Assembly: GCA_965247685.1 (NCBI GenBank)
Contig: OZ252021.1
Location: 1,201-65,200 of the forward strand
DNA from: Bdellovibrionales bacterium
Lineage (GTDB): Bacteria; Bdellovibrionota; Bdellovibrionia; Bdellovibrionales; UBA1609
Reading direction: 5' to 3'
DNA: 64,000 bases
Part shown: piece by piece, positions 1-64,000 of the stretch
How positions within the stretch are numbered: position 1 is the stretch's first letter
Layout: every line of letters begins with the position of its first letter
The notes under the pieces: model-generated
Seen by the model: only the letters and a program-made list of their open reading frames with translations
What the model was told of the DNA's origin: nothing
Databases searched by the model: none
Made by a program: the position numbers and the translations under genes

Positions 1-2
1 AA

Positions 3-404
3 AATGAAGCTCCAGAAGAAACTCCAACAGAAACTACAACTCAAGACGAAAAGATAGGAATATCTGACTTTATCTCCGTTGTCACCTCTCCTGATACTGT
101 GAAATTTATTTCCAAAAGATATCGACACTCACAAGCGTGCCTGCGTGATTTTACAAAACCCTGCTTTTGTGAAATTTTTCAAGTGAACAGTAAAACCGTA
201 GTAAAATATTCAAATCACAGCAGGGATCATTGCCACAACAAGGGCTTACTTGAAATTCAAAATGGCTACACATCCACTGAAACAAATCTCTACATTCAAG
301 GTTATAAGGAAAAAGGCTACTCATGCCATGTGACTGAAGATGAGAGTGATGAAGAAAAGAATGTGACCTCAATAAGAAGACTCTTTTGCACCCCTCCTTC
401 TTAA
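3..404 (+). CDS. 3' end of a gene entering from the left edge; hypothetical protein with a Thr/Glu/Pro-rich linker and a Cys-containing C-terminal region
   Basis: Frame 3 is open from base 3 (NEAPEETPTETTTQDEK...) and runs into the ORF-track entry 99..404, ending at TAA 402-404. The GTG at 99 is therefore probably internal. No family recognised. Confidence 0.35.
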   Translation, partial: NEAPEETPTETTTQDEKIGISDFISVVTSPDTVKFISKRYRHSQACLRDFTKPCFCEIFQVNSKTVVKYSNHSRDHCHNKGLLEIQNGYTSTETNLYIQGYKEKGYSCHVTEDESDEEKNVTSIRRLFCTPPS

Positions 405-466
405 AAATATTTCGATTGAAAATATCAAAAAAATTAGATATGTAACTTGAGGGAGTGATTTCTTAT

Positions 467-1372
467 ATGACACCACCTGTAAAAAAAATATTACAAAACT
501 ATCTATCTCAGTCTGCTGGAGTGCGCGCTAACCTTTACCGTATCCTCAATCATGGTGTTCTTGCTGGAACAGGAAAGGCAGTGATATTGCCTGTCGATCA
601 AGGTTTTGAACATGGACCTTCTAAAAGTTTTGCAGTCAATCCTGAAGCTTATGATCCTTTTTACCACGCAAAGCTTGCCATTGAATCGGGCTGCAATGCC
701 TTTGCTGCTCCCCTAGGCTTTATCGAATCTGTAGCTCACGACTATGCTGGAGCTCTTCCTCTTATTTTAAAAATTAATAACTCAGACAGTTTATACAAAG
801 ATGAGAAAGCACCTATTCCTGCTTTAACTTCTTCTGTGTCCACAGCATTAAAATTAGGCTGTGTGGGAATTGGCCTTACCATTTACCCTGCAAGCTCTCG
901 TCGAAAGCAACAATACGAAGAAATTGCGGAAGCTATCGAGTATGCCAAAGATGTCGGTCTTGTTGTTGTGATATGGTCTTACCCTCGAGGAGAGGGAATT
1001 TCTCAGGAAGGACAAACAGCTTTAGATGTGGTCGCCTATGCCGCCCACATTGCCTGCCAGCTAGGAGCTCATATTGTCAAAGTGAAACCGCCGACCTCTC
1101 ATGTCGAAAAAGAAACTTCCATTATTAAAAATATTCCTACAAAAACTTTAAGTGATCGAGTGGCTCATGTGATTCAATCTGCTTTTAATGGCAGGCGTAT
1201 TGTGATCTTTAGCGGTGGAGCAAAAAAAAATGAGAGCGAACTTTTGACAGAAGTAGAAGAACTTAAACAAGGTGGAGCTTTTGGAAGTATTGTGGGACGC
1301 AATGCCTTTCAAAGACCTAAAAAAGAAGCCATTGTCCTTTTACAAAAAATAATGAACATTTATAAAAAATAA
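467..1372 (+). CDS. fbaB: Class I fructose-bisphosphate aldolase (DhnA/FbaB type)
   Basis: LAGTGKAVILPVDQGFEHGP and the overall layout match my recollection of E. coli FbaB (LAGTGYLSILPVDQGVEH). I moved the start to ATG 467 because GAGGGAG (449-455) lies 11 nt upstream. The track start GTG 455 overlaps that ribosome-binding site. Confidence 0.85.
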   Translation: MTPPVKKILQNYLSQSAGVRANLYRILNHGVLAGTGKAVILPVDQGFEHGPSKSFAVNPEAYDPFYHAKLAIESGCNAFAAPLGFIESVAHDYAGALPLILKINNSDSLYKDEKAPIPALTSSVSTALKLGCVGIGLTIYPASSRRKQQYEEIAEAIEYAKDVGLVVVIWSYPRGEGISQEGQTALDVVAYAAHIACQLGAHIVKVKPPTSHVEKETSIIKNIPTKTLSDRVAHVIQSAFNGRRIVIFSGGAKKNESELLTEVEELKQGGAFGSIVGRNAFQRPKKEAIVLLQKIMNIYKK

Positions 1373-1373
1373 T

Positions 1374-2807
1374 ATGAGTGAGAAGAAAAATAAAAGACAA
1401 CTTTTAATAGATAAAGGTCTTAATCCTTATCCTATTAATTTCAAAAAAAATACTACAACTCAGCAAATTGCTCAGTCAAAATTAAAAATAGATCAAAAAG
1501 GAACTCTGGCCGGCCGCCTGATGCGTATTCGTCAAATGGGAAAAGCTTCTTTTTTTAATATTCAAGATGAATCAGGCCAATGTCAATGCTATGTCAAATC
1601 TCAAGACCTTTCTAAAGAAGATCAAATCTTTTTTGATCTCGTAGACATTGGAGATTTTATCGGTGTCACTGGAAAATTTTTCACTACAAAAAAAGGAGAG
1701 CCCACTTTAAGAGTGAATCAATTTAAAATTTTATGTAAAACAACAGAGCTTCTTCCTGAAAAATATCACGGTTTAGAAAATAAAGAACTTCGTTATCGTC
1801 ATCGCCATCTAGATCTGATTATGAATAAAAAAAGTCGTGACACTTTACTGACTCGCTCTCGAGTGATTCGATTTATTCGGGAATACATGAACAATCGTGG
1901 TTTTATTGAAGTGGAAACACCTGTTCTTCAACCGATTTACGGTGGAGCAGCAGCCCAACCTTTTTCAACGATCCATAACACACTCAACGTTCCATTTTAT
2001 TTAAAAATTTCTCCTGAACTTTATCTTAAAAGATTAATCGCAGGAGGATTCGAGAAGGTCTATGAAATTGGAAAAAATTTCAGAAACGAGGGAATGGATC
2101 GATTACACAATCCTGAGTTTACCATGATGGAGTATTACGAAGCTTACACAGACTATGAAGATCAAATGAAAGAATTTGAAAAACTGATACTTCATGTCGT
2201 TCAAACTATTAAAGGTAGTTCACAAATATCTTATCAAGGAAAAACTCTCGACTTTTCTACACCTTGGAGGCAGATAAGTATACAAGAGGGTATTAAGGAG
2301 CATGTAGGGATAGATATTTATTCTTCTTCTCAAAAAGAAATTATTCAAAAACTTAAAGAACTCAATATAGAGTACAATCCTCAATCCGGCTTTGGTGAAC
2401 TCATCATGACTTTATTTGAAGAATCTGTAGAAAAACATATCTGGAATCCCTGCTTTATTAAGGATTTCCCTCGTGATATCTCCCCTTTAACTAAAGACCA
2501 TCGAAATATAAAAGGTTTTGTGGAACGTTTTGAACCTTATGCTGCAGGAATGGAATTAGGAAATGCCTATTCGGAGCTGAATGATCCCATCGACCAACAT
2601 CAACGGCTCAAAGAACAAACTCGTGTCACAGAAGAAAATACACACCCTATGGATCATGACTTCCTTCATGCGGTCGGCGTTGGTATGCCTCCTATGGGCG
2701 GTGTAGGACTGGGAATTGATCGGCTCATTATGCTTCTCACTGATCAAAGCAGTATTCGTGAAGTTATTTGGTTTCCGACAGTCAAAAGCTCAGAAAATAA
2801 AGAGTGA
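1374..2807 (+). CDS. lysS: Lysyl-tRNA synthetase, class II
   Basis: Has an OB-fold N-terminus, ELRYRHRHLDLIMN, class II motifs (FRNEG..., GVGLGIDRLIML) and a length of 477 aa. The start lies 1 nt after the fbaB stop. Confidence 0.95.
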   Translation: MSEKKNKRQLLIDKGLNPYPINFKKNTTTQQIAQSKLKIDQKGTLAGRLMRIRQMGKASFFNIQDESGQCQCYVKSQDLSKEDQIFFDLVDIGDFIGVTGKFFTTKKGEPTLRVNQFKILCKTTELLPEKYHGLENKELRYRHRHLDLIMNKKSRDTLLTRSRVIRFIREYMNNRGFIEVETPVLQPIYGGAAAQPFSTIHNTLNVPFYLKISPELYLKRLIAGGFEKVYEIGKNFRNEGMDRLHNPEFTMMEYYEAYTDYEDQMKEFEKLILHVVQTIKGSSQISYQGKTLDFSTPWRQISIQEGIKEHVGIDIYSSSQKEIIQKLKELNIEYNPQSGFGELIMTLFEESVEKHIWNPCFIKDFPRDISPLTKDHRNIKGFVERFEPYAAGMELGNAYSELNDPIDQHQRLKEQTRVTEENTHPMDHDFLHAVGVGMPPMGGVGLGIDRLIMLLTDQSSIREVIWFPTVKSSENKE

Positions 2808-2810
2808 TTA

Positions 2811-4868
2811 ATGAGATCTGAAGAATTTCTTGAAACATCTTTGCAATTTGTTAAAGGTGTAGGACCTCACCTTGCAGAACGGTTGTTTAAAAAAAATCTC
2901 CACAAAATAGAAGACCTACTTCACTTTTACCCTCGTGCTTATCATCATGTTCAAGCTGTTCAAAATGTTCAAGAATTGCATGAGGGTCAGCATGCTATTT
3001 TAAAAGGAGAAATTTTTAGAAAAAACATTATTCAAAGATCTAAAAGATCGTCCTTATATGTTGTTATGCTCAGAACGCATGACCAAGATTTCGTAACTTT
3101 AAAATACTTTAAGCTTCCTTATAAAGGATTTTTCGACTCCATCGAAATAGGTCAGAATGTTCAAGTTTATGGAGAAGTTTTTTCTTATAACGGAAAAATG
3201 GAATTTCATCATCCTGAGTTTTTACCTATAGATTACAAAATGGAGACTGGAGTGATTCCCGTTTACTCTGAAATAGAGGGAGTCAGCAATCAAAAACATT
3301 CTAAAATACTCCATACTATTTTTCAGATGATAGAAAGTAATGACCACAATGTGAATTTTTTACCAGAATGGATGTTGGAAAAATTTAATCTTATGAATAC
3401 TTTTGAAAGTTTAAAAGATATTCATAACCCCTCTCAAGCTGAACCTGATCTTTATTTAAAACACCAAGCCCCTTGTCAAAAGACACTCATTTTTGAAGAG
3501 CTTTTTAAATTACAGCTTCATTTATGTCTGAAGAAAAAAAGAATTAAAAATCGATCATCTTATCCTATTCACTCCGAAGGACGACTTTCTAAACAACTGA
3601 TTCAATCTTTGCCCTTCTCTCTCACTCATGCCCAACAAAGGGTTTTTCAAGAAATCACAGATCAGATCAAACACCCCCACCCGATGTATCGATTAATTCA
3701 AGGTGATGTAGGTTGTGGAAAAACACTCATTGCATTTCTTTCTTCATGTCAAGTGATTGAAAGTGGGTATCAATGTGCTTTTATGGTACCTACAGAAATT
3801 CTAGCAGAACAACATTTTAAACAAGCACGATTGAGATTAAAGGATTTATCTATTCAACTTCTCACCTCTAAAGTGAAAAATAAAAAAACTATTTTAAAAT
3901 CTATTGAAACTGGAGAGTGTCAGCTTTGTATTGGAACTCACGCTCTTTTACAAGAGTCGGTAAAGTTTAAAAATTTAGGATTAGTGATCATTGATGAGCA
4001 ACATCGATTTGGAGTGTATCAAAGGCACTCTTTAGCAGAAAAAGGCAACACTCCTCATTGCTTAGTTATGACAGCCACTCCGATTCCACGAACTTTATCA
4101 ATGACTCTTTATGGAGATTTAGATATTTCCATTGTGAATGAAATGCCTCCAGGGCGTCAGCCTATCGTCACAAAAAAAACGAGAAAGAGAAAAGAAGTCT
4201 TTGAGTTTTTAGAAAAAGAAGTTTCTAAAGGCCGTCAAGCTTATGTTGTTTATCCTTTAATCGAAGAAAGTGAAAAAATGGATTTAAAAAATGCAACAGA
4301 GCAGTTTGAAAAATTGAAAAACAGTTTTCCTCATATTCGCTGGGCTTTACTGCATGGTCAGATGAAGACTGAGGAAAAATCTCAAGTAATGAAAGATTTT
4401 ATTTCGAATAAAATTCAAGTGCTTGTGACCACCACAGTGATTGAGGTCGGGGTCGATGTTCCGAATGCTACTTTGATGATTGTAGAGCATAGTGAAAGGT
4501 TTGGTCTTTCTCAACTTCATCAACTCAGAGGACGGATAGGAAGAGGATCGGAAAAAAGTTATTGTGTTTTGATTTTAGGAGATAGAGTTTCTAAAGAATC
4601 TTATATGAGAGCAGTCGTAATGGAGAAATACTTGGATGGCTTTCAAATTGCAGAGGAGGATTTAAAATTGAGAGGAGCGGGTGAAATATTTGGAACAAAG
4701 CAGTCCGGAGATTTGAATTTTAAAATTGCAAACTTTATCCGTGATGTGGAAATTCTTCAACAGGCAAGAAAGGTCGCCACTGATCTGTTGGAAAGTGATC
4801 CTTTATTGGAGAAAAATCCAATATTGAAAAAAGAAATGGAAAAAGTATCTAAAATTCGATTGATTTGA
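2811..4868 (+). CDS. recG: ATP-dependent DNA helicase RecG
   Basis: Carries helicase motifs GDVGCGKT, DEQHRFGV, TATPIPRT and QLHQLRGRIGRG, and is 685 aa long. The start lies 3 nt after the lysS stop. Confidence 0.95.
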   Translation: MRSEEFLETSLQFVKGVGPHLAERLFKKNLHKIEDLLHFYPRAYHHVQAVQNVQELHEGQHAILKGEIFRKNIIQRSKRSSLYVVMLRTHDQDFVTLKYFKLPYKGFFDSIEIGQNVQVYGEVFSYNGKMEFHHPEFLPIDYKMETGVIPVYSEIEGVSNQKHSKILHTIFQMIESNDHNVNFLPEWMLEKFNLMNTFESLKDIHNPSQAEPDLYLKHQAPCQKTLIFEELFKLQLHLCLKKKRIKNRSSYPIHSEGRLSKQLIQSLPFSLTHAQQRVFQEITDQIKHPHPMYRLIQGDVGCGKTLIAFLSSCQVIESGYQCAFMVPTEILAEQHFKQARLRLKDLSIQLLTSKVKNKKTILKSIETGECQLCIGTHALLQESVKFKNLGLVIIDEQHRFGVYQRHSLAEKGNTPHCLVMTATPIPRTLSMTLYGDLDISIVNEMPPGRQPIVTKKTRKRKEVFEFLEKEVSKGRQAYVVYPLIEESEKMDLKNATEQFEKLKNSFPHIRWALLHGQMKTEEKSQVMKDFISNKIQVLVTTTVIEVGVDVPNATLMIVEHSERFGLSQLHQLRGRIGRGSEKSYCVLILGDRVSKESYMRAVVMEKYLDGFQIAEEDLKLRGAGEIFGTKQSGDLNFKIANFIRDVEILQQARKVATDLLESDPLLEKNPILKKEMEKVSKIRLI

Positions 4869-5069
4869 ATTCAAAATAAAACAATTAAACTAATCTCGAA
4901 TTATTCTAAAAATTGATTTGAATTCTGATTGATTCAGTAATCTCAATGATTAGACTCAGATATTTTGTAATTGTGGAAAAAGTTCTGTGACAGGAGTGAT
5001 ATTTACTTGAAATCCCATAAAAAGGAAAAAATCATTTCTCAATTTATTTTATTATAATGATCTATTTAA

Positions 5070-6137
5070 TTAAAAGAGATTATCGATTCTGTCTTCGTCG
5101 TGTAAATCATCACAACGATCATTCTTCGTTCTGCCTACAATGTCATCATAATTTTCTAAGTCATCAAAAATACCATCGGCAAAACTCCACATATCGCCTC
5201 CAAAAACATCATACTGGCAGTAAGTAGCCTGTAAACATTGTTTCACTTCAACCTCATCTTCATTTTCATCAGTCATATTTTTACAAAGCTCCACAAGAAT
5301 ACTATGTCCGTATTGAATAGCTTGATCATTTTCTTCGTCAATGGCATAGCTCATAAAGCGATCAGTACCAAAGTTTTCTGGTTCTGCTTCCATAAATTGA
5401 TACCAAGCTTGACCCCACAATTCGTCTGAACCTAAGTCTAAATCTCTAAGAAAAACACCCTGCTCACTATTTTTTACTTCTACACTAATGCCCCTATTAA
5501 CAACATCTGTAAGTTTTAAGCAAGTAGCATCATTGCTACAAAACTTATCTCTTTCAAATGCTGCAACATTTGCTAGAGTTGCACCAATACTATTAAAAAG
5601 TTCTATACCAAAATCAAGCATATCTTCACTTTCCACAAACACTTCCGAGACATCTTCATTTTCAGCAATCCATTGAAGTATCACTTCTGAGTTATCTTTT
5701 CTAGCTGCCCTAGTATCCCCCCATGCTTCATCGTTATAACCCACTCCTTCTCCTTCCGCAATCTTCACTAAAGTGGCTGAGCCTATCTCGACATAAGATC
5801 TCAAATCATCGGAATCAATATCTTCTAAATCATTTAAATCGATATCATCATCTAAAAGAACATCTGCCACTTTAGCAAGAGTGCTCACTTCTCTGTAGCT
5901 CATGTCATAACATTGAAATCTTTCGGATGTGGAGTCAAAAATGTCGTCACAAATATCTTCACAACTATCACGGCTCGCACAAGATCGAACGACGGGTTCA
6001 TCATCGTCGTCGTCACCACCATCGACTACTGATGGAAGCGGAACACTCGGGAAATTACAAGAGATGACCAAAAAAGCAGAGCATAATGAAAAAACAAAAA
6101 CAGAAAACACTATTTTCAAGATATATCGTATGTTCAT
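5070..6137 (-). CDS. Acidic Cys-motif lipoprotein, family member 1 (uncharacterised)
   Basis: Signal peptide with a lipobox-like LVISC, a DDDDDE run, then CASRDSCEDICDDIFDSTSERFQCY. It is homologous over its full length to the proteins at 43032..44018 and 44038..45051. Confidence 0.8.
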   Translation of the reverse strand: MNIRYILKIVFSVFVFSLCSAFLVISCNFPSVPLPSVVDGGDDDDDEPVVRSCASRDSCEDICDDIFDSTSERFQCYDMSYREVSTLAKVADVLLDDDIDLNDLEDIDSDDLRSYVEIGSATLVKIAEGEGVGYNDEAWGDTRAARKDNSEVILQWIAENEDVSEVFVESEDMLDFGIELFNSIGATLANVAAFERDKFCSNDATCLKLTDVVNRGISVEVKNSEQGVFLRDLDLGSDELWGQAWYQFMEAEPENFGTDRFMSYAIDEENDQAIQYGHSILVELCKNMTDENEDEVEVKQCLQATYCQYDVFGGDMWSFADGIFDDLENYDDIVGRTKNDRCDDLHDEDRIDNLF

Positions 6138-6183
6138 AAAAATTTTCCTTCTAAAATTATTCTATAAACCACATCGACATTTC

Positions 6184-6206
6184 AAAATACCTTCAGTAGG
6201 TATTTT
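6184..6206 (-). terminator. Candidate intrinsic terminator downstream of bamB
   Basis: AAAATACCT-tcagt-AGGTATTTT forms a perfect 9-bp stem with a 5-nt loop, with the A/T tracts inside the arms. It lies about 70 nt after the bamB stop. The stem is AT-rich and therefore weak. Confidence 0.3.
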
Positions 6207-6273
6207 GTCAATATTAAGAAAAAACAAGTCTATAGTCTTAATTTTTAGACCAAAAAACAATGAAAATAATACA

Positions 6274-7377
6274 CTAAAAGAGAAGTGAAAACTTATAAAG
6301 CCATGCTTCGGTAGATAGCACATACATTTCTTGAGAAAGAGAATCCACCACAGGCTCCACTGTTACACCATTAAATAAATCTAAACTGTGCACCAGCAAA
6401 CCGTTACTTACTCTGATAAAATTAAAATCTCCTTTAGATGTGCCGTAGATCAGAAAAGATTTGTAAAGAACAGGTCTCGTCGCCAATCCCTTCACCTGAT
6501 GAGTCCATAAAACCTCTCCTGAAAAACGATTCAACGCTACAATATTCCCCTTAGTCGAGGAATAATAAAGACGAGATCCACTCACAGTCGGAGCATTATG
6601 ACTTCCCTCTTTATATCGCCAAACTATGCGGCCTGTTTTTCTGTTCAAATTGTAAAGACCTCCATCGTAGCTTGCCACATAGATATGATCACCCTTTACC
6701 ACTGGAGAAACATCCACATCCTTAAATCGATGACTCTTCTTTGATAAAGAAACTCTCCAAACCCATTGACCTGTTTTTCTATTCAATGCCACAAATAAAC
6801 CATTTGAAAAACCTGCATACACAAAATTTCTATCCACTACTGGGCGACCTACTCCACGAATGCTCATCGTATGGGTAGAGTCCATCTTATATGTCCAAAA
6901 CTCCTGACCCGTTTTAATATCCAATGCATAAAGTTTATCTTTTGAAGTTAAGAAATAAATCACATTATCTTTTACAAAAGGTTCACCCAGATTTTCCACA
7001 CCTGTATAAAACTTCCAAAGCATCAAGCCTGTCTTTAATTCTAAACAATAAAAAAATCCATCCGATCCACCAAAGACCACACGATTATTTTTTACAACAA
7101 GACCACCTTCTACTCCTCCTAATACGGAAAAATACCACTGCAAATTACCGGTTTGACGATCATAAGCGCGCACTCCATATAAAGAATCGGGCTGCAACAC
7201 TAAATCCTGAGTGAGTAATGTTTTGGCTCTTTGTAAAACTCTAGTCCTCAAATAAGGCTTAGATAATGTGTTGAGCACCCATTTTTTTCTCACCTCTTCA
7301 CTAGAGATCATAGACTTCGACATATTTTGACAAGAAACACAAAAAACTAACAAAAATAATGAAAATAAAATTCTCAT
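6274..7377 (-). CDS. bamB: Outer membrane protein assembly factor BamB (PQQ-like beta-propeller lipoprotein)
   Basis: Lipoprotein-type signal (FCVSCQN). Repeated propeller blades each end in an aromatic W pair (LQWYF, LWKFY, EFWTY, WVWRV, IVWRY, VLWTH). It sits directly downstream of a YfgM-like gene, as in E. coli yfgM-bamB. Confidence 0.8.
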   Translation of the reverse strand: MRILFSLFLLVFCVSCQNMSKSMISSEEVRKKWVLNTLSKPYLRTRVLQRAKTLLTQDLVLQPDSLYGVRAYDRQTGNLQWYFSVLGGVEGGLVVKNNRVVFGGSDGFFYCLELKTGLMLWKFYTGVENLGEPFVKDNVIYFLTSKDKLYALDIKTGQEFWTYKMDSTHTMSIRGVGRPVVDRNFVYAGFSNGLFVALNRKTGQWVWRVSLSKKSHRFKDVDVSPVVKGDHIYVASYDGGLYNLNRKTGRIVWRYKEGSHNAPTVSGSRLYYSSTKGNIVALNRFSGEVLWTHQVKGLATRPVLYKSFLIYGTSKGDFNFIRVSNGLLVHSLDLFNGVTVEPVVDSLSQEMYVLSTEAWLYKFSLLF

Positions 7378-8075
7378 AGCAAATCTCTCACTTTTTCTTT
7401 CACTTGAAGAAGTCTGTCATAATGAACAACTCTTTCCTTATAAAGGCTGTCTTCTTTTGCTAACTCTAAATAAATGTTTCTTGCTTTTTCCTTTTCCCCC
7501 ATCTCCTCATAGCATAAGGCCATCTTTAAAAAAACTTCTTGATGAAAAGAAGAGGTGGCATCATTGGAAGCCACTTTAGAAAAAAAGTGTAAAGCACGAG
7601 TATAATTTTTCTGATTCATAAAAAGCACACCTAATTGATAAAGCAATGCGTGGTAAACCCATCCTTTTGAGGAAGACTGTTGACTCATATTTTCTAATAA
7701 AGACAACGCTTCTTTTTCTTCATCATATTGAATTAAAAAATATGCCAACTCTACAGACGCTATCCAGTGAGCCACACGATAAGAGTTTTTTGAAAGTAAA
7801 AAATTCTTATAATCCTCAAGCTCTTTTGAAAAAACCTTTATACTCTTAGCTTTTTTCAAAGCAAAAAAACTAGATGCTGCTCCGTACACCTCACCGCCGG
7901 CCTTCTTTTCTGCTGCTACTAAACGACTGCGATAAGGATAAATATCTTCTTCAGCTTGATGATTTTGAAAATTATTGTAATAACCCCAGCCCAACCAGCC
8001 AGAAAAGCCAAAAAACAAGACCCCAACTCCTACAACAATGTAGTAACGATATTTATAAAAATCCAACTTTTTCAC
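7374..8075 (-). CDS. YfgM-like membrane-anchored TPR-like protein
   Basis: N-terminal TM helix (YYIVVGVGVLFFGFSGWLGWGYY) followed by a helical TPR-like C-terminal domain. It has an ATGA overlap with bamB, and the position matches E. coli yfgM. Confidence 0.55.
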   Translation of the reverse strand: MKKLDFYKYRYYIVVGVGVLFFGFSGWLGWGYYNNFQNHQAEEDIYPYRSRLVAAEKKAGGEVYGAASSFFALKKAKSIKVFSKELEDYKNFLLSKNSYRVAHWIASVELAYFLIQYDEEKEALSLLENMSQQSSSKGWVYHALLYQLGVLFMNQKNYTRALHFFSKVASNDATSSFHQEVFLKMALCYEEMGEKEKARNIYLELAKEDSLYKERVVHYDRLLQVKEKVRDLL

Positions 8076-8129
8076 TCTATTTATATTCTCCTTATTGTAA
8101 AATAGAAAATCTTTTCCATTTTTTTCTTT

Positions 8130-9188
8130 TTACATCAATCTATCCCGAGAGTATATCTTTTCATACTTTTTTCGAGCCATATCTGATGCAATTTGACTCG
8201 TTGGTAATTTTTTTCTATGTGATTCCTGCAGAATATCTTGAATGAGAACTCCGATTTGATTCACTCTCTTGTAGGTCTCATCCAAACTCTTTTGCCTTAA
8301 GCCTCGAGTTACTACACCAATGAGTCCGCCGGAATTCACCGCAAAATCTGGTAAATAAACAATCCCTCTCTTAAAAAGCTCTTTGCCGGCTGCATCTGAA
8401 CTCAACTGATTATTAGCTGCTCCTGCAATAATTTTACAATTCAACTCCCCCATCACAGTCTCAGTAAAAACATCTCCAGCCGCACACGGAGAAAAAATAT
8501 CACAAGACTCCTGATGGGCATGCTCCGGAGAAACCACCCGAATATCACCACTTAAATTTTTAATCTCTTGCACTTTTTTTTCATCAATATCTGAAATCAC
8601 TAAATGCACCCCTTCTTTAAGTAACTCTTCACAAAGCACTTGACCCACATTACCTAATCCTACAACAGTCACTTTAAGTCCTTTCAAAGAAGACTTATTC
8701 CATTTCTCTCTCGCAACAGCTCTCATACCTGCTATCACGCCATATGCCGTGTAAACACCCGGATCTCCCGCACCACCGCTGGCATCATTGTAGCCAGTCA
8801 CATAATCCGTATTCTTCTTTAACAAATCCATATCTGTTGAATCACTTCCCATATCTACAGACACGATGTAACGACCTTTTAAAGAGTTCACAGCTTCTGC
8901 AAATGCTTTCAGCAGTTGTGGAGTTTTTTTCTTAAAATTTTTAGGAATTATAACGACGGATTTGCCACCTCCAATATTGAGATCACAAAGAAGAGATTTG
9001 TAGGTCATGTGTTCCGATAATCGTAGAACATCTCTCAAAGCTTCCTCTTCTGAATCAAAAGAATGAATACGACATCCACCTAAACTCACACCAGAATAGG
9101 TCGTATGGACAGCGATGATTGCCGATAAACCTACTGTATCGTTCTTATAAAAATACACACCTTCATGATTGCTATTCCATTTTTTCAT
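8130..9188 (-). CDS. Leu/Val/Phe (Glu/Leu/Phe/Val family) amino-acid dehydrogenase
   Basis: LSAIIAVHTTYSGVSLGGCRIHSF, CDLNIGGGKSVVI and the Rossmann motif VTVVGLGNVG resemble leucine dehydrogenase of about 360 aa. I chose ATG 9188 as the start (GGAGG and AAGGGA upstream) over the track's TTG 9227. Confidence 0.85.
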   Translation of the reverse strand: MKKWNSNHEGVYFYKNDTVGLSAIIAVHTTYSGVSLGGCRIHSFDSEEEALRDVLRLSEHMTYKSLLCDLNIGGGKSVVIIPKNFKKKTPQLLKAFAEAVNSLKGRYIVSVDMGSDSTDMDLLKKNTDYVTGYNDASGGAGDPGVYTAYGVIAGMRAVAREKWNKSSLKGLKVTVVGLGNVGQVLCEELLKEGVHLVISDIDEKKVQEIKNLSGDIRVVSPEHAHQESCDIFSPCAAGDVFTETVMGELNCKIIAGAANNQLSSDAAGKELFKRGIVYLPDFAVNSGGLIGVVTRGLRQKSLDETYKRVNQIGVLIQDILQESHRKKLPTSQIASDMARKKYEKIYSRDRLM

Positions 9189-9253
9189 ATTTCCCTTTTT
9201 TGCCTCCAACACCTTCTCAGTATTCAATGAACCCGCACGTACGCAAATAAAAA

Positions 9254-10345
9254 TTAGTTTTTCAATTTTGCAATTTGACTAAGCAAGTCCAACTCTTTTT
9301 TCTTTAATTTTTTAGGAATCTGGACTTGAATATTATAAATCAAAGATCCCCTTCTTCCACCAGAAGCTAAAAGCGGAAGACCTTTATTTCTTAATGTAAT
9401 TTGTTCTTCCGGTTGAACTCCTTTTGGAATTTGAATATAAATGGGATCCTCTTCTAAGGAAGGAGCTTGAACTTCAGCTCCCAATATTGCTTGAAGATAA
9501 GAAATTTTAACATTTGCTATCAAGTCTACTCCCCTTCTTTCGAAAAAAGGATCATCTTTCACTTTAATCTCTACATAAAGATCCCCCTGCCTTCCTCCCT
9601 TGTAGCCCATTTCACCTTCGCTTCTTACTCGAAGACGAGTGCCTGTCTCTACTCCTTTGGGAATTTTTACGGAAAGTTGTTTTTTCTGTTTGGCTTCTCC
9701 CTTTCCATGGCAGCTTCCGCAAGGAAAATCCACTATCTCTCCTCGACCTGCACACATATCACAAGTGGAAGAAAAAGAAATAAAACCCTGACTCCTCATT
9801 TTCTGTCCTCGTCCATTGCATTTCGAACAAGTTTTCAAAGCTTTACCATTTTTAGCTCCTGTACCTTTGCATTGTTCACAATTTAAAATAGACGAAAACT
9901 CTACAACCTTCTCACAACCATAAAGGACATCTTTTAAAGTGACTTCTTGGTGATACCTTAGATCGGCACCCTCCCGACCCTGACGAGAAGGTGCTGAGGA
10001 TCGACGAAAAAGATCTTCAAAGCCGCCACCGCGACCCATACCTCCAAAATTCATCTGATCAAAAATATCAGAGAAAGATTCAAAAATATCGTGAACATCT
10101 CTAAAGCTATGAGCTCCACCTGCATGCTGGAATTGAGTATGACCAAATTGATCATATTGAGCTTTTTTTTGTGCATCACCTAAAACTTGATAAGCTTCGG
10201 AGGCTTCTTTAAATTTTTCTTCTGCTTCTGCACTTCCTGGATTGCGATCGGGATGATATTTTAAAGCTTGTTTACGGTAAGCATTTTTAATCTCTTTATC
10301 GGAAGCGTCCCGAGAAACACCCAGTATATCGTAATAATCAGACAT
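9254..10345 (-). CDS. dnaJ: Molecular chaperone DnaJ
   Basis: J domain ([33 protein letters not shown]), a G/F region and four CxxCxGxG zinc-finger repeats. No dnaK or grpE is adjacent. Confidence 0.95.
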
Positions 10346-10422
10346 AAAATGAACCCTTAGAAACTACTTTAAGAAAATGTGTGATGTACAGATTAAACAG
10401 TCAAGCTAAAATAAAATTATTT

Positions 10423-11112
10423 TTATTTCAACTTTCTAATTTCAGAAAGTCTTTTTTGATAATTTTTAACAAAAGGACTATTTGGATCATCTTCAATCAT
10501 TTTCAACATCATTTGCTCAGCTACATTAATGCGCCCCGATTCCGAATAGAGCTTAGCAGAAAGACTATAGAGCCAATAAGGACCTCCTTGTTTTGCTGCA
10601 GTCAAAAGAAGGTCTGCGGCTATCGAAGGTTGATTCAACTCCAAAAGATAGTGATGACCAGCATGAAAAAAAACATCCCAGTCGTTTGGAAACTGCTTGA
10701 CCGCTTTATCTAAAATAAGACGAGCCCCTTCCTTATCACCCATAATAATCCCCATTATCACACTAGAGGTGATGTAAGGACGCTTGAATCGTGGAGCTAA
10801 TTCAGTGATAGCATTGGCCATATGGTACGACCAACCTTTATGACAGCTGAATCTAGTTTTACCATCGTACACGGGAAGGCCGTACTCATAACCACAGAAA
10901 TCTGAATTTTGAATATATCGAACCCATAACAAGTCGGCATAAATATCATTATATCCAAAAGTAAAGTACTTAATCACTTCTGGAGGAGAAAAATAATAAG
11001 GTTTTCTGTAGGATAAAAATCGGGTTTCACCAAAAAAGAAGATGCCCACAATAGAAACCACAAAAAATAGTGAAGACACTAAAGAAGATAGAACGGCCTT
11101 TTTGTCTTTCAT
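10423..11112 (-). CDS. Membrane-anchored hypothetical protein with a helical-repeat C-terminus
   Basis: One N-terminal TM helix (LVSSLFFVVSIVGIFFF) and a TPR-like helical C-terminal half. No family recognised. Confidence 0.6.
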   Translation of the reverse strand: MKDKKAVLSSLVSSLFFVVSIVGIFFFGETRFLSYRKPYYFSPPEVIKYFTFGYNDIYADLLWVRYIQNSDFCGYEYGLPVYDGKTRFSCHKGWSYHMANAITELAPRFKRPYITSSVIMGIIMGDKEGARLILDKAVKQFPNDWDVFFHAGHHYLLELNQPSIAADLLLTAAKQGGPYWLYSLSAKLYSESGRINVAEQMMLKMIEDDPNSPFVKNYQKRLSEIRKLK

Positions 11113-11240
11113 TTCATCTCCTTCTAACTGTTTCTGTAATTCTACATTAATTTTTAAGATAAAAAAATACTCTTTTTAAAAAATAAATTGACTCATAGTT
11201 TAATAAGATTTTAAACACAATATCAGAAAAAGGTTGAATT

Positions 11241-12587
11241 ATGGTACTCAATTCTAATCCGCAGTCTTCGGAAAATATTTCGATTACAAAGCGTATTCAA
11301 AAATCTAGGTCAAAAAAATCTGCTATTCAAGGGTTTATTTCTTGGTCTTCTCAAAACACATTTCAGCAGCAAGAAGTTCAATCTATGGTGAGTATCGGGC
11401 GTGATTCTGGACAAATGGTCATATTGGATGATCCTTTTACATCGCGCAGACATACTCGAATTGAAAAAAAAGAACAGGCAAGCATCACTTCTTTCATACT
11501 AAAAGATATGTCCAGCCGAAACGGGACATTCCTTAATGGAAATAGAATTTTTCAAGCTGTATTAAAAGATGGCGATCGAATCCTCATTGGTCAAACAGAG
11601 TTTATTTTCTCCTCCCAAAGGTTTAATCAGAATTGGGAGATTTTCCACCGCAGTCTGAATCCCAAATGGAATCAGCAGCTATCTCGAATTCCATCACTGG
11701 CTCGAACAGAATTTCCTATCCTCATTCAAGGACCTACGGGGGCTGGCAAGGAGCATGTCGCTCACATGATTCATCAAAATTCTCAAAGAAGCTCTGGCCC
11801 TTATATAAGTGTCAATTGTAGTGCTTTATCTGAAAACTTAGCAGAAAGTGAATTTTTTGGACATATTAAAGGCTCCTATACCGGTGCTAGCAGTGATCGA
11901 AAAGGGGCTTTCTTAACCGCTCATGGAGGAACTCTTTTCTTAGATGAAATTGGAGATCTTCCTTTGAATTTACAGCCTAAATTACTACGAGCTTTAGAGC
12001 ATAAGGAAATTAAACCTGTTGGATCTGACCAAACGATTCGAGTGGATGTGCGTGTTGTTTCTGCCACTCATCAAAATTTACAAAAAAAAGTACTTCAAAA
12101 AGAATTTCGTGAGGACCTTTATTTTCGATTAAGAGTTTTAGAAGTAAAGACTCCTCACTTAAAAGATCGTATGGAAGACTTTGATGCTTTATTGGAGTAT
12201 TTTTCTGTTCAACTGGGCGTTCATTTTTCCAAGGAAGCAAAAAATTACTTAAAAAACTACAGTTGGCCTGGAAACATTCGTGAACTCAAAAATACAGTTT
12301 CTAGAGCTCAGGCTTTTTATTCTCAATCGATTATCACAACATCCCACATTGAAGAAATACTGGATCCTCTGCATGAAGAAGAAATTACACAAACTCCTTC
12401 CATCCCTTACTCTCCTTCTTTACTCAAACAGATAGAAAAAGAAGCTATTTTACGAGTACTTAAAGAAAATAATGGCAATAAAAAGAAAACTGCAGATCAA
12501 TTAAGTATGCCTCGTACCACTTTAACTCAAAAATTAAAAAACTATGGCGTTTTTACAAGATCTCCAAAAGAATTTATCAACAAATGA
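11241..12587 (+). CDS. Sigma-54-dependent transcriptional activator with an N-terminal FHA domain
   Basis: FHA signature (IGRDSGQMVILDDPFTSRRHTRI...SSRNGTFLNGNRI). AAA+ module with Walker A GPTGAGKE, the GAFTGA variant GHIKGSYTGA, and GGTLFLDEIGDLPL. C-terminal Fis-type HTH (KKKTADQLSMPRTTLTQKLK). Confidence 0.9.
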   Translation: MVLNSNPQSSENISITKRIQKSRSKKSAIQGFISWSSQNTFQQQEVQSMVSIGRDSGQMVILDDPFTSRRHTRIEKKEQASITSFILKDMSSRNGTFLNGNRIFQAVLKDGDRILIGQTEFIFSSQRFNQNWEIFHRSLNPKWNQQLSRIPSLARTEFPILIQGPTGAGKEHVAHMIHQNSQRSSGPYISVNCSALSENLAESEFFGHIKGSYTGASSDRKGAFLTAHGGTLFLDEIGDLPLNLQPKLLRALEHKEIKPVGSDQTIRVDVRVVSATHQNLQKKVLQKEFREDLYFRLRVLEVKTPHLKDRMEDFDALLEYFSVQLGVHFSKEAKNYLKNYSWPGNIRELKNTVSRAQAFYSQSIITTSHIEEILDPLHEEEITQTPSIPYSPSLLKQIEKEAILRVLKENNGNKKKTADQLSMPRTTLTQKLKNYGVFTRSPKEFINK

Positions 12588-13678
12588 AATTTCTCATAAT
12601 TCTCTCTTTTTTTCTTTGTTTGTCACCCTCCGTTTATGCTGAAGTCACTTGGTTTTTATCTGAAAAAGAAAGCACTCATAAACTCGCTTTAGTTCCCTCT
12701 TACCGCAGGTCTGAAACTTTAGGCTCTGTAGTCAGTGGACGAATCTTTGTATACCCCACTCAAGAAAGTGGGCTTTACACTTCATTCAGTGCGGACTGGG
12801 GATTTGGAAAAAAAAATTATGGCTTTAAACAAAGCACTATTTACTGGACTCCATCTCAAAATGAGTGGGGATTTTCTGGTGAATGGAATCGGACTTTTGA
12901 CTCCTATTACAAAGAGACATCAACAACTCGACTGGAAGTTCCTATCCGCCAAAGATGGCTCAAAGCTTATTATCTAGATAGTGGTATCTTAAAAAAGATT
13001 CATCCTCAGATTCAAACTGGAATCTCTGTTGAAATTCAAAGTAGAAAAGAAGATGCTGTTCAGCCTTGTATTTTTATTCAAGAGAATACACAAAAACTAA
13101 AAACCCCCTGCCAAGCTTACAATCCGGTAGAACTGGGAGGCACTGTAGGCTGGATTTTACGAATCGACACCCGAGATAACTCCTTTGATCCTTCTGTTGG
13201 TTATCTTTTACAAACGGATTTTCAAATAGGAAAAGAAATAGAAGCTAAAAATTTAATATTCTTTCAAGCAGAAGGTCAAATGCAGTTTATCTTCTCTTTA
13301 TTTCAAAAAGAAAGATGGTTTGTTAAAATAGCTTCGGCTTGGACTTTTTACAACGGTAATTACTCTCACGAACTTCCCTACTCTTTTCAATATAAACTGG
13401 GAGGAATAAATCAACTCAGAGGTTACCTCAAAGATAGATGGCATTCTGATAAATATTATCTCATGCAATTTGAATTTCGTTATCCTATTTCAAAATGGAT
13501 CCAACCTTTGTTGTTTGCAGATATTGGACACGTAGATGTGAATAAAACCCCTCTTTTCACATACGGAGGAGGAATTCGCATTGGATTACCCCCTTCTTAT
13601 AAACAAAAAATTAGAGTGGAATACGGTCGAGGAAAAGATCAATCCAACTTCATCATTTCTTTTGCACGACCCTACTAA
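12584..13678 (+). CDS. Omp85/D15 (bacterial surface antigen) family outer-membrane beta-barrel without POTRA domains
   Basis: Signal peptide (LSPSVYA/EV). The C-terminal pattern LGGINQLRGY...FEFRYP...FADIGHV...YGGGIRIGLP...IRVEYGRG is typical of the D15 barrel. At 364 aa there is no room for POTRA repeats. It has an ATGA overlap with the activator gene. Confidence 0.75.
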   Translation: MKFLIILSFFLCLSPSVYAEVTWFLSEKESTHKLALVPSYRRSETLGSVVSGRIFVYPTQESGLYTSFSADWGFGKKNYGFKQSTIYWTPSQNEWGFSGEWNRTFDSYYKETSTTRLEVPIRQRWLKAYYLDSGILKKIHPQIQTGISVEIQSRKEDAVQPCIFIQENTQKLKTPCQAYNPVELGGTVGWILRIDTRDNSFDPSVGYLLQTDFQIGKEIEAKNLIFFQAEGQMQFIFSLFQKERWFVKIASAWTFYNGNYSHELPYSFQYKLGGINQLRGYLKDRWHSDKYYLMQFEFRYPISKWIQPLLFADIGHVDVNKTPLFTYGGGIRIGLPPSYKQKIRVEYGRGKDQSNFIISFARPY

Positions 13679-13883
13679 TTTCCACAAATCATAATGTAAA
13701 ATAAAATATCTTGAATCGTTATCCAAACTTCCTCGCCTTCCTCAAAGCTAAAAATATATCTATCTGTTCTGTTTATTTCCTTTATAAAACTCAAAATAAA
13801 TCAAATTTATTTTGAATTGTTCAAAAAATGATTCTTTCATTTACTTTTATATCAAATCCGTGTATCACTCATGTTAAGGGAAA

Positions 13884-15524
13884 ATGAAAAACACTAAATA
13901 TATTTTTGTCACAGGCGGCGTGGCCTCTTCTATTGGAAAAGGACTCACCTCAGCAAGTATTGGAGCTTTGCTTGAAGCTCGAGGTATTTCCATTAATATT
14001 ATCAAATGCGATCCTTATTTGAATGTGGATCCAGGAACTCTATCTCCTTTTCAACATGGAGAAGTATATGTCACTCAAGATGGAGCTGAAACCGATCTGG
14101 ATCTGGGACATTATGAAAGGTTCACTCAAGTTCCTTTAAGAAAATCTAATAGCATCACCACAGGCCAAATATATGAAAGTGTCATTTCGAAGGAAAGAAA
14201 AGGAGATTACTTAGGACACACTGTACAGGTGATTCCTCATATCACAGATGAAATTAAATCTCACATACTCAACATGGGAAAAGACTGCGAAGTCGTGATT
14301 GTAGAAATTGGAGGTACTGTCGGCGACATAGAAGGCTTACCTTTTATCGAAACTATTCGCCAAATGCGGACTGATCTCGGCGTAGAAAATACTGTCTTCA
14401 TTCATGTAACTCTCGTTCCTTTTATTGATGTTGTGGGAGAATTTAAAAGCAAGCCAACTCAACACTCTGTAAAAGCATTAAGAGAAGCTGGTATTCATCC
14501 CGACTTTCTGATTTGCCGCAGTCAAAATAAAATGGAAGAATCTCTTAAATCTAAAATTTCTCTGTTCTGTAGTGTTCCTGTTCAAGAAATTATCTACACT
14601 CCTAATGTGAGTGTCATTTACGAGCTTCCTTTGATGCTTCGAAGGGAAAAGTTAGATGATCAAATTGTTCAAAAACTCCATCTTAAAACAGAAGCTCCTA
14701 ATATGAGCGGTTGGGAAAAAATTGTCAAAACTTATCACTCACCTCAAAAAACAATATCAATTGGTCTTGTAGGAAAATATGTGGAGCTGAAAGACAGCTA
14801 TCAATCTTTGCACGAAGCTCTGACTCACGGAGGTATCGCCAACCAAACTCAAGTCAAGATCGAGTATATTGACTCCGAATATATTAATAAAGAAAATGCT
14901 CAAACTGTCCTGAAAGACTTAGATGGTATTTTAGTACCGGGTGGTTTTGGTTCAAGGGGTGTCGAAGGTAAAATAGAGACCATTCAATATGCGAGGGAAA
15001 ACAATATCCCTTTCCTTGGTATTTGCTTTGGAATGCAGATTGCAGCTATTGAGTTTGCTTTGAATGTTTGCGGACTTAAAAATGCATCTTCTAGAGAATT
15101 TAAAACAGCATCAGAGGAACTGATTATTGAATCGATGGAAAATCAAATAGGAATTAATAAAAAAGGGGCAACAATGAGACTTGGATCTTACCCTTGCAAC
15201 ATTCGAAAAGGCACTCGTGCCCATCAGATTTATCAGGTGGATCAAATTTTTGAAAGACATCGTCATCGATTTGAGTTGAATAACAAGTACCGCCCTCTTC
15301 TGGAACAAAATGGAATGACCTTATCTGGAATCAATACGCAGGATAATCTAGTGGAGATGCTTGAGATTTCAAATCACCCTTGGTTTTTAGCTGTGCAGTT
15401 TCACCCTGAGTTCCAATCTAAACCTCTGAGCCCGCACCCACTTTTTACAAGTTACATTGCAGCCACAACAAAACCAAAAGAAGCCAAAAAATCCACAACT
15501 CCTAATCTGGAAGCAACCAATTAA
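13884..15524 (+). CDS. pyrG: CTP synthase
   Basis: KYIFVTGGVASSIGKG N-terminus and a glutaminase domain with GICFGMQ and HRHRFE. Length is 546 aa. Confidence 0.97.
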   Translation: MKNTKYIFVTGGVASSIGKGLTSASIGALLEARGISINIIKCDPYLNVDPGTLSPFQHGEVYVTQDGAETDLDLGHYERFTQVPLRKSNSITTGQIYESVISKERKGDYLGHTVQVIPHITDEIKSHILNMGKDCEVVIVEIGGTVGDIEGLPFIETIRQMRTDLGVENTVFIHVTLVPFIDVVGEFKSKPTQHSVKALREAGIHPDFLICRSQNKMEESLKSKISLFCSVPVQEIIYTPNVSVIYELPLMLRREKLDDQIVQKLHLKTEAPNMSGWEKIVKTYHSPQKTISIGLVGKYVELKDSYQSLHEALTHGGIANQTQVKIEYIDSEYINKENAQTVLKDLDGILVPGGFGSRGVEGKIETIQYARENNIPFLGICFGMQIAAIEFALNVCGLKNASSREFKTASEELIIESMENQIGINKKGATMRLGSYPCNIRKGTRAHQIYQVDQIFERHRHRFELNNKYRPLLEQNGMTLSGINTQDNLVEMLEISNHPWFLAVQFHPEFQSKPLSPHPLFTSYIAATTKPKEAKKSTTPNLEATN

Positions 15525-15585
15525 TTCTGATTTTATTTTCATCTTGTAATGGTAAGCTTCACCAAAGTGAGGGCTGAATCAGAAT
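15524..15585. terminator. Possible bidirectional terminator structure between convergent pyrG and cca
   Basis: The 9-bp inverted repeat ATTCTGATT (15524-15532) / AATCAGAAT (15577-15585) encloses an imperfect inner hairpin CTTCAC-caaa-GTGAGG. The loop is long and there is no clean T-run. Confidence 0.2.
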
Positions 15586-15628
15586 TTCAAGCGAGAATTG
15601 CACAAAAAACTTTAGCCTTTATAAAAAA

Positions 15629-16858
15629 TTAAAGTTTTTGTAAAAGTTCCTTCTTAGAAGAAACAAGACCTTCTAATTGATCATCATAAAGTTTTTCTAA
15701 TATCTCTGAAAAATGAGGACCTTTTGTTATACCTTTTTGAATCAAATCATGCCCCCCCACCCATGGCTTCGGAAGTTTTTCGTTCTGAAGTAAACTTTGA
15801 TAATTCTTCTGAAGCTTTTTCCAATCACTGAGTGTTTCTTTTTGATCCGAAATAATATGACGAGCCAATTCCAAATACCACGAAGCTTGATTATGAGCCA
15901 GCCACCTTAGTTTTTTACCTTGACGCACTTTTTTTTGAGTCATATCTGAAAAGAAAACAAAAAACTCAAAAACTTCTCGATATTGATGATTTGAAAAACG
16001 AATTAAAGAATCTTTCATCATAGATTTTAAAAGTTGAGAATCTTTCAAACCTATAGGAGCCAAAAGCAAGCTCCACCAAAAATTCAAAGGCTTATTGGAA
16101 GAATCTGAAATATTCCAAAATAAATGATCATATACACTAAAATTTCTAAATAAAATCTCTAACAACTTCATTTTCTCAAAGTAATAAATAGTAGTTTTAA
16201 ATTTTCCATGAATAAAAGTTTTATTCAATTCATCTAAAATCCTTTCTTGAGATATTTTTTTAAGTTGTGGAGTCCATTTTTTTACAGCGTCAAAAGTTTT
16301 TTCTTCCATAGAAAAATCAAAGGTGACAGCAAAACGAATAGCTCTTAAAATTCTTAAGTGATCTTCTTCAAACCTTTGATCAGAATCTCCCACCGTACGA
16401 ATGATCTTATTTTTTAAATCTTTCAAACCTTGAACTTCATCGATCACTTGATGAGTTTGAGTGTCATAATAAAGAGCATTCACAGTAAAATCTCTTCTTT
16501 GAACATCCTGCTCCAGAGTACAAAACTCTACCGAAGAAGGATGTCTGCCATCTTGATAAAGACCTTCTTTTCTAAAAGTGGCAATTTCTACTCCTTTCCC
16601 ATCTTTAAAAGGAATCCAAATCACACCAAAAGACTGGCCCACAGCATGAGCATAAGGAAAGAGCTTTAACAACTGATGTGGCAAAGCTGAAGAAGCAATA
16701 TCAAAATCCTTAGGAGAGAGCCCTAACAAAGCATCACGAACAGCACCTCCAACTAAAACAGTCTGATAGCCTGCCTTTTGGCATTTTTCAAGAATGGAAT
16801 AAACCTGATTCCAGTGAGGATTCTTCTGAAATATTTTTTCTAGTTGTTCATTCATCAT
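15629..16858 (-). CDS. cca: CCA-adding tRNA nucleotidyltransferase / poly(A) polymerase family protein
   Basis: LVGGAVRDALLGLSPKDFDIAS nucleotidyltransferase head and the RRDFTVNALYYD motif. Length is 409 aa. Confidence 0.85.
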   Translation of the reverse strand: MMNEQLEKIFQKNPHWNQVYSILEKCQKAGYQTVLVGGAVRDALLGLSPKDFDIASSALPHQLLKLFPYAHAVGQSFGVIWIPFKDGKGVEIATFRKEGLYQDGRHPSSVEFCTLEQDVQRRDFTVNALYYDTQTHQVIDEVQGLKDLKNKIIRTVGDSDQRFEEDHLRILRAIRFAVTFDFSMEEKTFDAVKKWTPQLKKISQERILDELNKTFIHGKFKTTIYYFEKMKLLEILFRNFSVYDHLFWNISDSSNKPLNFWWSLLLAPIGLKDSQLLKSMMKDSLIRFSNHQYREVFEFFVFFSDMTQKKVRQGKKLRWLAHNQASWYLELARHIISDQKETLSDWKKLQKNYQSLLQNEKLPKPWVGGHDLIQKGITKGPHFSEILEKLYDDQLEGLVSSKKELLQKL

Positions 16859-16919
16859 TAATACTATAAAAAATAAAAGATGCTGAGGTCAGCTATTTTT
16901 ACATCATAAGGAGTTTATT

Positions 16920-17501
16920 ATGGCTATTTCACTACCCCCTCTTCCCTATTCCACAAAAGCTTTGACTCCTCATATATCCGAAAAGACATTAGAATTTCAC
17001 TATGGAAAACACCACAAAGGTTATGTCGATAAGCTGAATGCTCAAATTGAAGGACAAGCCTTAGATAAAGCGAGTCTCAAAGAGATTGTTCTCAACAGCC
17101 AAAGTGGTTTATTCAACTTGAGTGCTCAAGCTTGGAATCATGAGTTTTATTGGAATAGCCTTTGCGCTCCAAGTCAAAGCTCTCTTCCTAACGAATTAAA
17201 GAGTGCTTTGGAGAAAAATTTTGGCTCTGTTGATGAATTCAAATCTCAATTCACTCGTGAGTCTTTGAGTCACTTCGGATCGGGTTGGTCTTGGCTTATT
17301 CGAGAAAATTCTGGAGCTTTAAAAGTCATCTCAACTCATGATGCAGACACTCCTATTGCTCATAACATGACTCCATTACTGACTTGTGATGTATGGGAGC
17401 ATGCTTATTATCTGGATTATCAAAACAACCGAGGAAAATATCTTGAAAGTTTTTGGAGTATTGTGAACTGGGAATTTGCTCATAAAAATTACTCGTCATA
17501 A
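16920..17501 (+). CDS. sodB: Fe/Mn-family superoxide dismutase (Fe-SOD-like)
   Basis: LPPLPYSTKALTPHISEKTLEFHYGKHH and DVWEHAYYLDYQNNR. An AAGGAG ribosome-binding site lies upstream. Confidence 0.95.
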   Translation: MAISLPPLPYSTKALTPHISEKTLEFHYGKHHKGYVDKLNAQIEGQALDKASLKEIVLNSQSGLFNLSAQAWNHEFYWNSLCAPSQSSLPNELKSALEKNFGSVDEFKSQFTRESLSHFGSGWSWLIRENSGALKVISTHDADTPIAHNMTPLLTCDVWEHAYYLDYQNNRGKYLESFWSIVNWEFAHKNYSS

Positions 17502-17551
17502 CATACAATTTTTTATTTAATACTCTAAGATATTATTGGTGGATTGAAGGT

Positions 17552-18787
17552 ATGAGTGCACAAACCCTAAGAGGAATGAAAGATCATTGGCCTGCCCAAA
17601 GTGACTCTTATCGTTTAATAGAAAAAACAGCTCGAAAAATACTTCATCAATTTAATTATCAAGAAATTTCCACTCCTTTACTTGAAAGTATTGAAGTTTT
17701 TCAAAAAACTTTAGGCACAGATCTTTTAGATAAAGAACTTTATCAATTTGAAGATAAAGGAGGCTCTGCTATTGCATTAAGACCTGAAGGAACGGCTGGA
17801 GTTGTTCGAGCTTTGATTAATGAAAAAAGCTTAATACTTCCTCTTCGATTGTTTTACTTAGGTCCTATGTTTCGCTATGAGCGTCCACAAAAAGGAAGAC
17901 TCAGACAATTCCATCAAATCGGATGCGAATTTTTTGGAGAATCCTCACCATATGCCGAGCTCGAACTGATTCAAATAGCTGTGAATTTTCTTAAAGAACT
18001 TCAAATACTTCCTCAAACTCAATTGATTGTTAATAGCATTGGAGATGAAGAAAGCCGCCATCAGTATAGAGAAAAACTCTTAAAATACCTAGATCCTTAC
18101 AAAAAAGATTTAAGTGCAGAAAGCCAAGTGCGTCTTATTAAAAATCCACTTCGTATTTTGGATTCCAAATCTGAACAAGATAAAAAAATATTAAAAAAAG
18201 CTCCTCGCCCTTTAGATTCACTCAGTTCTTCATCTCGAGCTTTTTATGATGAAGTTTTAAACCTTCTCACTCAACATAACATTTCTTTTCAACAAAAAGA
18301 TTTTCTAGTTCGAGGTTTGGATTATTATTCACATACTGTATTTGAATTTATAAGCTCAAGCCTTGGAGCTCAAGATACTGTGCTGGCTGGAGGAAGATAC
18401 GACGCTCTCGTTCAAACTATGGGCGGCACACCCTGCCCTGCTATCGGATGGGCTTGCGGTGTAGAAAGATTATCTCTTCTTTGTCCTATTCCATCCCGAT
18501 CTCAGACTTTAGTTTCGATACTGACCACAGACTCCTCTTTGGAAAAAGAAAAAATGACACTCGCTCAAAAACTTCGTGAAAACAGTATTGCCGTCTCACT
18601 TTCCTATAATTTGGATCAAGCCTTGAAAAAGCAATTAAAAAAAGCTCATCAACAAGGGTATTCTCATGTGTTGATATTAGGACTCAACGAGTGGAAAGAG
18701 AATCAAGTGATTCTAAAAAATATGAAAACAGGAGAACAAGAACTCCATTCCAAAAATCTTGAAACCATTATTCCTCTTCTTCGATGA
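17552..18787 (+). CDS. hisS: Histidyl-tRNA synthetase
   Basis: RGMKD, ALRPEGTAGVVRA, FRYERPQKGRLRQFHQ and GGRYD motifs. Confidence 0.95.
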   Translation: MSAQTLRGMKDHWPAQSDSYRLIEKTARKILHQFNYQEISTPLLESIEVFQKTLGTDLLDKELYQFEDKGGSAIALRPEGTAGVVRALINEKSLILPLRLFYLGPMFRYERPQKGRLRQFHQIGCEFFGESSPYAELELIQIAVNFLKELQILPQTQLIVNSIGDEESRHQYREKLLKYLDPYKKDLSAESQVRLIKNPLRILDSKSEQDKKILKKAPRPLDSLSSSSRAFYDEVLNLLTQHNISFQQKDFLVRGLDYYSHTVFEFISSSLGAQDTVLAGGRYDALVQTMGGTPCPAIGWACGVERLSLLCPIPSRSQTLVSILTTDSSLEKEKMTLAQKLRENSIAVSLSYNLDQALKKQLKKAHQQGYSHVLILGLNEWKENQVILKNMKTGEQELHSKNLETIIPLLR

Positions 18788-18798
18788 GGATTGAATCA

Positions 18799-19350
18799 TT
18801 AAGAGTATTCTTTGATTTGAATAACAGCAAAATTAATTTCTCTAACTCCAGCCTCTGTCAAAGTGTACATAATTTTCTTAATACTTAAAAAATCAATATC
18901 TTCATCGGCCTGTAAAGTTAACTTTTCGTAGGGAAAAATACGTGACACTCCTTCTCTTTTGGTCACCACCACATCATTTTTTGTCTCTTTCTTCAAAATT
19001 TCAATTTCTTGATTCACTCGATCTCTTAATTTTTCAATCATCCAATCTTTATCTCTTTGCACTTCAGAAAAAGTAGCCATTTTTTGACCATTAAAAAGCA
19101 CGGCATCTTTAGAGAAAATGACCACCAAAGAAGGGACGAGTTGTGCTGTACTTGTCGCCTGAGGAAGATCCACTTGATTTGAAATAGGTAAGATCTGATT
19201 CGTAGAAGCATAGTTTTGTAAAAGAAAGACTACTAAAACTGTGAACATATCCACCATCGCTGTTAACTGAAGAACAGCCACCACTTCCCTTTTTGAAGCA
19301 TGTGCTCTTTTATTTCTACGATCTCGGAATCCAGGAACATGAATGGGCAT
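18799..19350 (-). CDS. ExbD/TolR-family proton-channel subunit (AglS/AglQ-like position), long form
   Basis: Basic N-terminus followed by the TM segment LQLTAMVDMFTVLVVFLL typical of ExbD/TolR. It is the last gene of the Glt-like block. Confidence 0.8.
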   Translation of the reverse strand: MPIHVPGFRDRRNKRAHASKREVVAVLQLTAMVDMFTVLVVFLLQNYASTNQILPISNQVDLPQATSTAQLVPSLVVIFSKDAVLFNGQKMATFSEVQRDKDWMIEKLRDRVNQEIEILKKETKNDVVVTKREGVSRIFPYEKLTLQADEDIDFLSIKKIMYTLTEAGVREINFAVIQIKEYS

Positions 19351-19826
19351 TACATCACCTCTCCTGTTGCAATAGTAATTCCCGAAAACCCTTGGGCTAA
19401 AAGGACATCCATTGCCTTAATTAAATTTTTGTAAAGCATTTGATCTTCTGCCGTCACCACCACATCTATTTTTTGAGGATAGCTCTTTTTAATTTTCTTC
19501 AAACTCTTTTGAAGGGCTCTATGGTCATACTCCCCTCTTCGAGAAATAGGAATAAGTTCAATCTGCGATCCCAACACCACTTTATAACCACGAGAAAGCA
19601 CATCTATTCGAAACGGAATTTCTGCAAGAGGAGTGACAACAGCAGGAGGTGTATCATCTACTTTTTGAGCATAAACACTGCTACCTAATTGAATCATTGA
19701 AACCTGAGTCCAAACTGCAGTGATAAGCAGGAAGATAATACACACACTCATCAGGTCAATAAATGGAACTAAGTTAAGATCCACAACACCCGATCTTTTA
19801 CCAGTATTCTCTTCAGTATAAGTCAT
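19350..19826 (-). CDS. ExbD/TolR-family proton-channel subunit (AglQ/AglS-like position)
   Basis: DLNLVPFIDLMSVCIIFLL TM motif and 158 aa. It has a 1-nt overlap with the downstream exbD-like gene. Confidence 0.85.
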   Translation of the reverse strand: MTYTEENTGKRSGVVDLNLVPFIDLMSVCIIFLLITAVWTQVSMIQLGSSVYAQKVDDTPPAVVTPLAEIPFRIDVLSRGYKVVLGSQIELIPISRRGEYDHRALQKSLKKIKKSYPQKIDVVVTAEDQMLYKNLIKAMDVLLAQGFSGITIATGEVM

Positions 19827-19866
19827 GTATCACCTTTTAAAAAATCTTAACTAAACTTTTATAGCT

Positions 19867-20550
19867 TTAAGATTTTTTCAAAGCTTTATCTCGGTTTGAA
19901 ACCACATGATTCATCAAATTCATCGTACTTTCCAACATATCATTAATAGCCCGACTAATTTGAATTTGAAAGAACCCATAAGCCACGATAGCTATAATTG
20001 CAACAAACAAACCAAAAGCTGTACAGTTTAAAGCTTCCGAAATCCCTTTAGAAAGTAAAGCCGCCTTAGTTGCAGCATCTGATTCAGCCACACCACCGAA
20101 AGCTCGAATCAAACCTATAATGGTACCTAACAAACCCACCAAGACACTCACATTGCCAAAGACTGCCAGCAGTGAAGTCCACCCTTCTAAACGAGGAGTT
20201 TCCCGAAGTACAGAAGCATCCATAGCGACCTGCACTTCTTCATCCGGTCTCTTGTTCATCACTTGAACTAAACCTGCTTTCATTGTGTTGGTTAAAGGAG
20301 CGGGGGTTGCATCACAAAAGGCAATGGCCTGTTGTATTTGACCCTGTAACACCATTCCAAAAATGGAACTACTTGCAGATGCTTTATCTATAGAGAATTT
20401 TCTTAGATTAAAAAGCCGTTCTAAAATAAGCACAAACACAAGGATACCGACAGCAGCAATGAAGTACATCGCCAAACCGCCTTCGCAAAAAGCTTTAGCA
20501 AAAAAGTTGCTATAGTTAACACATTCTAAACCTTTAGCTAATTCGTCCAC
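19867..20550 (-). CDS. MotA/TolQ/ExbB-family proton channel (AglR-like position)
   Basis: Three-TM layout with the C-terminal motif GLLGTIIGLIRAF...ISEALNCTAFGLFVAIIA. GTG start with AAGGAGG upstream. Confidence 0.9.
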   Translation of the reverse strand: MDELAKGLECVNYSNFFAKAFCEGGLAMYFIAAVGILVFVLILERLFNLRKFSIDKASASSSIFGMVLQGQIQQAIAFCDATPAPLTNTMKAGLVQVMNKRPDEEVQVAMDASVLRETPRLEGWTSLLAVFGNVSVLVGLLGTIIGLIRAFGGVAESDAATKAALLSKGISEALNCTAFGLFVAIIAIVAYGFFQIQISRAINDMLESTMNLMNHVVSNRDKALKKS

Positions 20551-20666
20551 AAAGACACCTCCTTAATTTAAGCGTATTCCAATGAATACTCTTTTATTTC
20601 AACAAAATTTGAATAGAATACCAACACTTTTTTTTGTTCTCCTTTTATGTGTCTAAAAAATATCCA

Positions 20667-22739
20667 CTAACTTCCAACAAAGACAAATGGATACCCCACG
20701 ACACCTTGACCTCCAGGAGGAACGACTCCTGGAAATTTCCAAGTTTTTAATCGAGCCTTAATGCATTGAGCTAATTTTTTACTTCCTGAGCCGTTACTTA
20801 AAATAGAAACATTCTTGACTACTCCATTATAGATTGTCCATTGGACTTTGATCCGACCCTTTATAGATGGATTATTTTGTAAAACGGAACTATGACACCG
20901 AGCGAGTTGCGCTTTATGTGCTTGTACAATTCTAAAAATAGCGTCCTTATCTAAATTCCCTTCTACATCCACCTCAGAAGTACCAAAGGAAAGATCGACA
21001 GATCCTCGATTTCCTAATCCTCCACCTCTTCTATACCCTTTGATTCCCCCAACTTTTCCTTTTGTAGAAATTCCAGCAATACCGATAATGTTTGAGCCTC
21101 GCCCCCCTGAACCAGCATCTTTAAATTTCGTACCTAGACCATCACCCTCATAAGTCTCTGCAGTTCCTGAAAAACCAGTTGCTTGATCCGCAAGACCTCC
21201 AAGCTCCCCAGCACCAGAATAAGCTTTATCCAATTGTTTTTTCATTCCACTTTTTCCAAAAACTCCAAGTAAACCCACCTTGTTCGGATCGGGCTTTGGA
21301 CTTCTCGCTCCTGAACCTGGTTTTTTTGTCTTAATAGGTGAACTGCCAGATCGTGCAGTAGTCACAACTTTTTTCCTACTTTTCGCTTTTTTCTTGGAAG
21401 CTACCGCACCCATACGTCCTTTTTTAGACTTGGCTTTCTTTTTTATTTGCGGAGTTTTATTAGATTTCTTCGGAGATTTTTTCATTCGAATAGGAATATT
21501 TTTTTTCTTACTTTTTTGGACTTTCTTTTCTGCAATGCGTATTATTTTTTTGGGTGATGGAGGTTTAATTTGCACCACCACTCGACGAATCTTTGTTTCC
21601 TCTAACTTTTCCTCATCCACTAAAGATGGATAATAAACTCCAAAGAAGAAAAATAAAACTAACATGAAACAAACCGAAAGTCCTAACCCAACCAATTCTG
21701 CTTCATTAAAACCAAACAAAGCTCCGGGGTTTGGTTTCGCTTTCAAAGCCGTATAACGAATATATATATGTAAAGAAGAAGAAAAATGAACACAAATAAT
21801 TTCATTCTGCCCTAAAGAAATGCAATAGCCTGAAGGAACTTGATTCATTACTCCTTTTTCAATAGCCACCTTAAAACTGACAGACTTGTTGTTTCGAATA
21901 ATTTTTCCACTCATATGAGAACCAATATGAACCTGAGCTACAGATCCTGTTTGCACTAAATTATAAAGCTCATCGTTCACCATATTAGGTATACGAATGG
22001 AAGCCTTGGAATGATTTCCTATAGTGACGACCTCGTTTTTTTTCGCATGATAAACAGATATAACGCGATCTTCCCAAGCAACCAACACCTCAACTTTATC
22101 CCCTTTTCCAATAGGAATTTCTTTTTCTAAATTTTCAATACGGCTTTTTGGAGCAAAAGTTTTTTTGGACATACGAAGAGGAAGAAAGTTTTTCCAAAGG
22201 TTTTTTCCTCTAGAAGGTGTGGTATCTAAGTTTCGTGAAAGAGGTTTTTCTTTTGGTGGACTCACCTCCTGTGGAGAATCCAAAACTTTTGGTTCTTCTG
22301 TTTTCTGAATGGGAGGCGGAGTCGACTCAGAAATATCAGGAGATTCTGAAACTTCCAATATCTCTTCTTCCACCGCCCCTTCGAGAGGTGGAATCTCTTG
22401 TTCTTTTTGTGGATGGCTTGTTGATTTTTTATGACTGTAAGGAGCTCCTAAAAAAAACTCAATCAAAAACGGAGCAATTTGAATTTTATCTCCTGACTGA
22501 ATCACAGATTCTACTATTTTTTGACCATTGAGCAGTGTTCCGGAAGAACTGCCTAGATCGGAAAGAAAATACTCCTCTCCTCTTTTTTCAATAAAAGCAT
22601 GCCAAGGCAATATATCATCCGCTTGCAGACGGACTTCAATCTCTTCATTGCTCCCAATAGAGAAATGTTCTTCGCTCAACTGCTGAATATTCAAAAGCTT
22701 ATTATCTTTATAAATTTTTAAAAAAATAGTTTTACTCAA
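20667..22739 (-). CDS. GltG/NfsG-like (PglI/AgmX-type) envelope-spanning protein: FHA domain, Pro-rich linker, TM helix, Lys-rich and Gly-rich spacers, TonB-C-like tail
   Basis: N-terminal FHA (FSIGSNEEIEV...FLSDLGSSSGTLLNGQKI). TM helix (LVGLGLSVCFMLVLFFFFGVYY). Lys-rich spacer (KKKAKSKKGR...). The C-terminus LDKDAIFRIVQAHKAQLARCH...IKGRIKVQWTI...CIKARLKTWKFP...VGYPFVF matches my memory of the AgmX/PglI C-terminal domain. Confidence 0.75.
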   Translation of the reverse strand: MSKTIFLKIYKDNKLLNIQQLSEEHFSIGSNEEIEVRLQADDILPWHAFIEKRGEEYFLSDLGSSSGTLLNGQKIVESVIQSGDKIQIAPFLIEFFLGAPYSHKKSTSHPQKEQEIPPLEGAVEEEILEVSESPDISESTPPPIQKTEEPKVLDSPQEVSPPKEKPLSRNLDTTPSRGKNLWKNFLPLRMSKKTFAPKSRIENLEKEIPIGKGDKVEVLVAWEDRVISVYHAKKNEVVTIGNHSKASIRIPNMVNDELYNLVQTGSVAQVHIGSHMSGKIIRNNKSVSFKVAIEKGVMNQVPSGYCISLGQNEIICVHFSSSLHIYIRYTALKAKPNPGALFGFNEAELVGLGLSVCFMLVLFFFFGVYYPSLVDEEKLEETKIRRVVVQIKPPSPKKIIRIAEKKVQKSKKKNIPIRMKKSPKKSNKTPQIKKKAKSKKGRMGAVASKKKAKSRKKVVTTARSGSSPIKTKKPGSGARSPKPDPNKVGLLGVFGKSGMKKQLDKAYSGAGELGGLADQATGFSGTAETYEGDGLGTKFKDAGSGGRGSNIIGIAGISTKGKVGGIKGYRRGGGLGNRGSVDLSFGTSEVDVEGNLDKDAIFRIVQAHKAQLARCHSSVLQNNPSIKGRIKVQWTIYNGVVKNVSILSNGSGSKKLAQCIKARLKTWKFPGVVPPGGQGVVGYPFVFVGS

Positions 22740-22757
22740 TGTATGATAGCCTCTTTT

Positions 22758-23018
22758 TTACTCCAGTTCTCCTGCTGTTCGTCTCATTTCAGGAAGAAAA
22801 TCCTTTTTCAAATCCACAAGCTTATCATATTCCAATTGTTGCTTATTGAATAAGTGAAAAATAGTCGGGTTTTTAACATGACCTTCAATAAATTCATCTT
22901 CAAAGTCTACAGTGTATATTCGTTTTTTCCCTTTCTTCGCTATAGCTCCACTTATAAAAAGAGCTGAAGCAATGATCAAGCCAACATATAATATTTTATA
23001 TTTTCTAAATATTTCCAT
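22758..23018 (-). CDS. Small single-pass membrane protein (GltF/NfsF position)
   Basis: 86 aa with an N-terminal TM helix (ILYVGLIIASALFISGAIA). It sits between the TPR gene and the FHA/TonB-like gene. The assignment is positional only. Confidence 0.5.
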   Translation of the reverse strand: MEIFRKYKILYVGLIIASALFISGAIAKKGKKRIYTVDFEDEFIEGHVKNPTIFHLFNKQQLEYDKLVDLKKDFLPEMRRTAGELE

Positions 23019-23021
23019 ATA

Positions 23022-23771
23022 TTACCTCTTTTTATTAAGTTTCTTTTTTAACAATTGCACTCTTTTTCTATCCCTTGAATTTCGAGCCCTAATGTCCGCA
23101 CGATCAAGCATTTTTTGTGCTTCTTCGTAGTCATTAAAACTTTCCATTAAAAGCAACGCATAATTCATTAAAATCAAAGAATTTTCTTTTTTCTTTTTTA
23201 TAACAGTTTTGTAGATTTTTCTGGCTTTCTTCTCTTTTCCAGACAATCTTAATGCCAGAGCATAGTTATGTGCAATAGGTGCAAAGAATTTAGACAGTTG
23301 ATCATCAGAATAAACATCTTCCAGTAAAGGTAGAGCTTTTCGTACATTCAAATTTTCCATATAAAGCGAAGAGAGTGCAACTCGAGCTGGATGATAAGAC
23401 CTACTTTTTTTCAAACTCTGCTCAAAAGCAAGAATTGCTTTTTGTTCATCTTTTTCTTTCAAAGCAATAAGACCTTGAGCGTAATACAAGGCCTCCTCAT
23501 GAGGATGATATTGAACTGCTTTTTCAAAAAGAATCCGAGCAATTCCTATTTGATTTCTTTCTAAATGATATGTTCCTAATTTATACAAAGCACCTAAGTG
23601 TTTAGGATTCTCAGATAAAACACGGCGAGCCCAAGTTTGAAATCGTGATAGATTTTTACTATTATACGCTTGATTCATTTTTTTTACTTTCTGATCCAAT
23701 GAAAGAATCTCTTCGGCCTCAACAAAAAGAGCAAAGATCCATATCAAAGTAAATAATTTGAATTTACTCAT
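23022..23771 (-). CDS. Secreted TPR-repeat protein (GltE/NfsE position)
   Basis: I placed the start at ATG 23771, which makes an ATGA overlap with the upstream stop and gives the signal peptide MSKFKLFTLIWIFALFVEA. The track's 282-aa form would overlap the upstream gene by 103 nt. TPR-like A/Y/L periodicity runs throughout. Confidence 0.7.
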   Translation of the reverse strand: MSKFKLFTLIWIFALFVEAEEILSLDQKVKKMNQAYNSKNLSRFQTWARRVLSENPKHLGALYKLGTYHLERNQIGIARILFEKAVQYHPHEEALYYAQGLIALKEKDEQKAILAFEQSLKKSRSYHPARVALSSLYMENLNVRKALPLLEDVYSDDQLSKFFAPIAHNYALALRLSGKEKKARKIYKTVIKKKKENSLILMNYALLLMESFNDYEEAQKMLDRADIRARNSRDRKRVQLLKKKLNKKR

Positions 23772-26700
23772 CTCAAAACTCCAGCAGGAATAGTCCTTAA
23801 AGCAGATCCCTCTATAGAAAAAGATCCTTTTTCCAAATTGATATTTTCTAACTGCGCCTTTTTCAACCATGAGGTGTAACTGAGTGAACTTCTCGCTTTT
23901 TGAATAGCCTGAGCATAATAACCCTTGGCCACTTTTTGAAAAGGAGTCGCTGTTTTTACAAGCCCTTTCTTATAGGCTTTTCGACCTTGAGCATCTAACC
24001 CTTTGGGTATAGGAGAGCGAATGATCACATTATAGAGGTGGTGATTAGACAAACCCATCAAAGTCAAAGAGGCTATAATTTGTGGATTATAATTCAGTCG
24101 AATGACATTTTTAATATCTTCTTTCAAACGATTGAGTAATTGAAGCTTAGACCGCATGGCTCGAGCCTGTTGATTTGGATTAGAAGATAAACGAATGCGA
24201 GTAAACTTATTATAAATTTGTTCAGAAGAGTAGAATCGAGCTTGAGAAGCGTACTCCACACCTTGCTTTGTTTTTCGGTACATATTTAAAGTTATACGAT
24301 ACCATTTTTGCATCTCTTGTTTTCTTCTTAATTTCTTATTTAACTCAGCAATACGAAAAGTAGACATCACTTGAGCTCTTTTATTTTGATCGGGACGATT
24401 CAAGTATTTCTGATAAAGCTGAATAGATTTGGAATAACTTTTCCTTCTTTCATACATTCGAGCAATCAAGAAGTATACTTGATTTCTTTCCACTCCTTTT
24501 TTACTCAAACGAAAATACTTCATGTAAGCTTCTTCTGCAGATTGATAGAAGTTTAAGCCATCAAAAATAATAGCGGCATTATACCAAAAGGAAGCAGCAT
24601 TTTTATCTTTAGGATAAGTTGTAGCATAACTTTTATAAGATTGAGCTGCTTTGAGATACTGCCCAGAGTTTTGAAGAATTTCCGCTATATCCCGCATCAC
24701 ATTTTTTTTAATTTTAGGATACTTCGAAAGCTGTGGAGAGTTATAAAGTATGTCATAAAGATTTCTAGATTTACTAATCTCTTTTGCCTTCTCATAATTT
24801 AAAGCTGCATTGTAAAGCGCAACTACGGTCAAATCGGAGCCTGTATTTTTACGATAAAACTCTTCATACATCTTTGCACTCGCTTTATATTTTTTATTAT
24901 TAGCTAAATCTTGGGCTGCTTTGAACTGAATTTGCCTTAAAATTTTATTAATCTCTTGAGCAATAGGTAATTTTTGAATCATAGATTGTTTAAGAAAGTA
25001 CTGCCCTGTCTTTTTTAAAGAATCAAAATCTTTTATCAAGTTATAAGTGTCCAATACTAAGTGAATCGATTGAGTATAATAAGATTTTTTTGATGAAGGA
25101 TAACTTCGAATCAAAATCATCCAATACTTAATAGCTGTTTTGTAATGTCGATACTCCGAGTGCAGATTAGCGAGAGTATATATAATTTGAGGGGCTTGAG
25201 ATTTTTTCTTATACCTCTTTAAATAATCCCCCACCGCTTCTTCGAAGGCTACAACATTTGAAGGAAAAGGAACAGCTCCAGACTGACCCTTTAAAGAAGC
25301 TTTCACTTCTCGTTCATTTGGTAATGCTTTTTCTAAAGCTAAGATTCTATTCCAAGAAGCTACAGGGTGGTTTTTAGATTTTGGATAATTATTCACTACA
25401 ACACTATACTGTTTCACCGCATCTAAAAAACGACCGACATCAAAAAGAAGCTCTCCGTATTGAAAACGAATGTCAGAATTAAAATCTGACTTTGGAAAAA
25501 CCAAGGTATAAAGTTGATAAGCTAATAAAGCTTGTTCCTTTGCATACTTTTGCTTGCTCTTTAAAAAAGAATGGTGCATCACAAAGGCATAGTTTCTTAT
25601 CGTCAGCTCCATTAATTTATTAGATTTTTGAATCAATTCTTTTTGAGAACGATGCTTACGAGACCAATCACTTTTAGGACCATAGTTCTTCACCCATTCT
25701 TTAAGTTCTTTATTAAAAGTTTTTCGATCTCCTTTATAAGCATAGACTTGAACAATTTCATGTTTATATTCAAAAGCAAAACGATTCAAGGGAACAAGTT
25801 TTAAAATAAAATTAAATACGAAACGCATATTTTGATATTCACCCGCATCCTTGTAGGCAAAACCTACTTTTCTCAATATAGATAAAGTTTTTTCTTCATC
25901 ATTGGTTAAATCATAAAAATAAGAATAAGCATTACTGGCTTTATAATTGGAATAAATATAAAAACTTCCCAAATCATTTAAAGCTTCCTGCGAAAGATCG
26001 ATAAAAATTAAAGATTTCCCTTGATTTTTTATTCGAGACTCTTTAATGAGACTTGCCAAAACCTTTATTGCATTAGAGATCCGACCTTCGTTGTAAAAAC
26101 ACCAAGCTATTTTATAGATAGAAAAAGAATAAAACTTCGCTCGGTATCGAGAAGCTCTACTGTAATACTTACGAGCCGTCTTCCATTGATTTTGTTCAAA
26201 GTAGTGATCCCCTAAGTGAAAATAGGCGTCTTCAATGTTGCTGTTTTTAGGATATTGACGAATCAGCCTTTCATAATATTTTTTACCAATATGAGGTTTT
26301 CTAATCTGAACATAACTAAACCCTAAATTAAAAAGAGCGTCCGAAGCATATTTTCCTTTAGGGTATCTTTGAATATAGGATTCGTATAAATTAATGGCTT
26401 TTTGAGAGTACTCCTTAACTACGGATAAGTTGATGCGAGGGGCTCTTGTAGTCGATCCCATTTTATATAGCTCTAAATCTTCTGTGTATTTTTCATAAAT
26501 ACGACTTTCGATCAAGCGAGCCTGCTCTACATAAAGAGAGGCGAGTCTTAATTGGATATCCGATCGAGGACTAATTTTAAGAAGTTCATAAAGTTGTTTG
26601 ATCTCCCTTAAGGTCACATCTTCGAGTTGAGCTTCATCACTTCCCTTTTCAAAATAAAGACGACTGCTAGAAGGAGGCTTCACATATTTTAATAATTCTT

Positions 26701-26890
26701 TTTTCTTTTTACCTTTTTTTTGAAAGAAAGATTTCCCTCGAGGTAAACTCCCTTTTTGCCTTTTGATGCTCTTAGATGATCGAGTCGCCACCAACCAAGA
26801 AGACTCTTCTTGAGCGACACTCCAACTCAGACTACCCAAAATGAGCAGAATGATGCAAATTCTAAGGGCGACAGTTTTGCGATCCCACAT
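23768..26890 (-). CDS. Large TPR-repeat protein (GltD/AgmU / NfsD-like)
   Basis: 1040 aa with a signal/anchor segment (ICIILLILGSLSWSVAQ). Dozens of TPR-like repeats follow (A..Y..LI..YP.s....A.f.lg motif recurring). Confidence 0.8.
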   Translation of the reverse strand: MWDRKTVALRICIILLILGSLSWSVAQEESSWLVATRSSKSIKRQKGSLPRGKSFFQKKGKKKKELLKYVKPPSSSRLYFEKGSDEAQLEDVTLREIKQLYELLKISPRSDIQLRLASLYVEQARLIESRIYEKYTEDLELYKMGSTTRAPRINLSVVKEYSQKAINLYESYIQRYPKGKYASDALFNLGFSYVQIRKPHIGKKYYERLIRQYPKNSNIEDAYFHLGDHYFEQNQWKTARKYYSRASRYRAKFYSFSIYKIAWCFYNEGRISNAIKVLASLIKESRIKNQGKSLIFIDLSQEALNDLGSFYIYSNYKASNAYSYFYDLTNDEEKTLSILRKVGFAYKDAGEYQNMRFVFNFILKLVPLNRFAFEYKHEIVQVYAYKGDRKTFNKELKEWVKNYGPKSDWSRKHRSQKELIQKSNKLMELTIRNYAFVMHHSFLKSKQKYAKEQALLAYQLYTLVFPKSDFNSDIRFQYGELLFDVGRFLDAVKQYSVVVNNYPKSKNHPVASWNRILALEKALPNEREVKASLKGQSGAVPFPSNVVAFEEAVGDYLKRYKKKSQAPQIIYTLANLHSEYRHYKTAIKYWMILIRSYPSSKKSYYTQSIHLVLDTYNLIKDFDSLKKTGQYFLKQSMIQKLPIAQEINKILRQIQFKAAQDLANNKKYKASAKMYEEFYRKNTGSDLTVVALYNAALNYEKAKEISKSRNLYDILYNSPQLSKYPKIKKNVMRDIAEILQNSGQYLKAAQSYKSYATTYPKDKNAASFWYNAAIIFDGLNFYQSAEEAYMKYFRLSKKGVERNQVYFLIARMYERRKSYSKSIQLYQKYLNRPDQNKRAQVMSTFRIAELNKKLRRKQEMQKWYRITLNMYRKTKQGVEYASQARFYSSEQIYNKFTRIRLSSNPNQQARAMRSKLQLLNRLKEDIKNVIRLNYNPQIIASLTLMGLSNHHLYNVIIRSPIPKGLDAQGRKAYKKGLVKTATPFQKVAKGYYAQAIQKARSSLSYTSWLKKAQLENINLEKGSFSIEGSALRTIPAGVLR

Positions 26891-28385
26891 AATGATAATT
26901 CCCCAGTTCGTCTAACCAGTATTCTCCTTGAAAAGGATAATACTCAAATCCATTTTGAATAAAATAATCTCGGCTTGTACTTGCCGTGATTTGAACATTT
27001 CCAAAATGTTTTGATTTAATTTTTCTCTTTAGCAGTTCTCTTTTTCCACGCAAACTCTCATAACGTAAGTATTTTTCCTGATTCAACAAGCTCCTCAGTT
27101 CTGACTTCATAACTAATAAGTGCTGTTTGATATTTTTATTAATATTAGATTGCGCTCTTTTGAGATATTTTTCCACTAAATTTTCTGAATACCGACCTAT
27201 TTGAGACGCCCTCCAATACTGAGGTCGACCTTGGATCACCCGAAGCTCACTTTGAAGATATCGAACATAACGATTCAAAAGCTCAAAGTCGTACTCTCTA
27301 CTAATTCTGTTCGCAATCACTGGAGGAAAAGAATTGGAAGAAGAACGAAGGGATCGGGTGAGATTGGCATAATAAAATTGAGAAGAAGACGAAAGGATTC
27401 GATTCACTTTTTTATACAAAGGCTGATAAGTAATCTTGAATAAACTCAGCACTTTTTCCATCTCTGAGTATTTACATATATACATATATATTATTCCTCT
27501 TAAAAGAAGAGAGCCTGGTTGATACACTTTATCATAATAATCAGAGTGCAAAGTAAGAAAACTATTCATTGCAGAACGAAACTTCCCTCCCCTCAGTAAG
27601 GCCCAACTGCTTTCAAAAAGCATATCATGCCATTCTGGAGTATCTCGGGGAATTCTCCTATAGTACTGAATTGCTAAGTCCCATCTTTTAGCCTGATAAT
27701 ACACACGGGCTATCCCCATTAAGGCGGCCACTCGGACAGAATCTGTGACCTTGCTTGTTTTGGATAAAATATTTTTAAAAGCATCCGTAGCTCTTCGAGT
27801 TCGCTTCCTTTCTGCATAAGAAAGCCCCAGATGATACTGAGCCTTAGAATAAAGAGGGCTGTGTTTTGGAATTTTTTTAAAATAAATAGCAGCCTTACGA
27901 TACTTTTTACTACTCAACTCATGTTTACCCCAGTAATAGTAAAGAGAATACCTGTAAGCCCCTTTGACTTTTTGAGCTCCTCCGTTTTCAACAGCAAATT
28001 GGATCATCTGACTGTTTCCGATCAGAGAGGCAATTTCAGACAGGTGAGCCAAAGCCCGCTGAGCAAACTTAGAGTTTCCAGATTGAATCACTGATAAAAA
28101 TTGAAAAGAAGCCACATGAAATAACTTCATTTTAACAAGAGCCTTCCCTAATTCATAACGAATTTCTGTTCTGCGTTTTTTTAAAGTCGCACTTTTACTC
28201 ATCATGAATAATTTTTGAACTCCCTTTTCATACTTTCCATTCGATATTAAAGCTAAAGCCTGACTGAGTTGAATACGATCTTTCATTTTATTTCGAATCT
28301 GTCTGGATTTTTGAAGCGAATACTTGCTCGTACGAGCTTCTGCACTCCCCATCAATAAGAAAAAAGTCAAAAATATATATCTCAA
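26862..28385 (-). CDS. Secreted TPR-repeat protein (GltC/NfsC position)
   Basis: Signal peptide MRYIFLTFFLLMGSAEA followed by TPR-like repeats. 507 aa. Confidence 0.7.
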   Translation of the reverse strand: MRYIFLTFFLLMGSAEARTSKYSLQKSRQIRNKMKDRIQLSQALALISNGKYEKGVQKLFMMSKSATLKKRRTEIRYELGKALVKMKLFHVASFQFLSVIQSGNSKFAQRALAHLSEIASLIGNSQMIQFAVENGGAQKVKGAYRYSLYYYWGKHELSSKKYRKAAIYFKKIPKHSPLYSKAQYHLGLSYAERKRTRRATDAFKNILSKTSKVTDSVRVAALMGIARVYYQAKRWDLAIQYYRRIPRDTPEWHDMLFESSWALLRGGKFRSAMNSFLTLHSDYYDKVYQPGSLLLRGIIYMYICKYSEMEKVLSLFKITYQPLYKKVNRILSSSSQFYYANLTRSLRSSSNSFPPVIANRISREYDFELLNRYVRYLQSELRVIQGRPQYWRASQIGRYSENLVEKYLKRAQSNINKNIKQHLLVMKSELRSLLNQEKYLRYESLRGKRELLKRKIKSKHFGNVQITASTSRDYFIQNGFEYYPFQGEYWLDELGNYHYVGSQNCRP

Positions 28386-28389
28386 GAAA

Positions 28390-29148
28390 CTACCTCACAA
28401 CCTTTTGAGGAAAATAAAAACTGACGGCTAATTTCATATAAGTATCCCAGTAATGTTGATTGCTAGGTATATTTTGAGAAAAAAGTAAACTTCCATAATA
28501 ATGAAACCCTATATCTACTTTGAACGCAAGATTTCGAGATAGAGAATAAGACTGACCAAAACCTAATACCAACGTCGGCTCAAACCAAGATTCCGTTGCA
28601 GCACAAGAAACACCCGTTGCTACATTTACAGATCGGCACTGTTGCACTTGGCTCATTCCTCCTCCCACAATTATTGAAAAATCAAAAGGGATAATCTTTT
28701 TATTCCACCATGCCATTTTTCCGTAAACAGGAGTCCATTTATAAAGTAAACCGGCAAACCCTATTGTGCTGGCTCCTTTAGAAGCTGCACTAATACGTAA
28801 ATTCTCATAAATATCAAAAGCCACTTCTCGATTCACTTGAAATAAATAAAATCCTTTTAATTCCAATCCATGTTTTTCTAAAAAATAAAACCCAACACTT
28901 CCCCCCAAACCCAATTTGAAGAAAAACTCACTGCTGAAAAATATAGATACAGAAGGAGAGATTTCAAATCGACCTGTCTTTTGTAAAAAACGTCTTTGAA
29001 TCACGACAATATCTTCAAAAGCAGATAGACGATTGAGATTATCAGAAAGTTGCATCGGTATATCATCATTGATTGTAAAAGCGTAACTCGAATTCACAAA
29101 TAGTAAACTCAAACCTATAATCCATAAGTATTTTTTCACAAATTTCAT
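28390..29148 (-). CDS. Outer-membrane beta-barrel protein (GltB/NfsB position)
   Basis: Signal peptide (LLFVNSSYA/FT) and alternating amphipathic strands. It is a paralog of the upstream 309-aa protein (GGSVGFYFLEKHGLELKGFYLFQ versus TGDVGFFLSEAHGLSLLGMYFFQ). Confidence 0.65.
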   Translation of the reverse strand: MKFVKKYLWIIGLSLLFVNSSYAFTINDDIPMQLSDNLNRLSAFEDIVVIQRRFLQKTGRFEISPSVSIFFSSEFFFKLGLGGSVGFYFLEKHGLELKGFYLFQVNREVAFDIYENLRISAASKGASTIGFAGLLYKWTPVYGKMAWWNKKIIPFDFSIIVGGGMSQVQQCRSVNVATGVSCAATESWFEPTLVLGFGQSYSLSRNLAFKVDIGFHYYGSLLFSQNIPSNQHYWDTYMKLAVSFYFPQKVVR

Positions 29149-29233
29149 AAACTTAAAAAACCCCTTTTTATTTCATACTGCTGCAAACTCATCTAAAACT
29201 ATCCTTCACTCAAATTATTCGAATATAAAAAGT

Positions 29234-30163
29234 TTAAAATAACAAAGCTCCAAATCCAGCTCCTACTAAGTTTCTAAAAACAAAAGATTTTTCAAATTGA
29301 TCATAATTTTTAGTTTGTGAACGGTATAAAGAACAAGAACGAGAATCCACTTTATCAACTGGAAGACTGACAGCTCCTATTCTACACCAAACTGGATTCG
29401 GTCCATAATAGAAAAAAAATCTCAACCAACCATGAATATAGAATCTTTTCCCAATAAAAATCTTTTGATTGATCCCAGTTATAAGGATAGGCGCAAAATA
29501 CAATTGTGATAAATCATAAGATTCGTAAGGACCAGGGTTTCGATCCTGAACCAGAGCAACCGTACCTCCTCCTAAATGAAGAGAAATATTATAGTTCATC
29601 ACAACATTTTTAAGCAAAGACAACTTTCCGTAAAAGGGTATCCAATTATAGTTCAACAAAAAAGCATATCTAGGATGAGGAACTTCCGTTGCGTGAAAAG
29701 AAATATTTTGTAACTCTGTATTGGGTTTGGAGAAGAACTCTCCTATAGAAGAAACCCCTTGAAAAAAGTACATACCTAAGAGGCTTAGACCATGAGCTTC
29801 ACTAAGAAAAAACCCTACATCTCCAGTAAAAGCCAGTCGAGAGTAAAAAGGATCATCAGCTCTATAATCTATAGAACTCATCATACTCATCTTATATTTT
29901 AACTTCACATTGCGATTCATGGTTACTTTGTTATTATCTGGAAAAATAGGGAGAACAGATTCTGCAGCAAGCTCTTCTTCTGGAAAACGAATTTCACGAG
30001 CCTCCACCCATAAAGAACAAAATAGAAAAAAACAAGCTATTTTGAGACATAAGAACCCAAATGGCACGATAAAATACTCCTTAAAACCAAAGGTTAACTG
30101 TTTATATTTTAAATGACTATTTAATAAATGTGTAGTGACATTAGTAAAGAGGTCGAGTTCCAA
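29234..30163 (-). CDS. Outer-membrane beta-barrel protein (GltA/NfsA position)
   Basis: Hydrophobic signal region (FLCLKIACFFLFCSLWVEA) and beta-strand periodicity. It shares NYNWIPFYGKLSLL...GGG with the 252-aa paralog (LYKWTPVYGKMAWW...GGG). The exact start is uncertain because the pre-signal extension is long. Confidence 0.65.
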   Translation of the reverse strand: MELDLFTNVTTHLLNSHLKYKQLTFGFKEYFIVPFGFLCLKIACFFLFCSLWVEAREIRFPEEELAAESVLPIFPDNNKVTMNRNVKLKYKMSMMSSIDYRADDPFYSRLAFTGDVGFFLSEAHGLSLLGMYFFQGVSSIGEFFSKPNTELQNISFHATEVPHPRYAFLLNYNWIPFYGKLSLLKNVVMNYNISLHLGGGTVALVQDRNPGPYESYDLSQLYFAPILITGINQKIFIGKRFYIHGWLRFFFYYGPNPVWCRIGAVSLPVDKVDSRSCSLYRSQTKNYDQFEKSFVFRNLVGAGFGALLF

Positions 30164-30282
30164 GAAGACTCTTATAGATCACTTTATGACAGGAGCAAAA
30201 TCCAGACTTCATGCTCTGATAAACCTATGGGTGAGTGTATAAAATATAGACACTATAGTGGCTTATTTATTAATGAAAAAAG

Positions 30283-31647
30283 TTAGATACGGATAGAAAT
30301 ATCCATAAAAGCTAAATGATCGATTTTGTTCTCATCTGAGGCAGAGATTTCTTTACCTCGCATTGTATATTTAAGCCCCAATGCAACACCATCGCTTAAG
30401 AAATACTTTAGAGCTAAGCGATGCCCTGAATATCCTGTGCCACCAATATCATAATCCACATAGTTGCTGAAGGCGACATCTGTGGGCAATCTAAAGTAAT
30501 GATAACTGGCATTGAATTGCTGGTTTTGTTGATGTCCAAAAACTCCACCAACAACAAATCCTAAAGTTTCTAAGGATGCGCTATTGATATAACCCGATCC
30601 AAAATTTTGAATCAAATTCAAAGATAAAGAAAGAGGAGTGCTTAATTCCACACCTTTGAATCTAAGATTCTTAATGTCCATTCTTACAAGCAGATCCAAT
30701 ACAGAATAATTATATTTGTAACTTTGTTGTTTTGTTTTTGCAGATTCCAATACACTGTTGGTTGTATATGTACTCGAAACAAACATATCTTTTGTAGGCA
30801 TACTATAGTAAACAGCGTTGAAACCAAAATCGTAATCTGTATTCTGCATCAACAAATTTGTAGATAAAGACCACATAAACCTGTTAGACGAATTAATAAG
30901 CTTCTGAGAAGACTCAGAAAGATACTTCTTAGAATCCACTCGCTCAAAACTAGGTAATAAAGCTGCACCATAACCTGTAATCAAAGGACTAATAGCATCT
31001 ACAAAAAATCCAGATAGCTTTACATCTAGATTGTAACGATTTAAAAATTCTCTTTGATAGTGGCCATAAATACCTTCTGGAGAGATATGCTCATCCCATA
31101 GGATACTGTAGTTTTTTTTATCGTACAAAGGAGAAGTTGAAAACTTCCCGACATTCAACATAAATCTGTCGTTAAAGGCATAAGATGCAGATACCCCTTG
31201 GAGCCATATTGGTTTGCCATTAACTCCCCCAATGAAGCTTTTCGGATCACTGAAAGAAATACTGCCATATTCTGCAGAATACCAGCCCCCAGAAGCTAAT
31301 TCAACATTCATACTCAGTTTAGAATTCACATGGTAAGATCCTCCTGCTACAAACTTCACTTGAAAAAGAGGAGAGAAGAATTCATCACCATAAATTTGAA
31401 TATAACGAAAGTTCAGATCACTAAAAAACCCTGAAGAGTCACTGTCTAATGAGGAATAAAGATGTTTAGAGGAGGCTAATTCTCTGGATTGTTGGGGTTG
31501 ATAAGCCGTAAGCAAATGAGAATTGAATTTTTTAGAGCCTGAATCTGAATAAGCCAACAACAGATTGGAATCTAAAATTGCTGATCCGTTTTTGGCAGAA
31601 GCCCAAACAGATCCCAATAAAAACAAAATAGATACGAACAATTTCAT
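30283..31647 (-). CDS. Putative outer-membrane beta-barrel / porin-like protein at the head of the Glt-like block
   Basis: Signal peptide MKLFVSILFLLGSVWASA, Tyr/Ser/Asn/Gly-rich alternating strands, 454 aa. The family is not recognised. A GltH/NfsH-like role is only a guess. Confidence 0.55.
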   Translation of the reverse strand: MKLFVSILFLLGSVWASAKNGSAILDSNLLLAYSDSGSKKFNSHLLTAYQPQQSRELASSKHLYSSLDSDSSGFFSDLNFRYIQIYGDEFFSPLFQVKFVAGGSYHVNSKLSMNVELASGGWYSAEYGSISFSDPKSFIGGVNGKPIWLQGVSASYAFNDRFMLNVGKFSTSPLYDKKNYSILWDEHISPEGIYGHYQREFLNRYNLDVKLSGFFVDAISPLITGYGAALLPSFERVDSKKYLSESSQKLINSSNRFMWSLSTNLLMQNTDYDFGFNAVYYSMPTKDMFVSSTYTTNSVLESAKTKQQSYKYNYSVLDLLVRMDIKNLRFKGVELSTPLSLSLNLIQNFGSGYINSASLETLGFVVGGVFGHQQNQQFNASYHYFRLPTDVAFSNYVDYDIGGTGYSGHRLALKYFLSDGVALGLKYTMRGKEISASDENKIDHLAFMDISIRI

Positions 31648-31676
31648 AATAACTTTTCCTCAAAGTTTGTTTAAAA

Positions 31677-31706
31677 ACCCAAGTCTTACATACCCAAGTC
31701 TTACAT
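31677..31706. repeat. Perfect 15-bp tandem direct repeat (ACCCAAGTCTTACAT x2)
   Basis: Read directly: 31677-31691 equals 31692-31706. It lies 30-59 nt upstream of the start codon (31647) of the first gene of the Glt-like block. Confidence 0.95.
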
Positions 31707-31970
31707 AAAGACAAACGGTAAATACCTTGAATAGCTAAGAAAAATATAGCATTGTAGTGTTAAGATTCAGTTAAGAACGCATTAAGTTTCTGTTAAACCC
31801 CTCAAAACCACGCAAAAAGTCTTCTGTCTAGAATGGAGTGTATAAAGAATTGATGTATTATATACAACGCATTATAAGTAAATACAACGAGCTTCTTATT
31901 TACAAAGAGCCTCTTATTTATTAATACAGTCTCTGATTAAAATTATCTGGTTTGAAGGAGAAACAGAAAA

Positions 31971-34073
31971 ATGACCAAAAAAAATATCGAAAATATTAGG
32001 AATATTGGAATTTCAGCGCATATTGATTCTGGAAAAACTACCCTGACAGAACGTATCTTATTTTATACTGGTCGTATTCATGCCATTCATGATGTGAAAG
32101 GTAAAGATGGAGTCGGTGCAAAGATGGATTCCATGGAATTAGAAAGAGAAAGAGGCATCACCATTAAATCTGCAGCAACTTCTGTGAAATGGAAAGAGGG
32201 TGATATCAACATTATCGACACTCCCGGACATGTGGACTTTACTATCGAAGTTGAAAGAGCTCTTCGAGTGCTGGATGGCGCCATACTAGTGCTTTGTGGT
32301 GTTGCGGGTGTGCAATCTCAATCGATCACTGTAGATCGTCAGATGAAACGTTATAAAGTTCCCCGTATTGCTTTCATTAATAAATTAGACCGTGCAGGCG
32401 CTAATCCATTTCGTGTCACAGATATGCTGAGAGATAAACTTCGGCACAATGCTATAATGATGCAAATTCCTATCGGAATAGAAGATCAACTAGAAGGAGT
32501 TGTCGATCTCATTCAACAAAAGGCTATTTACTTCAAAGGAGACCAAGGAGAAAAAGTGGAATATGCAAATATTCCAGAAAATCTTAAGGAAGATAGCTTG
32601 AAATACAGAAATGAAATGATCGAAAAGCTTGCAGATTTTGACGATGAACTCGCAGAAAAATTTCTTAACGAAGAAGAAATTTCTGAAGAATTAATTCATA
32701 AGGTGATCCGTCAAGCTTGTTTGGATCTTAAAATTACACCTGTGTTTATGGGTTCAGCTTTTAAAAATAAAGGAGTGCAAACCTGCTTGGATGCCGTTTT
32801 CCGCTACCTCCCTAATCCTACTGAAGTAGAAAATGAATCCTTAGATATGAATGACAACGAAAAAATCGTTCCTATCGCCGTCGATCCAGAAAAACCGTTT
32901 ATTGGTTTGGCTTTTAAATTGGAAGATGGACGATTTGGTCAACTGACTTACATGAGGATTTACCAAGGTAAAGTTCAAAAAGGAGAATTTATTACTAACA
33001 GCAGAACACAAAAAAAAGTGAAAGTGCCTCGTTTGGTTTATATGCATGCTGATGATATGGAAGACATTGAAGAAGCATTTGCGGGTGATATTGTTGCTTT
33101 CTTTGGAGTCGACTGTGCTTCTGGAGATACATTCTGCGACGGCACTATTCGCCATACTATGACTTCCATGTTTGTTCCAGAACCTGTGATGTCCTTAGCT
33201 GTTTCTCCTAAAGAAAGATCCCACGGTGGTAAATTTAGTAAAGCTCTACAAAAATTTAGAAAAGAAGACCCTACATTTTTTATTCATCGAGATGAGGAGT
33301 CTGCGGAAACCATTATCTCTGGTATGGGGGAACTGCACTTGAATATCTATATTGAAAGAATGAAAAGAGAATTTTCCTGTGATGTGATCACAGGCCAACC
33401 TCAAGTAGCCTATAGAGAAACGATTTCTAAATCAGTGGACTTTGATTATACTCACAAAAAACAAACAGGTGGCGCCGGACAATTTGCAAAAGTGGTTGGA
33501 CAACTTGAACCTTTAGATCAAGACGACTCTACACAATATGATTTTGTGAATAAAATTACAGGAGGTCGTATTCCTAAGGAGTACATTCCTGCGGTGAATA
33601 AAGGTTTTCAAGAGCAAATGAAAAAAGGGCCTCTTGTGGGATTTCCTATCGTAGGAGTTAAGGCGACATTGTCCGATGGATCTTACCATGATGTCGACTC
33701 CTCAGAACTGGCTTTTAAAATCTGTGCGATGGCTGCTTTTAGAGAAGCTTATTTGAGAGCAAAGCCCACGGCACTAGAACCTATTATGAAGTTGGAGGTT
33801 TCTTGTCCTGAAGAATTTCAGGGAAATGTGATTGGTAATATCAATCAAAGACGAGGTGTCATCAAAGGGACTCACTCTACAGAATCTTTTACGACTATCG
33901 AGGCGGAAGCCCCCCTTTCCGAAATGTTTAACTACTCCACAGAACTTCGATCTTCGACTCAAGGTAAAGGTGAATTTACAATGGAGTTTTCACATTACAG
34001 TCAAATGCCTCAAAACCTGCAAGAACAACTTTCAAAAGAGTATCAAGAAAGTAAAAAAGAAAAGGAATCATGA
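31971..34073 (+). CDS. fusA: Elongation factor G, mitochondrial-EFG1-like (spd-type EF-G1) subfamily
   Basis: [53 protein letters not shown] carries the [16 protein letters not shown] signature I recall from human GFM1, not the canonical GAATMDWMEQEQERGITI. GAAGGAG ribosome-binding site. It is not in a str operon context. Confidence 0.9.
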
Positions 34074-34612
34074 TTTTATCTGATCGATCCATTCAGTCTC
34101 TGCTCACAGCAAAGAAGTTAGAAATTACTCCTTTGTATGCCGGTGCTATTCAATCCGCCTCTATCGATTTGCGTTTAGGATCGGAGTTTGCTATTTTGAA
34201 ATACTGGTCAAAGATGGAAATTTTAAGTTTTCAATCTGAACCGGAGTACTTTAAAGTTCCTGCAGAAGAGTTTGTCATTCCCCCTCATTCATTTATTTTA
34301 GGGACAACAGTAGAAACTATTAAACTACCCAAAAATATTACAGCTTTTATAGAAGGTCGCAGTTCTGTGGGTCGTATGGGACTTTTTATTCAAAATGCAG
34401 GATGGGTCGCTCCCGGATTTGAAGGGCAAATCACATTAGAGCTTTTTAACGCTAATACCATGCCTATTCGAGTAAAAGCGAACCACAGAATTTGTCAAAT
34501 TGTGCTTTGTGAAATGGATCAAGCGCCCTTAAAGGCCTATCAAGGCAAATATCAAAATCAAAAAGGGGTTGAAGGAAGCAAAATTCACCAAGATGTGGAA
34601 AACCAAAAATAA
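34070..34612 (+). CDS. dcd: dCTP deaminase
   Basis: MILSDRSI N-terminus, [26 protein letters not shown], 180 aa. ATGA overlap with the EF-G gene. Confidence 0.9.
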
Positions 34613-34703
34613 ATGACTAGTCGAAAGCTTATTTTATTGCTAGAATGAGGTCTGTTATGTCTGAAGATTCATCGATAATCTTAGCGGAGTTGCACAGAAA
34701 CGG

Positions 34704-35762
34704 ATGACCGCTCTGCTCTTTTATTTCATTTTTTGTGTGACTATTTCTTTCTTTTGCTCTCTTCTTGAAGCCTGCTTTTTATCTATCACAGGAGTTTATG
34801 TTCAAACTCATTGTAAGAAAGGTAAAAACTTTGCCTTTATAATGAGGCAATTCAAAGCCAATATGCATCGCCCGCTCAGTGCTATACTTGCGATCAACAC
34901 CATTGCAAATACAGTAGGAGCCGCAGGTGTAGGAGCTCAAGTTCATGTACTTTATGGAAGCGCTTATGTGGCTGTCGCTTCCGGAATTCTCACCTTTATT
35001 ATTTTGATTTTTTCAGAAATTATTCCTAAAAATTTAGGTGCAGCCCATTGGAGAAGTCTCGCTCCTTTTTGTACTTATGCTATTAAAGTCTTAATCTACA
35101 TCACATCTCCTTTTGTTTGGATGTCTGAAAAAATTAGTCGAATTCTTTCTAAAAAAGTTACGGCATCTCTTACAAAAGAAGAAATGCTGGCCACTGTTGA
35201 GATGGCGGCCTCTACAGGTGTTATCACCCAAAAAGAGAGTTATATTATGACTAATCTTCTTTCACTCAGCACTATTAAAGTTTCTGAGATTATGACTCCT
35301 CGATCGGTCATCTTTACCTTAGATCGTAATATGACTATCGATGAAGTTCTTCGAAAACATAAAAATATTAATTTCTCTCGTATTCCTGTTTTTAATAACA
35401 ACATGGATTCTATAGAAGGTATTGTTCATCGATATAAAATTTTTGAAGCTCAATCTCTTGGACTTTCGAGTATGAGACTGTCCGAATATCAAGTTCCTAT
35501 TCATGTGATTCCTGAGCATATTTCTGTAGCAGCCACTATGGATCAATTGATTAAAAGAAAGGAGCATATCTTTTTAGTTGTGGATGAATATGGCATGGCT
35601 GTCGGTTTGGTGACTTTAGAAGATGCTGTAGAAACTATTTTAGGTGTTGAAATTGTAGATGAATTAGACTCTGTGGAAGATCTCAGAAAGCTTGCTATAG
35701 AAAAATGGCAGAAAAGAAAACAAATTCTCGATGAAAAAGCTGAAAAATCCAACTCCAAATAA
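34704..35762 (+). CDS. CNNM/DUF21 transmembrane domain plus CBS-pair protein (putative divalent-cation transporter), without a CorC_HlyC tail
   Basis: Four N-terminal TM helices, SEIIPKNLG, then a CBS pair (VSEIMTPRS..., FLVVDEYGMAVGLVTLEDAVE). The protein ends about 50 aa after the CBS pair. Confidence 0.8.
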   Translation: MTALLFYFIFCVTISFFCSLLEACFLSITGVYVQTHCKKGKNFAFIMRQFKANMHRPLSAILAINTIANTVGAAGVGAQVHVLYGSAYVAVASGILTFIILIFSEIIPKNLGAAHWRSLAPFCTYAIKVLIYITSPFVWMSEKISRILSKKVTASLTKEEMLATVEMAASTGVITQKESYIMTNLLSLSTIKVSEIMTPRSVIFTLDRNMTIDEVLRKHKNINFSRIPVFNNNMDSIEGIVHRYKIFEAQSLGLSSMRLSEYQVPIHVIPEHISVAATMDQLIKRKEHIFLVVDEYGMAVGLVTLEDAVETILGVEIVDELDSVEDLRKLAIEKWQKRKQILDEKAEKSNSK

Positions 35763-35768
35763 AAAAGA

Positions 35769-37763
35769 TTAATCACGATAAGAAAGATCCAGCAACTCGT
35801 ACCTTTTCACTTGATCTCTTAAGCGGACAGCCTCTTCAAAATCTAGGCGATCAGATGCTTCCTTCATTTTTTTCTTTAAAATTTCAATCTCCTTTAAAAG
35901 ATTTTTATCCTTGATGGTTTTATAAATGTTTTTCTCCGAATCCTTCTTGTTTTTATGGAAACCATAAATCTCCATAAGTTCTCTAGGAATCGACTTAGTC
36001 ACACTTCGAGGTTTTATTTTATGCTTTTTATTATATTCTTTTTGAATTTCTCTTCTCCTTTGAGTTTCTGAAATTGCTTTATTCATAGAAGCTGTGACTT
36101 GATTAGCATAAAGTATCACAAACCCTTCAACATTTCGGGCTGCACGCCCCATGGTTTGAATTAAGGAACGAGTGGATCTTAAAAATCCCTCTTTGTCTGC
36201 ATCCATAATAGCAACTAGGCCTACTTCCGGTAAATCCAAACCTTCTCGGAGCAAATTAATACCAACTAAAACTTTAAATACCCCTAAGCGTAAATCTTTC
36301 AAAATGGATGTTCGTTCGATCGTTTTTATTTCACTATGCAAGTAACGTGACTCAACACCTAACTTTTGTAGATAAGAAGATAAATCTTCAGCCATTTTTT
36401 TTGTCAAAGTTGTCACCAAAACTCGATAACCCTTTTGAATCTGCCTTTGAACTTCGGCTAAGAGATCATCAACTTGATGAGTCGCAGGCCGCACTTCAAT
36501 TTCAGGATCGAGTAAACCTGTTGGACGAATAATTTGCTCCACAATAGCGTCGCTCCCCTTTTTTAACTCGTATTCTCCCGAAGTTGCAGAAACATAGATC
36601 ACTTTATTTAAAAAATTTTCAAATTCTTGAAAATTCAATGGACGGTTATCTAAAGCAGAAGGAAGTCTAAAACCATGTTCTACTAAAGTAGTTTTTCTTC
36701 TTCGATCTCCAAGGTACATCCCTCCCACCTGTGGAACGGTAATATGACTTTCATCAATGACCATTAAAAAATCTTTTGGAAAATACTCTAATAAAGTGGG
36801 AGGAGCCTCTCCAGGATTTTTCCCTGAGAAGTGTCTGGAATAATTTTCAATTCCAGGGCAAGTTCCCATTTCACGAATCATCTCTAAATCATAAAGGGTT
36901 CTTTTCTTCAATCGATCCATTTCCATTATTTTTTTCTCCGTGCGTAAAATTCTCAAATGAATCTTCAGCTCTTCTTGAATAGTGGATATAGCTATTTGAT
37001 TTTTTCGAGCTGAGGTGGCGTAATGAGACACAGGATAAAAAGAAATTTTAGAACAATCATGTAGAGTGACTCCTGTAATCGGATCAATAGCTGTTATGCG
37101 ATCGATATAATCCCCAAAAAATTCGATGCGATAAGATTTTTGATCTTCATATGGCGGAAAAACATCCACAACATCTCCTCGAACACGAAATACACCACGG
37201 TGGAAGTCCTCATCATTTCTTGTAAATTGAATGGCAATGAGATTTCTTAAAAAATCATCACGATTCAGCTCTTGATTCACAAACAAATGAATGGATAATT
37301 CCTCATAATCATCTGGACTTCCTAAACCATAAATGCAGGAAACACTGCTAACGATAATCACATCTTTACGATTCATAAGAGAGTGAGTGGCAGAATGTCT
37401 CATACGATCGATCTGATCATTAATGGAGGAGTCTTTTTCAATGTAGGTATTGGTTGCAGGTAAATAAGCTTCAGGCTGGTAGTAGTCATAGTAACTCACA
37501 AAATATTCCACAGCATTATTAGGAAAAAGTTCTTTAAATTCAGAAAAAAGCTGAGCCGCTAAAGTTTTATTGGGAGCTAGTACGAGTGTGGGGACACCTA
37601 GTTTTTGAATCATGTGAGCAATAGTGAAAGTTTTTCCGGAACCTGTAACACCTAAAAGGACTTGTTGATTTTTATTCTTCTTAAAGTTTTTACATAAAGA
37701 ATCGACAGCTGGACCTTGAGATCCTGAAAGAGAAAAAGAAGTTTTGATTTTAAACTTTTCCAA
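35769..37763 (-). CDS. uvrB: Excinuclease ABC subunit B
   Basis: GVTGSGKTFT, VSYYDYYQPEAY, DESH and the C-terminal UVR domain (LDFEEAVRLRDQV). Confidence 0.97.
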   Translation of the reverse strand: MEKFKIKTSFSLSGSQGPAVDSLCKNFKKNKNQQVLLGVTGSGKTFTIAHMIQKLGVPTLVLAPNKTLAAQLFSEFKELFPNNAVEYFVSYYDYYQPEAYLPATNTYIEKDSSINDQIDRMRHSATHSLMNRKDVIIVSSVSCIYGLGSPDDYEELSIHLFVNQELNRDDFLRNLIAIQFTRNDEDFHRGVFRVRGDVVDVFPPYEDQKSYRIEFFGDYIDRITAIDPITGVTLHDCSKISFYPVSHYATSARKNQIAISTIQEELKIHLRILRTEKKIMEMDRLKKRTLYDLEMIREMGTCPGIENYSRHFSGKNPGEAPPTLLEYFPKDFLMVIDESHITVPQVGGMYLGDRRRKTTLVEHGFRLPSALDNRPLNFQEFENFLNKVIYVSATSGEYELKKGSDAIVEQIIRPTGLLDPEIEVRPATHQVDDLLAEVQRQIQKGYRVLVTTLTKKMAEDLSSYLQKLGVESRYLHSEIKTIERTSILKDLRLGVFKVLVGINLLREGLDLPEVGLVAIMDADKEGFLRSTRSLIQTMGRAARNVEGFVILYANQVTASMNKAISETQRRREIQKEYNKKHKIKPRSVTKSIPRELMEIYGFHKNKKDSEKNIYKTIKDKNLLKEIEILKKKMKEASDRLDFEEAVRLRDQVKRYELLDLSYRD

Positions 37764-37802
37764 TGTTGAAACCTCTTCCTCAATTATTATATTTTAAAAA
37801 AT

Positions 37803-39254
37803 TTACAACTCAAGCAACTGATTCACTCGACTTATCAGCTCTTTTCTTTGAATCAATGAGATTATTTGATTCAATTCAAAACCTTGAGGCCTCCCTACCA
37901 TAGCCGTTCGCAAAGGCATAAACAAGAATTTTCCTTTCACTTTCAATTGATCTTGAATCGTTTTTTTAAACTGTTTAAAGTGATCAGCAGATATATATTC
38001 TCCGCTGGAGCTTTCCAAAAATTCTTTCCAACTCTTGAGAACTCGAGGAGTTGAATCCCATTCATTAATTTTTTTAACGTCTGAATGCAAATCAAAAACT
38101 GCAATGAGGCGAAAAGCTTCCACAGCTTCGTTCAAATTCGAAAAAGAACTTTTTAAAGACTCAAAAGCAAGACTTCTCCATGAATCATTTTCAGGAAGAT
38201 TAAATTCTTGAATCTGAGGTTTAAGTAAAGACCAAAATTGTTCAGCAGCAAGGCAGCGAAGATGTTGAGCATTAATCCATTTCAATTTTTCTTCATCAAA
38301 AACTGCTGCTGATGCATTTAATCTTTCGACAGAAAAGGCATCTATTAATTCTTCAAGAGTAAAAATCTCTTGAGTGTCTGCGGGATTCCACCCCATCAAT
38401 GCTAAAAAATTATTGAGAGCCTGTGGTAGAATTCCTCTTTTTCTATACTCTAAGCAGGATACTGCTCCAGATCGCTTGCTGAGCTTCTTTTTTTGATGAT
38501 CCAAAATGATAGAAAGATGCCCAAAAGCTGGAACAGAAAACTGAAAAGCTTCAAAAATCATAAGTTGTCTCAAAGTGTTGGGCAGGTGTTCTTCAGCTCG
38601 AAAAACATGAGTGATTTTCATTAAGGCATCATCAATCGCACAACAGAAGTTATACACGGGAGCGCCACTAGATCGCACCAATACAAAATCTCCTACCATA
38701 TTGGAAGGAAAAACAACTTCTCCTCTCACTAGATCTTGAATTTTATATTCTTTCACCTCTTGTGGCATTTTAAATCGAATTACAGCCTGCATCCCTTCTT
38801 TTTTTCTTTGAAGTGCTTTTTCCAAGCTCCAGTCTCGATAAGGACTCTGCACTTGAAAGGGCTGACCTTGTATTTTTTTTTGCTGAGCGATTTCTTCATC
38901 AGTTAAAAAGCAATAGTAAGCCCGTCCATCTTCTAAAAGTTTTTGAGCATACTCTTGATAGATAGCTTTTCTTTGGCTTTGCCGATAAGGCCTCAATTCT
39001 CCAGTCTCCGCAGAAAGAGAAAGGTTCACTCCTTCATCCCAATTCAAACCCAGCCAATCCAAAGATTGCAAAAGCTCTAAACAAAATCTTTCCTGATTTC
39101 TTTGCTCATCTGTATCTTCAATACGAAGAATAAATTTGCCATTATATTTTTTTGCAAACAGATAATTAAACAACGCCGTTCTCGCCCCTCCTACATGAAG
39201 AAATCCTGTAGGACTAGGAGCAAAACGCACCCTAACATTAGATATCGTGCTCAT
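37803..39254 (-). CDS. gltX: Glutamyl-tRNA synthetase
   Basis: RVRFAPSPTGFLHVGGARTALFNYLFA (HIGH region) and KLSKRSG (KMSKS). Confidence 0.95.
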   Translation of the reverse strand: MSTISNVRVRFAPSPTGFLHVGGARTALFNYLFAKKYNGKFILRIEDTDEQRNQERFCLELLQSLDWLGLNWDEGVNLSLSAETGELRPYRQSQRKAIYQEYAQKLLEDGRAYYCFLTDEEIAQQKKIQGQPFQVQSPYRDWSLEKALQRKKEGMQAVIRFKMPQEVKEYKIQDLVRGEVVFPSNMVGDFVLVRSSGAPVYNFCCAIDDALMKITHVFRAEEHLPNTLRQLMIFEAFQFSVPAFGHLSIILDHQKKKLSKRSGAVSCLEYRKRGILPQALNNFLALMGWNPADTQEIFTLEELIDAFSVERLNASAAVFDEEKLKWINAQHLRCLAAEQFWSLLKPQIQEFNLPENDSWRSLAFESLKSSFSNLNEAVEAFRLIAVFDLHSDVKKINEWDSTPRVLKSWKEFLESSSGEYISADHFKQFKKTIQDQLKVKGKFLFMPLRTAMVGRPQGFELNQIISLIQRKELISRVNQLLEL

Positions 39255-39272
39255 AAAAGTATCATGAATATC

Positions 39273-39776
39273 TTACTGAGGAAAAACAATCTGTGAAGCA
39301 TCTTTCAGAAAAACTTTCCCGTCTTCACCTTCCATGACTAGAGTCACTTCTTTTGAAAGTAGATTCCAAGCCTGCTCCATAATTTGTTTTTCTCCAAAAC
39401 TAAGATTCTTTTTTTTCTGTAAAAGCGACAAATCTTTTAAAACATGAGCCACTTCAACAAGAGAGCCTGTCTTAAGTTTTTTAGAATACTCTTGAAGTTT
39501 CTTGTTCCAGTTTCTCAAGTTTTTGACAGTCATTTCAGTATCTTGTAAAACATTCATCACTTCATCAATTTTTTTACGATCTGCTAAAGGACGAAGACCA
39601 CCCTTTTCCCCTGTTCTATTTTTAGGCACTAAAATATCTGTTTCTAAATCTTGGATGCGAACAGAGTAGAAAACTTCCTTATTTCCAAAAATTTCTCTTG
39701 TTTCGATAGCTGTGACTACTCCCACACCATATCCACCATAAACCGCAGAATCACCTATTTTAAAAGCTAATGACAT
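39273..39776 (-). CDS. CarD/CdnL-family RNA-polymerase-binding transcription factor
   Basis: FKIGDSAVYGGYGVGVVTAIETREIFGNKEVFYSVRI is a CarD_CdnL_TRCF N-terminal domain. I placed the start at ATG 39776, preceded by AAGGAGG. The track's 31-aa N-terminal extension is unsupported. Confidence 0.85.
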   Translation of the reverse strand: MSLAFKIGDSAVYGGYGVGVVTAIETREIFGNKEVFYSVRIQDLETDILVPKNRTGEKGGLRPLADRKKIDEVMNVLQDTEMTVKNLRNWNKKLQEYSKKLKTGSLVEVAHVLKDLSLLQKKKNLSFGEKQIMEQAWNLLSKEVTLVMEGEDGKVFLKDASQIVFPQ

Positions 39777-39873
39777 AAGTCCTCCTTTTGATTTAGGATG
39801 TATACCAAACTTTCTGATTAAGTTCAAAAACAAAGATGAAAAAATTACAACCCTATAAAAAATATACACATAT

Positions 39874-42078
39874 TTACTTTTTTGTGTAGGAGTTAGCTAT
39901 TCGGGAGACATGAAATACATTTTTAAGCCTTTCAATAGCCTGAATAATACTACGAAGTTCTTGAATATCTTTGACTTCTAATGTAATAATAAAAGTAGCT
40001 TTGAAAAGTTCATCCACTTGGGCTTTAAGCTCTAGGGTGTTAATGTTTCTCTCTATCATTATATTCGTAATATCGTTAGCTGCCCCTAAGTAGTCTCTTG
40101 CGCTGATTCGTATAGAAACGCTGTGCTTAGAATCTTCTTTTGCGGATTTTCTCCAACTCACGTCCACATATCGATCGGAATCTAAATTTTGGAGCTGTTT
40201 ACATTCACGACGATGAACCACAATCCCTCTTTCAACACTAATATATCCTAAAATATCATCACCATGAACAGGATTGCAGCAATGAGCTAGGTGAACCATC
40301 ACATTCCCCATTCCTTCCACTTCAATAGGAGAATGAGTTTTCCCTCCTACACCTTTTTTCACTTTTGTAATAATCCTTTTAAAGATTGGTGTACTATTTA
40401 AAACTTTAGCAATGAATTTTTTAGCGACAATTTTTCCTTTTCCAATTTGAGTATAAATCTCTTCATTCGAATTGAGACCTAGTTGAGTCATGTGTTTTTT
40501 AAACTGAGGGTGAGTAAAAAATTTTTCAGTCGTTAAATCAGATTCCTTAAGCTCTTTTTCAAGGATCTTTATACCAATTTGCTGAGATGTCTTTTTTTCT
40601 TCCTCATTAATATACATACGAATACGAGAGCGAGCCTTTGAAGTCACACAATGATTCAGCCACTCACGAACAGGATGATTTTTTTCTGAAGTAATCACTT
40701 CCACCACATCTCCATTTTGAAGTTTATATTTAAGTGGAACAATACGACCTCCCACCAAAGCTCCTTTGAGTTTATTGCCTAAATCTGTATGAACGGCATA
40801 GGCAAAGTCTATAGGTGTGGAGCCAGAAGAGAATTCTTTCACTTCTCCTTTAGGAGTAAAAACATAAATATCTGATTCGAAGAGATCGTTTTTCACACTT
40901 TCTAAAAAATCATTAGAATGTTTGGCTTGACGATGAAGATCAATTAAATCTTGCAGCCAAGTAAATTTTTGAATGGTATTTTTTTGAATAGTAGAATGGG
41001 AAGAAAAATATTTTTCCTTGTACTGCCAATGAGCAGCCACCCCTTTTTCTGCCAACTGATGCATCACATAAGTGCGAATTTGAATTTCTACTTTTTTATT
41101 CTGAGGTCCAATCACAGTTGTATGTAAACTTTGATAGTTATTGGATTTAGGAAGAGCAACAAAATCTTTAAATCGACCAGGAATAGGCTTCCATAAAGAG
41201 TGTACCCATCCTAGAATTTCATAACATTCGTGCAGTTTTTCCACACAAATACGAAAGGCAATAATATCGTAGACATCCTCGTAACCAATACTTTGGCTTT
41301 GCATTTTTTTATAAATGGAATACATATTTTTAGTTCGACCGTTAATTTCAAACTTCACAGATGTTTTCTCAGATAAAGCTTTACTTAAAAACTGAGTCAC
41401 TCTTTGAATGTATTGTTCTCTTTCTGATTTTTCTTCTTCAAATTGTTGAAACAAAGAACTGTAAACTTCAGGATAAATGTACTTAAAAGAAAGATCTTCA
41501 AGCTCCGTTTTCATAAAATGAAGACCAAGCCTTCCCGCAAGTGGAGCGTAGATGTTTAAAGTTTCTTTAGAAATTCTCAGTTTTTTAGCTTCGGACAAAG
41601 GAGCTAAAGTTCTCATATTATGTAATCGATCGGCTAGTTTCACCAGAATAACTCGTACATCCTTACCCATAGAGATTAACATTTTCCTAATATTTTCACT
41701 TTCTTTCTCATAGGTATTTTTAAATTCTATTTGAGAAAGTTTGGTCACTCCATCCACTAGAAAAGCAACCTGATCACCAAATTCCTTTTGAACTTCTTTT
41801 AATGTCAGGTGTGTATCTTCTACCACATCATGAAGAAGACCGGTGAGAATGGTGGGGGCGTCCATTTTAATATCTGCTAAAATATGAGCTACAGCGAGAG
41901 GATGCTCGATAAAAAGCTCTCCCGTTTTCCTCAACTGATCCCCATGCGCCAGTTGAGCCATCTCATAGGCTTGTTCAATCAAACCACATTCTTTTTCAGA
42001 TATATATTTATTTAATTTTTGAACGAGAGACTTAACGTTTGAGGATTTCTTTGTTTTTTTAAGAGTAGAAGGCTTCAT
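39874..42078 (-). CDS. spoT: Bifunctional (p)ppGpp synthetase/hydrolase, RelA/SpoT family
   Basis: HD hydrolase domain (HPLAVAHIL...LHDVVEDT), synthetase domain (YQSLHTTV), TGS and ACT regions. The gmk-rpoZ-spoT order matches E. coli. Confidence 0.95.
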   Translation of the reverse strand: MKPSTLKKTKKSSNVKSLVQKLNKYISEKECGLIEQAYEMAQLAHGDQLRKTGELFIEHPLAVAHILADIKMDAPTILTGLLHDVVEDTHLTLKEVQKEFGDQVAFLVDGVTKLSQIEFKNTYEKESENIRKMLISMGKDVRVILVKLADRLHNMRTLAPLSEAKKLRISKETLNIYAPLAGRLGLHFMKTELEDLSFKYIYPEVYSSLFQQFEEEKSEREQYIQRVTQFLSKALSEKTSVKFEINGRTKNMYSIYKKMQSQSIGYEDVYDIIAFRICVEKLHECYEILGWVHSLWKPIPGRFKDFVALPKSNNYQSLHTTVIGPQNKKVEIQIRTYVMHQLAEKGVAAHWQYKEKYFSSHSTIQKNTIQKFTWLQDLIDLHRQAKHSNDFLESVKNDLFESDIYVFTPKGEVKEFSSGSTPIDFAYAVHTDLGNKLKGALVGGRIVPLKYKLQNGDVVEVITSEKNHPVREWLNHCVTSKARSRIRMYINEEEKKTSQQIGIKILEKELKESDLTTEKFFTHPQFKKHMTQLGLNSNEEIYTQIGKGKIVAKKFIAKVLNSTPIFKRIITKVKKGVGGKTHSPIEVEGMGNVMVHLAHCCNPVHGDDILGYISVERGIVVHRRECKQLQNLDSDRYVDVSWRKSAKEDSKHSVSIRISARDYLGAANDITNIMIERNINTLELKAQVDELFKATFIITLEVKDIQELRSIIQAIERLKNVFHVSRIANSYTKK

Positions 42079-42094
42079 CCTAACCTATTAGCGA

Positions 42095-42370
42095 TTACTC
42101 ATTCTCATTCAATTTTTGCGTATCTTCTTTAAGGTCTGCACTACTATTGAAAAAATTTTCCAACCGAATAGCCATTTCGTCTTTAGACAGATTACCAGTG
42201 AGATGCCCAGCCGCCACTTCTCTTAAAGCATTCACCACATGTTTATTATTAGCTTCCACCATCGGATGATCTCCATTGAGAAACTGTCGAACTCTTTTAG
42301 CCACTATAGCGACTAAAGAGAAACGGTTATCCACCTTTTTTAAACAATCTTCTACGGTCACTCTAGCCAT
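42095..42370 (-). CDS. rpoZ: RNA polymerase omega subunit
   Basis: [29 protein letters not shown], 91 aa. Confidence 0.9.
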
Positions 42371-42426
42371 GTCATCCCCCTTCAGGTTGTATCAAGGTAA
42401 TCAATAATACGGAATTATTCAACCCT

Positions 42427-42990
42427 TTATTGATACAGGTATTGTTTAATTTCATTTTTGAGTTTTTGGTAAGCCTTTTCAAGATGTTCATTGATAATTT
42501 GGACATGGGAGTATTTCTGCAGTTCACTGACTTCCTCTTTATAAGCTTTCAATCGAAGCTCTTTATTCTCATTAGGAGCAGCATCTCTTTGAGAAATTCG
42601 AGATTGAACCTCCTGTTGATCAGCAAAGATGCCTACAACAAGACTTTGAGGATAAAGCTTTCTGACTGATTTAACTCCTTTTAAATCCAAATCAGTAATA
42701 GGAACTTTGTTTTCTTTCCATATTTGTTTAATTTGTGTTTGAGCTGTTCCGTAATAATGCCCGTACACTTGAGTCCATTCGAGAAATTCGCCTTCTTTAA
42801 TTCTCTCTAAAAACTCTTCTCGAGAGAGGAAAAAATATTCTTTGCCAGGAGTTTCAAAAGGCCGCTTCTGACGAGTGGTGCAGGAGATGGAAAGCCTCAG
42901 AGAGTCCATATCTTTCATCAAACTTTGAATGAGCGTGGACTTACCAGCTCCGCTGGGGCCGCATAAAACAATAAAACCATTCTTGATCAT
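42427..42990 (-). CDS. gmk: Guanylate kinase
   Basis: GPSGAGKSTL P-loop and TTRQKRPFETPGKEYFF. Confidence 0.95.
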   Translation of the reverse strand: MIKNGFIVLCGPSGAGKSTLIQSLMKDMDSLRLSISCTTRQKRPFETPGKEYFFLSREEFLERIKEGEFLEWTQVYGHYYGTAQTQIKQIWKENKVPITDLDLKGVKSVRKLYPQSLVVGIFADQQEVQSRISQRDAAPNENKELRLKAYKEEVSELQKYSHVQIINEHLEKAYQKLKNEIKQYLYQ

Positions 42991-43031
42991 ATTTTATGTA
43001 CTTTCGTTGAATTATGAGAGTCAAGCAAGGA

Positions 43032-44018
43032 TTAATCCCAGTAATCGCTCCAATTATTGAAATTTTTTAAATCATCGAATGTTGCAGTTTTTGCAGCTGC
43101 AATACAGAATGTAGATTCAGGTTGATCACGATAACCTTCTTTTAAAAGATAGTAGCCAACCCCCCTTTGCCTTCTTAAAGAAGTGCAAGAGACACTTAAT
43201 TGTTTAAAGTAAATCCAAGAGAGGCAGATTTTATAAGAACGATCTCTGGATTTATTTGTAACACTGGCATTACGACAAATATCTGAAACCATTTCATGAA
43301 AATGCTCTAAAAGAGGACTGTCTTTGTCTCCAATAAGCAACAAAGGAGAATATATAGGGATATCGACCATACCTTTTATAACACGTCTATCATTGTCTGC
43401 TAAACCTAGTCCAGGATCAGCTACAGGATCTTTCTCTTGAGAAAACAAGTTATAAAGAATATCTGTAGATCTTGAAAAGTCCGCAAGAGAAGTTCCTATA
43501 GATGAAGGGTTGCTAAAAGTCCAGATCAAAACCGCTTCAGCATCATTACTATCATATCCGTAAGGATTTCCATATTCATCCGTGGCATCATCATTATCAT
43601 CATCGTCATCTTCATTTGCTTGAGAAGCTAAATAGTCTCCTGTAATCACTCGATTCCAAGACCGCAAACCTACTTCTGCAAAAAGATCAAAATCTCGGCT
43701 GCTGATATCGCTCTCTAATTTTTTTGCTGTTGGATTTTTTAGAATATCAAAAGCATCCTCAATAAGGCCAATCTCCCCTAAAGAGAATTTGTAGCAAGTT
43801 CTTCTTTCATCGGTGTATTCCAGCATTCGATCACAAATATTTTCACAGCGAGAAGAATCCTCGCATACATTTTGACGGGAAGTTCTTCGAGAGCTCCGAT
43901 TCCGTCTTAGATCTTCCACTTCTCCTTGAGATCCTTGAATCGAAGCCAGATAACTATATTCAGCCGGCGTACAAGAGGCGATTCCAATCAAAAAAGCAAA
44001 TGATAATATTATTTTCAT
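43032..44018 (-). CDS. Acidic Cys-motif lipoprotein, family member 2 (uncharacterised)
   Basis: I placed the start at ATG 44018 (AGAGGA ribosome-binding site, 19 nt after the upstream stop). This gives MKIILSFAFLIGIASC, a good lipobox. The motif is CEDSSRCENICDRMLEYTDERRTCY, and there is a DDDDDNDD run. Confidence 0.75.
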   Translation of the reverse strand: MKIILSFAFLIGIASCTPAEYSYLASIQGSQGEVEDLRRNRSSRRTSRQNVCEDSSRCENICDRMLEYTDERRTCYKFSLGEIGLIEDAFDILKNPTAKKLESDISSRDFDLFAEVGLRSWNRVITGDYLASQANEDDDDDNDDATDEYGNPYGYDSNDAEAVLIWTFSNPSSIGTSLADFSRSTDILYNLFSQEKDPVADPGLGLADNDRRVIKGMVDIPIYSPLLLIGDKDSPLLEHFHEMVSDICRNASVTNKSRDRSYKICLSWIYFKQLSVSCTSLRRQRGVGYYLLKEGYRDQPESTFCIAAAKTATFDDLKNFNNWSDYWD

Positions 44019-44037
44019 ATCTAAAGTTCCTCTTTTA

Positions 44038-45051
44038 TTACGGACCCGGTGGTGGACTGCAATCAGCTCTTCTTGTGTAAGTGCGCCTACCATCACTAAT
44101 GGATTCTCGATCTTCAATATGTAATATCAAACAATAAAAATCCTCAATACATCCTGAAGAATTTTCACATTCATTATTAATAAATCTATCTATGATACCA
44201 TCACTCAAACTGTCATTATCTTGGGCTTTAGAGTAAGTGTATAAGGTCACACCATCAAAAGAGTTATTAGTGAGTCCTAAAACAATAGGTAAAAGATTAT
44301 CATGACAGTCCCTTACTGAACAGGATACAGGATCCTCACAATTAATTTCCGGCTTTGATAAAGATATAAAAAGAGCATTTGTAGCCGGCTTTACATTAGA
44401 GTCACACAGTTGATTTTTAAATTTTGAAGTGGTGCAATGCTGCTGCCCTAAAAGACAAATCAAATGTCTGAAAATTTCGTCGTCTTTATCTTTAGATTGA
44501 AGAGCTTTAGCAATTTTTTCTTCTTCAGCCATCCATTCCAACACCAACTGAGCCGTCCTCGAATCATAGGAATGAATATCTTCCCAATTATCATCCCTGC
44601 GATCTCCGTCTTCATCAATATGAATGGGATCCACCAGATCTAAAAACCCTCTGTATCCTAAATTTAAAAAATCACTAAAAAATTCATCTTCAATATCATT
44701 CAGTTCAGAAAGCCGTCGAGGGTTGATCAATATATCGAAAGTACCTGCAATTTCGTCCACTCGATTTTCTCTAGCATTGTAGCAGCGATCCAAATCGCTC
44801 GCCTTTAGATAAAGGCTATCGCAAACTTCTTTGCAGTCCTCACTTTCTCGACAATAATCCGAACTATTTCTTAAGGTTCTATCACGAATACTATCTCTCA
44901 GGCGACGGCGACCATCATCGGAATCTATATTTGTGTCTTTGATAGACGATAGATAATCGTATGTCCCTCCTTGCGTGCAGGATAAAAAAAACACAATAAT
45001 AAAAAAATTGATAAAAGATATCTCTAAACTTTTCACAAAATAACACTCCAA
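44038..45051 (-). CDS. Acidic Cys-motif lipoprotein, family member 3 (uncharacterised)
   Basis: Signal/lipobox FFIIVFFLSC. The motif is CRESEDCKEVCDSLYLKASDLDRCY. It shares (T/E)Y(D/S)YL(S/A)SI and an Arg-rich stretch with member 2. Confidence 0.75.
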   Translation of the reverse strand: MECYFVKSLEISFINFFIIVFFLSCTQGGTYDYLSSIKDTNIDSDDGRRRLRDSIRDRTLRNSSDYCRESEDCKEVCDSLYLKASDLDRCYNARENRVDEIAGTFDILINPRRLSELNDIEDEFFSDFLNLGYRGFLDLVDPIHIDEDGDRRDDNWEDIHSYDSRTAQLVLEWMAEEEKIAKALQSKDKDDEIFRHLICLLGQQHCTTSKFKNQLCDSNVKPATNALFISLSKPEINCEDPVSCSVRDCHDNLLPIVLGLTNNSFDGVTLYTYSKAQDNDSLSDGIIDRFINNECENSSGCIEDFYCLILHIEDRESISDGRRTYTRRADCSPPPGP

Positions 45052-45288
45052 TAAATAAACTACCCTATTTTCTTCATCGGATAACGAAAGGGTATGTATA
45101 AGAAGTTACCAGAATAAAAAGAGATAACCAGTCATTGGTCTTGCTTTAACATTCTATAGCTGTGAAATATTTTCATTGCTATTTTGCCAGAGAATAGATT
45201 TTTAAAAAATCTTTTCAAACTGTTTTACGATCTTTAAAAATTTAAAAAAATATGAAAGAAATAAAAAAAACATCACTATAAAAAAATA

Positions 45289-45316
45289 TCCAACATTCTA
45301 AAAAAGATCTGTTGGA
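45289..45316 (-). terminator. Candidate intrinsic terminator after ptrB
   Basis: On the minus strand, TCCAACA-(14 nt)-TGTTGGA is followed by TATTTTTTTA. It lies about 100 nt after the ptrB stop. The stem is short and the loop is long. Confidence 0.3.
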
Positions 45317-45414
45317 GATTAAAATTATTTTGAAATAACGTCATATCATAAAATCTGAAATTCATATAAAAAGTATCTGAATAATCTAAAGAAAAAAACA
45401 CTGGAATGAAGGTC

Positions 45415-47469
45415 TCATGAGTCGATCAGGTTTTCCAGCTTCAGTAAAAATGTGAACTGAACAACGAGCTGTTTGAGTCGTTTAAATCTACCTGTTGTTC
45501 CACTATGCCCAGAATCCATATCCATTAAAAGAAGGATAGGATTATCATTTTTTTGAAAATCTCTCAGTCGAGCTGTCCACTTCATAGGTTCCCAATATTG
45601 CACTTGAGAGTCGTGGTATCCAGAGGTCACTAAAATATGTGGAAATTTATTCTCTCTAATATTATCGTAAGGAGAATAAGACTTCATATAATTATAATAC
45701 ACAGGATCACTCGGATCTCCCCACTCATCATACTCTCCCGCAGTGAGGGGAATATCTTGATCTTGCATAGTGGTCAAAACATCCACAAAAGGAACTTGGG
45801 CAATCATTCCATTAAAAAGATCAGGCCTCATATTGAGTACACTTCCCATTAATAAACCTCCAGCACTTCCTCCTCCTGCATAAAGTTTTTTCGGATGAAC
45901 CCACTGCTCACTCACCAAATAATGAGCACAATCAATAAAATCTTTAAAAGTATTTTTCTTTTTTAAGAGCTTCCCTTCTTCGTACCACTTTTTACCCTTC
46001 TCCGCTCCACCACGAACATGAGCCATGGCAAAAACAAAACCTCGATCCAAAAGGGAGAAAATATGCGGACTAAAATCCGGTTCTAAACTCATTCCATAAG
46101 AACCATAACCATAAAGATATAAAGGATTTTTACCTTGTTGAAATAAATCTTTTTTATAAATGATAGAAAGAGGAATTTTTTCTCCGTCTTGAGCCGATAC
46201 AAAAAATCTTTCTTCGTGATACAAACTGGAATCAAAAGGGACTGCCAATTTCGTTTGTTTTATTAATTTTGCCGTCTTATCCTTAATAGAATAATCGTAG
46301 ATCATTTCCGGCTGAGTCATTGATTCATAAGAAACTCGAAGAAGATCCGTTTGGTAATTCGCATTACTGTCCATTTCCATCACATGGCAGTTAGTTTGTT
46401 CAGAAAAGACTTCCACAGGCCTCACAACATGAGATTTTTTGTCTATAATCAGCACTTTTGAACAACTTTTTTCTCTGCATTCCAAAGCAATAAAATCTGA
46501 AAACACTTCAAAATCCTCAATGTATATATCTGGATCATGCGGAAACACCGTTTTCCAATGGTTCATGTCTGGTTGATGAATCGAGGTGACATCTAAGCGA
46601 TAGTTTGTACAAACATGAGAATTGGTCAAAATATAGAAGACATCTTTTCCATCAGCTAGATAGTATTTATGCCCTTTTTTTCTCTCTAAAAAGACTTTTA
46701 AAGGCTCTTCCGGATTTTGAGCAGAAAGAATTCGATATTCTGTGGTCAGGGTGCTGGAAGATTGAACATAAATAAATTCTTCAGAAAGAGACTTATAAAT
46801 ACTTACATGAAAAGTATGATCCTTTTCTTCAAAAATACATTCTTCTTTTTGAGTCTTTATATTGTAGCGATAAACTTGATGTGATCGAAGTGTTTGCGGA
46901 TCTTGTTTCGTGTAGAAAATAGTTTCATCATCTTGAGCCCAAATAACTTCTCCCGTTGTTTGAGGAATATTTTGTGATAATATTTCTTGAGTTTTTAAAT
47001 CTTTAAAAAAAATTGTATAAAACCTTCTTCCTATAGAATCTACAGAAAAAGCGGCTAAGTTTTGAGAACTTGAAAGAGCTAAGCTCCCTACCGAATAGTA
47101 CGAATGCTCTTGAGCAAGTTCATTAACATCCAGTAAAATCTCCTCTGCACTCTCCTCACTATTCTTTTTTCTCCGACAATAGATTGGATATTCTTTTTTC
47201 TCTTCATAGCGGGTTTGATACATATAATTTTTGAAAGGATAAGGTGCACTCGAATCTTTAGGAGGAATACGGCTTTTAAGCTCTTGAAATAGCTTTTCTT
47301 GAAACAAAAGAGTTTTATTCATGTGTTCGTCAAAGTATTTCTGCTCTTCTTTCAGATGATCGAGGACCTTTTGACTATCTCTTTGTTTCATCCAGAAATA
47401 CGGATCTTCTCGAACATCATCGAAAGCTCTTAGTTTTTTAATAATTTGATCTGCTTGAGGTTTTTTCAT
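45415..47469 (-). CDS. ptrB: Oligopeptidase B (S9A prolyl-oligopeptidase family)
   Basis: Catalytic Ser motif GGSAGGLLMG. The C-terminal DMDSGHSGTTGRFK matches my recollection of E. coli PtrB (MDSGHGGKSGRFK). 684 aa. Confidence 0.9.
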   Translation of the reverse strand: MKKPQADQIIKKLRAFDDVREDPYFWMKQRDSQKVLDHLKEEQKYFDEHMNKTLLFQEKLFQELKSRIPPKDSSAPYPFKNYMYQTRYEEKKEYPIYCRRKKNSEESAEEILLDVNELAQEHSYYSVGSLALSSSQNLAAFSVDSIGRRFYTIFFKDLKTQEILSQNIPQTTGEVIWAQDDETIFYTKQDPQTLRSHQVYRYNIKTQKEECIFEEKDHTFHVSIYKSLSEEFIYVQSSSTLTTEYRILSAQNPEEPLKVFLERKKGHKYYLADGKDVFYILTNSHVCTNYRLDVTSIHQPDMNHWKTVFPHDPDIYIEDFEVFSDFIALECREKSCSKVLIIDKKSHVVRPVEVFSEQTNCHVMEMDSNANYQTDLLRVSYESMTQPEMIYDYSIKDKTAKLIKQTKLAVPFDSSLYHEERFFVSAQDGEKIPLSIIYKKDLFQQGKNPLYLYGYGSYGMSLEPDFSPHIFSLLDRGFVFAMAHVRGGAEKGKKWYEEGKLLKKKNTFKDFIDCAHYLVSEQWVHPKKLYAGGGSAGGLLMGSVLNMRPDLFNGMIAQVPFVDVLTTMQDQDIPLTAGEYDEWGDPSDPVYYNYMKSYSPYDNIRENKFPHILVTSGYHDSQVQYWEPMKWTARLRDFQKNDNPILLLMDMDSGHSGTTGRFKRLKQLVVQFTFLLKLENLIDS

Positions 47470-47600
47470 AGCCCTAACTAAAGTTAAAATATAAGTAAAA
47501 GTTCTTTTTCAAAGATTTTAATGTATGTTGTTTATCAATATTTGTCCATACAATTTGAATACTCCCGCTCATGGCATTAGAATAAAGATATAAGAGGTCT

Positions 47601-48239
47601 ATGATGAAAAAAGATCATACTTTTATTGTGGGTGATGTGCATGGATGTTTTGATGAGCTCATGCTCTTGTTAAAGAAGGCACAATACCACCCCAGCCAAC
47701 ATCGTCTGATTCTTGTTGGAGATCTAGTAAATAAAGGAAAGAAGTCTTTTCAGACATTAAAATGGGCAAGAAAAAATCGTATAGAATCCGTATTAGGAAA
47801 TCATGAACTAAAATTTATTCACGGGGTTGAAAATAATCTTCCTCTCGCACCTGCCTTATCTAAGCTCAAACTAGACATGGGAGAACAACTCAGGGATTGG
47901 TTGAAGTATATTAAAGGATGGCCTCTTTTTATTGAAGAGGAGGATTTTATTGTAGTCCATGCGGGGCTTGTTCCTGGAGAACATCCAAGGGAGTCTCAGA
48001 GGGAGAGTTTAGTTAATATTCGACATTGGGATATTCAAAAACAGTCCTTATGTGATGAAGGTCGCCCTTGGCATGAATATTACACAGCTGATAAGTTAGT
48101 CGTTTACGGACACTGGGCACGACAAGGTGTTTTAAAAAAACACAATTCCATTGGACTAGACTCAGGTTGTGTTTACGGAAGAAGTCTTACAGGACTATTT
48201 TTGCCCAGTCGCACATTAATTTCAGTAGACTCTGTTTGA
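47601..48239 (+). CDS. ApaH-like metallophosphoesterase (PPP family; diadenosine tetraphosphatase or Ser/Thr phosphatase)
   Basis: GDVHGCFDEL, VGDLVNKG and GNHE motifs. The N-terminal half closely parallels E. coli ApaH, but the protein is shorter (212 aa). Confidence 0.75.
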   Translation: MMKKDHTFIVGDVHGCFDELMLLLKKAQYHPSQHRLILVGDLVNKGKKSFQTLKWARKNRIESVLGNHELKFIHGVENNLPLAPALSKLKLDMGEQLRDWLKYIKGWPLFIEEEDFIVVHAGLVPGEHPRESQRESLVNIRHWDIQKQSLCDEGRPWHEYYTADKLVVYGHWARQGVLKKHNSIGLDSGCVYGRSLTGLFLPSRTLISVDSV

Positions 48240-48294
48240 GAAATTCATATTTTTAATTTTAGTTTGTGTTAGAATGTGTCGACAGGGGTGTGTT

Positions 48295-49410
48295 ATGTTT
48301 AGACTTTACGTAACTTGTTTTCTCATTTTTGTTGGTGTTTTTGCTTCATCTAAGCCTTCAGACACCATTATGCAGAAGATCACTAAAAGTATTCACGAAG
48401 AAGACCTTTCAGCTTTACAAACTCTTTTTTCTCAAACATCTGTTAATGTCAAAGATGAGCAAACATTAAAGACACCGCTCCATTACGCCGTCATTAGTGA
48501 AAAAATTAAGATTGTAGAGTGGCTTTTGAAAAATAAAGCAATTGTGGATGCTCAAACTCGAACTCAAAAAACGCCTCTTCATTTAGCCGCTTTTAAACTC
48601 AATTATGATATTGTAAAATTATTACTCGATTATAAAGCTCAAGTCGATATTGCAGATAATAGGAAGTTTACAGCTCTTCATTATGCTTCACAAAGAAACA
48701 TTCTTAATTCCAATACGAACCCTTTAGAAGTATTAAAAATTGCAAAATTACTCGTTCAAAAGAACAAAAAAATATTAACTAAGAAGAATAGATTAGATGA
48801 AACACCTTTGCACATTGCAAGTTTTAGTGGTTATGACCTCTTAGTCTCATTCTTTTTAAAAACAGACGCTTCTCTTATTAAAGAAAAAAATAAGAATGGC
48901 CACACAGCCCTGCACCAAGCTGTTTTTGGACGGATGCAGTTTCGAAAGATTAGAAATTTGAAGAAAAGTTATCAAAAGATCATCATTGATCTGGCTCAAC
49001 ATAAATCTATTTTAAATATTCGAGATAATGGCGGAAGAACTGCTTTGCACCATGTGGCTGAAAAGGGTTTTCTTAAAATAACTCAGTCTTTACTATCTGC
49101 TAAGGCCAATCCGAATGTGCAGGATAATGATGGATGGACTCCTTTGTTTTTTGCCAGCGCAAACGCTCATGTTCCTTTAATGCAGTTACTCGTTCAAAAT
49201 GGAGCAGATGTGAACATTAAGAATAAAAAAGATATGACGGCTCTTTATTTTGCTGTGGGCTCTGGTGAGAAAAAGGCTGTGGCGTTGTTGCTTCAATCAA
49301 AGTCAACAGTATTTTTAAAAGATGCTACAGGCCGTTCTTTTTTTGACGAAGATGCCAGTAGGAAATTAAAAGGTTTACTCAATCAATTTTACGAAAAAAA
49401 GTCCAAATAA
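48295..49410 (+). CDS. Secreted ankyrin-repeat protein (about 8-9 ANK repeats)
   Basis: I placed the start at ATG 48295 (AGGGG 7 nt upstream), giving the signal peptide MFRLYVTCFLIFVGVFASS. Repeats are marked by TPLHYAV, TPLHLAA, TALHYAS, TPLHIAS, TALHQAV, TALHHVA, TPLFFAS and TALYFAV. Confidence 0.85.
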   Translation: MFRLYVTCFLIFVGVFASSKPSDTIMQKITKSIHEEDLSALQTLFSQTSVNVKDEQTLKTPLHYAVISEKIKIVEWLLKNKAIVDAQTRTQKTPLHLAAFKLNYDIVKLLLDYKAQVDIADNRKFTALHYASQRNILNSNTNPLEVLKIAKLLVQKNKKILTKKNRLDETPLHIASFSGYDLLVSFFLKTDASLIKEKNKNGHTALHQAVFGRMQFRKIRNLKKSYQKIIIDLAQHKSILNIRDNGGRTALHHVAEKGFLKITQSLLSAKANPNVQDNDGWTPLFFASANAHVPLMQLLVQNGADVNIKNKKDMTALYFAVGSGEKKAVALLLQSKSTVFLKDATGRSFFDEDASRKLKGLLNQFYEKKSK

Positions 49411-49493
49411 ATATTTTTACACTCTCTAGCGTGTCAAAGATAGAAAACTCAACCATATTAGAATGGAAGGGTGTAAAGCACCTACCATTCTGT

Positions 49494-49693
49494 ACATAAA
49501 TCTATTTTAAATATTCGAGAGAAGAACTGCCTTGCACTATAAGGGTTTTCTTAAAATAACTCAGTCTTTCTGCTAAGGTTAATGCGAATGTGCAGGATAA
49601 TATGATGGATGGACTCCTTCGTTTTTTGCCAGCGCAAACGCGCTCATATTCGCAGTTACTCGTTCAGAATGGAGCAGAGATGTGAACATCAAA
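49494..49693 (+). pseudogene. Decayed partial duplicate of the 3' third of the ankyrin gene
   Basis: 49494-49693 aligns by eye to 48999-49220: ACATAAATCTATTTTAAATATTCGAGA is identical, and ...GGGTTTTCTTAAAATAACTCAGTCTT..., ...GAATGTGCAGGATAAT...GATGGATGGACTCC... and ...GCAGTTACTCGTTCA.AATGGAGCAGA... also match. Several indels break the frame. Confidence 0.8.
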
Positions 49694-49739
49694 AGGCGCA
49701 CATGTTTTCTACACTGCTTTTCATCATATCCGTCTACGT

Positions 49740-52700
49740 CTACTGTTGCCTTTTGGTTTCGAAAGCTCTTTGGGCTTCACACCTTGTGTCTCCGTCATTA
49801 GGCGCACATGTTGTACACGTTCCGTTTACTGCCTTTTGATTCCAAGGACATTGACAAGTAGTTCTATTCAGTCTTCTTAGTCTTCCTCCTCTACAATTAT
49901 CTGCGCATTGCGCATGACCACTAGGATACGCTATGCTCTGGTTTGAAGGACATTCACACCTATTCCCGATCCTTTCTTGTCCTCCAGCACATCTAGCTAC
50001 ACAGTTACCATCGATCCTTTCTTGTCCTCCAGTACATCTAGCTACACACCTGTTATTCACTACTATCTGCCCTGAACCACATCTGCAAGTATAAGTACAA
50101 TTCCTGTTTTCAGCTTTCCATGTATCACATTCTTGTTGAAGAGTAGGACTAGCGTAAGGGCACTGAGCCTCTATGTTTGTACTTCTATAACGAACTCCAC
50201 ATACAGAATTGCTTGGTTCATTGCCAATCCGTCTACAGTTGACCCAACAAAACTGTGTATTTCTGGATGTACAAGAACCACAATTAAAGTCTGGATAATC
50301 ATCGTCGGGCTTTCTGCCGAAGATATTAGTACCAGGACATATGGTGCATTGTGATGGCTCTGTAGGAAGACCATCAAATATAAGACTTCCACCAGGAGTA
50401 ATAGTGCCTGGTGTTCGAACAATAGAGGTAGTCACTTCACAATTACTCGAATTACTAATGAAGTTCGTATAATTAACACTGGTACCAGGTACTTCGTCGT
50501 CATCACAAAGATCGTCGTCTCCAATATCTGGCAGATCAACAAAGACATTCTCTCTTAACGAATAAAGACTCGTAGAAATGAAAGAAGCTTTTTCATCCCA
50601 ATCCCATCGAGCATCATTTTCGGTTCTAGTCACTCCAATCTCACCTGTGACATGTAGATTTCCATTTCTGTATTTATACACTAGACTTGCTTTAGGATTG
50701 AGCTGCCCTATACTCCAACAGCGACTGTCTGAGGCACTATCAAAGCTGTACTGATATTTATCTGCTCCTGAGTCTACCGCCTGTCCACTGATAGGATCAT
50801 ACTCTTGGTTAAGTCTAATTGCGTTAACTGCATTAATACATTCTTGTTTAACAGTAGCCGCACCTTTGTTAATTAAAGTTTGAAGTGCAATTTTACGATC
50901 ATTTAAGTTTACTGCATCTTGAGACGCTCGTCTGACACTATCTGTGTGAGTAGAACAATGTTTATTTTCAAAAGCATCATGGGCTTTTAATTCGTTCACC
51001 TTATTAATAAACAGGTTTCTATTGGCTATTGCATCGTTAGTTTTTGTGAGAAGTTGTTGATAGTAATTAAAAGCTCCGCCACAAAGCTCCATATTCTTAT
51101 GGCAAATATTTCTATTTTTTCGAACCGCTTGAGTGATTTTTTTAGAATGTTTTATACCATTCAATATCAAAGCATTGCTATCAGTGGTGCTATTATAAGC
51201 TTTAACAATACACTGTCCTTTTGCACGACGCAGTTTTTCAGCTTTCCAAAGATCACAAAACTTACCTTCATTTTGTACATGATAAGATCCAGAATTATAA
51301 AACTTGAGTATGACATCAATGGAACGCATACCTTTTGCAAAACTACCCAAGTTGTATTCAGTCAACGTTTCTAAACTAGAAGTGTCCGCTTCTCCAACAT
51401 CAAAAGCGATATTATCTTTAAGTTTGTTCAACGTTTCACCACCATCCGTTTTAGAAGCAGAGCAACTGCTAGGCCAATCTTGTTCAGTTCCTCGAAGAAT
51501 TAAACTTTGATGAGTCCACAAATCTGTATTTTCTACGTTAGAAACACAAATTTTAGTCAATTTTTCATGAATGCTGTTATCACTTTTAAAAAGCGCTCTC
51601 ATCTCTTCAGCATCCATTATATGGCCAGCCTTATCTATAACACCGGATGCCGTTCCACCCGTTAAGAAAAGAGCACTAGAACTCACAGCATTCATTTGTT
51701 GATATCTGGATTGATGATTAGCCGCAAAGTTGAAAATAGAATCTGTGGCTCTCATATTTGTACCAAAAATACCCTGCCAATCTGGCACCCAATTCCAACT
51801 TTGATGATATTGCCTAGATGATGTATCGGGATTAGGCTTCAAACCAATCCATGCCGAAGCAGGAGTCTCAAGCAAACTGCCGTCAATTATAATGTGATAA
51901 TCTGAGTTTTGAGATATTGTAAAGTCAGATTGAGACGTATCTGCAAATTTGAAACTCAATTGATTTCTGGAATTATGGAATGGAACACCATCTACAAACT
52001 TAAAAGGGTTGGGGAACGAATATCGAGGCGCATTCGGAGCTACAGTTTGAAGAGCTGCCGCCCAAAGTTCTCTTGAATCTGGAGGAATGAAAAACCAATT
52101 AGATCCTAAGTTTCTACACGCTTGATGTCCAGGAGTCAGACTGGTTCCTTTAGTTTGAGATAACTTAAAAATATCTTTGATTTTGGTTGCACCCACTTTA
52201 CGGCAAAGGTAAGGAAAAGATCGAGATGTACTCGAACCAACTCCTCGAAGCCCTCTATATTGCAGATGATGAGTCAGTAAAAGAGCTTGCATGTTCGCAC
52301 TAGCCCCAGCAGTACTAATACCACTAGTTTCATCATTATTGTTGCCACCGGCATTGCGATCGGCATGAAAGTTCGAATCCGTTTTAATATAAATAGGACG
52401 AGCTGGTCTCATGCGGGATTGTATATCTCTTATTGTAACACCTGAAGGAAGTGATGCTGTAGACAAGTCAGTATATTTAATCCCTTCAAAAGGCTCTCTA
52501 TAGAAGAACGCCCAATCTCCACCTTTCATCATAGACGGCCAACCTTCGTGAAACATTCCAGAAGCATCCCTTTGAATATTCACCCAAACATGATTTTCAC
52601 TGGAAGACTCATCAAAAGAATCACCAAAGTTAGTCGCCATGTTCACACTATTTTTAAACTTGATCACTTCCACATTATTTTCCGTCTCAACAGTCAACCC

Positions 52701-54707
52701 TGCATCTTCAAGAGTTTTTCTTACAGAAGCATCCGTTGCATCAATGCTTTCTGGAGGCAGATTGTAAGCAATAGCTAAACTCGGCAACAACCCGTTTGTC
52801 CATACACCTTCCTGAGAAGGAGATCCTAATTTTTGAACTTCCGATAAAGGAGCTAAACAATTCAGTTGAGCATCCAAGCCAGAAGCTCCACCCGTTACAA
52901 TTTTAGATTTTCCATTCACAAAGCAAAGTGTTTTTTTACTTCCTGCTGTATATTCAAAATCTACACTCCTGTAGTCCGTTCCAACATCACTATTACCACA
53001 AAGAACAGGCTTAAATTCTGTAGGAGACATTCTCTTAACACATCTTCTGCTCTGGTAAATATAATAGCTACCAACCAAGGTAAAACTGTTTGTATTTTGC
53101 TCATAATCTTTATGTATAACACACTCTGGAACACTTCCATCTAAAGGTTCATCTGGAAGAGTCGCCACCTTACCAAAAGTTCCCACACCATAACGATGGC
53201 AGTTCTTCATATGACAAACTGTACATTGCATCTTCACATTATAAGGAGAGCTTCCAAAATTAATATTTTTAGAGCACTTTTTAGATCCTTTACTTGTAAT
53301 ATCATTGTATTCGACACTAATGGATGGAGAATAATAATTAGGCTGTTCACAAATGTTCTTGCATATATTTTGACTGCCATTTTTCACAGAAACATAAGAA
53401 GTCACCTCTGTTCCACCTGCTTGCAAATGCCAAAAATTGTGGTTTTTATCAAAAGTTTTTAGTCCTATTCTATCTCTTCCCACACGGCTACTCCCACTCC
53501 CATCACCATGCAAAGCTGCAACAGTCCAAGGGCCGATTCTAAAATCTAAACTATCGATATTGGTCGATTTCAAAAAGGTGTCAAGGTAAAGACCGTAAGT
53601 CATTCGAATAGAAGAATCAAAAAATTCATCATCATCAAATCGCTTCGAATCATTGGCACAACGGAAAACATTTAAGGAACAGCTCGCCGCCACATTTTGA
53701 ATTGTGTCACTTCCAAGAACCACATTCTTAGGATTTCCTGTGTTTTCTATTTGGCCTGCTTGCAAAATATTCTTACTCACATAATCCACAGATAAAGCAC
53801 TACAAATACCCGGCCCTTTAATATTTGAATGATAACAAATCTTTCCTTCCGAAGTTGAAGAACCTAAAGAACTCGTCGATAAACGAGCCAGCATATAATT
53901 TTGCGTAGATAAACTGCAGGCTCCAGGTCCACCATCACAAATATGACACTCTAAAACTTCTGAAGATAAAACAAGTTTTTCACTTTTAGAAACTGCGTAA
54001 GTGCTTTCTTGGCTGGAATCAGTTGTAATCTTGTTAGGCATAGAAATAACAGACTTCAGTTTATAAACCAAAAAACCCACTGGCACAGTGTCTGAGTTAG
54101 CTTGTTCGATTTCAGTAAAGGCAGGCATCTGTGTTGGAATCATTGTTAAACGAGCATATATATATCCCCCCGCTGATCGAGAAGCCTTCAAACATTTATT
54201 AAAATGATTTTCAGTAAAATCTCCAAAAAATCCATTCGAACCATTGGCACAATCACCTGAGCTTATCTGCCATTCTTTATTGCCAATGACTTTTAAAAAA
54301 TAGTTCCATCTTGTATCAGTAAAACCTAAAGAACTTCCGTCCAGAATTTTGCTTTTCTTTATCTCTATAGGGCAGGTAAACTCACCTTTAATATCATTAT
54401 AATTCAGTGCTGTTCCGACTAGACCGCATATTCCATACTTTTTAAAATCTTGAACCGTTCCCACACTTGAACTATCCACTTCCACTTGTATACCAATGAG
54501 CATCGATCTCATAGTCTCAAGCAGAGATTTGTGCTTGAACAAAACGTCGGATTGTTCACTATATTGAACTTGTGCCTGCTCAAAGTTACCCATATAGGTG
54601 GCAAGACCCACTGTAGATAAACCGAGTAAGGAAAATCCAAGAAGCGATCCCAATAAAGAAAAACCCTTATTCTTACTCAACATCTTAATTATTTTAGATC
54701 TAACCAT
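49740..54707 (-). CDS. Giant (1655 aa) secreted protein with a prepilin/PilX-like N-terminus and a Cys-rich repeat C-terminus; family unknown
   Basis: AGGAAG ribosome-binding site 6 nt upstream of ATG 54707. The N-terminus is MVRSKIIKMLSKNKG/FSLLGSLLGFSLLGLSTVGLATYM. The last 260 aa or so hold about 27 Cys in CxC / CxxC spacing (CRCGSGQ..., CVARCTGGQERI x2, CECPSNQ, CQCPWNQ, CTTCAPN). Confidence 0.85.
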   Translation of the reverse strand: MVRSKIIKMLSKNKGFSLLGSLLGFSLLGLSTVGLATYMGNFEQAQVQYSEQSDVLFKHKSLLETMRSMLIGIQVEVDSSSVGTVQDFKKYGICGLVGTALNYNDIKGEFTCPIEIKKSKILDGSSLGFTDTRWNYFLKVIGNKEWQISSGDCANGSNGFFGDFTENHFNKCLKASRSAGGYIYARLTMIPTQMPAFTEIEQANSDTVPVGFLVYKLKSVISMPNKITTDSSQESTYAVSKSEKLVLSSEVLECHICDGGPGACSLSTQNYMLARLSTSSLGSSTSEGKICYHSNIKGPGICSALSVDYVSKNILQAGQIENTGNPKNVVLGSDTIQNVAASCSLNVFRCANDSKRFDDDEFFDSSIRMTYGLYLDTFLKSTNIDSLDFRIGPWTVAALHGDGSGSSRVGRDRIGLKTFDKNHNFWHLQAGGTEVTSYVSVKNGSQNICKNICEQPNYYSPSISVEYNDITSKGSKKCSKNINFGSSPYNVKMQCTVCHMKNCHRYGVGTFGKVATLPDEPLDGSVPECVIHKDYEQNTNSFTLVGSYYIYQSRRCVKRMSPTEFKPVLCGNSDVGTDYRSVDFEYTAGSKKTLCFVNGKSKIVTGGASGLDAQLNCLAPLSEVQKLGSPSQEGVWTNGLLPSLAIAYNLPPESIDATDASVRKTLEDAGLTVETENNVEVIKFKNSVNMATNFGDSFDESSSENHVWVNIQRDASGMFHEGWPSMMKGGDWAFFYREPFEGIKYTDLSTASLPSGVTIRDIQSRMRPARPIYIKTDSNFHADRNAGGNNNDETSGISTAGASANMQALLLTHHLQYRGLRGVGSSTSRSFPYLCRKVGATKIKDIFKLSQTKGTSLTPGHQACRNLGSNWFFIPPDSRELWAAALQTVAPNAPRYSFPNPFKFVDGVPFHNSRNQLSFKFADTSQSDFTISQNSDYHIIIDGSLLETPASAWIGLKPNPDTSSRQYHQSWNWVPDWQGIFGTNMRATDSIFNFAANHQSRYQQMNAVSSSALFLTGGTASGVIDKAGHIMDAEEMRALFKSDNSIHEKLTKICVSNVENTDLWTHQSLILRGTEQDWPSSCSASKTDGGETLNKLKDNIAFDVGEADTSSLETLTEYNLGSFAKGMRSIDVILKFYNSGSYHVQNEGKFCDLWKAEKLRRAKGQCIVKAYNSTTDSNALILNGIKHSKKITQAVRKNRNICHKNMELCGGAFNYYQQLLTKTNDAIANRNLFINKVNELKAHDAFENKHCSTHTDSVRRASQDAVNLNDRKIALQTLINKGAATVKQECINAVNAIRLNQEYDPISGQAVDSGADKYQYSFDSASDSRCWSIGQLNPKASLVYKYRNGNLHVTGEIGVTRTENDARWDWDEKASFISTSLYSLRENVFVDLPDIGDDDLCDDDEVPGTSVNYTNFISNSSNCEVTTSIVRTPGTITPGGSLIFDGLPTEPSQCTICPGTNIFGRKPDDDYPDFNCGSCTSRNTQFCWVNCRRIGNEPSNSVCGVRYRSTNIEAQCPYASPTLQQECDTWKAENRNCTYTCRCGSGQIVVNNRCVARCTGGQERIDGNCVARCAGGQERIGNRCECPSNQSIAYPSGHAQCADNCRGGRLRRLNRTTCQCPWNQKAVNGTCTTCAPNDGDTRCEAQRAFETKRQQ
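49968..50057. repeat. 45-bp tandem duplication inside the giant gene (encodes CVARC(T/A)GGQERI...)
   Basis: 49968-50003 and 50013-50048 (GATCCTTTCTTGTCCTCCAG(C/T)ACATCTAGCTACACA) differ at one base. The period is 45 bp, so the duplication is in frame (15 aa). Confidence 0.9.
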
Positions 54708-54722
54708 TGCATCTTCCTATTT

Positions 54723-56840
54723 TTAATGTGGTGGTACAACCACAGTAGTGGTGACAGTTTTAATTGTTTGAGAAAGCACATTCGTTTGACTCTCTATAGT
54801 CACTGGCTGCATTCTATCTTCCAATCTCAGTGGATCGATCCCAGCGTATTCACAATAGGTATCAAAACCTACATATCGAACAGCCTCACCTATTCTTGGA
54901 CCATTTTCTGCAGATGTAATATCCACATATTTTCCATTTTTCAAAGCTTTACAAAAGCATCTATTCTTCTTATCCAAATTACACTTCTTGTTGATAGGAG
55001 GACAGTAAGCTGAATATTGTCTCATGCGGACTTCTTTATTATTGACCTTCTTATGAGCAATACATACATAGTCTGGTCTATCTGCTCTTCCGATCGTGTA
55101 AACAGATTGGATGGAATCCGATCCATGCACATTAAATGTTCTTGGAAAAGCAAGATCCACCACTGGAGGATCACCCACTATTCCCGTATCGCAAGTCCCG
55201 TCTTGTTCTATAGCAGAACCATCCGGACAGCACGCACCACCTACAGGCATAGCATTTCCATCAGGACAACACACTCCAGAAGGCGCAGAACCATCTGTAC
55301 ATGTGACTGCAACCGAACAAATTCCACTTGCGGGTTTAGGTGAGTTGTTTGGACATTTGCATATATTTGTATTGCTGGAATTAGCCTGTGTTTGAGCAAA
55401 CTTGTAAGAACCATTATTACATGCACACATTCCTGAACCATCTTTTGTGGAACCTGTAGGACATTGAGGACAGGAAAATGTGGAATCGGAAACATGAGCC
55501 TGCTTCGTTGGTTCATATTTACATATACATTGATCCACATTAAGTTCTGCATCTGAAGGACACGGAGAACAGTTGATTGAGGAATCTCCAAAAGCTGCAA
55601 CTATGCTTGGGTTATCAATACATTGACATCCTTCAGCGCCTTTATTCCTCGTTCCAGACACAGGACATCCTTTACAACTTAAACTCTTTAACGCAGTCAC
55701 ACTCGTGATAGAAGCAGACGGACGGTTTTGAACACTGGGGTCTGTAGAATTTTCTCTATGAAAAACACAGGCACATTGACTAGAATTGATAGGCGCCACA
55801 TTGAAGAGCACTCGCCAATTTGCATGATCTCTTGTTACAAATCGTTCGTGATTGTCCATCCACCAATTAACATTAGAAGAGTTTGCAGATTCTTTTAAAG
55901 ATGCAGCAACAAAGCTTCTAAGACCATTGTCATCCAAACTCACATCACGATCAGGATAAGGAGTACAGCAACTTTGTCCCTTTAGATTTCCTGCCTGTTT
56001 GCCAGGAAAAGCATCGCAAAGACAACTACGTTCATTGCTATCATAACTGGATCCAAAAGGACACTGAGTACAAGATAAGGAACTTCCTAACGGAGCTTGT
56101 CTGGTTGGATCATTATCACACCTACATACAACAGAACTATCTGGATTTGTATGTCGAGTTGTCTCCGGAGAGCATGCTGTTGTACTACAATTATTAGGTA
56201 AATTCCCTCCTATTGGGAAAGTGATACTCGGATCACTCGTACAACCACAGAATAAATTTTCAATTTGCTCTAGTTGCTGTTGTGAGAATTGGTATGGATT
56301 ACCCCCAAAATTACCACTTTCAGCATCTGTTCGGAGTTCACTTCCTGCTGGACATCTACTACGACAAACCGAAGGCAAAGGTTGATTTGTTGGGAATGTA
56401 ACAGTATTTCTCAAAACACACCTGCAAACTGGCTCAATGTCTGCTCCTTCGAATACAATACTTCCTGCTGGACAAGTTCTTGTAGCAGGATCTGTAGCAG
56501 GATCGAGAGTGGGATCGAGAGTGGGATCGGGACAATTCTGAGGTATATTTTCTGCTCCGTAGAAACCTACATCACCCGGACATAAACATATTTCCTGCCA
56601 TGCATTAACACTTGGACTATTACCAAAACCACTAGTCGTGGCGCGATAGAAGTTTCCTCCCGCACACTTGCCCTGTAGATGCTGATGAGCACCAGCATTA
56701 GAATCAGTATGAGCACTTGTATAAAAACTGCCGAAACAGATTACAGCCAAAATAAACCAATATTTTTTTGTACAAAAAGGTGCAAAAAAATATTTATTAA
56801 AAGTTTTCATCCAATTTATGTTATCCATATTTTCGTTCAT
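54723..56840 (-). CDS. 705-aa secreted cysteine-rich repeat protein; family unknown
   Basis: Signal-like segment WFILAVICFGSFYTSA/HT. By hand count there are 50 Cys after it, including 11 CxC pairs and 6 C-x2/4-CP pairs in a periodic module of about 33-40 aa (CP.GS...CxC...C..). The start lies 2 nt after the upstream stop. Confidence 0.85.
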   Translation of the reverse strand: MNENMDNINWMKTFNKYFFAPFCTKKYWFILAVICFGSFYTSAHTDSNAGAHQHLQGKCAGGNFYRATTSGFGNSPSVNAWQEICLCPGDVGFYGAENIPQNCPDPTLDPTLDPATDPATRTCPAGSIVFEGADIEPVCRCVLRNTVTFPTNQPLPSVCRSRCPAGSELRTDAESGNFGGNPYQFSQQQLEQIENLFCGCTSDPSITFPIGGNLPNNCSTTACSPETTRHTNPDSSVVCRCDNDPTRQAPLGSSLSCTQCPFGSSYDSNERSCLCDAFPGKQAGNLKGQSCCTPYPDRDVSLDDNGLRSFVAASLKESANSSNVNWWMDNHERFVTRDHANWRVLFNVAPINSSQCACVFHRENSTDPSVQNRPSASITSVTALKSLSCKGCPVSGTRNKGAEGCQCIDNPSIVAAFGDSSINCSPCPSDAELNVDQCICKYEPTKQAHVSDSTFSCPQCPTGSTKDGSGMCACNNGSYKFAQTQANSSNTNICKCPNNSPKPASGICSVAVTCTDGSAPSGVCCPDGNAMPVGGACCPDGSAIEQDGTCDTGIVGDPPVVDLAFPRTFNVHGSDSIQSVYTIGRADRPDYVCIAHKKVNNKEVRMRQYSAYCPPINKKCNLDKKNRCFCKALKNGKYVDITSAENGPRIGEAVRYVGFDTYCEYAGIDPLRLEDRMQPVTIESQTNVLSQTIKTVTTTVVVPPH
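56481..56528. repeat. Two adjacent 12-bp tandem doublets (TGTAGCAGGATC x2, GAGAGTGGGATC x2)
   Basis: Read directly. On the coding (minus) strand this encodes DPTLDPTLDPATDPAT (residues 105-120 of the 705-aa protein). Confidence 0.9.
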
Positions 56841-56842
56841 AC

Positions 56843-58558
56843 TTACCTACTTAATGGAAGAGTGGCTAAACTCCCAGCTCCAAAAACGTTAGAGAGAAAT
56901 CGCGGCGGAGTCGATCCTCCTCCCGGAAGAGGTCTTGTAGATGTCATACAACCTCCAAGAGAAATGGCACTTCCACTGCAACCCGGCCAATTGTTTCGTT
57001 GACACAAAGCTTGCACTGCAGTCAGCTGAGAATTTGCTAAAGCAGGGAGAGTTGCTGGTGCCGGACAAGAAAAAGGCTGCACCGACGTCCCACTGGCTCT
57101 CGCCACAACATGAGGCCCTTGAATCACACCATCACATGTTAATGTTCCACGACATACAGAACCATCTGGGCCCGTAACATCTGTTCCCAGAGTACCTATT
57201 CTTCTCTGCCTGCAAGTACAATTCATCCGCTTCACGTTCACTTCGTAATAGCTTGAATAATAACAAGGTATTAAATCTTGAATAACACGAGAACCTCCAG
57301 GACCAACAGGTCTAGGAGAACTTCCACTTGCAAACTCTCTCGCCCTTACAATATGTTGACCCAAACTAGATTTCGTATCCCTATCAAGATCTTCTCTTTT
57401 AAGAGCAATGTCAAAAAGCACTCCCGGTCCTTTATTTAATACTTTGAGTTCTTTTCGCAAAAGTTGAGTTCCCTTAGGATAATTGCCAAGAACCGCCGCA
57501 TTTTGTATCGTATTGTAGTCACTAAGACCCACACAACGAGGATATTCATTGTCGTAATGTTCGTTATAAGCCGACTCACACTTCATAGCACAAGATTCAG
57601 ACGCTATAGGTCTGATATGAAAGGTGGAAAAAGGACGGCGAACCGCCGCATTCATTACAATCTTCTGCTTCTTCACATCCTTAGATACTTGGTAAGGAAC
57701 CACCACGCTCACGAAGACCATGGAATCATCACTATCTTGCACAGGATAATAATCACAAACAGTATGAGCTCCATCTACTGTATATTGACCATTAGAATCT
57801 TTAATTTTACAAAGAACAGAAGGCATCCCCATATAACCAGCATAGTTAAGTCTCATATCCAAAGGATAATCATCATCTTCTTTTGTGGGAGGGGCGTAAG
57901 GACAAAGTCCGTCTACTTCTAATAGAGTTCTAGTGTCCCGGCAAATCACACCTTTATCCGCAATGGAAAGAGCAGCACGAACACTTGGATCATTCGCATT
58001 ACGAACAGCCCAAGTAATTTCTGCATTTTTAAAAAGTGTATGGTAATCATTTTTAAGGTCGGTATCGAGAGGATTAAAAACTAAATATGCTTTGCCTTCC
58101 ATTTGATTGTTGTAAGGGGAAGGTAAATTGACAGTTTTAAACCAAGAAGGCTTACCTGAAGGAGGTTGCCCTAATAACCCTAAACTATCATAGAAATCAT
58201 GGGCAATTTTATTGACCACTCCATTTGGATTAGAATTTCCGTCCAAATCTTCTCGAGGCAAAGGACCTATTTGATAGCATCCGCGGACCTGCTTTTTCCA
58301 TCCATCATTTTCATTTCCTATTTGAGCATTAGAGCAAATGACCACATTTTTTTGTACCATTAAAGTCGCTAAAGCAATCGATTTTTGGGCTAAGATAAAA
58401 GCCTGTTGTTGATTCAGCCCTTGTGCTGCACCACTGGCAAAGTTTTGAGCCACTTGATGAGTCGCCATAATGGTCGCAGCCACAACACCTGAAGCCATTA
58501 AAGAAAGGACTAAACTTCCTTTTTTTCCAAGCATTTTTTTTGTTCTTTTAAATATCAA
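56843..58558 (-). CDS. 571-aa secreted Cys-containing protein with a prepilin/PilX-like N-terminus; family unknown
   Basis: N-terminus (MIFKRTKK)MLGKKG/SLVLSLMASGVVAATIMATHQVAQNF. The first 70 aa or so are homologous to the N-terminus of the giant protein. The start is either TTG 58558 or ATG 58534. Confidence 0.8.
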   Translation of the reverse strand: MIFKRTKKMLGKKGSLVLSLMASGVVAATIMATHQVAQNFASGAAQGLNQQQAFILAQKSIALATLMVQKNVVICSNAQIGNENDGWKKQVRGCYQIGPLPREDLDGNSNPNGVVNKIAHDFYDSLGLLGQPPSGKPSWFKTVNLPSPYNNQMEGKAYLVFNPLDTDLKNDYHTLFKNAEITWAVRNANDPSVRAALSIADKGVICRDTRTLLEVDGLCPYAPPTKEDDDYPLDMRLNYAGYMGMPSVLCKIKDSNGQYTVDGAHTVCDYYPVQDSDDSMVFVSVVVPYQVSKDVKKQKIVMNAAVRRPFSTFHIRPIASESCAMKCESAYNEHYDNEYPRCVGLSDYNTIQNAAVLGNYPKGTQLLRKELKVLNKGPGVLFDIALKREDLDRDTKSSLGQHIVRAREFASGSSPRPVGPGGSRVIQDLIPCYYSSYYEVNVKRMNCTCRQRRIGTLGTDVTGPDGSVCRGTLTCDGVIQGPHVVARASGTSVQPFSCPAPATLPALANSQLTAVQALCQRNNWPGCSGSAISLGGCMTSTRPLPGGGSTPPRFLSNVFGAGSLATLPLSR

Positions 58559-58731
58559 AATTTTCTGCCCTGCTTTTGTTTTCTCTTTTAGTTATTTTTT
58601 ATCGAAAAATTATCTTTATAAATTTACAAACAAAATTATTAATTTAAATTTCATAAACAACCAGTAAAAAAACAAAGCAGCAATCTATATTTGAAGACAC
58701 GGAGATCTGCACAGCAATACTTTGTCCCACC

Positions 58732-58771
58732 ATTCTCCTGTAAGAGTTTTTGTATGTCAAATTGAGTGCCA
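58732..58771 (-). promoter_or_regulatory. Candidate promoter for the three-gene operon (sigma-54-like -24/-12 overlapping a sigma-70-like -35/-10)
   Basis: The minus strand reads AAAAAATGGCACTCAATTTGACATACAAAAACTCTTACAGGAGAATGG. One reading is TGGCAC-N5-TTGA (sigma-54 consensus TGGCAC-N5-TTGC). The other is TTGACA-17 nt-GAGAAT. It lies about 175-210 nt upstream of the start codon. Confidence 0.25.
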
Positions 58772-58847
58772 TTTTTTAAACTGAGGTGTGTCACATCAAT
58801 ACAATAGACTGGGATTCTTAAAAAAGTGTATCAATTCAATACAAAAT

Positions 58848-59756
58848 CTAAAATTTTATACCTTTAGAAAAAGTCCTATAAAAAATCTGTGGAAATTGGG
58901 TTTCCAAAACAAAGTTTCCCTTTTCAGGTCGAATTTGAGCTAAAGCTCCTAAAGGCAGAGGATCATTAATAGCACCATGACCACAAGGTAAATTCACAAA
59001 GACTGGAAACCTTTGAGACTTTGACCAAGGTTGAAGAACCTCTTTCACAATAGTACGATTATGCTGAGTCCACTTGCCAAAAATGACTGCTCGAACCTTT
59101 TGAAACACTTTTGCTTCCTTCATCTGCCATAAAGCACGATGCACCTCATAAGGCTTCGTATTTACATCTTCTAAAAACAGAATTTGATTCTTCCTAGAAA
59201 CAAAAACAGGAGTTTGAATAGAATTTTGAATGAGTGTGAGATTCCCACCCGTCAACAAAGCCTTCACCAATCCTGATTTTTGATTAATGATCTTTAAAGG
59301 GAAAAATTGGGCAGGTTTTTGAAATATATTTTTAAACTTTTTTAAAGAAGATGATGAAAGTGAAGAAAGAGAAGCCAAACAAGGAAAGTGCAAAGTCGGC
59401 CAGCGCAATTGATGGTGAATCCAATCATGGATCACAGTCACATCACTATGGCCAATAAATAATTTTCGAATAGGCGGTTTAGTTTTAAGCTTTTTGAGTC
59501 TTTTTATAATTCTTTGACTTCCATATCCCCCTCTCAAAGCCCAAATAATTGAAGAATCTTTAGACCACAAAGCTTTTTTGAAATTATTATAAGCCTCTTT
59601 TTCATTTTGAGCAAAAAATAAGGAATTTCTTTTCGACCCTGTTAGACGAAACTTCATGTTTTTAAAAATTAATTTTAAAACTAAAAATGCCTCTTGAATT
59701 TCTTTGGCACTGGCGGAAGAAGCTGGAGTCACAACATCCACAATAACGGGCTTCAT
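58848..59756 (-). CDS. ldcA: LD-carboxypeptidase (peptidase S66, muramoyltetrapeptide carboxypeptidase)
   Basis: ALRGGYGSQRI, IGHSDVT, TGGNLTL, FLEDVNTKPYEVHRALWQM and LPCGHG parallel E. coli LdcA motifs. ATGA overlap with purF. Confidence 0.88.
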   Translation of the reverse strand: MKPVIVDVVTPASSASAKEIQEAFLVLKLIFKNMKFRLTGSKRNSLFFAQNEKEAYNNFKKALWSKDSSIIWALRGGYGSQRIIKRLKKLKTKPPIRKLFIGHSDVTVIHDWIHHQLRWPTLHFPCLASLSSLSSSSLKKFKNIFQKPAQFFPLKIINQKSGLVKALLTGGNLTLIQNSIQTPVFVSRKNQILFLEDVNTKPYEVHRALWQMKEAKVFQKVRAVIFGKWTQHNRTIVKEVLQPWSKSQRFPVFVNLPCGHGAINDPLPLGALAQIRPEKGNFVLETQFPQIFYRTFSKGIKF

Positions 59757-61135
59757 AAAGACTCCACTCGTGTCGGGTAATTATGAGTGAAACAAGCATT
59801 ACAAAATCCATTTTGATTGGAATCCATAGTCGACATCAATTTTTCAACGGATAAAAAGCAAAGAGAGTCTGCTTCAAGATACTCTCTTATCTCTTCTAAA
59901 TTTTTTTGAGCTGCAATCAGCTGCGATTTTTGAGGTGTATCTACTCCATAGTGGCAAGGTCCAATCACAGGAGGAGAAGCGACACGAAAATGAACTTCTT
60001 TAGCCCCCGCCTGCAAAAGTATTTTTACTATCGCTTTAGAAGTCGTTCCCCGCACAATGGAATCATCAATCACAATCACTCGTTTTCCTTTAATGACACT
60101 GGTTTGTGGGTTGAGTTTTATTTTGACCTTAAAGTTTCTTACACTGGAACTTGGGTGAATGAATGTGCGGCCCACATAGTGATTACGAGTAATACCAAGT
60201 TCGAAAGGAATTTTGCTTTCTTCTGAATAGCCCAAGGCGGAAACCACTCCACTGTCCGGAACAGGAACCACTACATCTGCGTCCACAGGGCTTTCTTGTG
60301 CCAAAGCCTTCCCTAGTTTTTTTCTATTGAGATAAACATTGGAGCCAAAAACATAGCTGTCCGGCCTTGCAAAATAAATATGCTCAAAAACACAAGCCTT
60401 TCTTTTTTCTTTTTGATTCAAATAAGTAGAGGATAATTTATTTCCTTGAGAAATAGTAAGAACTTCTCCCTGTTCAATTTCCCGAATGTATTCTGCACTC
60501 AAGAGATCAAATGCACAAGTTTCAGAAGCCACCACATAAGACATTCCATTCTCTGATTTTTTTTTCCCCAACACGAGAGGACGAAAACCTCGAGGATCTC
60601 TGACTGCAATCAAGCTCTCAGGTGTGAGTAATACTAAACTGTAAGCTCCCTCCAATAAAGAAAGAGATTGAATTAAAGCTTCATGAAAAGATAAGGATTT
60701 TTTCATCCGTTGATGAATCAGATGGATTAAACATTCTGTGTCGCTGGAGCCTTGAAAAAAAAATCCATCTTGAATTAATTGTTCTTTAACACTTTTAAAA
60801 TTAACGAATTGCCCATTGTGAGCTATCGAAAAACAAAACTGAGAGTCCACTAAAGGCTGTAAACTATTTTCGTCTTGACTTTCCCCCCGTGTAGTATAAC
60901 GCGTATGACCGATAGATGAATTTCCTTTGAGCGAAGCTAAATTTTTTTCATTAAACACTTCTCCCACAAGCCCTAAACCTTTATGGGAAAGGAACTGATC
61001 TTTATTTACAGACACAATGCCTGCGCCCTCCTGCCCTCGATGTTGTTGTGCGTAGAGTCCAAGGTAAGAAAGCAAACTCGATTCATGATGATTCCAAATA
61101 CCAATTAGAGCGCATTTTTCATTCCAATGTTTCAA
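59753..61135 (-). CDS. purF: Amidophosphoribosyltransferase
   Basis: The nucleophile Cys in ...NEKCALIGIW is preceded by a 7-residue propeptide if the TTG 61135 start is correct. Also has a PRT domain (VIVIDDSIVRGTT) and Fe-S ligand cysteines (CVFEHIYF, CHYGVDTP, CNACFTHNYP). Confidence 0.95.
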   Translation of the reverse strand: MKHWNEKCALIGIWNHHESSLLSYLGLYAQQHRGQEGAGIVSVNKDQFLSHKGLGLVGEVFNEKNLASLKGNSSIGHTRYTTRGESQDENSLQPLVDSQFCFSIAHNGQFVNFKSVKEQLIQDGFFFQGSSDTECLIHLIHQRMKKSLSFHEALIQSLSLLEGAYSLVLLTPESLIAVRDPRGFRPLVLGKKKSENGMSYVVASETCAFDLLSAEYIREIEQGEVLTISQGNKLSSTYLNQKEKRKACVFEHIYFARPDSYVFGSNVYLNRKKLGKALAQESPVDADVVVPVPDSGVVSALGYSEESKIPFELGITRNHYVGRTFIHPSSSVRNFKVKIKLNPQTSVIKGKRVIVIDDSIVRGTTSKAIVKILLQAGAKEVHFRVASPPVIGPCHYGVDTPQKSQLIAAQKNLEEIREYLEADSLCFLSVEKLMSTMDSNQNGFCNACFTHNYPTRVESL

Positions 61136-61137
61136 GC

Positions 61138-63705
61138 TTATAAACTCCTGTTGATCTTTATTTTAGAATTTTTTAACGCTTCTTTCAAGTATGGACCAGT
61201 TAAACTTCGTTTCATTTGAACCACTTTCTCTGGAGTGCCTTGAGCTACAATGCGTCCTCCCTTTTTTCCACCTCGTGGGCCTATGTCCACCACATAATCA
61301 CAACATTTGATCACATCCATATTATGTTCAATAACTATCACTGTGTTCCCTTTATCCACAAGCTGATTTAAAACATCGAGCAATCTTTTAATATCATCAA
61401 AATGAAGTCCAGTTGTGGGCTCATCTAAAATATAAAGAGTGTCTCCTTGATTTTTTTTAGAAAGTTCTTTAGTGAGCTTAATTCTTTGAGCTTCTCCTCC
61501 AGATAAAGTCGCGGAAGACTGCCCGAGAGTCAAATAAGACAAACCCACATCTTCTAAACTTTTCAAATACCTGTAAATTTGAGGATGATTCTGAAAAAAA
61601 ACAGTAGCTTCTTTGACTGTCATATTTAAAATATCCGAAATATTCTTATCTTTGCAATATATACTTAAAATATCTGGAGAATATCGAGTGCTCTGACATA
61701 TTTCACAAGGAATCACAGCATCTGAGAGAAAGTGCATTTCTTGAACAATCTCACCCATACCTCGACAATGATCACATCTTCCTCCTTTCACATTAAAGCT
61801 AAAATGAGAAGCTGTAAAACCTCTCAGTTTGGAGGCCGGAAGATAAGCCATAAAATTTCGAATCAGGTTAAAAAATCCTACATAAGTTGCTGGAATAGAA
61901 CGTGAGTTTTTTCCGATAGGCTTTTGATCGACCATAATCACCTTTTTAATTTCATGAACTCGTAAAAGCTTTTCATATTTTAAAGGGGCGGTTGGAATTT
62001 TAAAAAGATTTTGATGAAGAGCTTTGTAAAGGGTATGCACTATTAAAGAACTTTTTCCACTGCCGGAAACACCCGTGATGCCAATCAATTTTTTTAAAGG
62101 GATCTTAAGGTGAACATTTTTTAAATTATGTCCAGCCGCCCCTATTAATTCTATATAACTCGATTTTTCAACTCTTCTTTTTTGAGGAATCGTGATGCTT
62201 TTTCGACCTGATAAATAATCCCCCGTTAAGCTTTTTTTGTTGTCTAAAATTTGTTGTATGCAGCCTTCTGCTACGAGAAGCCCCCCTTCTTTCCCAGCAC
62301 GAGGGCCGATTTCAATAATATGATCGGCGCTTCGAATCGTATTCTCATCATGCTCCACAATGATCACTGTATTTTCTCTAGCCTTAATTTTTTGAATCAA
62401 CTCCAAAAATAATCGACTGTCCACAGGATGTAGTCCAATACTAGGTTCATCTAAAATATAAAGAATACCTCTCAGCACAGAAGAGATTTGAGAGGCTAAG
62501 CGAATCCTTTGAGCTTCCCCTCCAGAAAGAGAACGTGTGGAACGGTCCAAACTAAGATAAGAGACTCCCACTTTTTGGAGCAGATGAATATCATCTATTA
62601 TTTTTTTAAGAATGTTATCCGCAATCACTTGATATCGATGAGGAAATTTAAGCTTCTTTAAAAACTTTTCTAAAGACTCCAAATCCATACGAGACACCTC
62701 TGAGATATTTTGACCTCCAAGAAAAACAGAAAGTGCAGAAGGTTGAAGCCTTTGCCCTTGACAGGAGGGGCATAATTTCAATTGAGACTCATCTTTTTCT
62801 AAAAAATCTTCTTCCTCCGTATAACCGATTCCATTACATTTTAAGCAGGCTCCTTTTGGAGAATTGAAACTAAAGAGCTTAGGCTCTAGTTCAGGCGAGG
62901 AAAAAAAACATTGAGGACAAGACGCATGAGTCGAGTAAACCTGAGAGGAAAGAGGTTTTCGGTTTCCTCGATTCTGCAATACTTCAATCTTGACAAAACC
63001 ATTTGAAAGCTTAGAGGCCAGATTCACACTTTTTAAAAATCTTTCTTGAAACTTTTCTTCTGCGTATAGCTGATCCATTAAAAGATTAATATCAAAATAT
63101 TTTTTATTTGAAAATGAAGGTAAAAAGTTCAAATCGAAAAATTTACCGTTGATTTGAGCTTTAGAATATCCCATAGAAAGAAATTTTTGAGCTTGAACTT
63201 TGAGAGAAATCTTTTTCCCTCGAACAGCAGGAGAAAATACTTTGATCAACTCTTTATTTTTGTGATTTTTTAAAACAGTCTGCACAATTTTTTCTTCAGA
63301 AACGGCCTGCAAAGGCTTTCGATGCTGTGGACAATAAGGCGTTCCAAGTTTAGCGTAGAGTAAACGAATATAATCATAGATTTCTGTCACTGTTCCAATG
63401 GTCGATCGAGGATTCGTACTGATTGTTTTTTGATCGATAGCCACAACAGGTGAAAGACCTAAGATAGAATCCACTTCTGGAGGTTTTAATTTTTCCATAA
63501 AGTATCGTGCATAAGTGGATAAGCTTTCGATATAGCGCCTCTGCCCTTCCGCATAAATAGTGTCAAAAGCAAGACTCGATTTTCCACTTCCACTGAGCCC
63601 TGTCAACACAGTAATCTTATTTCTAGGAATAAACACATTAATAGATTTTAAATTGTGTTCTCTGGCTCCACGAATTTCAATACCTTCTTTTTTAGGTATA
63701 GGCAT
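61138..63705 (-). CDS. uvrA: UvrA-family excinuclease ATPase, short form lacking the insertion domain
   Basis: IRGAREHNLKSINVFIPRNKITVLTGLSGSGKSSLAFDTIYAEGQRRY, two ABC signature/Walker sets, and zinc modules. Only about 17 aa separate CLKCNGIG from CPSCQGQRL, against roughly 120 aa in E. coli UvrA as I recall it. 855 aa versus about 940. Confidence 0.9.
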   Translation of the reverse strand: MPIPKKEGIEIRGAREHNLKSINVFIPRNKITVLTGLSGSGKSSLAFDTIYAEGQRRYIESLSTYARYFMEKLKPPEVDSILGLSPVVAIDQKTISTNPRSTIGTVTEIYDYIRLLYAKLGTPYCPQHRKPLQAVSEEKIVQTVLKNHKNKELIKVFSPAVRGKKISLKVQAQKFLSMGYSKAQINGKFFDLNFLPSFSNKKYFDINLLMDQLYAEEKFQERFLKSVNLASKLSNGFVKIEVLQNRGNRKPLSSQVYSTHASCPQCFFSSPELEPKLFSFNSPKGACLKCNGIGYTEEEDFLEKDESQLKLCPSCQGQRLQPSALSVFLGGQNISEVSRMDLESLEKFLKKLKFPHRYQVIADNILKKIIDDIHLLQKVGVSYLSLDRSTRSLSGGEAQRIRLASQISSVLRGILYILDEPSIGLHPVDSRLFLELIQKIKARENTVIIVEHDENTIRSADHIIEIGPRAGKEGGLLVAEGCIQQILDNKKSLTGDYLSGRKSITIPQKRRVEKSSYIELIGAAGHNLKNVHLKIPLKKLIGITGVSGSGKSSLIVHTLYKALHQNLFKIPTAPLKYEKLLRVHEIKKVIMVDQKPIGKNSRSIPATYVGFFNLIRNFMAYLPASKLRGFTASHFSFNVKGGRCDHCRGMGEIVQEMHFLSDAVIPCEICQSTRYSPDILSIYCKDKNISDILNMTVKEATVFFQNHPQIYRYLKSLEDVGLSYLTLGQSSATLSGGEAQRIKLTKELSKKNQGDTLYILDEPTTGLHFDDIKRLLDVLNQLVDKGNTVIVIEHNMDVIKCCDYVVDIGPRGGKKGGRIVAQGTPEKVVQMKRSLTGPYLKEALKNSKIKINRSL

Positions 63706-63740
63706 AATATCACCATGAGCTTTGAAGCTCTTCGTACATC

Positions 63741-64000
63741 TTATTCAAATTTTTTCATTCCGTTTTTAGTCGCTTCTGCAACAATATCAAAAGGGTGAAG
63801 GCTTTCCATATGATAAATACGCACATGATAATCTTCGACCTCATTTTGTTTTTCTAATTCATTCTTAATTCGACGAATGGCATCTTCAGAATACATAAGA
63901 TTTTGACTATTGAGATGAGCAAAGTGACTTTCATCTTGTCTTTTGACAGCCACTTGAACAGCTGTCCCTAAAGCTTTTTCCACATTATCAATCAAAGAAG
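63741..64000 (-). CDS. folE2: GTP cyclohydrolase FolE2/MptA family, C-terminal part (N-terminus lies beyond the right edge)
   Basis: The frame stays open to base 64000; the track start is an internal TTG. MYSEDAIRRIKNEL...YHMESLHPFDIVAEAT resembles the B. subtilis FolE2 C-terminus (RFVEDMVRLIAADL...NEESIHMHDAIASIT) as I recall it. Confidence 0.55.
   Translation of the reverse strand, partial: SLIDNVEKALGTAVQVAVKRQDESHFAHLNSQNLMYSEDAIRRIKNELEKQNEVEDYHVRIYHMESLHPFDIVAEATKNGMKKFE

Follow-up and report, generated by a model that had tools for sequence, protein, structure and literature searches.

What does a run of eleven co-oriented genes on the minus strand do in an uncultured Bdellovibrionales bacterium with a genome of 1.28 Mb? 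An earlier note on the 64,000-nucleotide window (the whole stretch of DNA analysed here) had read the run as a single envelope-spanning machine of the Agl-Glt or Nfs type. The eleven ORFs that it listed are all present where it placed them (454, 309, 252, 507, 1040, 282/249, 86, 690, 227, 158 and 183 aa), flanked by housekeeping genes. Our results indicate that the segment at 18799..30067 on the minus strand is very probably the orthologue of the Agl-Glt cluster Bd0828-Bd0838 of Bdellovibrio bacteriovorus and, by analogy with Myxococcus xanthus, a surface-gliding machine. Its ten products are two GltA/B-family barrels, GltC, GltD, GltE, GltF, GltG, AglR, AglQ and AglS, and the genes present, their order and orthology, and the domains of their products are direct observations. 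Searches with gliding-motility models matched OMP_myx_plus, GltC, GltE, CglF/GltF, GltG and AgmX/PglI, and together with the conserved gene order these matches support the Agl-Glt-type reading.

The cluster begins with two small barrels of the GltA/GltB family. Barrel 1 (29234..30067, minus strand), which is of the Bd0828 type, matches TIGR04565 OMP_myx_plus with E 1.8e-11 and 44 bits (cut-off 60). Barrel 2 (28390..29148, minus strand), of the Bd0829 type and 252 aa long with a signal peptide, matches the same model over profile positions 2-161 of 161 with E 4.8e-16 and 59.2 bits (cut-off 60). The proposed paralogy of the two barrels holds (32% identity over 127 aa, E 9e-14), but the length of 309 aa given to the first probably does not. 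The longer ORF starts at TTG 30163, and its orthologues align only from residue ~40-55 onward; GTG 30067, which follows an AGGAG (30081-30077) at a distance of 9 nt, is most likely the true start and would give a protein of 277 aa.

Next come three genes whose products (507, 1040 and 282/249 aa) show TPR domains in profile searches, as had been claimed. The 507-aa protein (26862..28385, minus strand), a GltC-type periplasmic TPR connector expected to associate with the outer membrane, matches NF033756 gliding_GltC over positions 110-619 of 622 with E 1.5e-54; its 186 bits fall below the equivalog cut-off of 450, as does the GltG score below its own, these NCBIfam cut-offs being tuned to Myxococcus. 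The gene is present in one copy in the genome, and the C-terminal motif EYWLDExG...C is invariant. The 1040-aa protein (23768..26890, minus strand), with a signal peptide, is a large periplasmic TPR protein of the GltD/AgmU type, and its gene overlaps gltC by 29 nt (26862-26890). Profile searches returned no GltD-specific match for it, only generic YbgF/CpoB-type TPR models. Its similarity to Glt proteins comes instead from an orthologue at the same position in B. bacteriovorus strain kdesi (1058 aa, 31% identity, E 3e-156), which corresponds by length and position to Bd0832 (1066 aa), listed as a homologue of MXAN_4870 (GltD) and assigned to GltD/AgmU by Luciano 2011 (PMC3169522). The third, a GltE/AgmT-type protein (23022..23771, minus strand) of the Bd0833 type by position and length, matches NF033758 gliding_GltE with E 7.6e-13 and 48 bits (cut-off 225), a match driven largely by TPRs. 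Its start at ATG 23771 is the one that yields a signal peptide, in agreement with the earlier length of 249 rather than 282 aa, and the ATGA at 23768-23771, seen directly in the sequence, joins gltE to gltD. In 19 of 51 related loci the two genes are even fused into a single ORF of 1261-1311 aa. The probable GltD and GltE assignments thus rest on orthology to Bdellovibrio proteins and on generic TPR matches. In our weighing, the GltC and GltG scores below the equivalog cut-offs, the missing GltD-specific match and the TPR-driven GltE match were all counted against the gliding reading.

The 86-aa product (22758..23018, minus strand), a small protein whose N-terminus forms a membrane anchor or a signal, matches NF033764 gliding_CglF over positions 30-88 of 88 with E 8.1e-6; CglF is the same protein as GltF (PMC4488436). 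The 690-aa protein (20667..22739, minus strand) had been described as an FHA/TM/TonB-C-like protein, and it is a GltG-type force transducer that matches NF033760 gliding_GltG essentially end to end (positions 1-646 of 650, E 4.6e-58). In its AF2 model an N-terminal FHA domain is followed by a disordered linker, a second beta-sandwich, a TM helix (346-369), a Lys-rich/Gly-rich linker and a C-terminal alpha/beta TonB-C-like AgmX/PglI domain, as has been described for GltG of M. xanthus. The C-terminus scores 81 bits against NF033768 (AgmX/PglI; cut-off 40), which bears out its similarity to Glt proteins. The FHA fold superimposes on GarA and OdhI with TM-scores of 0.84-0.88, and in an alignment of 14 orthologues the Arg and Ser that canonically bind phosphothreonine are missing from the domain.

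The predicted motor genes, one MotA/TolQ and two ExbD, are likewise confirmed by Pfam matches. AglR (19867..20550, minus strand; 227 aa, start codon uncertain) is a MotA/TolQ/ExbB-type proton channel (PF01618, E 3.4e-28), 55-86% identical across relatives; it shares 34% identity with the genome's own TolQ over TM2-TM3 and keeps both conserved Thr. AglQ (19350..19826, minus strand; 158 aa; PF02472, E 4.8e-16) and AglS (18799..19350, minus strand; 183 aa; PF02472, E 4.4e-12) are ExbD/TolR-type stator subunits that carry Asp24 and Asp34, respectively, in their TM helices. They resemble each other around the TM segment only, and their genes overlap by 1 nt at 19350. AglQ is of the Bd0837 type (158 aa) and AglS of the Bd0838 type (196 aa), listed as homologues of MXAN_6861 and MXAN_6860, respectively.

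Is this arrangement more than a chance assembly? Between barrel 1 and aglS, both included, the order of the ten genes is collinear in 51/51 full-length and 16/16 related Bdellovibrionales loci sampled, among them those of four Bdellovibrio strains (B. bacteriovorus kdesi and three others) and one Pseudobdellovibrio MAG; barrel 1 and the 86-aa GltF-type gene are found in all 51. Such recurrence is far more than chance would produce.

If the cluster works as in M. xanthus, AglR, AglQ and AglS would form an inner-membrane channel that converts proton flow into movement through the aspartates in the TM helices of AglQ and AglS. AglR would act on the TM helix of GltG, whose long disordered periplasmic linker and TonB-C-like end may contact GltD, GltE and GltF, which would form a TPR assembly in the periplasm. 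GltC would couple this assembly to the outer-membrane GltA/B barrel pair, and inner-membrane energy would thereby move or load a surface-contact site, leading to slow gliding on surfaces or prey. Stoichiometry, contacts and motility output we infer by analogy.

The alternative that survives best is that the same Agl-Glt-type machine does a job other than locomotion: energised surface work in predation (attaching to, entering or leaving prey) or movement of envelope material, modelled on the Nfs machine, by which Myxococcus moves its spore-coat material. We regard this as possible but rather unlikely. On one hand, a transposon insertion in Bd0838 (aglS) leaves B. bacteriovorus impaired in attaching to, killing and rounding its prey, Nfs and gammaproteobacterial core complexes serve non-motility jobs (Luciano 2011, PMC3169522), and we looked in this genome for the adhesin CglB and for GltJ, both essential for M. 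xanthus gliding, and did not find them. On the other hand, B. bacteriovorus has been documented to glide, with no need of flagella or pili, and must glide to invade and leave its prey, so that locomotion and predation roles may be one activity. Moreover, the agl genes of Bd0828-0838 are closest to the motility aglRQS (Luciano 2011, PMC3169522), and no flagellin was found in this genome, so any active movement would need a surface motor. The genome has a single Glt cluster and retains MglA, and the same holds for other relatives with reduced genomes (one Glt cluster; no flagellin, CglB or GltJ; MglA kept). In weighing gliding itself, we counted MglA and the Bd0838 mutant's failure to attach to prey in its favour; the missing CglB and GltJ, along with GltH, GltI and GltK (absent from Bdellovibrio in Luciano 2011), the non-motility jobs of homologous clusters and the wording of a 2026 review, in which the Bdellovibrio gliding machinery is still termed unidentified, were counted against it.

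Less probable still is that the 454-aa protein (30283..31647, minus strand) belongs to the machine as its eleventh part, standing in for GltH or GltK at the outer membrane in this lineage and sharing a transcript with the glt genes. The earlier note had included it as a barrel of the machine. Its barrel nature stands: the AF2 model is a large beta-barrel (pLDDT 75) with OmpM1, OprB, OmpU, OmpC and AlgE as best Foldseek matches. Its membership in a Glt/Nfs machine does not. Pfam and NCBIfam profile searches with the protein itself gave no match, but 25 of its 27 relatives match PF16930 Porin_5, making it a divergent member of a general family with the fold of diffusion porins; in 1.84 billion representatives searched, relatives numbered 30 matches. 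The gene lies directly upstream on the same strand, a position kept in 4/4 genomes of the genus, and the 323-bp divergent region that separates it from the EF-G gene could carry one promoter for all eleven genes. However, all other Bdellovibrionales loci lack the porin at this position and have HAD-phosphatase-like or unrelated genes instead, so glt expression in relatives without the porin must start upstream of the first barrel gene. Here a 215-nt spacer (30068..30282, minus strand) separates the porin from the first glt gene, leaving room for the cluster's own promoter, although a promoter scan of the spacer returned nothing above chance. GltH and GltK are also far smaller (20 and 17.5 kDa against 50 kDa). 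The porin is a lineage-specific co-oriented neighbour outside the conserved Glt set and no Glt/Nfs component.

The idea that the block maintains envelope integrity or takes up nutrients as a Tol-Pal or TonB-type system, suggested by the TolQ/ExbB and TolR/ExbD superfamilies of the motor proteins, the TonB-C-like end of GltG and the YbgF/CpoB-like matches of the TPR proteins, is effectively refuted: a true TolQ (221 bits, at cut-off)/TolR/TolA-like set at 865-867 kb and an ExbB-ExbB-ExbD-TonB set at 691-695 kb show that the block's motor is not the housekeeping one and, with the housekeeping flanks, exclude this function, while AglR scores only 79 bits against the TolQ model, no TolB, Pal or TonB-dependent receptor genes lie in or beside the block, and specific GltC, GltG, GltF and AgmX/PglI models match.

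How, then, does the Agl-Glt-type cluster compare with known systems? With Tol-Pal and ExbBD-TonB it shares the motor superfamily and a transducer that is anchored by a TM helix and ends in a TonB-C-like domain; it differs in its two distinct ExbD-type subunits, its large TPR partners and the absence of TolB, Pal or a receptor. The 'core complex' of Gammaproteobacteria, Geobacter and Fibrobacter comprises seven Group B genes (gltC, D, E, G and aglRQS) in one operon-like block with linked motor genes, as here, but without the Group A genes (two barrels and gltF), which Luciano 2011 (PMC3169522) associated with motility. M. xanthus Nfs (nfsA-H) has the order noted earlier for this block, two GltA/B-family barrels followed by C, D, E, F and G at a single locus, and depends on an AglRQS-type motor; unlike the present block, it includes NfsH, has no linked motor genes and serves sporulation (spore-coat assembly), of which we found no evidence in the host. 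M. xanthus Agl-Glt has homologues of all ten products, including two distinct ExbD-type subunits with a TM Asp, and MglA is encoded in both genomes. There, however, the genes occupy three loci (G1 gltD-J, G2 gltK-B-A-C and M1 aglRQS), so having structural and motor genes together is, as had been pointed out, a real difference. GltC (~670 aa) and GltE (~450 aa) are longer in M. xanthus than here (507 and 249 aa), and GltH, GltI and GltK, essential there like GltJ and CglB, are not seen in the block.

By far the closest counterpart is B. bacteriovorus, whose cluster matches the present one gene for gene, in order and with near-identical lengths (241/263/525/1058/287/108/711/221/158/196 aa in strain kdesi, at 26-62% protein identity; 240/266/529/1066/281/-/707/221/158/196 aa for Bd0828-0838 of HD100). 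Structural and motor genes are linked in both, and GltH, GltI, GltJ and GltK are absent from both, Luciano 2011 (PMC3169522) having already noted the absence of GltH, GltI and GltK from Bdellovibrio. A HAD-phosphatase-like gene precedes the Bdellovibrio cluster where the porin gene stands here, and HD100 has four tonB-like/agl clusters (Lambert 2010, PMC2797640; Luciano 2011, PMC3169522), whereas our flagellin-less host has one. Among those four, Bd0828-0838 was described as an "expanded core complex" and put forward as the best candidate for a gliding apparatus (Luciano 2011, PMC3169522). The block is therefore the usual ten-gene "gliding motor" cluster found in predators like Bdellovibrio, a kind known since 2011 and published with its linked structural and motor genes (PMC3169522); what the present analysis adds is its genome context.

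The observation that a compact, co-oriented block of the window encodes the structural and motor proteins of an envelope-spanning machine is confirmed, and its interpretation as an Agl-Glt machine cluster is supported. Eleven consecutive minus-strand ORFs fill positions 18799-31647 and encode, in order, proteins of 454, 309, 252, 507, 1040, 282, 86, 690, 227, 158 and 183 aa. The tight junctions described in the earlier note hold throughout: an ATGA at 23768-23771, seen in the sequence, is where the 1040-aa gene stops and the following gene has its ATG, and the ORF coordinates give a 29-nt overlap between the 507-aa and 1040-aa genes and a 1-nt overlap between both ExbD genes. The short TPR protein is indeed 249 aa long when read from ATG 23771, the start that yields a signal peptide. 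For the 309-aa barrel the ORF itself is real, but its start had to be moved; GTG 30067, giving 277 aa, is the most likely one, because AGGAG lies 9 nt upstream of it and orthologues align only from residue ~40-55. Promoter and terminator scans returned counts no higher than in shuffled sequence and are therefore uninformative on operon structure. Six kb from the cluster, at 11241-12587 on the plus strand, lies a gene for an FHA-domain sigma-54 activator with FHA, AAA+ and HTH_8 domains.

The GltG-type member of the block is the 690-aa protein. Its predicted FHA domain is found by Pfam, and the protein matches gliding_GltG (NF033760) end to end (E 4.6e-58, profile 1-646 of 650), with a whole-protein score of 197 bits against the Myxococcus equivalog cut-off of 650. 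Its last 92 residues match the expected AgmX/PglI C-terminal domain (NF033768, 81 bits against a cut-off of 40). In an AlphaFold2 model based on 14 orthologues, the N-terminus folds as an FHA sandwich (Foldseek TM-score 0.84-0.88 to GarA and OdhI). A disordered linker, another beta-sandwich (residues 210-332) and a TM helix (residues 346-369) follow; beyond them come a long disordered region rich in Lys and Gly and, at the C-terminus, an alpha/beta domain modelled with confidence. The same domain architecture is reported for M. xanthus GltG (PMC11761067). The FHA domain (residues 1-100 of the product of 20667-22739, minus strand) is modelled with confidence as an FHA fold, and none of the 14 aligned orthologues has either the canonical Gly-Arg or the Ser of the SxxH phosphothreonine-binding motif. 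In M. xanthus the partner of the GltG FHA domain is GltI, reported absent from Bdellovibrio.

The remaining proteins were assigned with varying firmness. Pfam finds TPR repeats in all three proteins described as TPR proteins, MotA_ExbB in the 227-aa protein and ExbD in the last two. Among the NCBIfam models, gliding_GltC (NF033756; E 1.5e-54, profile 110-619 of 622) fits the 507-aa protein at 186 bits against a cut-off of 450. Since the GltC and GltG whole-protein scores both fall below Myxococcus-tuned equivalog cut-offs, we read them as family-level matches and not as equivalogs. The 1040-aa protein has only generic YbgF/CpoB/BamD-type TPR matches in NCBIfam, and a protein homologue search returned relatives that were unnamed or called 'tetratricopeptide repeat protein', with no named GltD among them; we assign it as probably GltD/AgmU-type by orthology to the Bd0832-type protein and Table S3 of Luciano et al. 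(2011, PMC3169522), where Bd0832 corresponds to GltD and Bd0833 to GltE. The 282-aa ORF matches GltE (NF033758) weakly, among many other TPR families (E 7.6e-13, 48 bits against a cut-off of 225), and its position and length match those of Bd0833; fusion of its gene to gltD in 19 of 51 loci speaks for a functional tie between the two. The 86-aa protein has a single model match, CglF (NF033764; E 8.1e-6, C-terminal 59 of 88 profile positions, 26 bits against a cut-off of 90), and its gene is kept in 51 of 51 loci; CglF is GltF (PMC4488436). The two small barrels are paralogous to each other, as proposed (E 9e-14), and both match OMP_myx_plus (TIGR04565; cut-off 60 bits), the second barrel at 59.2 bits and the first at 44.3 bits. 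In the same Table S3, Bd0829 is the homologue of MXAN_2539 (GltB), and Bd0828 is entered under 'MXAN_2541', apparently a misprint for 2540. Among the motor proteins, the AglR-type channel protein shares 34% identity over TM2-TM3 with the host genome's own TolQ and keeps the two conserved Thr residues, and both ExbD-type subunits read with a TM Asp (Asp24 in AglQ, Asp34 in AglS), which makes a working proton channel plausible. Judged from sequence, AglR with two different ExbD-type subunits appears distinct from TolQR and ExbBD. Taken by the definition of Luciano et al. 2011, namely a Group B core plus Group A additions, an Agl-Glt/Nfs-type machine is represented here by GltG, a GltC-type protein, GltF/CglF, the GltA/B barrel pair and AglR-AglQ-AglS.

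The first gene of the block is a different matter. The earlier note had listed the 454-aa protein as a barrel within the machine; the predicted barrel stands, whereas membership in the machine is unlikely, and we treat the protein as a neighbouring porin. It has no family match of its own in Pfam or NCBIfam, and only 30 relatives were found among 1.84 billion representative proteins. Porin_5 (PF16930) is nevertheless matched by 25 of the 27 relatives found with phmmer (best E 3.9e-60), and the structural model (pLDDT 75) is a large barrel with OmpM1, OprB, OmpU, OmpC, PorB and AlgE as best Foldseek matches (E 1e-12 to 1e-8). Only in the four genomes of the host genus does its gene precede the glt genes. 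It would be conceivable that this porin is a lineage-specific component recruited to the machine. We regard this as improbable: a spacer of 215 nt (30068-30282) separates it from the first glt gene, the genes preceding the cluster in other Bdellovibrionales are unrelated to it, and no divergent counterpart was found there with an HMM of the four genus members or with jackhmmer. Its size also fits neither GltK nor GltH, which in M. xanthus are 17.5 and 20 kDa. Upstream of the porin, the 323-bp divergent region between it and the EF-G gene holds a perfect 15-bp direct tandem repeat, ATGTAAGACTTGGGT x2 (31677-31706, minus strand), 30-59 nt before the porin ATG.

In Bdellovibrio and Pseudobdellovibrio it is a ~170-185-aa HAD-phosphatase-like gene that abuts the first glt gene, in the stretch of about 500 nt before the first barrel gene (loci L081, L083, L087, L094, L096-L098, L100, L101, L103, L105, L107, L108 and L112). 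The ~170-aa ORF in Bdellovibrio was considered as a GltK/GltH analogue and rejected, as its DxDGV motif would fit a HAD (KdsC-like) phosphatase; the host genome has no homologue of it (best E 0.35). Least tenable of all is a Tol-Pal or TonB uptake identity for the block, which we reject because no such partners adjoin it and a TolQ equivalog is encoded elsewhere. TolB, Pal and TonB-dependent receptors, whose presence would have reassigned the block, are absent beside it; the flanking genes on the two sides are hisS, a sodB-like superoxide dismutase, a poly(A)-polymerase-family gene, pyrG, EF-G, dcd, a CNNM-family gene and uvrB. The true TolQ (221 bits, at the cut-off) lies with TolR and a TolA-like protein at 865-867 kb of the host genome, and an ExbB-ExbB-ExbD-TonB set lies at 691-695 kb. 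The latter is an unusual TonB module (genome contig C1:691881-694798, plus strand; locus L116) made of an ExbB-like protein of 453 aa whose N-terminus carries a long extension, a 173-aa ExbB-like protein, ExbD and a 199-aa TonB.

The genomic setting of the cluster proved informative. The host genome is one contig of 1.28 Mb, at about 95% completeness and about 36% G+C; its closest named relatives, of 1.3-1.5 Mb, are filed as 'MAG: Bdellovibrionales bacterium'. A count of paralogous clusters, suggested earlier as a check, gave one Glt-type cluster: there is a single GltC gene and a single AgmX/PglI match above cut-off, and jackhmmer found no host paralogues of the 507-, 86- and 454-aa proteins, and for each small barrel only the other one. 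Neither the host genome nor any of eight further reduced Bdellovibrionales (1.2-1.8 Mb) has a match to flagellin (PF00669), against 8-10 matches in relatives of 3.0 and 4.2 Mb (surveyed were the host, G000, and relatives G001-G003, G008, G014, G019, G020, G024 and G031); the reduced lineages thus appear to be aflagellate. The host has seven PilB/PilT-type ATPase genes and a 197-aa MglA-like GTPase (C1:499825-500418, plus strand; 52% identity over 195 aa to the query), whose gene directly follows dnaX and recR and has no evident Roadblock/MglB-like gene adjoining it. Six of the eight reduced relatives tested keep an orthologue of this cluster's GltC; GltC-type genes are single in five of them, two in one and three in one. 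Among the eight, one shows no more than a weak, partial match to GltC, and another shows no match. In the two large genomes (3.0 and 4.2 Mb) the number of GltC-type genes is three and four. Outside the window, three consecutive genes at C1:387580-390364 on the plus strand (locus L117:1580-4364) match type II Zorya ZorA2 (E 5.5e-51), ZorB2 (1.7e-50) and ZorE (8.8e-58), well below equivalog cut-offs, and represent a divergent Zorya-like anti-phage system in this 1.28-Mb genome.

How might such a machine work? By analogy with M. xanthus genetics and an AlphaFold-based model (PMC11761067), an AglR pentamer enclosing AglQ and AglS would convert proton flow into movement and hand it on to the TM helix of GltG. 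In the periplasm, the disordered stretch of this protein would reach across the wall, and its conserved Gly-rich segment and TonB-C-like end would dock on a GltD pillar that also binds GltE and GltF. GltC may then join the shaft to the outer-membrane barrel pair, the output being slow gliding on surfaces or on prey. The gliding machinery of Bdellovibrio was still called unidentified in a 2026 review, so the retention pattern is a useful, if indirect, pointer to the Bd0828-type cluster, named after B. bacteriovorus HD100 Bd0828-Bd0838, as a conserved candidate gliding motor. We tentatively propose, as a possibility that is less likely than not, that this cluster, usually the sole Glt-type cluster kept in flagellin-less reduced Bdellovibrionales (1.2-1.8 Mb), is the order's ancestral and sufficient ten-gene engine of surface motility or prey contact, working without GltH, GltI, GltJ, GltK and CglB, and that in the host genus a porin may also have been drawn into the operon. 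If so, the long-sought gliding motor among the four B. bacteriovorus clusters would be identified and the ten-gene set would define a minimal Agl-Glt machine. The retention pattern also points to the cluster as a naturally minimal form suited to structural and genetic studies.

Clusters of this type were already described in 2010-2011, so that our finding is an annotation and not a discovery, and its value is comparative and modest. Lambert et al. (2010, PMC2797640) described four 'tonB-like/agl' clusters in HD100 (Bd0412-0420, Bd0828-0838, Bd1473-1483 and Bd2368-2377). Luciano et al. (2011, PMC3169522) named the four 'expanded core complexes', found GltH, GltI, GltJ and GltK missing from Bdellovibrio, regarded Bd0828-0838 as the best candidate gliding apparatus and proposed any bacterium with AglRQS and GltA-G as a potential glider. 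A transposon insertion in Bd0838 (aglS) abolished prey attachment, killing and rounding by B. bacteriovorus (PMC6561027). The ten proteins of the host match one for one those of the orthologous locus of strain kdesi (241/263/525/1058/287/108/711/221/158/196 aa); together with the Bd0828-0838 lengths in Table S3 (240/266/529/1066/281/707/221/158/196 aa), this identifies the block as the orthologue of Bd0828-0838. The linkage of structural and motor genes, put forward in the earlier note as distinctive, is real but is the published norm for this order.

Related loci were gathered by a profile search of genome contigs with a GltC alignment, GltG alone giving no match. The gene order is conserved, and the run of ten genes that begins with the first small barrel and ends with aglS is collinear in 16 of 16 fetched regions and in 51 of 51 full-length loci of the genome collection, which include B. 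bacteriovorus strain kdesi, Bdellovibrio sp. HCB185ZH, HCB209 and HCB2-146, and a Pseudobdellovibrio MAG. GltG has an orthologue in 40 of 41 relatives, and across the phylum 184 of 201 sampled genomes carry GltC-type genes. As to the additional M. xanthus components, the host genome has no separate GltJ (NF033761 matches only the GltG C-terminal domain) and no match at E <= 0.01 to CglB (NF033757), a model that matched no control genome either. NF033759, the TraA model, had no match. Neither within the block nor next to it is there a gene of a size to fit GltH, GltI or GltK (a 17.5-20 kDa barrel or lipoprotein, or a giant TPR protein). Within the order, gltD and gltE are joined without a break in an ORF of 1261-1311 aa at 19 of the 51 loci (L039, L041, L042, L045-L047, L050, L052, L055, L058, L059, L061, L064, L066, L070, L074, L084, L086 and L090) and are split in the other 32, with gaps of -20 to +85 nt, which looks like gene fusion or fission. 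A GltD-GltE contact is predicted by AlphaFold in M. xanthus (PMC11761067), and the recurrent gltD-gltE fusion provides independent genomic support for it.

Follow-up and report, generated by a model that had tools for sequence, protein, structure and literature searches.

The locus is composed of three genes, here called A, B and C, on the reverse strand of the window (the whole 64-kb stretch of DNA that was analysed), and of a non-coding region of 289 bp that separates gene A from an LD-carboxypeptidase gene upstream.

58559..58847, reverse strand: upstream non-coding region of the operon, with two consensus-only promoter-like matches
56843..58558, reverse strand: gene A, pilin-like, 18 Cys; constant upstream partner of gene C
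54723..56840, reverse strand: gene B, 705 aa, 52 Cys; Cys-rich, predicted secreted protein (clade-specific)
49740..54707, reverse strand: gene C, 1655 aa, 60 Cys; giant type IV pilin-like protein

The gaps between the open reading frames (ORFs) are 2 nt (A/B) and 15 nt (B/C); these and the 289-bp region are as an earlier, sequence-only reading had described them. Upstream of gene A, a sigma-70-like TTGACA-17-GAGAAT (58760-58732) overlaps a sigma-54-like TGGCAC-N5-TTG (58771-58758), both of them consensus matches only; the sigma-54-like match occurs once in the whole window, at least one was found in 17 of 100 shuffles, and the site is not conserved across six related loci. The G+C content of the trio (0.38-0.43) is slightly above that of the flanks (0.35-0.37). 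All three proteins are rich in Cys, as had been claimed, with 3.2% in A, 7.4% in B and 3.6% in C against a median of 0.97% in the other ORFs of the window with at least 150 aa; the counts are all even, and many Cys columns are invariant in the alignments of homologues. Searches with A, B and C gave no match with E<=1 in Pfam and NCBIfam, except one at chance level, and no meaningful match among PDB sequences, in agreement with the earlier statement that none can be assigned directly to a family.

Pilin-like proteins A and C

58445..58534, reverse strand: putative class III (prepilin-type) signal of A, junction read from the sequence
54579..54707, reverse strand: putative class III signal of C, with leader MVRSKIIKMLSKNKG, Gly15, then FSLLGSLLGFSLLGLSTVGLATYMGNFE
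51408..54578, reverse strand: putative extracytoplasmic core of C, residues ~44-1100, conserved, with ~25 invariant Cys
49743..50387, reverse strand: Cys-rich tail of C, residues 1441-1655, lineage-specific

Gene A encodes 571 aa from the TTG at 58558 or 563 aa from the ATG at 58534, the shorter form being the public-collection entry P0018. A and C each have a single TM-like hydrophobic stretch, which comes after a short basic leader with Gly as its last residue. The leader of A is MLGKKG (ATG start) or MIFKRTKKMLGKKG (TTG start), and we infer that the protein is processed at the predicted cleavage site after Gly6, which is followed by the hydrophobic SLVLSLMASGVVAATIMATHQVAQ; position +5 is Ser, not Glu. 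In the family of A, conservation reaches at least 90% at G6 and S7, with leaders differing in length and sequence, and A14, V18, A19, I22, T25 and H26 are invariant among 11-12 homologues. Cleavage of C is predicted after Gly15, with Gly rather than Glu at +5; in its family the Gly and the +1/+2 residues are again at least 90% conserved and the leaders vary in length and sequence. Residues 1-50 of C, with the N-terminal helix, are among its two most conserved 50-residue stretches (majority fraction 0.70), a pattern that fits a pilin.

A profile search with C identified 155 cluster representatives, mostly of ~1000 aa and 125 of them at E<=1e-10, including Bdellovibrio bacteriovorus WP_374077923.1; at least 47 bear the prepilin motif [KR]G/[FMLI][ST]x[IV]E, with Glu at +5 (the slash marks the junction). 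G15 of C shows no variation and, in the alignment with canonical relatives, B. bacteriovorus among them, falls on the Gly of KG/LSLIEV and KG/FSIIES. These ~1000-aa proteins cover positions ~4-600/720 and ~780-880 of the C profile. One relative, P0065, passes PF07963 (26.0 bits, cut-off 21.2) and TIGR02532 (20.2, cut-off 16.3), and gives a sub-threshold N-terminal match to the PilV model over the first 80 positions (E 2e-8). A and C themselves match neither PF07963 nor TIGR02532 directly, and the GspH, I, J and K models gave only weak N-terminal matches in relatives, none above threshold. The Glu+5 of C is missing precisely in small-genome clades and kept in free-living-type relatives. Regarding A, the gene directly upstream of each C-like gene examined is homologous to it (hhalign with the partner genes: 99.8%, E 1e-28 for locus L011; 93.6%, E 2e-7 for L009), and the A-like proteins of canonical loci are pilin-like yet also lack Glu+5 (RG/FALLSS, RG/VGVLPL). 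Judged from these sequence relationships, A and C are established as type IV pilin-like proteins by descent, which bears out the earlier description of the first and third proteins as prepilin-like.

The core of C contains the motif PPDSRELWAAALQxVAPNAPRYxFPNPF (residues 875-902). Its tail (residues ~1425-1655) has an alignment occupancy of 0.12-0.29, only P0003 has a comparable one, and it carries a recent 45-bp duplication (49967-50003 and 50012-50048, CVARCTGGQERIDGN / CVARCAGGQERIGN). The AF2 model of A (mean pLDDT 52) has helices 17-34 and 40-61 followed by beta strands, and that of C residues 1-1190 (mean pLDDT 63) has a helix 32-71 followed by beta-rich domains; at this low to medium confidence both would fit the pilin layout of a long N-terminal helix and then beta-rich domains. 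The structural check that the sequence-only reading had proposed yielded little: Foldseek with these low-to-medium-confidence models found no pilin and no significant fold of any kind, the core of C had no structural match in PDB or BFVD at E<=0.001, and similarities to toxin components were insignificant.

The clade-specific protein B

56712..56840, reverse strand: putative Sec (type I) signal peptide of B, ...KKYWFILAVICFGSFYTSA/HTD, read from the sequence
55191..56711, reverse strand: variable region of B, ~34-aa four-Cys units
54726..55190, reverse strand: conserved C-terminal domain of B, ~155 aa

The N-terminus of B (K-K, a hydrophobic stretch, T-S-A; an alternative start is possible at Met11) fits a Sec signal peptide, as had been proposed, and all homologues have a hydrophobic, putatively signal-like start, none having a prepilin junction of KG and a hydrophobic stretch. 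The repeat unit of the variable region, CxC-x15-17-C-x2-3-C-P-x-G-S/T, is accompanied by 12-bp tandem repeats at 56481-56529 (DPTLDPTLDPATDPAT), so that the internal DNA duplications noted earlier are present in both B and the C tail. Among loci, B ranges from 494 to 1159 aa. Most of its invariant columns fall in the C-terminal domain, from S579 to P703 in a five-sequence alignment, with the motif ...PPVVDLAF...SVYxxGRADRPDYxC...CPP...C...CEYAxxDPxR...TxxVxPP. No Pfam match was found for B and seven homologues. A ~34-aa unit of the type CxC ... CxxC(P) can be made out both in B and over the final ~115 residues of C; the shared spacing suggested earlier thus holds as a pattern but not as detectable homology, as BLASTP of B against the C tail found no significant similarity (best E 0.03, single comparison).

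B is specific to the clade that carries the trio. The order of its parts, a signal, a variable part and a conserved C-terminal domain, resembles that of PilY1 by analogy. PilY1 of M. xanthus is seated on the minor pilins by its conserved C-terminus, with the variable N-terminus making up the outermost end of the tip (PMC7541494); by the same analogy, we propose that the C-terminal domain of B may dock onto the pilin-like pair. Canonical loci hold a third, canonical minor pilin (GFSLMEV, GFTLIEV), and make up a three-pilin set like GspI-J-K or KilL-M-N. The possibility that B is this third pilin was rejected, as the two proteins are unrelated.

Conservation and genomic context

The three-gene arrangement, whose presence in relatives had been named as a test of the proposal, is complete, with its gene order kept, in seven genomes (small-genome 'Bdellovibrionales' MAGs) with differing neighbourhoods, the proteins sharing 30-60% identity and invariant Cys and motifs. 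Compared with the closest relative, L001, A is 60% identical, C 52% and B 44% (aligning over residues 402-705 only), whereas the neighbours uvrA, purF and the S9 peptidase reach 81-83%; the trio evolves much faster than the genes around it. Together with the high, even Cys counts and the many invariant Cys, this makes the three proteins look extracytoplasmic and exposed. The trio is flanked by housekeeping genes in synteny with L001. In some relatives, the trio is bordered by DUF8196 genes, which occur in several copies.

The homologous cluster of B. bacteriovorus (CP169237.1), uncharacterised, has a 438-aa A-like gene followed by the 959-aa C-like gene WP_374077923.1, with the same conserved Cys framework as C. 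Unlike at our locus, the C-like protein keeps KG/FSIIES and is ~700 aa shorter, and a canonical 337-aa minor pilin follows in place of any B; three metagenomic relatives have a MauG-like di-heme enzyme gene next. The PGAP name of WP_374077923.1 is 'type II secretion system protein', a generic prepilin-motif name. By sequence, the A-C pair, joined here by B, is a strongly diverged, oversized form of this widespread Bdellovibrio-type type IV pilin-like gene set, which is already annotated generically as prepilin-type or by that name, so the earlier labels 'unknown family' and 'novel system' were overstated.

The ORFs of the window encode no component of a pilus, T2SS, autotransporter, TPS or T1SS, as had been stated; prepilin peptidase, ATPase, platform, secretin and major pilin genes are absent from the window, and from within 10 kb of the trio at five related loci with precomputed Pfam tables. 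Two features adjoin the trio in the window:

48274-49410: ankyrin gene
49494-49680: decayed partial copy of the 3' part of the ankyrin gene (48999-49208)

The ankyrin gene and its decayed copy are real, but the functional context that had been drawn from them was not supported, as the gene is not conserved beside the trio in more distant relatives.

Candidate filament tip and alternative explanations

From the diverged pilin-like set and the fast-evolving, Cys-rich, putatively secreted B, the trio most likely builds the contact-making tip of a pilus-like filament and not a wholly new kind of system. We see an even chance that A-B-C form a minor-pilin tip or priming complex with B as the carried adhesin. 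The 'pilus-tip adhesin' suggested earlier is, given the homology of A and C to prepilin-motif proteins and the trio kept in seven genomes, the best available reading; nothing points to the separate 'fibre' that had been added to it. The class III signals would insert A and C into the inner membrane, where a prepilin peptidase encoded elsewhere would cut them behind the conserved Gly, and their N-terminal helices could then pack into the priming/tip complex of a type IV filament, either a type IVa pilus or a T2SS-like pseudopilus. B would leave the cytoplasm through Sec, become oxidised once in the periplasm and attach to the A-C pair through its C-terminal domain; filament extension would move it outward, and the target (host or prey surface) would be touched by its hypervariable disulfide-locked repeats and by the large globular portion of C. 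Three changes may have occurred in this clade: C was enlarged from ~1000 to 1440-1680 aa, it lost Glu+5, and the non-pilin B replaced the small third minor pilin. Against the tip reading, a disulfide-locked 1655-aa subunit would be very bulky for passage through a secretin, and neither A nor C keeps Glu+5 or directly matches the prepilin models. The lack of filament-machine genes in the window and near the trio at the five related loci, the absence of any significant Foldseek match and the reported lack of pilus genes in small-genome sponge Bdellovibrionota (PMC9944714) also count against it.

The type IVa tip, FimU-PilV-PilW-PilX with PilY1 (M. xanthus, P. aeruginosa), likewise has class III pilin-like subunits whose operon lies apart from the machine genes. 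One of its subunits is without Glu5, and its large non-pilin partner has a type I signal, then a variable N-terminal part, and a C-terminal part that is conserved and serves for docking (PMC7541494); the PilV match of P0065 is a further likeness. In contrast, our locus has two pilin-like proteins instead of four, both very large (563 and 1655 aa) and neither with Glu5, and B is a Cys-repeat protein lacking the PilY1 beta-propeller domain (no Pfam match). Modular type IV pilins (S. sanguinis PilB/PilC, CofB, ComZ, GspK; Raynaud et al. 2021, PMC8179133) also join a pilin module to bulky extras that domain databases often miss, and are predicted at filament tips; C is far larger than the characterised cases, extremely Cys-rich, has lost IPR012902, the motif that found the pilins of that survey, and would work with a dedicated conserved pilin-like partner, A. 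The KilL-KilM-KilN 'Tip' of the Myxococcus Kil Tad pilus (Herrou et al. 2025, PMC12075869) is encoded in stand-alone, three-gene clusters of predatory delta-type bacteria, away from machine genes, and is a precedent for such a cluster; it has numerous predicted disulfides, one very large extremity-forming subunit, and distal domains that vary and have been suggested to determine the target range. However, all three Kil subunits are pilins of TadE/F/G type (Flp/Tad), whereas the middle protein here is non-pilin, the relatives have a T4a/T2SS-type motif ([KR]G/F-S/T-x-x-E), and the trio has no TadE or Tad Pfam matches.

A possible but rather unlikely alternative is that the pilin-derived A and C stay unpolymerised as bitopic inner-membrane proteins, anchored by their N-terminal helices with their large disulfide-rich domains in the periplasm, and form with a periplasmic B an envelope complex, for example for envelope architecture or sensing. 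The loss of Glu+5 in C exactly in the small-genome clades speaks for it, although tip-most subunits such as PilX and GspK normally lack Glu5 anyway (PMC7541494). The canonical third minor pilin is missing from the trio loci, filament genes are found near none of the loci examined, and one paper describes ankyrin-rich sponge Bdellovibrionota MAGs of 1.2-1.7 Mb as having no type IV pilus genes (PMC9944714), but such MAG-based absences are weak and that lineage may differ. On the other hand, [KR]G and the two residues behind the junction (+1/+2) are kept despite variable leaders, which is what continued recognition by a prepilin peptidase would lead one to expect, and the fast divergence and length variation of B better fit an exposed ligand-binding surface than periplasmic housekeeping.

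We consider it quite improbable that A and C are the GspK-like tip of a T2SS-type pseudopilus and B an expelled substrate or effector instead of a retained adhesin. GspK-GspI-GspJ is a heterotrimeric pilin-like tip whose largest, tip-most subunit, proposed to contact the substrate, lacks Glu5 (PMC7541494); canonical relatives of our locus have three pilin-like genes, B has a putative Sec signal like T2SS substrates, and the PGAP label points the same way, if only generically. Nevertheless, the Gsp models are unmatched above threshold, gsp genes are absent nearby, the subunits here are 3 to 10 times larger, and the strictly conserved C-terminal domain of B and the operon linkage in seven genomes favour a stable partner over cargo. 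That the trio is no functional unit at all, but chance ORFs, decaying genes or a recently gained mobile or toxin cassette, as its slightly raised G+C content, the internal duplications, the decayed ankyrin fragment and the DUF8196 genes might hint, is in effect refuted by conservation, since three long intact ORFs keep their order and invariant residues across seven genomes. Moreover, domains of toxins, phages or transposases were not found, the toxin similarities were insignificant, and the flanks are syntenic housekeeping genes.

The three-gene operon and its surroundings

Genes A, B and C follow one another on the minus strand, exactly where the sequence-only reading had placed the three ORFs:

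56843..58558, minus strand: gene A, 571 aa if started at TTG and 563 aa, as in the public collection, if started at the ATG at 58534
54723..56840, minus strand: gene B, 705 aa
49740..54707, minus strand: gene C, 1655 aa

The gaps within the trio are 2 nt (A-B) and 15 nt (B-C), and A lies 289 bp from the upstream LD-carboxypeptidase gene. The description of the proteins as cysteine-rich holds: Cys makes up 3.2% of A, 7.4% of B and 3.6% of C, against a median of 0.97% in the 41 other window ORFs of at least 150 aa. The number of Cys residues is even in all three proteins, and numerous Cys columns are invariant in alignments of the homologues. In agreement with the initial failure to place them in a known family, A, B and C have no Pfam or NCBIfam match at E<=1.

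Elsewhere the window carries ordinary chromosomal genes (uvrA, purF, oligopeptidase B, gmk, spoT, tRNA synthetases, fusA and uvrB), with further genes for a BamB-like protein, an Omp85-family protein and a TPR/ExbB/ExbD cluster. As had been observed from the sequence, the window genes include none for pilus, T2SS, autotransporter, TPS or T1SS components, and no prepilin peptidase or type IV filament machine gene was found in the 64-kb window or in the +/-10-kb flanks of the relatives. A long same-strand cluster (18799-31647, minus strand), possibly a Tol/Agl-like energised envelope or gliding module, encodes ExbD, a 158-aa ORF, MotA/ExbB, a 690-aa FHA protein, three proteins with TPR repeats (of 282, 1040 and 507 aa) and three further ORFs that Pfam does not match.

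The ankyrin gene reported beside the operon is present, as is the decayed partial duplicate of its 3' end. The gene (48274-49410, plus strand) encodes 378 aa with a hydrophobic N-terminus. The duplicate of its 3' part (49494-49680), whose pieces are 89-100% identical at an offset of about 470-495 bp, occupies the spacer ahead of the gene C stop codon. The block of S9 oligopeptidase, metallophosphatase and ankyrin genes (45415-49410) is inverted relative to the closest related locus, L001 (15246-19318), and the ankyrin fragment sits at one of the junctions. The proposed recent internal duplications also exist: 45 bp are duplicated in the C tail, and B has 12-bp tandem repeats. The G+C content of the trio region (0.38-0.43 in 50001-58000) is slightly higher than in the rest of the window (mostly 0.35-0.37). 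Regarding the promoter, a TGGCAC-N5-TTG sequence upstream of A (58758-58771, minus strand) is the only such sigma-54-like match in the window, which also encodes an FHA-domain sigma-54 activator (11241-12587, plus strand). A sigma-54 promoter was nevertheless dropped, as this single match is not conserved in six related loci.

Conservation of the trio among related genomes

Database comparison identified 16 homologues of C at 29-55% identity, plus an identical copy (P0001), and 10 homologues of A, its own copy excluded. A word-based search returned one homologue of B. Among the records carrying homologues, one of 1.40 Mb is labelled as a chromosome, and the other contigs mostly measure 0.37-2.07 Mb. 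The three-gene arrangement, whose conservation had been left to comparison with relatives, is conserved: the order A-B-C is identical in seven genomes.

Table. Lengths (aa) of A, B and C in the loci with the A-B-C order
Window: 563, 705, 1655
L001: 567, 494, 1445
L002: 619, 944, 1588
L005: 615, 1036, 1528
L004 (= L008): 569, 1065, 1597
L006: 570, 1159, 1516
L007: 634, 870, 1684

Synteny with the window is confined to L001; the neighbourhoods of the other trio loci are unrelated. The L001 copy of B (8497-9981) is an intact single ORF of 494 aa, although the public gene call gives fragments of 81, 63 and 266 aa, which is part of the reason why B seemed nearly free of homologues. The trio evolves fast, and B has a conserved docking-like end. 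Identity to L001 is 60% for A and 52% for C, against 81-83% for the flanking housekeeping proteins; B can be aligned in the C-terminal half alone, at 44%, and not in the N-terminal one.

Two other gene groups were noted in these comparisons. In three relatives the trio is surrounded by small multicopy DUF8196 (Hjc/DUF234-like) genes (L006 15277-15909; L007 15445-19352; L008 1-1440 and 14841-19545), which suggests that a selfish or nuclease-like gene family is repeated in those genomes. The window itself encodes three apparently paralogous acidic proteins (5070-6137, 43032-44117 and 44038-45051, all minus strand) with a Cys content of 2.5-4.7%, rich for this genome. They have lipoprotein-like N-termini (…LVISC, …IGIASC and …FFLSC), the motif C.(D/E)S..CE.ICD…ER..CY in common and no Pfam match. 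The two adjacent to gmk are 27-31% identical to their L001 counterparts, and thus evolve faster than the trio.

Pilin-type ancestry of A and C

The three proteins are extracytoplasmic in character. A begins with MLGKKG|SLVLSLMASGVVAATIMAT and C with ...SKNKG|FSLLGSLLGFSLLGLSTVGLAT; in both, a short, mainly basic leader runs to a Gly followed by about 20 hydrophobic residues, which form the sole TM-like window of each protein. Across the A and C families, conservation reaches at least 90% at the junction Gly and at positions +1 and +2, and the leaders are variable. Within the C family the leader differs in both length and sequence, and the [KR][KR]G|FS junction and the next 28 residues are nearly invariant; the two most conserved stretches of C are the N-terminal 50 residues and residues 851-900. 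The residue at +5 is Ser in A and Gly in C, with Gly or Ser in the close relatives of C, instead of Glu. As the tip subunits PilX and GspK likewise have no Glu5 (PMC7541494), its absence weakens the case for A and C as pilins without excluding it.

Neither A nor C matches PF07963 or TIGR02532 at E<=1, and of 40 relatives only four match the former and two the latter; curated prepilin models overlook whole branches of very large pilin-like proteins. A HMMER profile of the C family (residues 1-1100) identified 155 cluster representatives, 125 of them at E<=1e-10. Most are 900-1200 aa long and match from position ~4 to ~600-720, often again at ~780-880. Among them are canonical relatives, which keep a prepilin motif with Glu at +5; their matches (e.g. 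P0065, P0081, P0117 and P0132) start at profile positions 1-6. A census of N-termini found the class III signal [KR]G|(F/M/L/I/Y/V)(S/T)x(I/V/L)E in at least 47 relatives of C, a lower bound, since the simple parser overlooked several more. The canonical relative P0065 passes the cut-offs of both PF07963 (26.0 bits against 21.2) and TIGR02532 (20.2 against 16.3), and matches the first 80 positions of the PilV model (E 2e-8). In an explicit alignment the invariant Gly15 of C falls on the cleavage-site Gly of KG|LSLIEV and KG|FSIIES, with Gly20 in place of Glu5. We take the profile matches, the motif census, the P0065 scores and the Gly15 alignment together as showing that C is, by descent, a giant type IV pilin-like protein. 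Another of the clusters includes WP_374077923.1 of Bdellovibrio bacteriovorus, annotated as 'type II secretion system protein'.

The same ancestry extends to A. An A-like gene of 438-527 aa lies immediately upstream of the C-like gene in every locus examined (L009-L013 and L015), and hhalign relates the A family to these partner genes with probabilities of 99.8% (E 1e-28) and 93.6% (E 2e-7). The partners are themselves pilin-like without Glu5 (RG|FALLSS and RG|VGVLPL), and A is the conserved partner of C. A and C compared with each other by hhalign give a probability of 0.3%, with no relationship past the helix. The third gene of the canonical loci is an ordinary minor pilin of ~300-340 aa (GFSLMEV, GFTLIEV). 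In two circular small genomes the A-C pair stands alone, and C there is already without Glu5.

Structural models of A and C were built with AF2 from shallow family alignments. The model of A (mean pLDDT 52) has helices at 17-34 and 40-61 followed by strands, and that of C residues 1-1190 (mean pLDDT 63) has a helix at 32-71 followed by strands. The predicted long N-terminal helix and beta-rich domains are compatible with a pilin module and no proof of one. Foldseek gave no match at E<=0.001 to the PDB (A and C models) or to BFVD (C model), and no significant pilin, so the globular parts of A and C are structurally unassigned; at the sequence level, neither the A and C profiles nor B found anything meaningful in the PDB. 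Levivirus coat proteins recurred as weak local structural matches, which were treated as generic beta-sheet resemblance. C-type-lectin-like modules, suspected in C from its sequence (…C…G…L…PPDS..LW…AWIGL), were unsupported by Pfam and Foldseek.

The operon had been put forward as a candidate novel fibre or pilus-tip adhesin system. It is not new in kind, but a highly derived version of the tip modules of type IV filaments. The A-C family is widespread in Bdellovibrio-type bacteria, and we found no functional study of it in the literature. What is unusual in the branch of the window is the size of C (1440-1850 aa), the loss of a recognisable prepilin signature and the recruitment of B, a hypervariable cysteine-repeat partner.

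Protein B and a possible tip complex

B occurs only in the window clade. It starts with a putative Sec-type signal (KK, a hydrophobic stretch and TSA|H), continues with ~34-aa four-Cys units (CxC ... CxxCP.GS) that vary between genomes in number and sequence, and ends in a domain of ~155 aa that carries most of the invariant positions. No Pfam match at E<=1 was obtained for the eight B-family members or for the tail of C. The spacing of the repeats loosely recalls, in our reading, eukaryotic Cys-rich repeats, and no family model matched. A Cys spacing common to B and the C-terminus of C had been pointed out; it stands as a spacing and fails as homology, the BLASTP comparison of B with the C tail not being significant. 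Apart from the window protein, only P0003 has this Cys-rich tail. B takes the position of the third minor pilin of the canonical loci, to which it is unrelated, hhalign having found nothing between the two.

Among known systems, B resembles PilY1 in its type I signal, variable N-terminal part, conserved C-terminal part and minor-pilin operon. It differs from PilY1/PilC in having no beta-propeller domain (PF05567 / IPR008707; none at E<=1 in B and seven homologues) and a conserved domain of only ~155 aa, so the likeness is one of layout and does not imply family membership. Regarding Tad/Flp systems, A, B and C have no Pfam match to TadE-like (PF07811) or Tad (PF13400) domains, and the tip proteins KilL/M/N differ from the C relatives, whose motif is of the T4a/T2SS type, G|F(S/T)xxE. 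The GspH/I/J/K models have no NCBIfam or Pfam match among the window proteins and only weak sub-threshold N-terminal matches among the relatives, and there are no gsp genes nearby.

In minor-pilin/PilY1 complexes the subunit lacking Glu5 is tip-most, and the Sec-exported PilY1 adhesin rests on the pilins by its conserved C-terminus, with the variable N-terminus forming the extreme tip (PMC7541494). Modular pilins offer a second parallel for a tip (PMC8179133), and the KilLMN tip clusters of the predator Myxococcus are stand-alone and disulfide-rich (PMC12075869). From these parallels we infer that A and C would be cleaved by a prepilin peptidase, that their helices would bundle into a filament-priming or tip complex, and that this complex would carry B to the surface.

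Alternatively, the A-C pair of a pilus tip could have been exapted in small-genome, probably host-associated and possibly pilus-less Bdellovibrionales as a filament-free, membrane-anchored device for contact with host or prey, with C having lost Glu+5 and gained ~700 aa and a hypervariable four-Cys-repeat protein standing for the third minor pilin. Small-genome, ankyrin-rich Bdellovibrionota of sponges are reported to have no type IV pilus genes (PMC9944714). If this absence holds for the window clade, the filament-free device becomes the better explanation, and the disappearance of Glu5 and of the third pilin would then point to exaptation. At present we regard it as rather unlikely; if true, it would be a new way to use pilin scaffolds.

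For a tip complex on a filament, the biological setting is that prey entry by Bdellovibrio requires type IV pili, and we know of no identified target-recognising tip structure for them. The A-C family is a testable candidate for this structure. An unannotated operon of uncultured small-genome relatives is here tied to a conserved, uncharacterised giant pilin-like gene pair that also occurs in cultured B. bacteriovorus, which opens the hypothesis to genetics in a tractable organism. The tip would have been remodelled in the window clade by a larger main subunit, loss of the Glu5 contact and addition of a fast-evolving cysteine-repeat partner, a pattern expected of a module determining specificity for host or prey.

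In three canonical metagenomic loci the gene after the pilin-like trio encodes a MauG/CCP-type di-heme enzyme (L009 13931-15718, L010 5475-7262 and L012 13899-15641), reminiscent of TfcP, the cytochrome c by which PilY1 is assisted in Myxococcus. In B. bacteriovorus (L015 13887-15821) a 644-aa polytopic membrane protein is found instead.

Follow-up and report, generated by a model that had tools for sequence, protein, structure and literature searches.

This locus raises the question of whether two large proteins encoded in a single operon of a Bdellovibrionales bacterium carry prepilin (class III) signal peptides while lacking the glutamate at position +5 (Glu5), and what such proteins would do for the cell. 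The window, the whole stretch of 64,000 nucleotides that was analysed (contig OZ252021.1, positions 1,201 to 65,200), holds a three-gene operon on the minus strand, in which genes A, B and C are separated by 2 nt and 15 nt. Its features, in window positions, are the following.

58559..58847, minus strand: non-coding region of 289 bp lying 5' of gene A, presumed to contain the operon promoter
56843..58558, minus strand: gene A, predicted pilin-like protein of cap type without Glu5, 571 aa from a TTG start or 563 aa from the ATG of M9
58517..58558, minus strand: leader of A, residues 1-14, MIFKRTKKMLGKKG, six residues if translation starts at M9; predicted prepilin-peptidase cut after G14
58439..58516, minus strand: hydrophobic helix predicted at the N-terminus of mature A, SLVLSLMASGVVAATIMATHQVAQNF; residue +5 is Ser
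54723..56840, minus strand: gene B (open reading frame), 705 aa, Cys-rich non-pilin protein with an ordinary Sec-type signal peptide
54713..54718, minus strand: AGGAAG, Shine-Dalgarno-like site read from the sequence, 5 nt 5' of the M1 ATG of C
49740..54707, minus strand: gene C (open reading frame), giant putative pilin-like protein of 1655 aa with a Cys-rich C-terminal tail
54663..54707, minus strand: residues 1-15 of C, MVRSKIIKMLSKNKG, forming its leader, with a prepilin-peptidase cut predicted after G15
54588..54662, minus strand: hydrophobic helix predicted at the N-terminus of mature C, FSLLGSLLGFSLLGLSTVGLATYMG, in which Gly replaces Glu at +5

Retranslation confirmed the N-terminal sequences of both proteins: positions 54573-54707 (minus strand) encode MVRSKIIKMLSKNKGFSLLGSLLGFSLLGLSTVGLATYMGNFEQA at the start of C, and positions 58439-58558 (minus strand) encode (TTG)IFKRTKKMLGKKGSLVLSLMASGVVAATIMATHQVAQNF at the start of A. 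Each comprises a basic stretch ending in K-G, followed by about 25 uncharged, mostly hydrophobic residues. The initial annotation of this DNA had placed Gly at +5 in the giant protein, which is correct, and Leu at +5 in the 571-aa protein, where the residue is in fact Ser (S-L-V-L-S). It had also drawn attention to an in-frame Met at codon 9, present in both genes, from which a short leader of typical prepilin length would result. This proposal is plausible for A, whose 563-aa M9 form is contained in a public protein collection. The leader of C measures 15 residues from M1 and 7 from M9; here the short form is unlikely, since AGGAAG stands 5 nt before M1 and no similar Shine-Dalgarno-like site was found in the sequence 5' of M9.

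The resemblance between the two leaders had further been taken to mean that the first 70 or so residues of A and C are homologous. This claim was abandoned because BLASTP, reciprocal HMM searches and hhalign were all negative; the two N-termini show no detectable homology. When A and C were compared by BLASTP over their first 80 aa, no alignment appeared at E <= 100. Among the ORFs of the genome, an HMM of the A-family N-terminus ranked giant C 346th, and the 571-aa protein was absent from the 2010 matches to an HMM of the C family. An hhalign comparison of the two N-termini gave a probability of 0.7%, with the match out of register, and whole-protein BLASTP of A against C returned only chance-level Cys-rich matches. 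The common 'KML.K' sits in a portion of the leader that differs freely from one homologue to the next.

Taken separately, each N-terminus can be compared with the features of type IV pilin-like class III signals, as defined in PMC4471445. Both A and C have a hydrophilic leader whose length falls within the defining range of about 6-26 residues and whose last residue is Gly, with about 25 uncharged, mostly hydrophobic residues directly behind it (about 21 in the definition), and the same genome encodes prepilin peptidase and filament machinery; neither protein has Glu at +5, and neither matches N_methyl (PF07963) or TIGR02532 above cut-off. According to published work, processing depends critically on Gly at -1 and can proceed without Glu5 (PMC4471445); Glu5 is absent from subunits of GspK/PilX type and is not needed for cleavage (PMC4471445, PMC7541494). 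Across the genome, a relaxed pattern for a class III signal without Glu5 was found in 24 of 1129 long ORFs, about 20 of which are pilins or Tad-like proteins.

Conservation around the predicted cleavage site is highly uneven. The hydrophobic segment is the best-conserved part of both proteins: in pairwise comparisons across operons, identity in C was 0.07 for the leader, 0.95 for the hydrophobic segment and 0.26 for the remainder of the protein, while in A a low leader identity (0.07-0.08 across both families) contrasted with 0.62-0.77 for the hydrophobic segment and 0.26 for the remainder. Among homologues of A the leader differs in length and sequence, with a constant end, [K/R/S]-G; the pattern common to both families is a variable leader closed by [K/R]-G. 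Gly(-1) is invariant or at least 90% conserved across alignments A1, A2 and A3 (for A, invariant in A1 and at least 90% in A3); in the C-family alignment G15, F16 and S17 are conserved at 90% or more. Within the A family, represented by 81 clusters, Gly(-1) reaches at least 90% at a mean column identity of 15%, and the +1 residue is mostly Ser, which is unusual. In every A-family member with the motif, positions 1 to 18 are free of acidic residues, a property that the detection rule itself demanded. Because the Gly is invariant or nearly so in both families while the leader preceding it is unconserved, the N-terminal feature goes beyond chance.

Profile comparisons within the genome link C to pilins. 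When its N-terminus was compared by hhalign with eight pilin N-termini of the same genome, positions -6 to +17 aligned in register, at a probability of 84% and P = 7e-6, and an HMM built on the C N-terminus placed six of the nine genome pilins at ranks 7-15 among 3464 ORFs (hypergeometric 1e-13). An HMM built on the genome's own pilins, which gives heavy weight to Glu5, placed giant C only 146th and did not list A, whose N-terminus matched pilins by hhalign just in the 'KKG' of the leader. The only other match to C within the genome was weak (E 4.4e-4), and no paralogues of A were found there. In Pfam and NCBIfam, C gave only sub-threshold matches to N_methyl and ComGE; N_methyl, at 11.1-14.6 bits against a cut-off of 21.2, was the only Pfam family touched by its N-terminus. 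As a control, C homologues with a canonical G/FSVIE start (the slash marks the cleavage site) likewise score under the N_methyl cut-off. Neither whole A nor its N-terminal pieces matched any Pfam or NCBIfam model, N_methyl included, and 61 A-family members matched no Pfam family. The PilX_N and GspK models, to which the initial annotation had looked for confirmation, gave no match.

The pilin fold has a helix of some 50 residues at its N-terminus, the second half of which packs against a beta-sheet. The AlphaFold2 model of A contains helices at 12-31 and 39-61 followed by beta strands, and that of C a single helix at 27-70 followed by beta structure; both are of low confidence, with pLDDT values of 54 and 60 for the two models and below 50 in the N-terminal helices. 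Foldseek searches of the PDB with A and with residues 1-620 of C detected no pilin fold, only weak beta-sandwich noise, and profile searches of PDB sequences gave no match. The payload of C matched no known domain in Pfam, Foldseek or PDB profile searches. The sequence of the C helix shows a Gly at every fourth to fifth position.

The relatives of these genes are more informative, and it is mainly on their evidence that the prepilin reading is accepted. Homologues of C were verified by hmmsearch (E 3e-48 to 4e-17) and BLASTP (2e-18); they include proteins of 953-955 aa from cultured Bdellovibrio that start with G/FSVIE and align with C at BLASTP values of 2e-18 and 3e-9. Eight of the 11 verified homologues outside the window's clade, these Bdellovibrio proteins among them, possess Glu5, with the starts G/LSFVE, G/FTLAE, G/FSMLE, G/QSIVE, G/MSFVE, G/FSVIE, G/FSVVE and G/FSIIE. 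Some are named 'type II secretion system protein' by NCBI, and their only matches to protein models are weak ones to PilV, GFxxxE and ComGE. At every locus examined an A-like gene lies directly 5' of the C homologue, and most loci encode a bona fide pilin in third place (N_methyl 33.6 bits, TIGR02532 31.3 bits), named 'GspJ family' by NCBI and starting with G/FTLxE. Of 401 genomes sampled from the phylum, 26 have the arrangement, cultured Bdellovibrio strains included, with gene 1 encoding 400-600 aa and gene 2 encoding 940-1680 aa. In a cultured laboratory strain of Bdellovibrio the three genes encode 431, 953 and 331 aa.

These observations define a conserved module: a subunit of cap type that lacks Glu5, then a very large pilin-like protein that mostly carries a canonical G/FSxxE start and, usually, a minor pilin of GspJ type. 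Sequences of relatives and synteny provide the chief support for the proposed class III signal with Gly at -1 and without Glu5. The suggestion that the giant is an extreme modular pilin is supported by homologues that start with canonical G/FSxxE, and the analogy with GspK and PilX gains from an A family that uniformly lacks an acidic +5 residue and stands directly 5' of the giant's homologues. Gene 1 would follow the logic of GspK/PilX cap subunits while lying outside those families by sequence.

The window's lineage departs from this scheme in several respects. A search of the genome revealed no clear homologue of the relatives' third gene, the pilin gene, which is missing from the window's clade; the operon has no canonical pilin partner, and it adjoins no pilus machinery. 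The Sec-exported, Cys-rich B lies between A and C. Gene B is confined to the reduced-genome clade and missing from distant operons of the module, and searches of Pfam and NCBIfam found no PilY1 domain in its product. In the tree of the large subunit, Glu5 is missing from all members of the window's clade and present in five of seven members of the sister clade; it was never seen in close relatives of A or of C. The +5 residue of gene 2 in the reduced-genome lineage is Gly, Ser or Ala, and the protein measures 1355-1684 aa, compared with 940-1090 aa in relatives outside the window's clade. The absence of Glu5 from the large subunit is a secondary loss, and the protein has become longer, reaching 1655 aa in the window. 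Tip complexes are capped by a subunit without Glu5 (PMC10191384, PMC7541494, PMC5207764), usually one per set (PMC5207764). This rule holds in most relatives, where the C-like protein and the third gene product have Glu5, and does not hold in the window.

The genome offers ample machinery, with two prepilin peptidase (Peptidase_A24) genes, nine canonical pilins, seven T2SSE ATPases and four secretins; the operon lies far from every pilus gene cluster. A PilD-like gene, an ORF of 288 aa, is located around position 1109926 of the genome. Published work has co-expressed B. bacteriovorus PilA and Flp1 with PilD in E. coli (bioRxiv 10.64898/2026.07.08.737194). A 404-aa protein in the type II secretion cluster is labelled GspK-like by position only and is unrecognised by Pfam. 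Overall, A and C are probably type IV pilin-like proteins with class III signal peptides that belong to a tip module of the Bdellovibrio phylum. One of the two prepilin peptidases would cut after G14 in A and after G15 in C, at the cytoplasmic face. The conserved hydrophobic helices, retained after cleavage, would remain in the inner membrane and bundle together, and the bundle could seed and cap a filament made by one of the genome's four type IV filament machines. The disulfide-rich giant C, perhaps together with B, would then be displayed at the tip as an adhesin. A more tentative proposal starts from the lack of Glu5 in both pilin-like subunits of this uncharacterised module: they might form a two-subunit apex, or else be displayed in a PilD-dependent manner without a filament, for attachment to host or prey. 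If true, this would break the rule that a filament has a single cap without Glu5, and the large subunit, of up to 1684 aa, would rank among the largest pilin-like proteins.

Three other explanations deserve consideration. The N-termini could be ordinary Sec (class I) signals, cut by signal peptidase I for instance after GLA in C and after SGAA in A, with a merely coincidental likeness to prepilins: the two signal classes share a basic n-region with a hydrophobic core behind it, small-residue sites are present downstream, and pilin HMM scores stay below threshold. We consider this highly improbable. The core of a class I signal is short, poorly conserved and removed, whereas the hydrophobic region here spans about 25 residues and is conserved more strongly than any other part of A or C; B, an internal control from the same operons, has a real Sec signal, and that signal is variable (identity 0.15-0.28 among four operons). 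Moreover, the alignment between C and the pilins of its own genome is in register, and homologues of C carry canonical G/FSxxE and are followed by pilin genes. A different view accepts pilin ancestry and regards the N-termini as its non-working relics, A and C being bitopic inner-membrane proteins, either uncleaved or cleaved and unassembled, whose paired helices would hold periplasmic domains with no filament. The loss of Glu5 from both subunits fits this view, as do the absence of the third, canonical pilin gene from the clade, the distance of the operon from all pilus gene clusters and the spacing of Gly in the C helix, which suits helix-helix packing. Glu5 mutants cannot homopolymerise (PMC4471445). 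However, Gly(-1) and the basic -2 residue are unchanged throughout the window's clade, although a plain membrane anchor needs neither, F1-S2 of the GFSxxE motif are kept, and a Cys-rich protein of 1655 aa better fits a surface adhesin than a periplasmic one; such relic anchors are therefore unlikely.

The remaining alternative concerns only the choice of machine, and would make the module the tip set of a Tad (Flp) pilus, comparable to KilL/KilM/KilN, and not one belonging to type IVa pili or to a type II secretion pseudopilus. Disulfide-rich, three-gene tip modules located away from the machinery have been described in predators, and a tip complex of Bdellovibrio has been predicted by structure (PMC12075869). 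The genome harbours two Tad-like secretin/ATPase pairs plus TadG-like paralogues, and a protein whose N-terminal sequence reads as TadG-like is encoded 1.3 kb from one of the module copies in Bdellovibrio sp. HCB-110. Against this, neither TadE (PF07811) nor Tad (PF13400) matched A, C or the 61 A-family members, the third gene is of GspJ/N_methyl type with G/FTLxE, and the weak model matches of C homologues are confined to PilV, GFxxxE and ComGE; a Tad assignment is rather unlikely. The reading of A and C as pilin-like tip subunits is preferred over the first two explanations.

The minor-pilin tip complex sets what a type IV filament binds, making such complexes candidates for prey or host recognition in predatory and host-associated bacteria. 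The conserved module newly defined here, in which a Glu5-less cap-type subunit is combined with a giant pilin-like protein and a pilin of GspJ type, is an unstudied gene set of the Bdellovibrio group and probably a novel form of minor-pilin tip module. Curated protein models recognise neither of its first two genes, and large or Glu5-less pilins are under-counted in genome annotation because models of N_methyl type miss them. The window's lineage, with a large subunit that is devoid of Glu5 and nearly doubled in size, constitutes a natural experiment bearing on the role of Glu5 in assembly. Furthermore, the presence of the module in cultured Bdellovibrio strains opens it to deletion and imaging.

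Several characterised systems share features with this module. Like GspK of type II secretion and PilX/PilK of type IVa pili, A combines a class III-like leader, closed by Gly, with the absence of an acidic +5 residue throughout its family; it exceeds ordinary minor pilins in size and, in relatives, is paired with a GspJ-type pilin. It differs from them in that A and the 61 family members match neither the T2SSK nor the PilX_N model, and A has no fold match; in that A has Ser at +1 and stands first in its set instead of last; and in that, in the window, the second subunit, C, also lacks Glu5. PilY1/PilC of type IVa pili is a large tip adhesin whose partner, a minor-pilin complex, has a top subunit without Glu5 (PMC7541494), but it is a non-pilin with a Sec signal, whereas here giant C itself has a pilin-type N-terminus; the nearer analogue would be the Sec-exported B, albeit without a PilY1 domain. 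Modular pilins such as PilB and PilC of Streptococcus sanguinis, CofB of ETEC and ComZ of Thermus combine a pilin-type helix with a large payload and are expected at the tip (PMC8179133). In comparison, C is far larger, at 1655 aa (940-1090 aa in relatives), its payload contains no known domain and, in the window's clade, it lacks Glu5; the most extreme case of multiple added domains in the survey of modular pilins has 860 residues (PMC8179133). Finally, the present module lacks the TadE and TadG sequence signatures of the Kil 'Tip' of Myxococcus (KilL/KilM/KilN, which are TadE/F/G-like), yet the two resemble each other in organisation: the Kil 'Tip' likewise consists of three pilin-like genes away from the machinery, with one very large subunit at the extremity and many predicted disulfides, and likewise occurs in predatory bacteria.

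Three tightly spaced genes on the minus strand, preceded by a 289-bp non-coding stretch, encode proteins that, taken whole, match no family in Pfam or NCBIfam:

56843-58558, minus strand: gene A, 571 aa from a TTG start
54723-56840, minus strand: gene B, 705 aa
49740-54707, minus strand: gene C, the giant, 1655 aa

The window lies within a single 1.28-Mb contig of 34.8% G+C, and the named relatives are 'Bdellovibrionales bacterium' MAGs. Both the A and C N-termini translate exactly as quoted in the initial annotation, and the Met it placed at codon 9 is in frame in each. Its 7-residue leader for C, counted from M9, is less likely than one of 15 residues, since an AGGAAG site lies 5 nt ahead of the giant's M1 ATG and inspection of the sequence found no comparable site before M9. 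For A, either start may apply; the public protein collection contains the M9 form (563 aa). Class III leaders span 6-26 residues (PMC4471445), a range that includes the leader lengths from either M1 or M9. Gene callers often begin related genes (L003 15019, P0023, P0002, and P0036) at a Met inside the hydrophobic helix; the giant of the related locus L003, whose real start is MFMKIKINKRG↓FSM (the arrow marks the predicted prepilin-peptidase cut), is one example. Because such calls remove both the leader and the Gly, the prepilin motif is hidden in public records.

Comparison with close homologues (11 for A and 17 for C) indicates that each N-terminus is a real, constrained feature. The Gly ahead of the hydrophobic segment is invariant in the A alignment and at least 90% conserved in that of C, and the residue preceding it is nearly always K or R. 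Loci L003, L004, and L005, from three further small genomes, carry the operon as well. Compared pairwise across the four divergent operons, the leaders of A and C show an identity of 0.07-0.08, against 0.95 for the hydrophobic segment of C, 0.62-0.77 for that of A, and 0.26 for the remainder of each protein; the Sec-type signal peptide of B reaches 0.15-0.28. That the removable signal of B drifts while the segments of A and C are the best conserved parts argues for their retention in the mature proteins.

In prepilin processing, Gly(-1) is critical and Glu5 dispensable (PMC4471445). Under that paper's definition, the class III reading proposed initially holds for the leader, Gly(-1), and hydrophobic tract of both proteins, and neither carries Glu5; the +5 residue of A, reported as Leu, is Ser. 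All nine canonical pilins of the genome share (K/R)G↓(F/L)(S/T)(L/V)(I/L/V)E, and the C motif, KG↓FSLLG, is this motif with Glu replaced. In profile searches, C touched only N_methyl among 24,736 Pfam families, in the right register and at 14.6 bits, below the 21.2-bit cut-off, while curated pilin models left the giant undetected and whole A had no family. The C family aligned with the genome's pilins by hhalign (P = 7e-6 across positions -6 to +17), and its HMM ranked six of the nine between 7 and 15 among 3464 ORFs (hypergeometric 1e-13). The reverse search counts against the pilin reading: with an HMM of the genome's own pilins, C came only 146th. Alignment of A with these pilins was limited to the leader 'KKG'. 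A relaxed pattern ([KR]G, then 20 residues hydrophobic on average and uncharged near the start except at +5) matched 24 of 1129 long ORFs, A and C included, about 20 of which are pilins, a positional GspK, or Tad-like proteins. Weak AF2 models (pLDDT 53.7 in A, 60.4 in C residues 1-620) place helices at 12-31 and 39-61 in A and a single continuous helix at 27-70 in C, followed in both by beta structure; they are compatible with a pilin 'stick' without proving one. Searches of the PDB with Foldseek and with sequence profiles returned nothing meaningful for A or C.

The first 70 aa or so of A and C had been regarded as homologous, a proposal left unsupported by several comparisons. BLASTP of the first 80 residues gave no alignment, the A-family N-terminal HMM ranked the giant 346 among 3464 ORFs, A was absent from the 2010 genome-ORF hits of the giant-family HMM, and hhalign of the two N-terminal profiles gave 0.7% probability for a 7-residue match out of register. 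The shared 'KML.K' lies inside the leader, a part that differs freely from one homologue to the next. The two N-termini are alike solely in kind.

Relatives supplied what we consider the decisive sequence evidence on both N-termini. No Pfam family covers A or its relatives; a profile search recovered 81 representative clusters, and in a sample of 401 genomes from the phylum 26 carry the superfamily (15 of 204 genera). Complete N-termini read ...[N/S][K/Q][K/R]G↓S(A/L)(A/V)(L/I)... before a hydrophobic helix, with Gly(-1) at least 90% conserved at a mean column identity of 15%. The motif was found in 73 of 87 members, all 73 without an acidic +5; as the locating script itself demanded no charged residue in the first 18 positions, the missing acidic residue is shown for those 73 of 87 only. 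In every locus examined, the gene directly downstream of the A-like gene encodes a C homologue of 940-1090 aa. These homologues score E 3e-48 to 4e-17 by hmmsearch (Z = 1e6), and eight of the 11 outside the window's clade open with a canonical prepilin motif including Glu5 (G↓LSFVE, G↓FTLAE, G↓FSMLE, G↓QSIVE, G↓MSFVE, G↓FSVIE, G↓FSVVE, and G↓FSIIE). After it there is usually a third gene, whose product is a genuine pilin (G↓FTLVE; N_methyl 33.6 bits, TIGR02532 31.3 bits). In the cultured strains Bdellovibrio sp. HCB117, HCB-110, and B. bacteriovorus, NCBI labels the 953-955-aa C homologue 'hypothetical' or 'type II secretion system protein' and the third gene 'type II secretion system protein J / GspJ family'; the giant and the HCB117 protein give a colinear BLASTP alignment (2e-18 and 3e-9). 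In a maximum-likelihood tree, all 16 reduced-genome C proteins and that of locus L007 form one clade in which Glu5 is found in none, while the other clade retains it in five of its seven members, so the loss in the window's clade is evidently secondary.

B is confined to the reduced-genome clade, which lacks the GspJ-type third pilin. It ranges from 705 to 1036 aa in the window, L003, L004, and L005, contains 72-79 Cys in the L003 and L004 versions, and keeps the motif CEYA..(D/E)P(L/F)R in its C-terminal region. Directly upstream of A-B-C on the same strand, L004 carries a MoxR-type AAA ATPase, a DUF58/VWA gene, and a 297-aa gene without a Pfam match (2655-5389).

The type IV filament gene set is large for a 1.28-Mb genome, with seven T2SSE-family ATPases, four secretins, two Peptidase_A24 (prepilin peptidase) genes, nine canonical pilins, and genes of Flp/TadE type near 183 kb and 934 kb. 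This machinery corresponds to type IVa pilus genes, two Tad-like sets, and, at 1204-1216 kb, a cluster resembling type II secretion that contains pseudopilins and a protein that is GspK by position (KKRG↓MVLMI, without Glu5). The A-B-C operon adjoins none of these clusters. A 521-aa pilin-like protein with Asp for Glu at +5 (NKKG↓FTLMDALAS; 990992-992554, plus strand, outside the window) sits beside a four-gene cluster of canonical pilins at 983-989 kb. Also outside the window are three paralogues, each roughly 800 aa long, with the identical N-terminus RSKG↓LLSIFGILFILGSLTIFGMVMGVGLMVHHK:

766921-769314, minus strand: paralogue of about 800 aa
939206-941617, plus strand: paralogue of about 800 aa
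1193182-1195566, minus strand: paralogue of about 800 aa

One of them matches Tad/TadG (PF13400) weakly (14.7 bits, below cut-off), and the three may be alternative TadG-type tip proteins. HCB-110 has two copies of the module (the A-like and C-like genes, usually with the GspJ-type pilin gene), one of them 1.3 kb from a 726-aa protein that appears TadG-like by its N-terminus (KSKSG↓QVTIFVALIF...VDLAAYYG; locus L019, 2212-4392, minus strand), a hint that the module may be used by a Tad machine.

There is good support for placing A and C, by descent, in a pilin-like family. A single subunit without Glu5 caps tip complexes (PMC10191384, PMC7541494, PMC5207764), and the ancestral module fits this rule, with an A-like protein lacking Glu5 beside a large protein and a GspJ-type pilin that have it. 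The window's clade departs from it in three ways: C too has lost Glu5, no third pilin remains, and B, Sec-exported and Cys-rich, is inserted. The main rival reading is one in which A and C of this clade would have become a filament-independent, membrane-anchored complex. On the pilin-like reading, we infer cleavage, a tip location, and an adhesin role: A and C would be PilD substrates whose retained helices bundle, seeding and capping a filament that would display the giant.

In organisation, the closest described analogue is the 'Tip' set of the Myxococcus Kil/Tad pilus, likewise three-gene and disulfide-rich; a counterpart in Bdellovibrio has been predicted (PMC12075869). In size, the giant's 1655 aa exceed both the 953-955 aa of its homologues in cultured Bdellovibrio and the 860 residues of the most extreme multi-domain case in a survey of modular pilins (PMC8179133).
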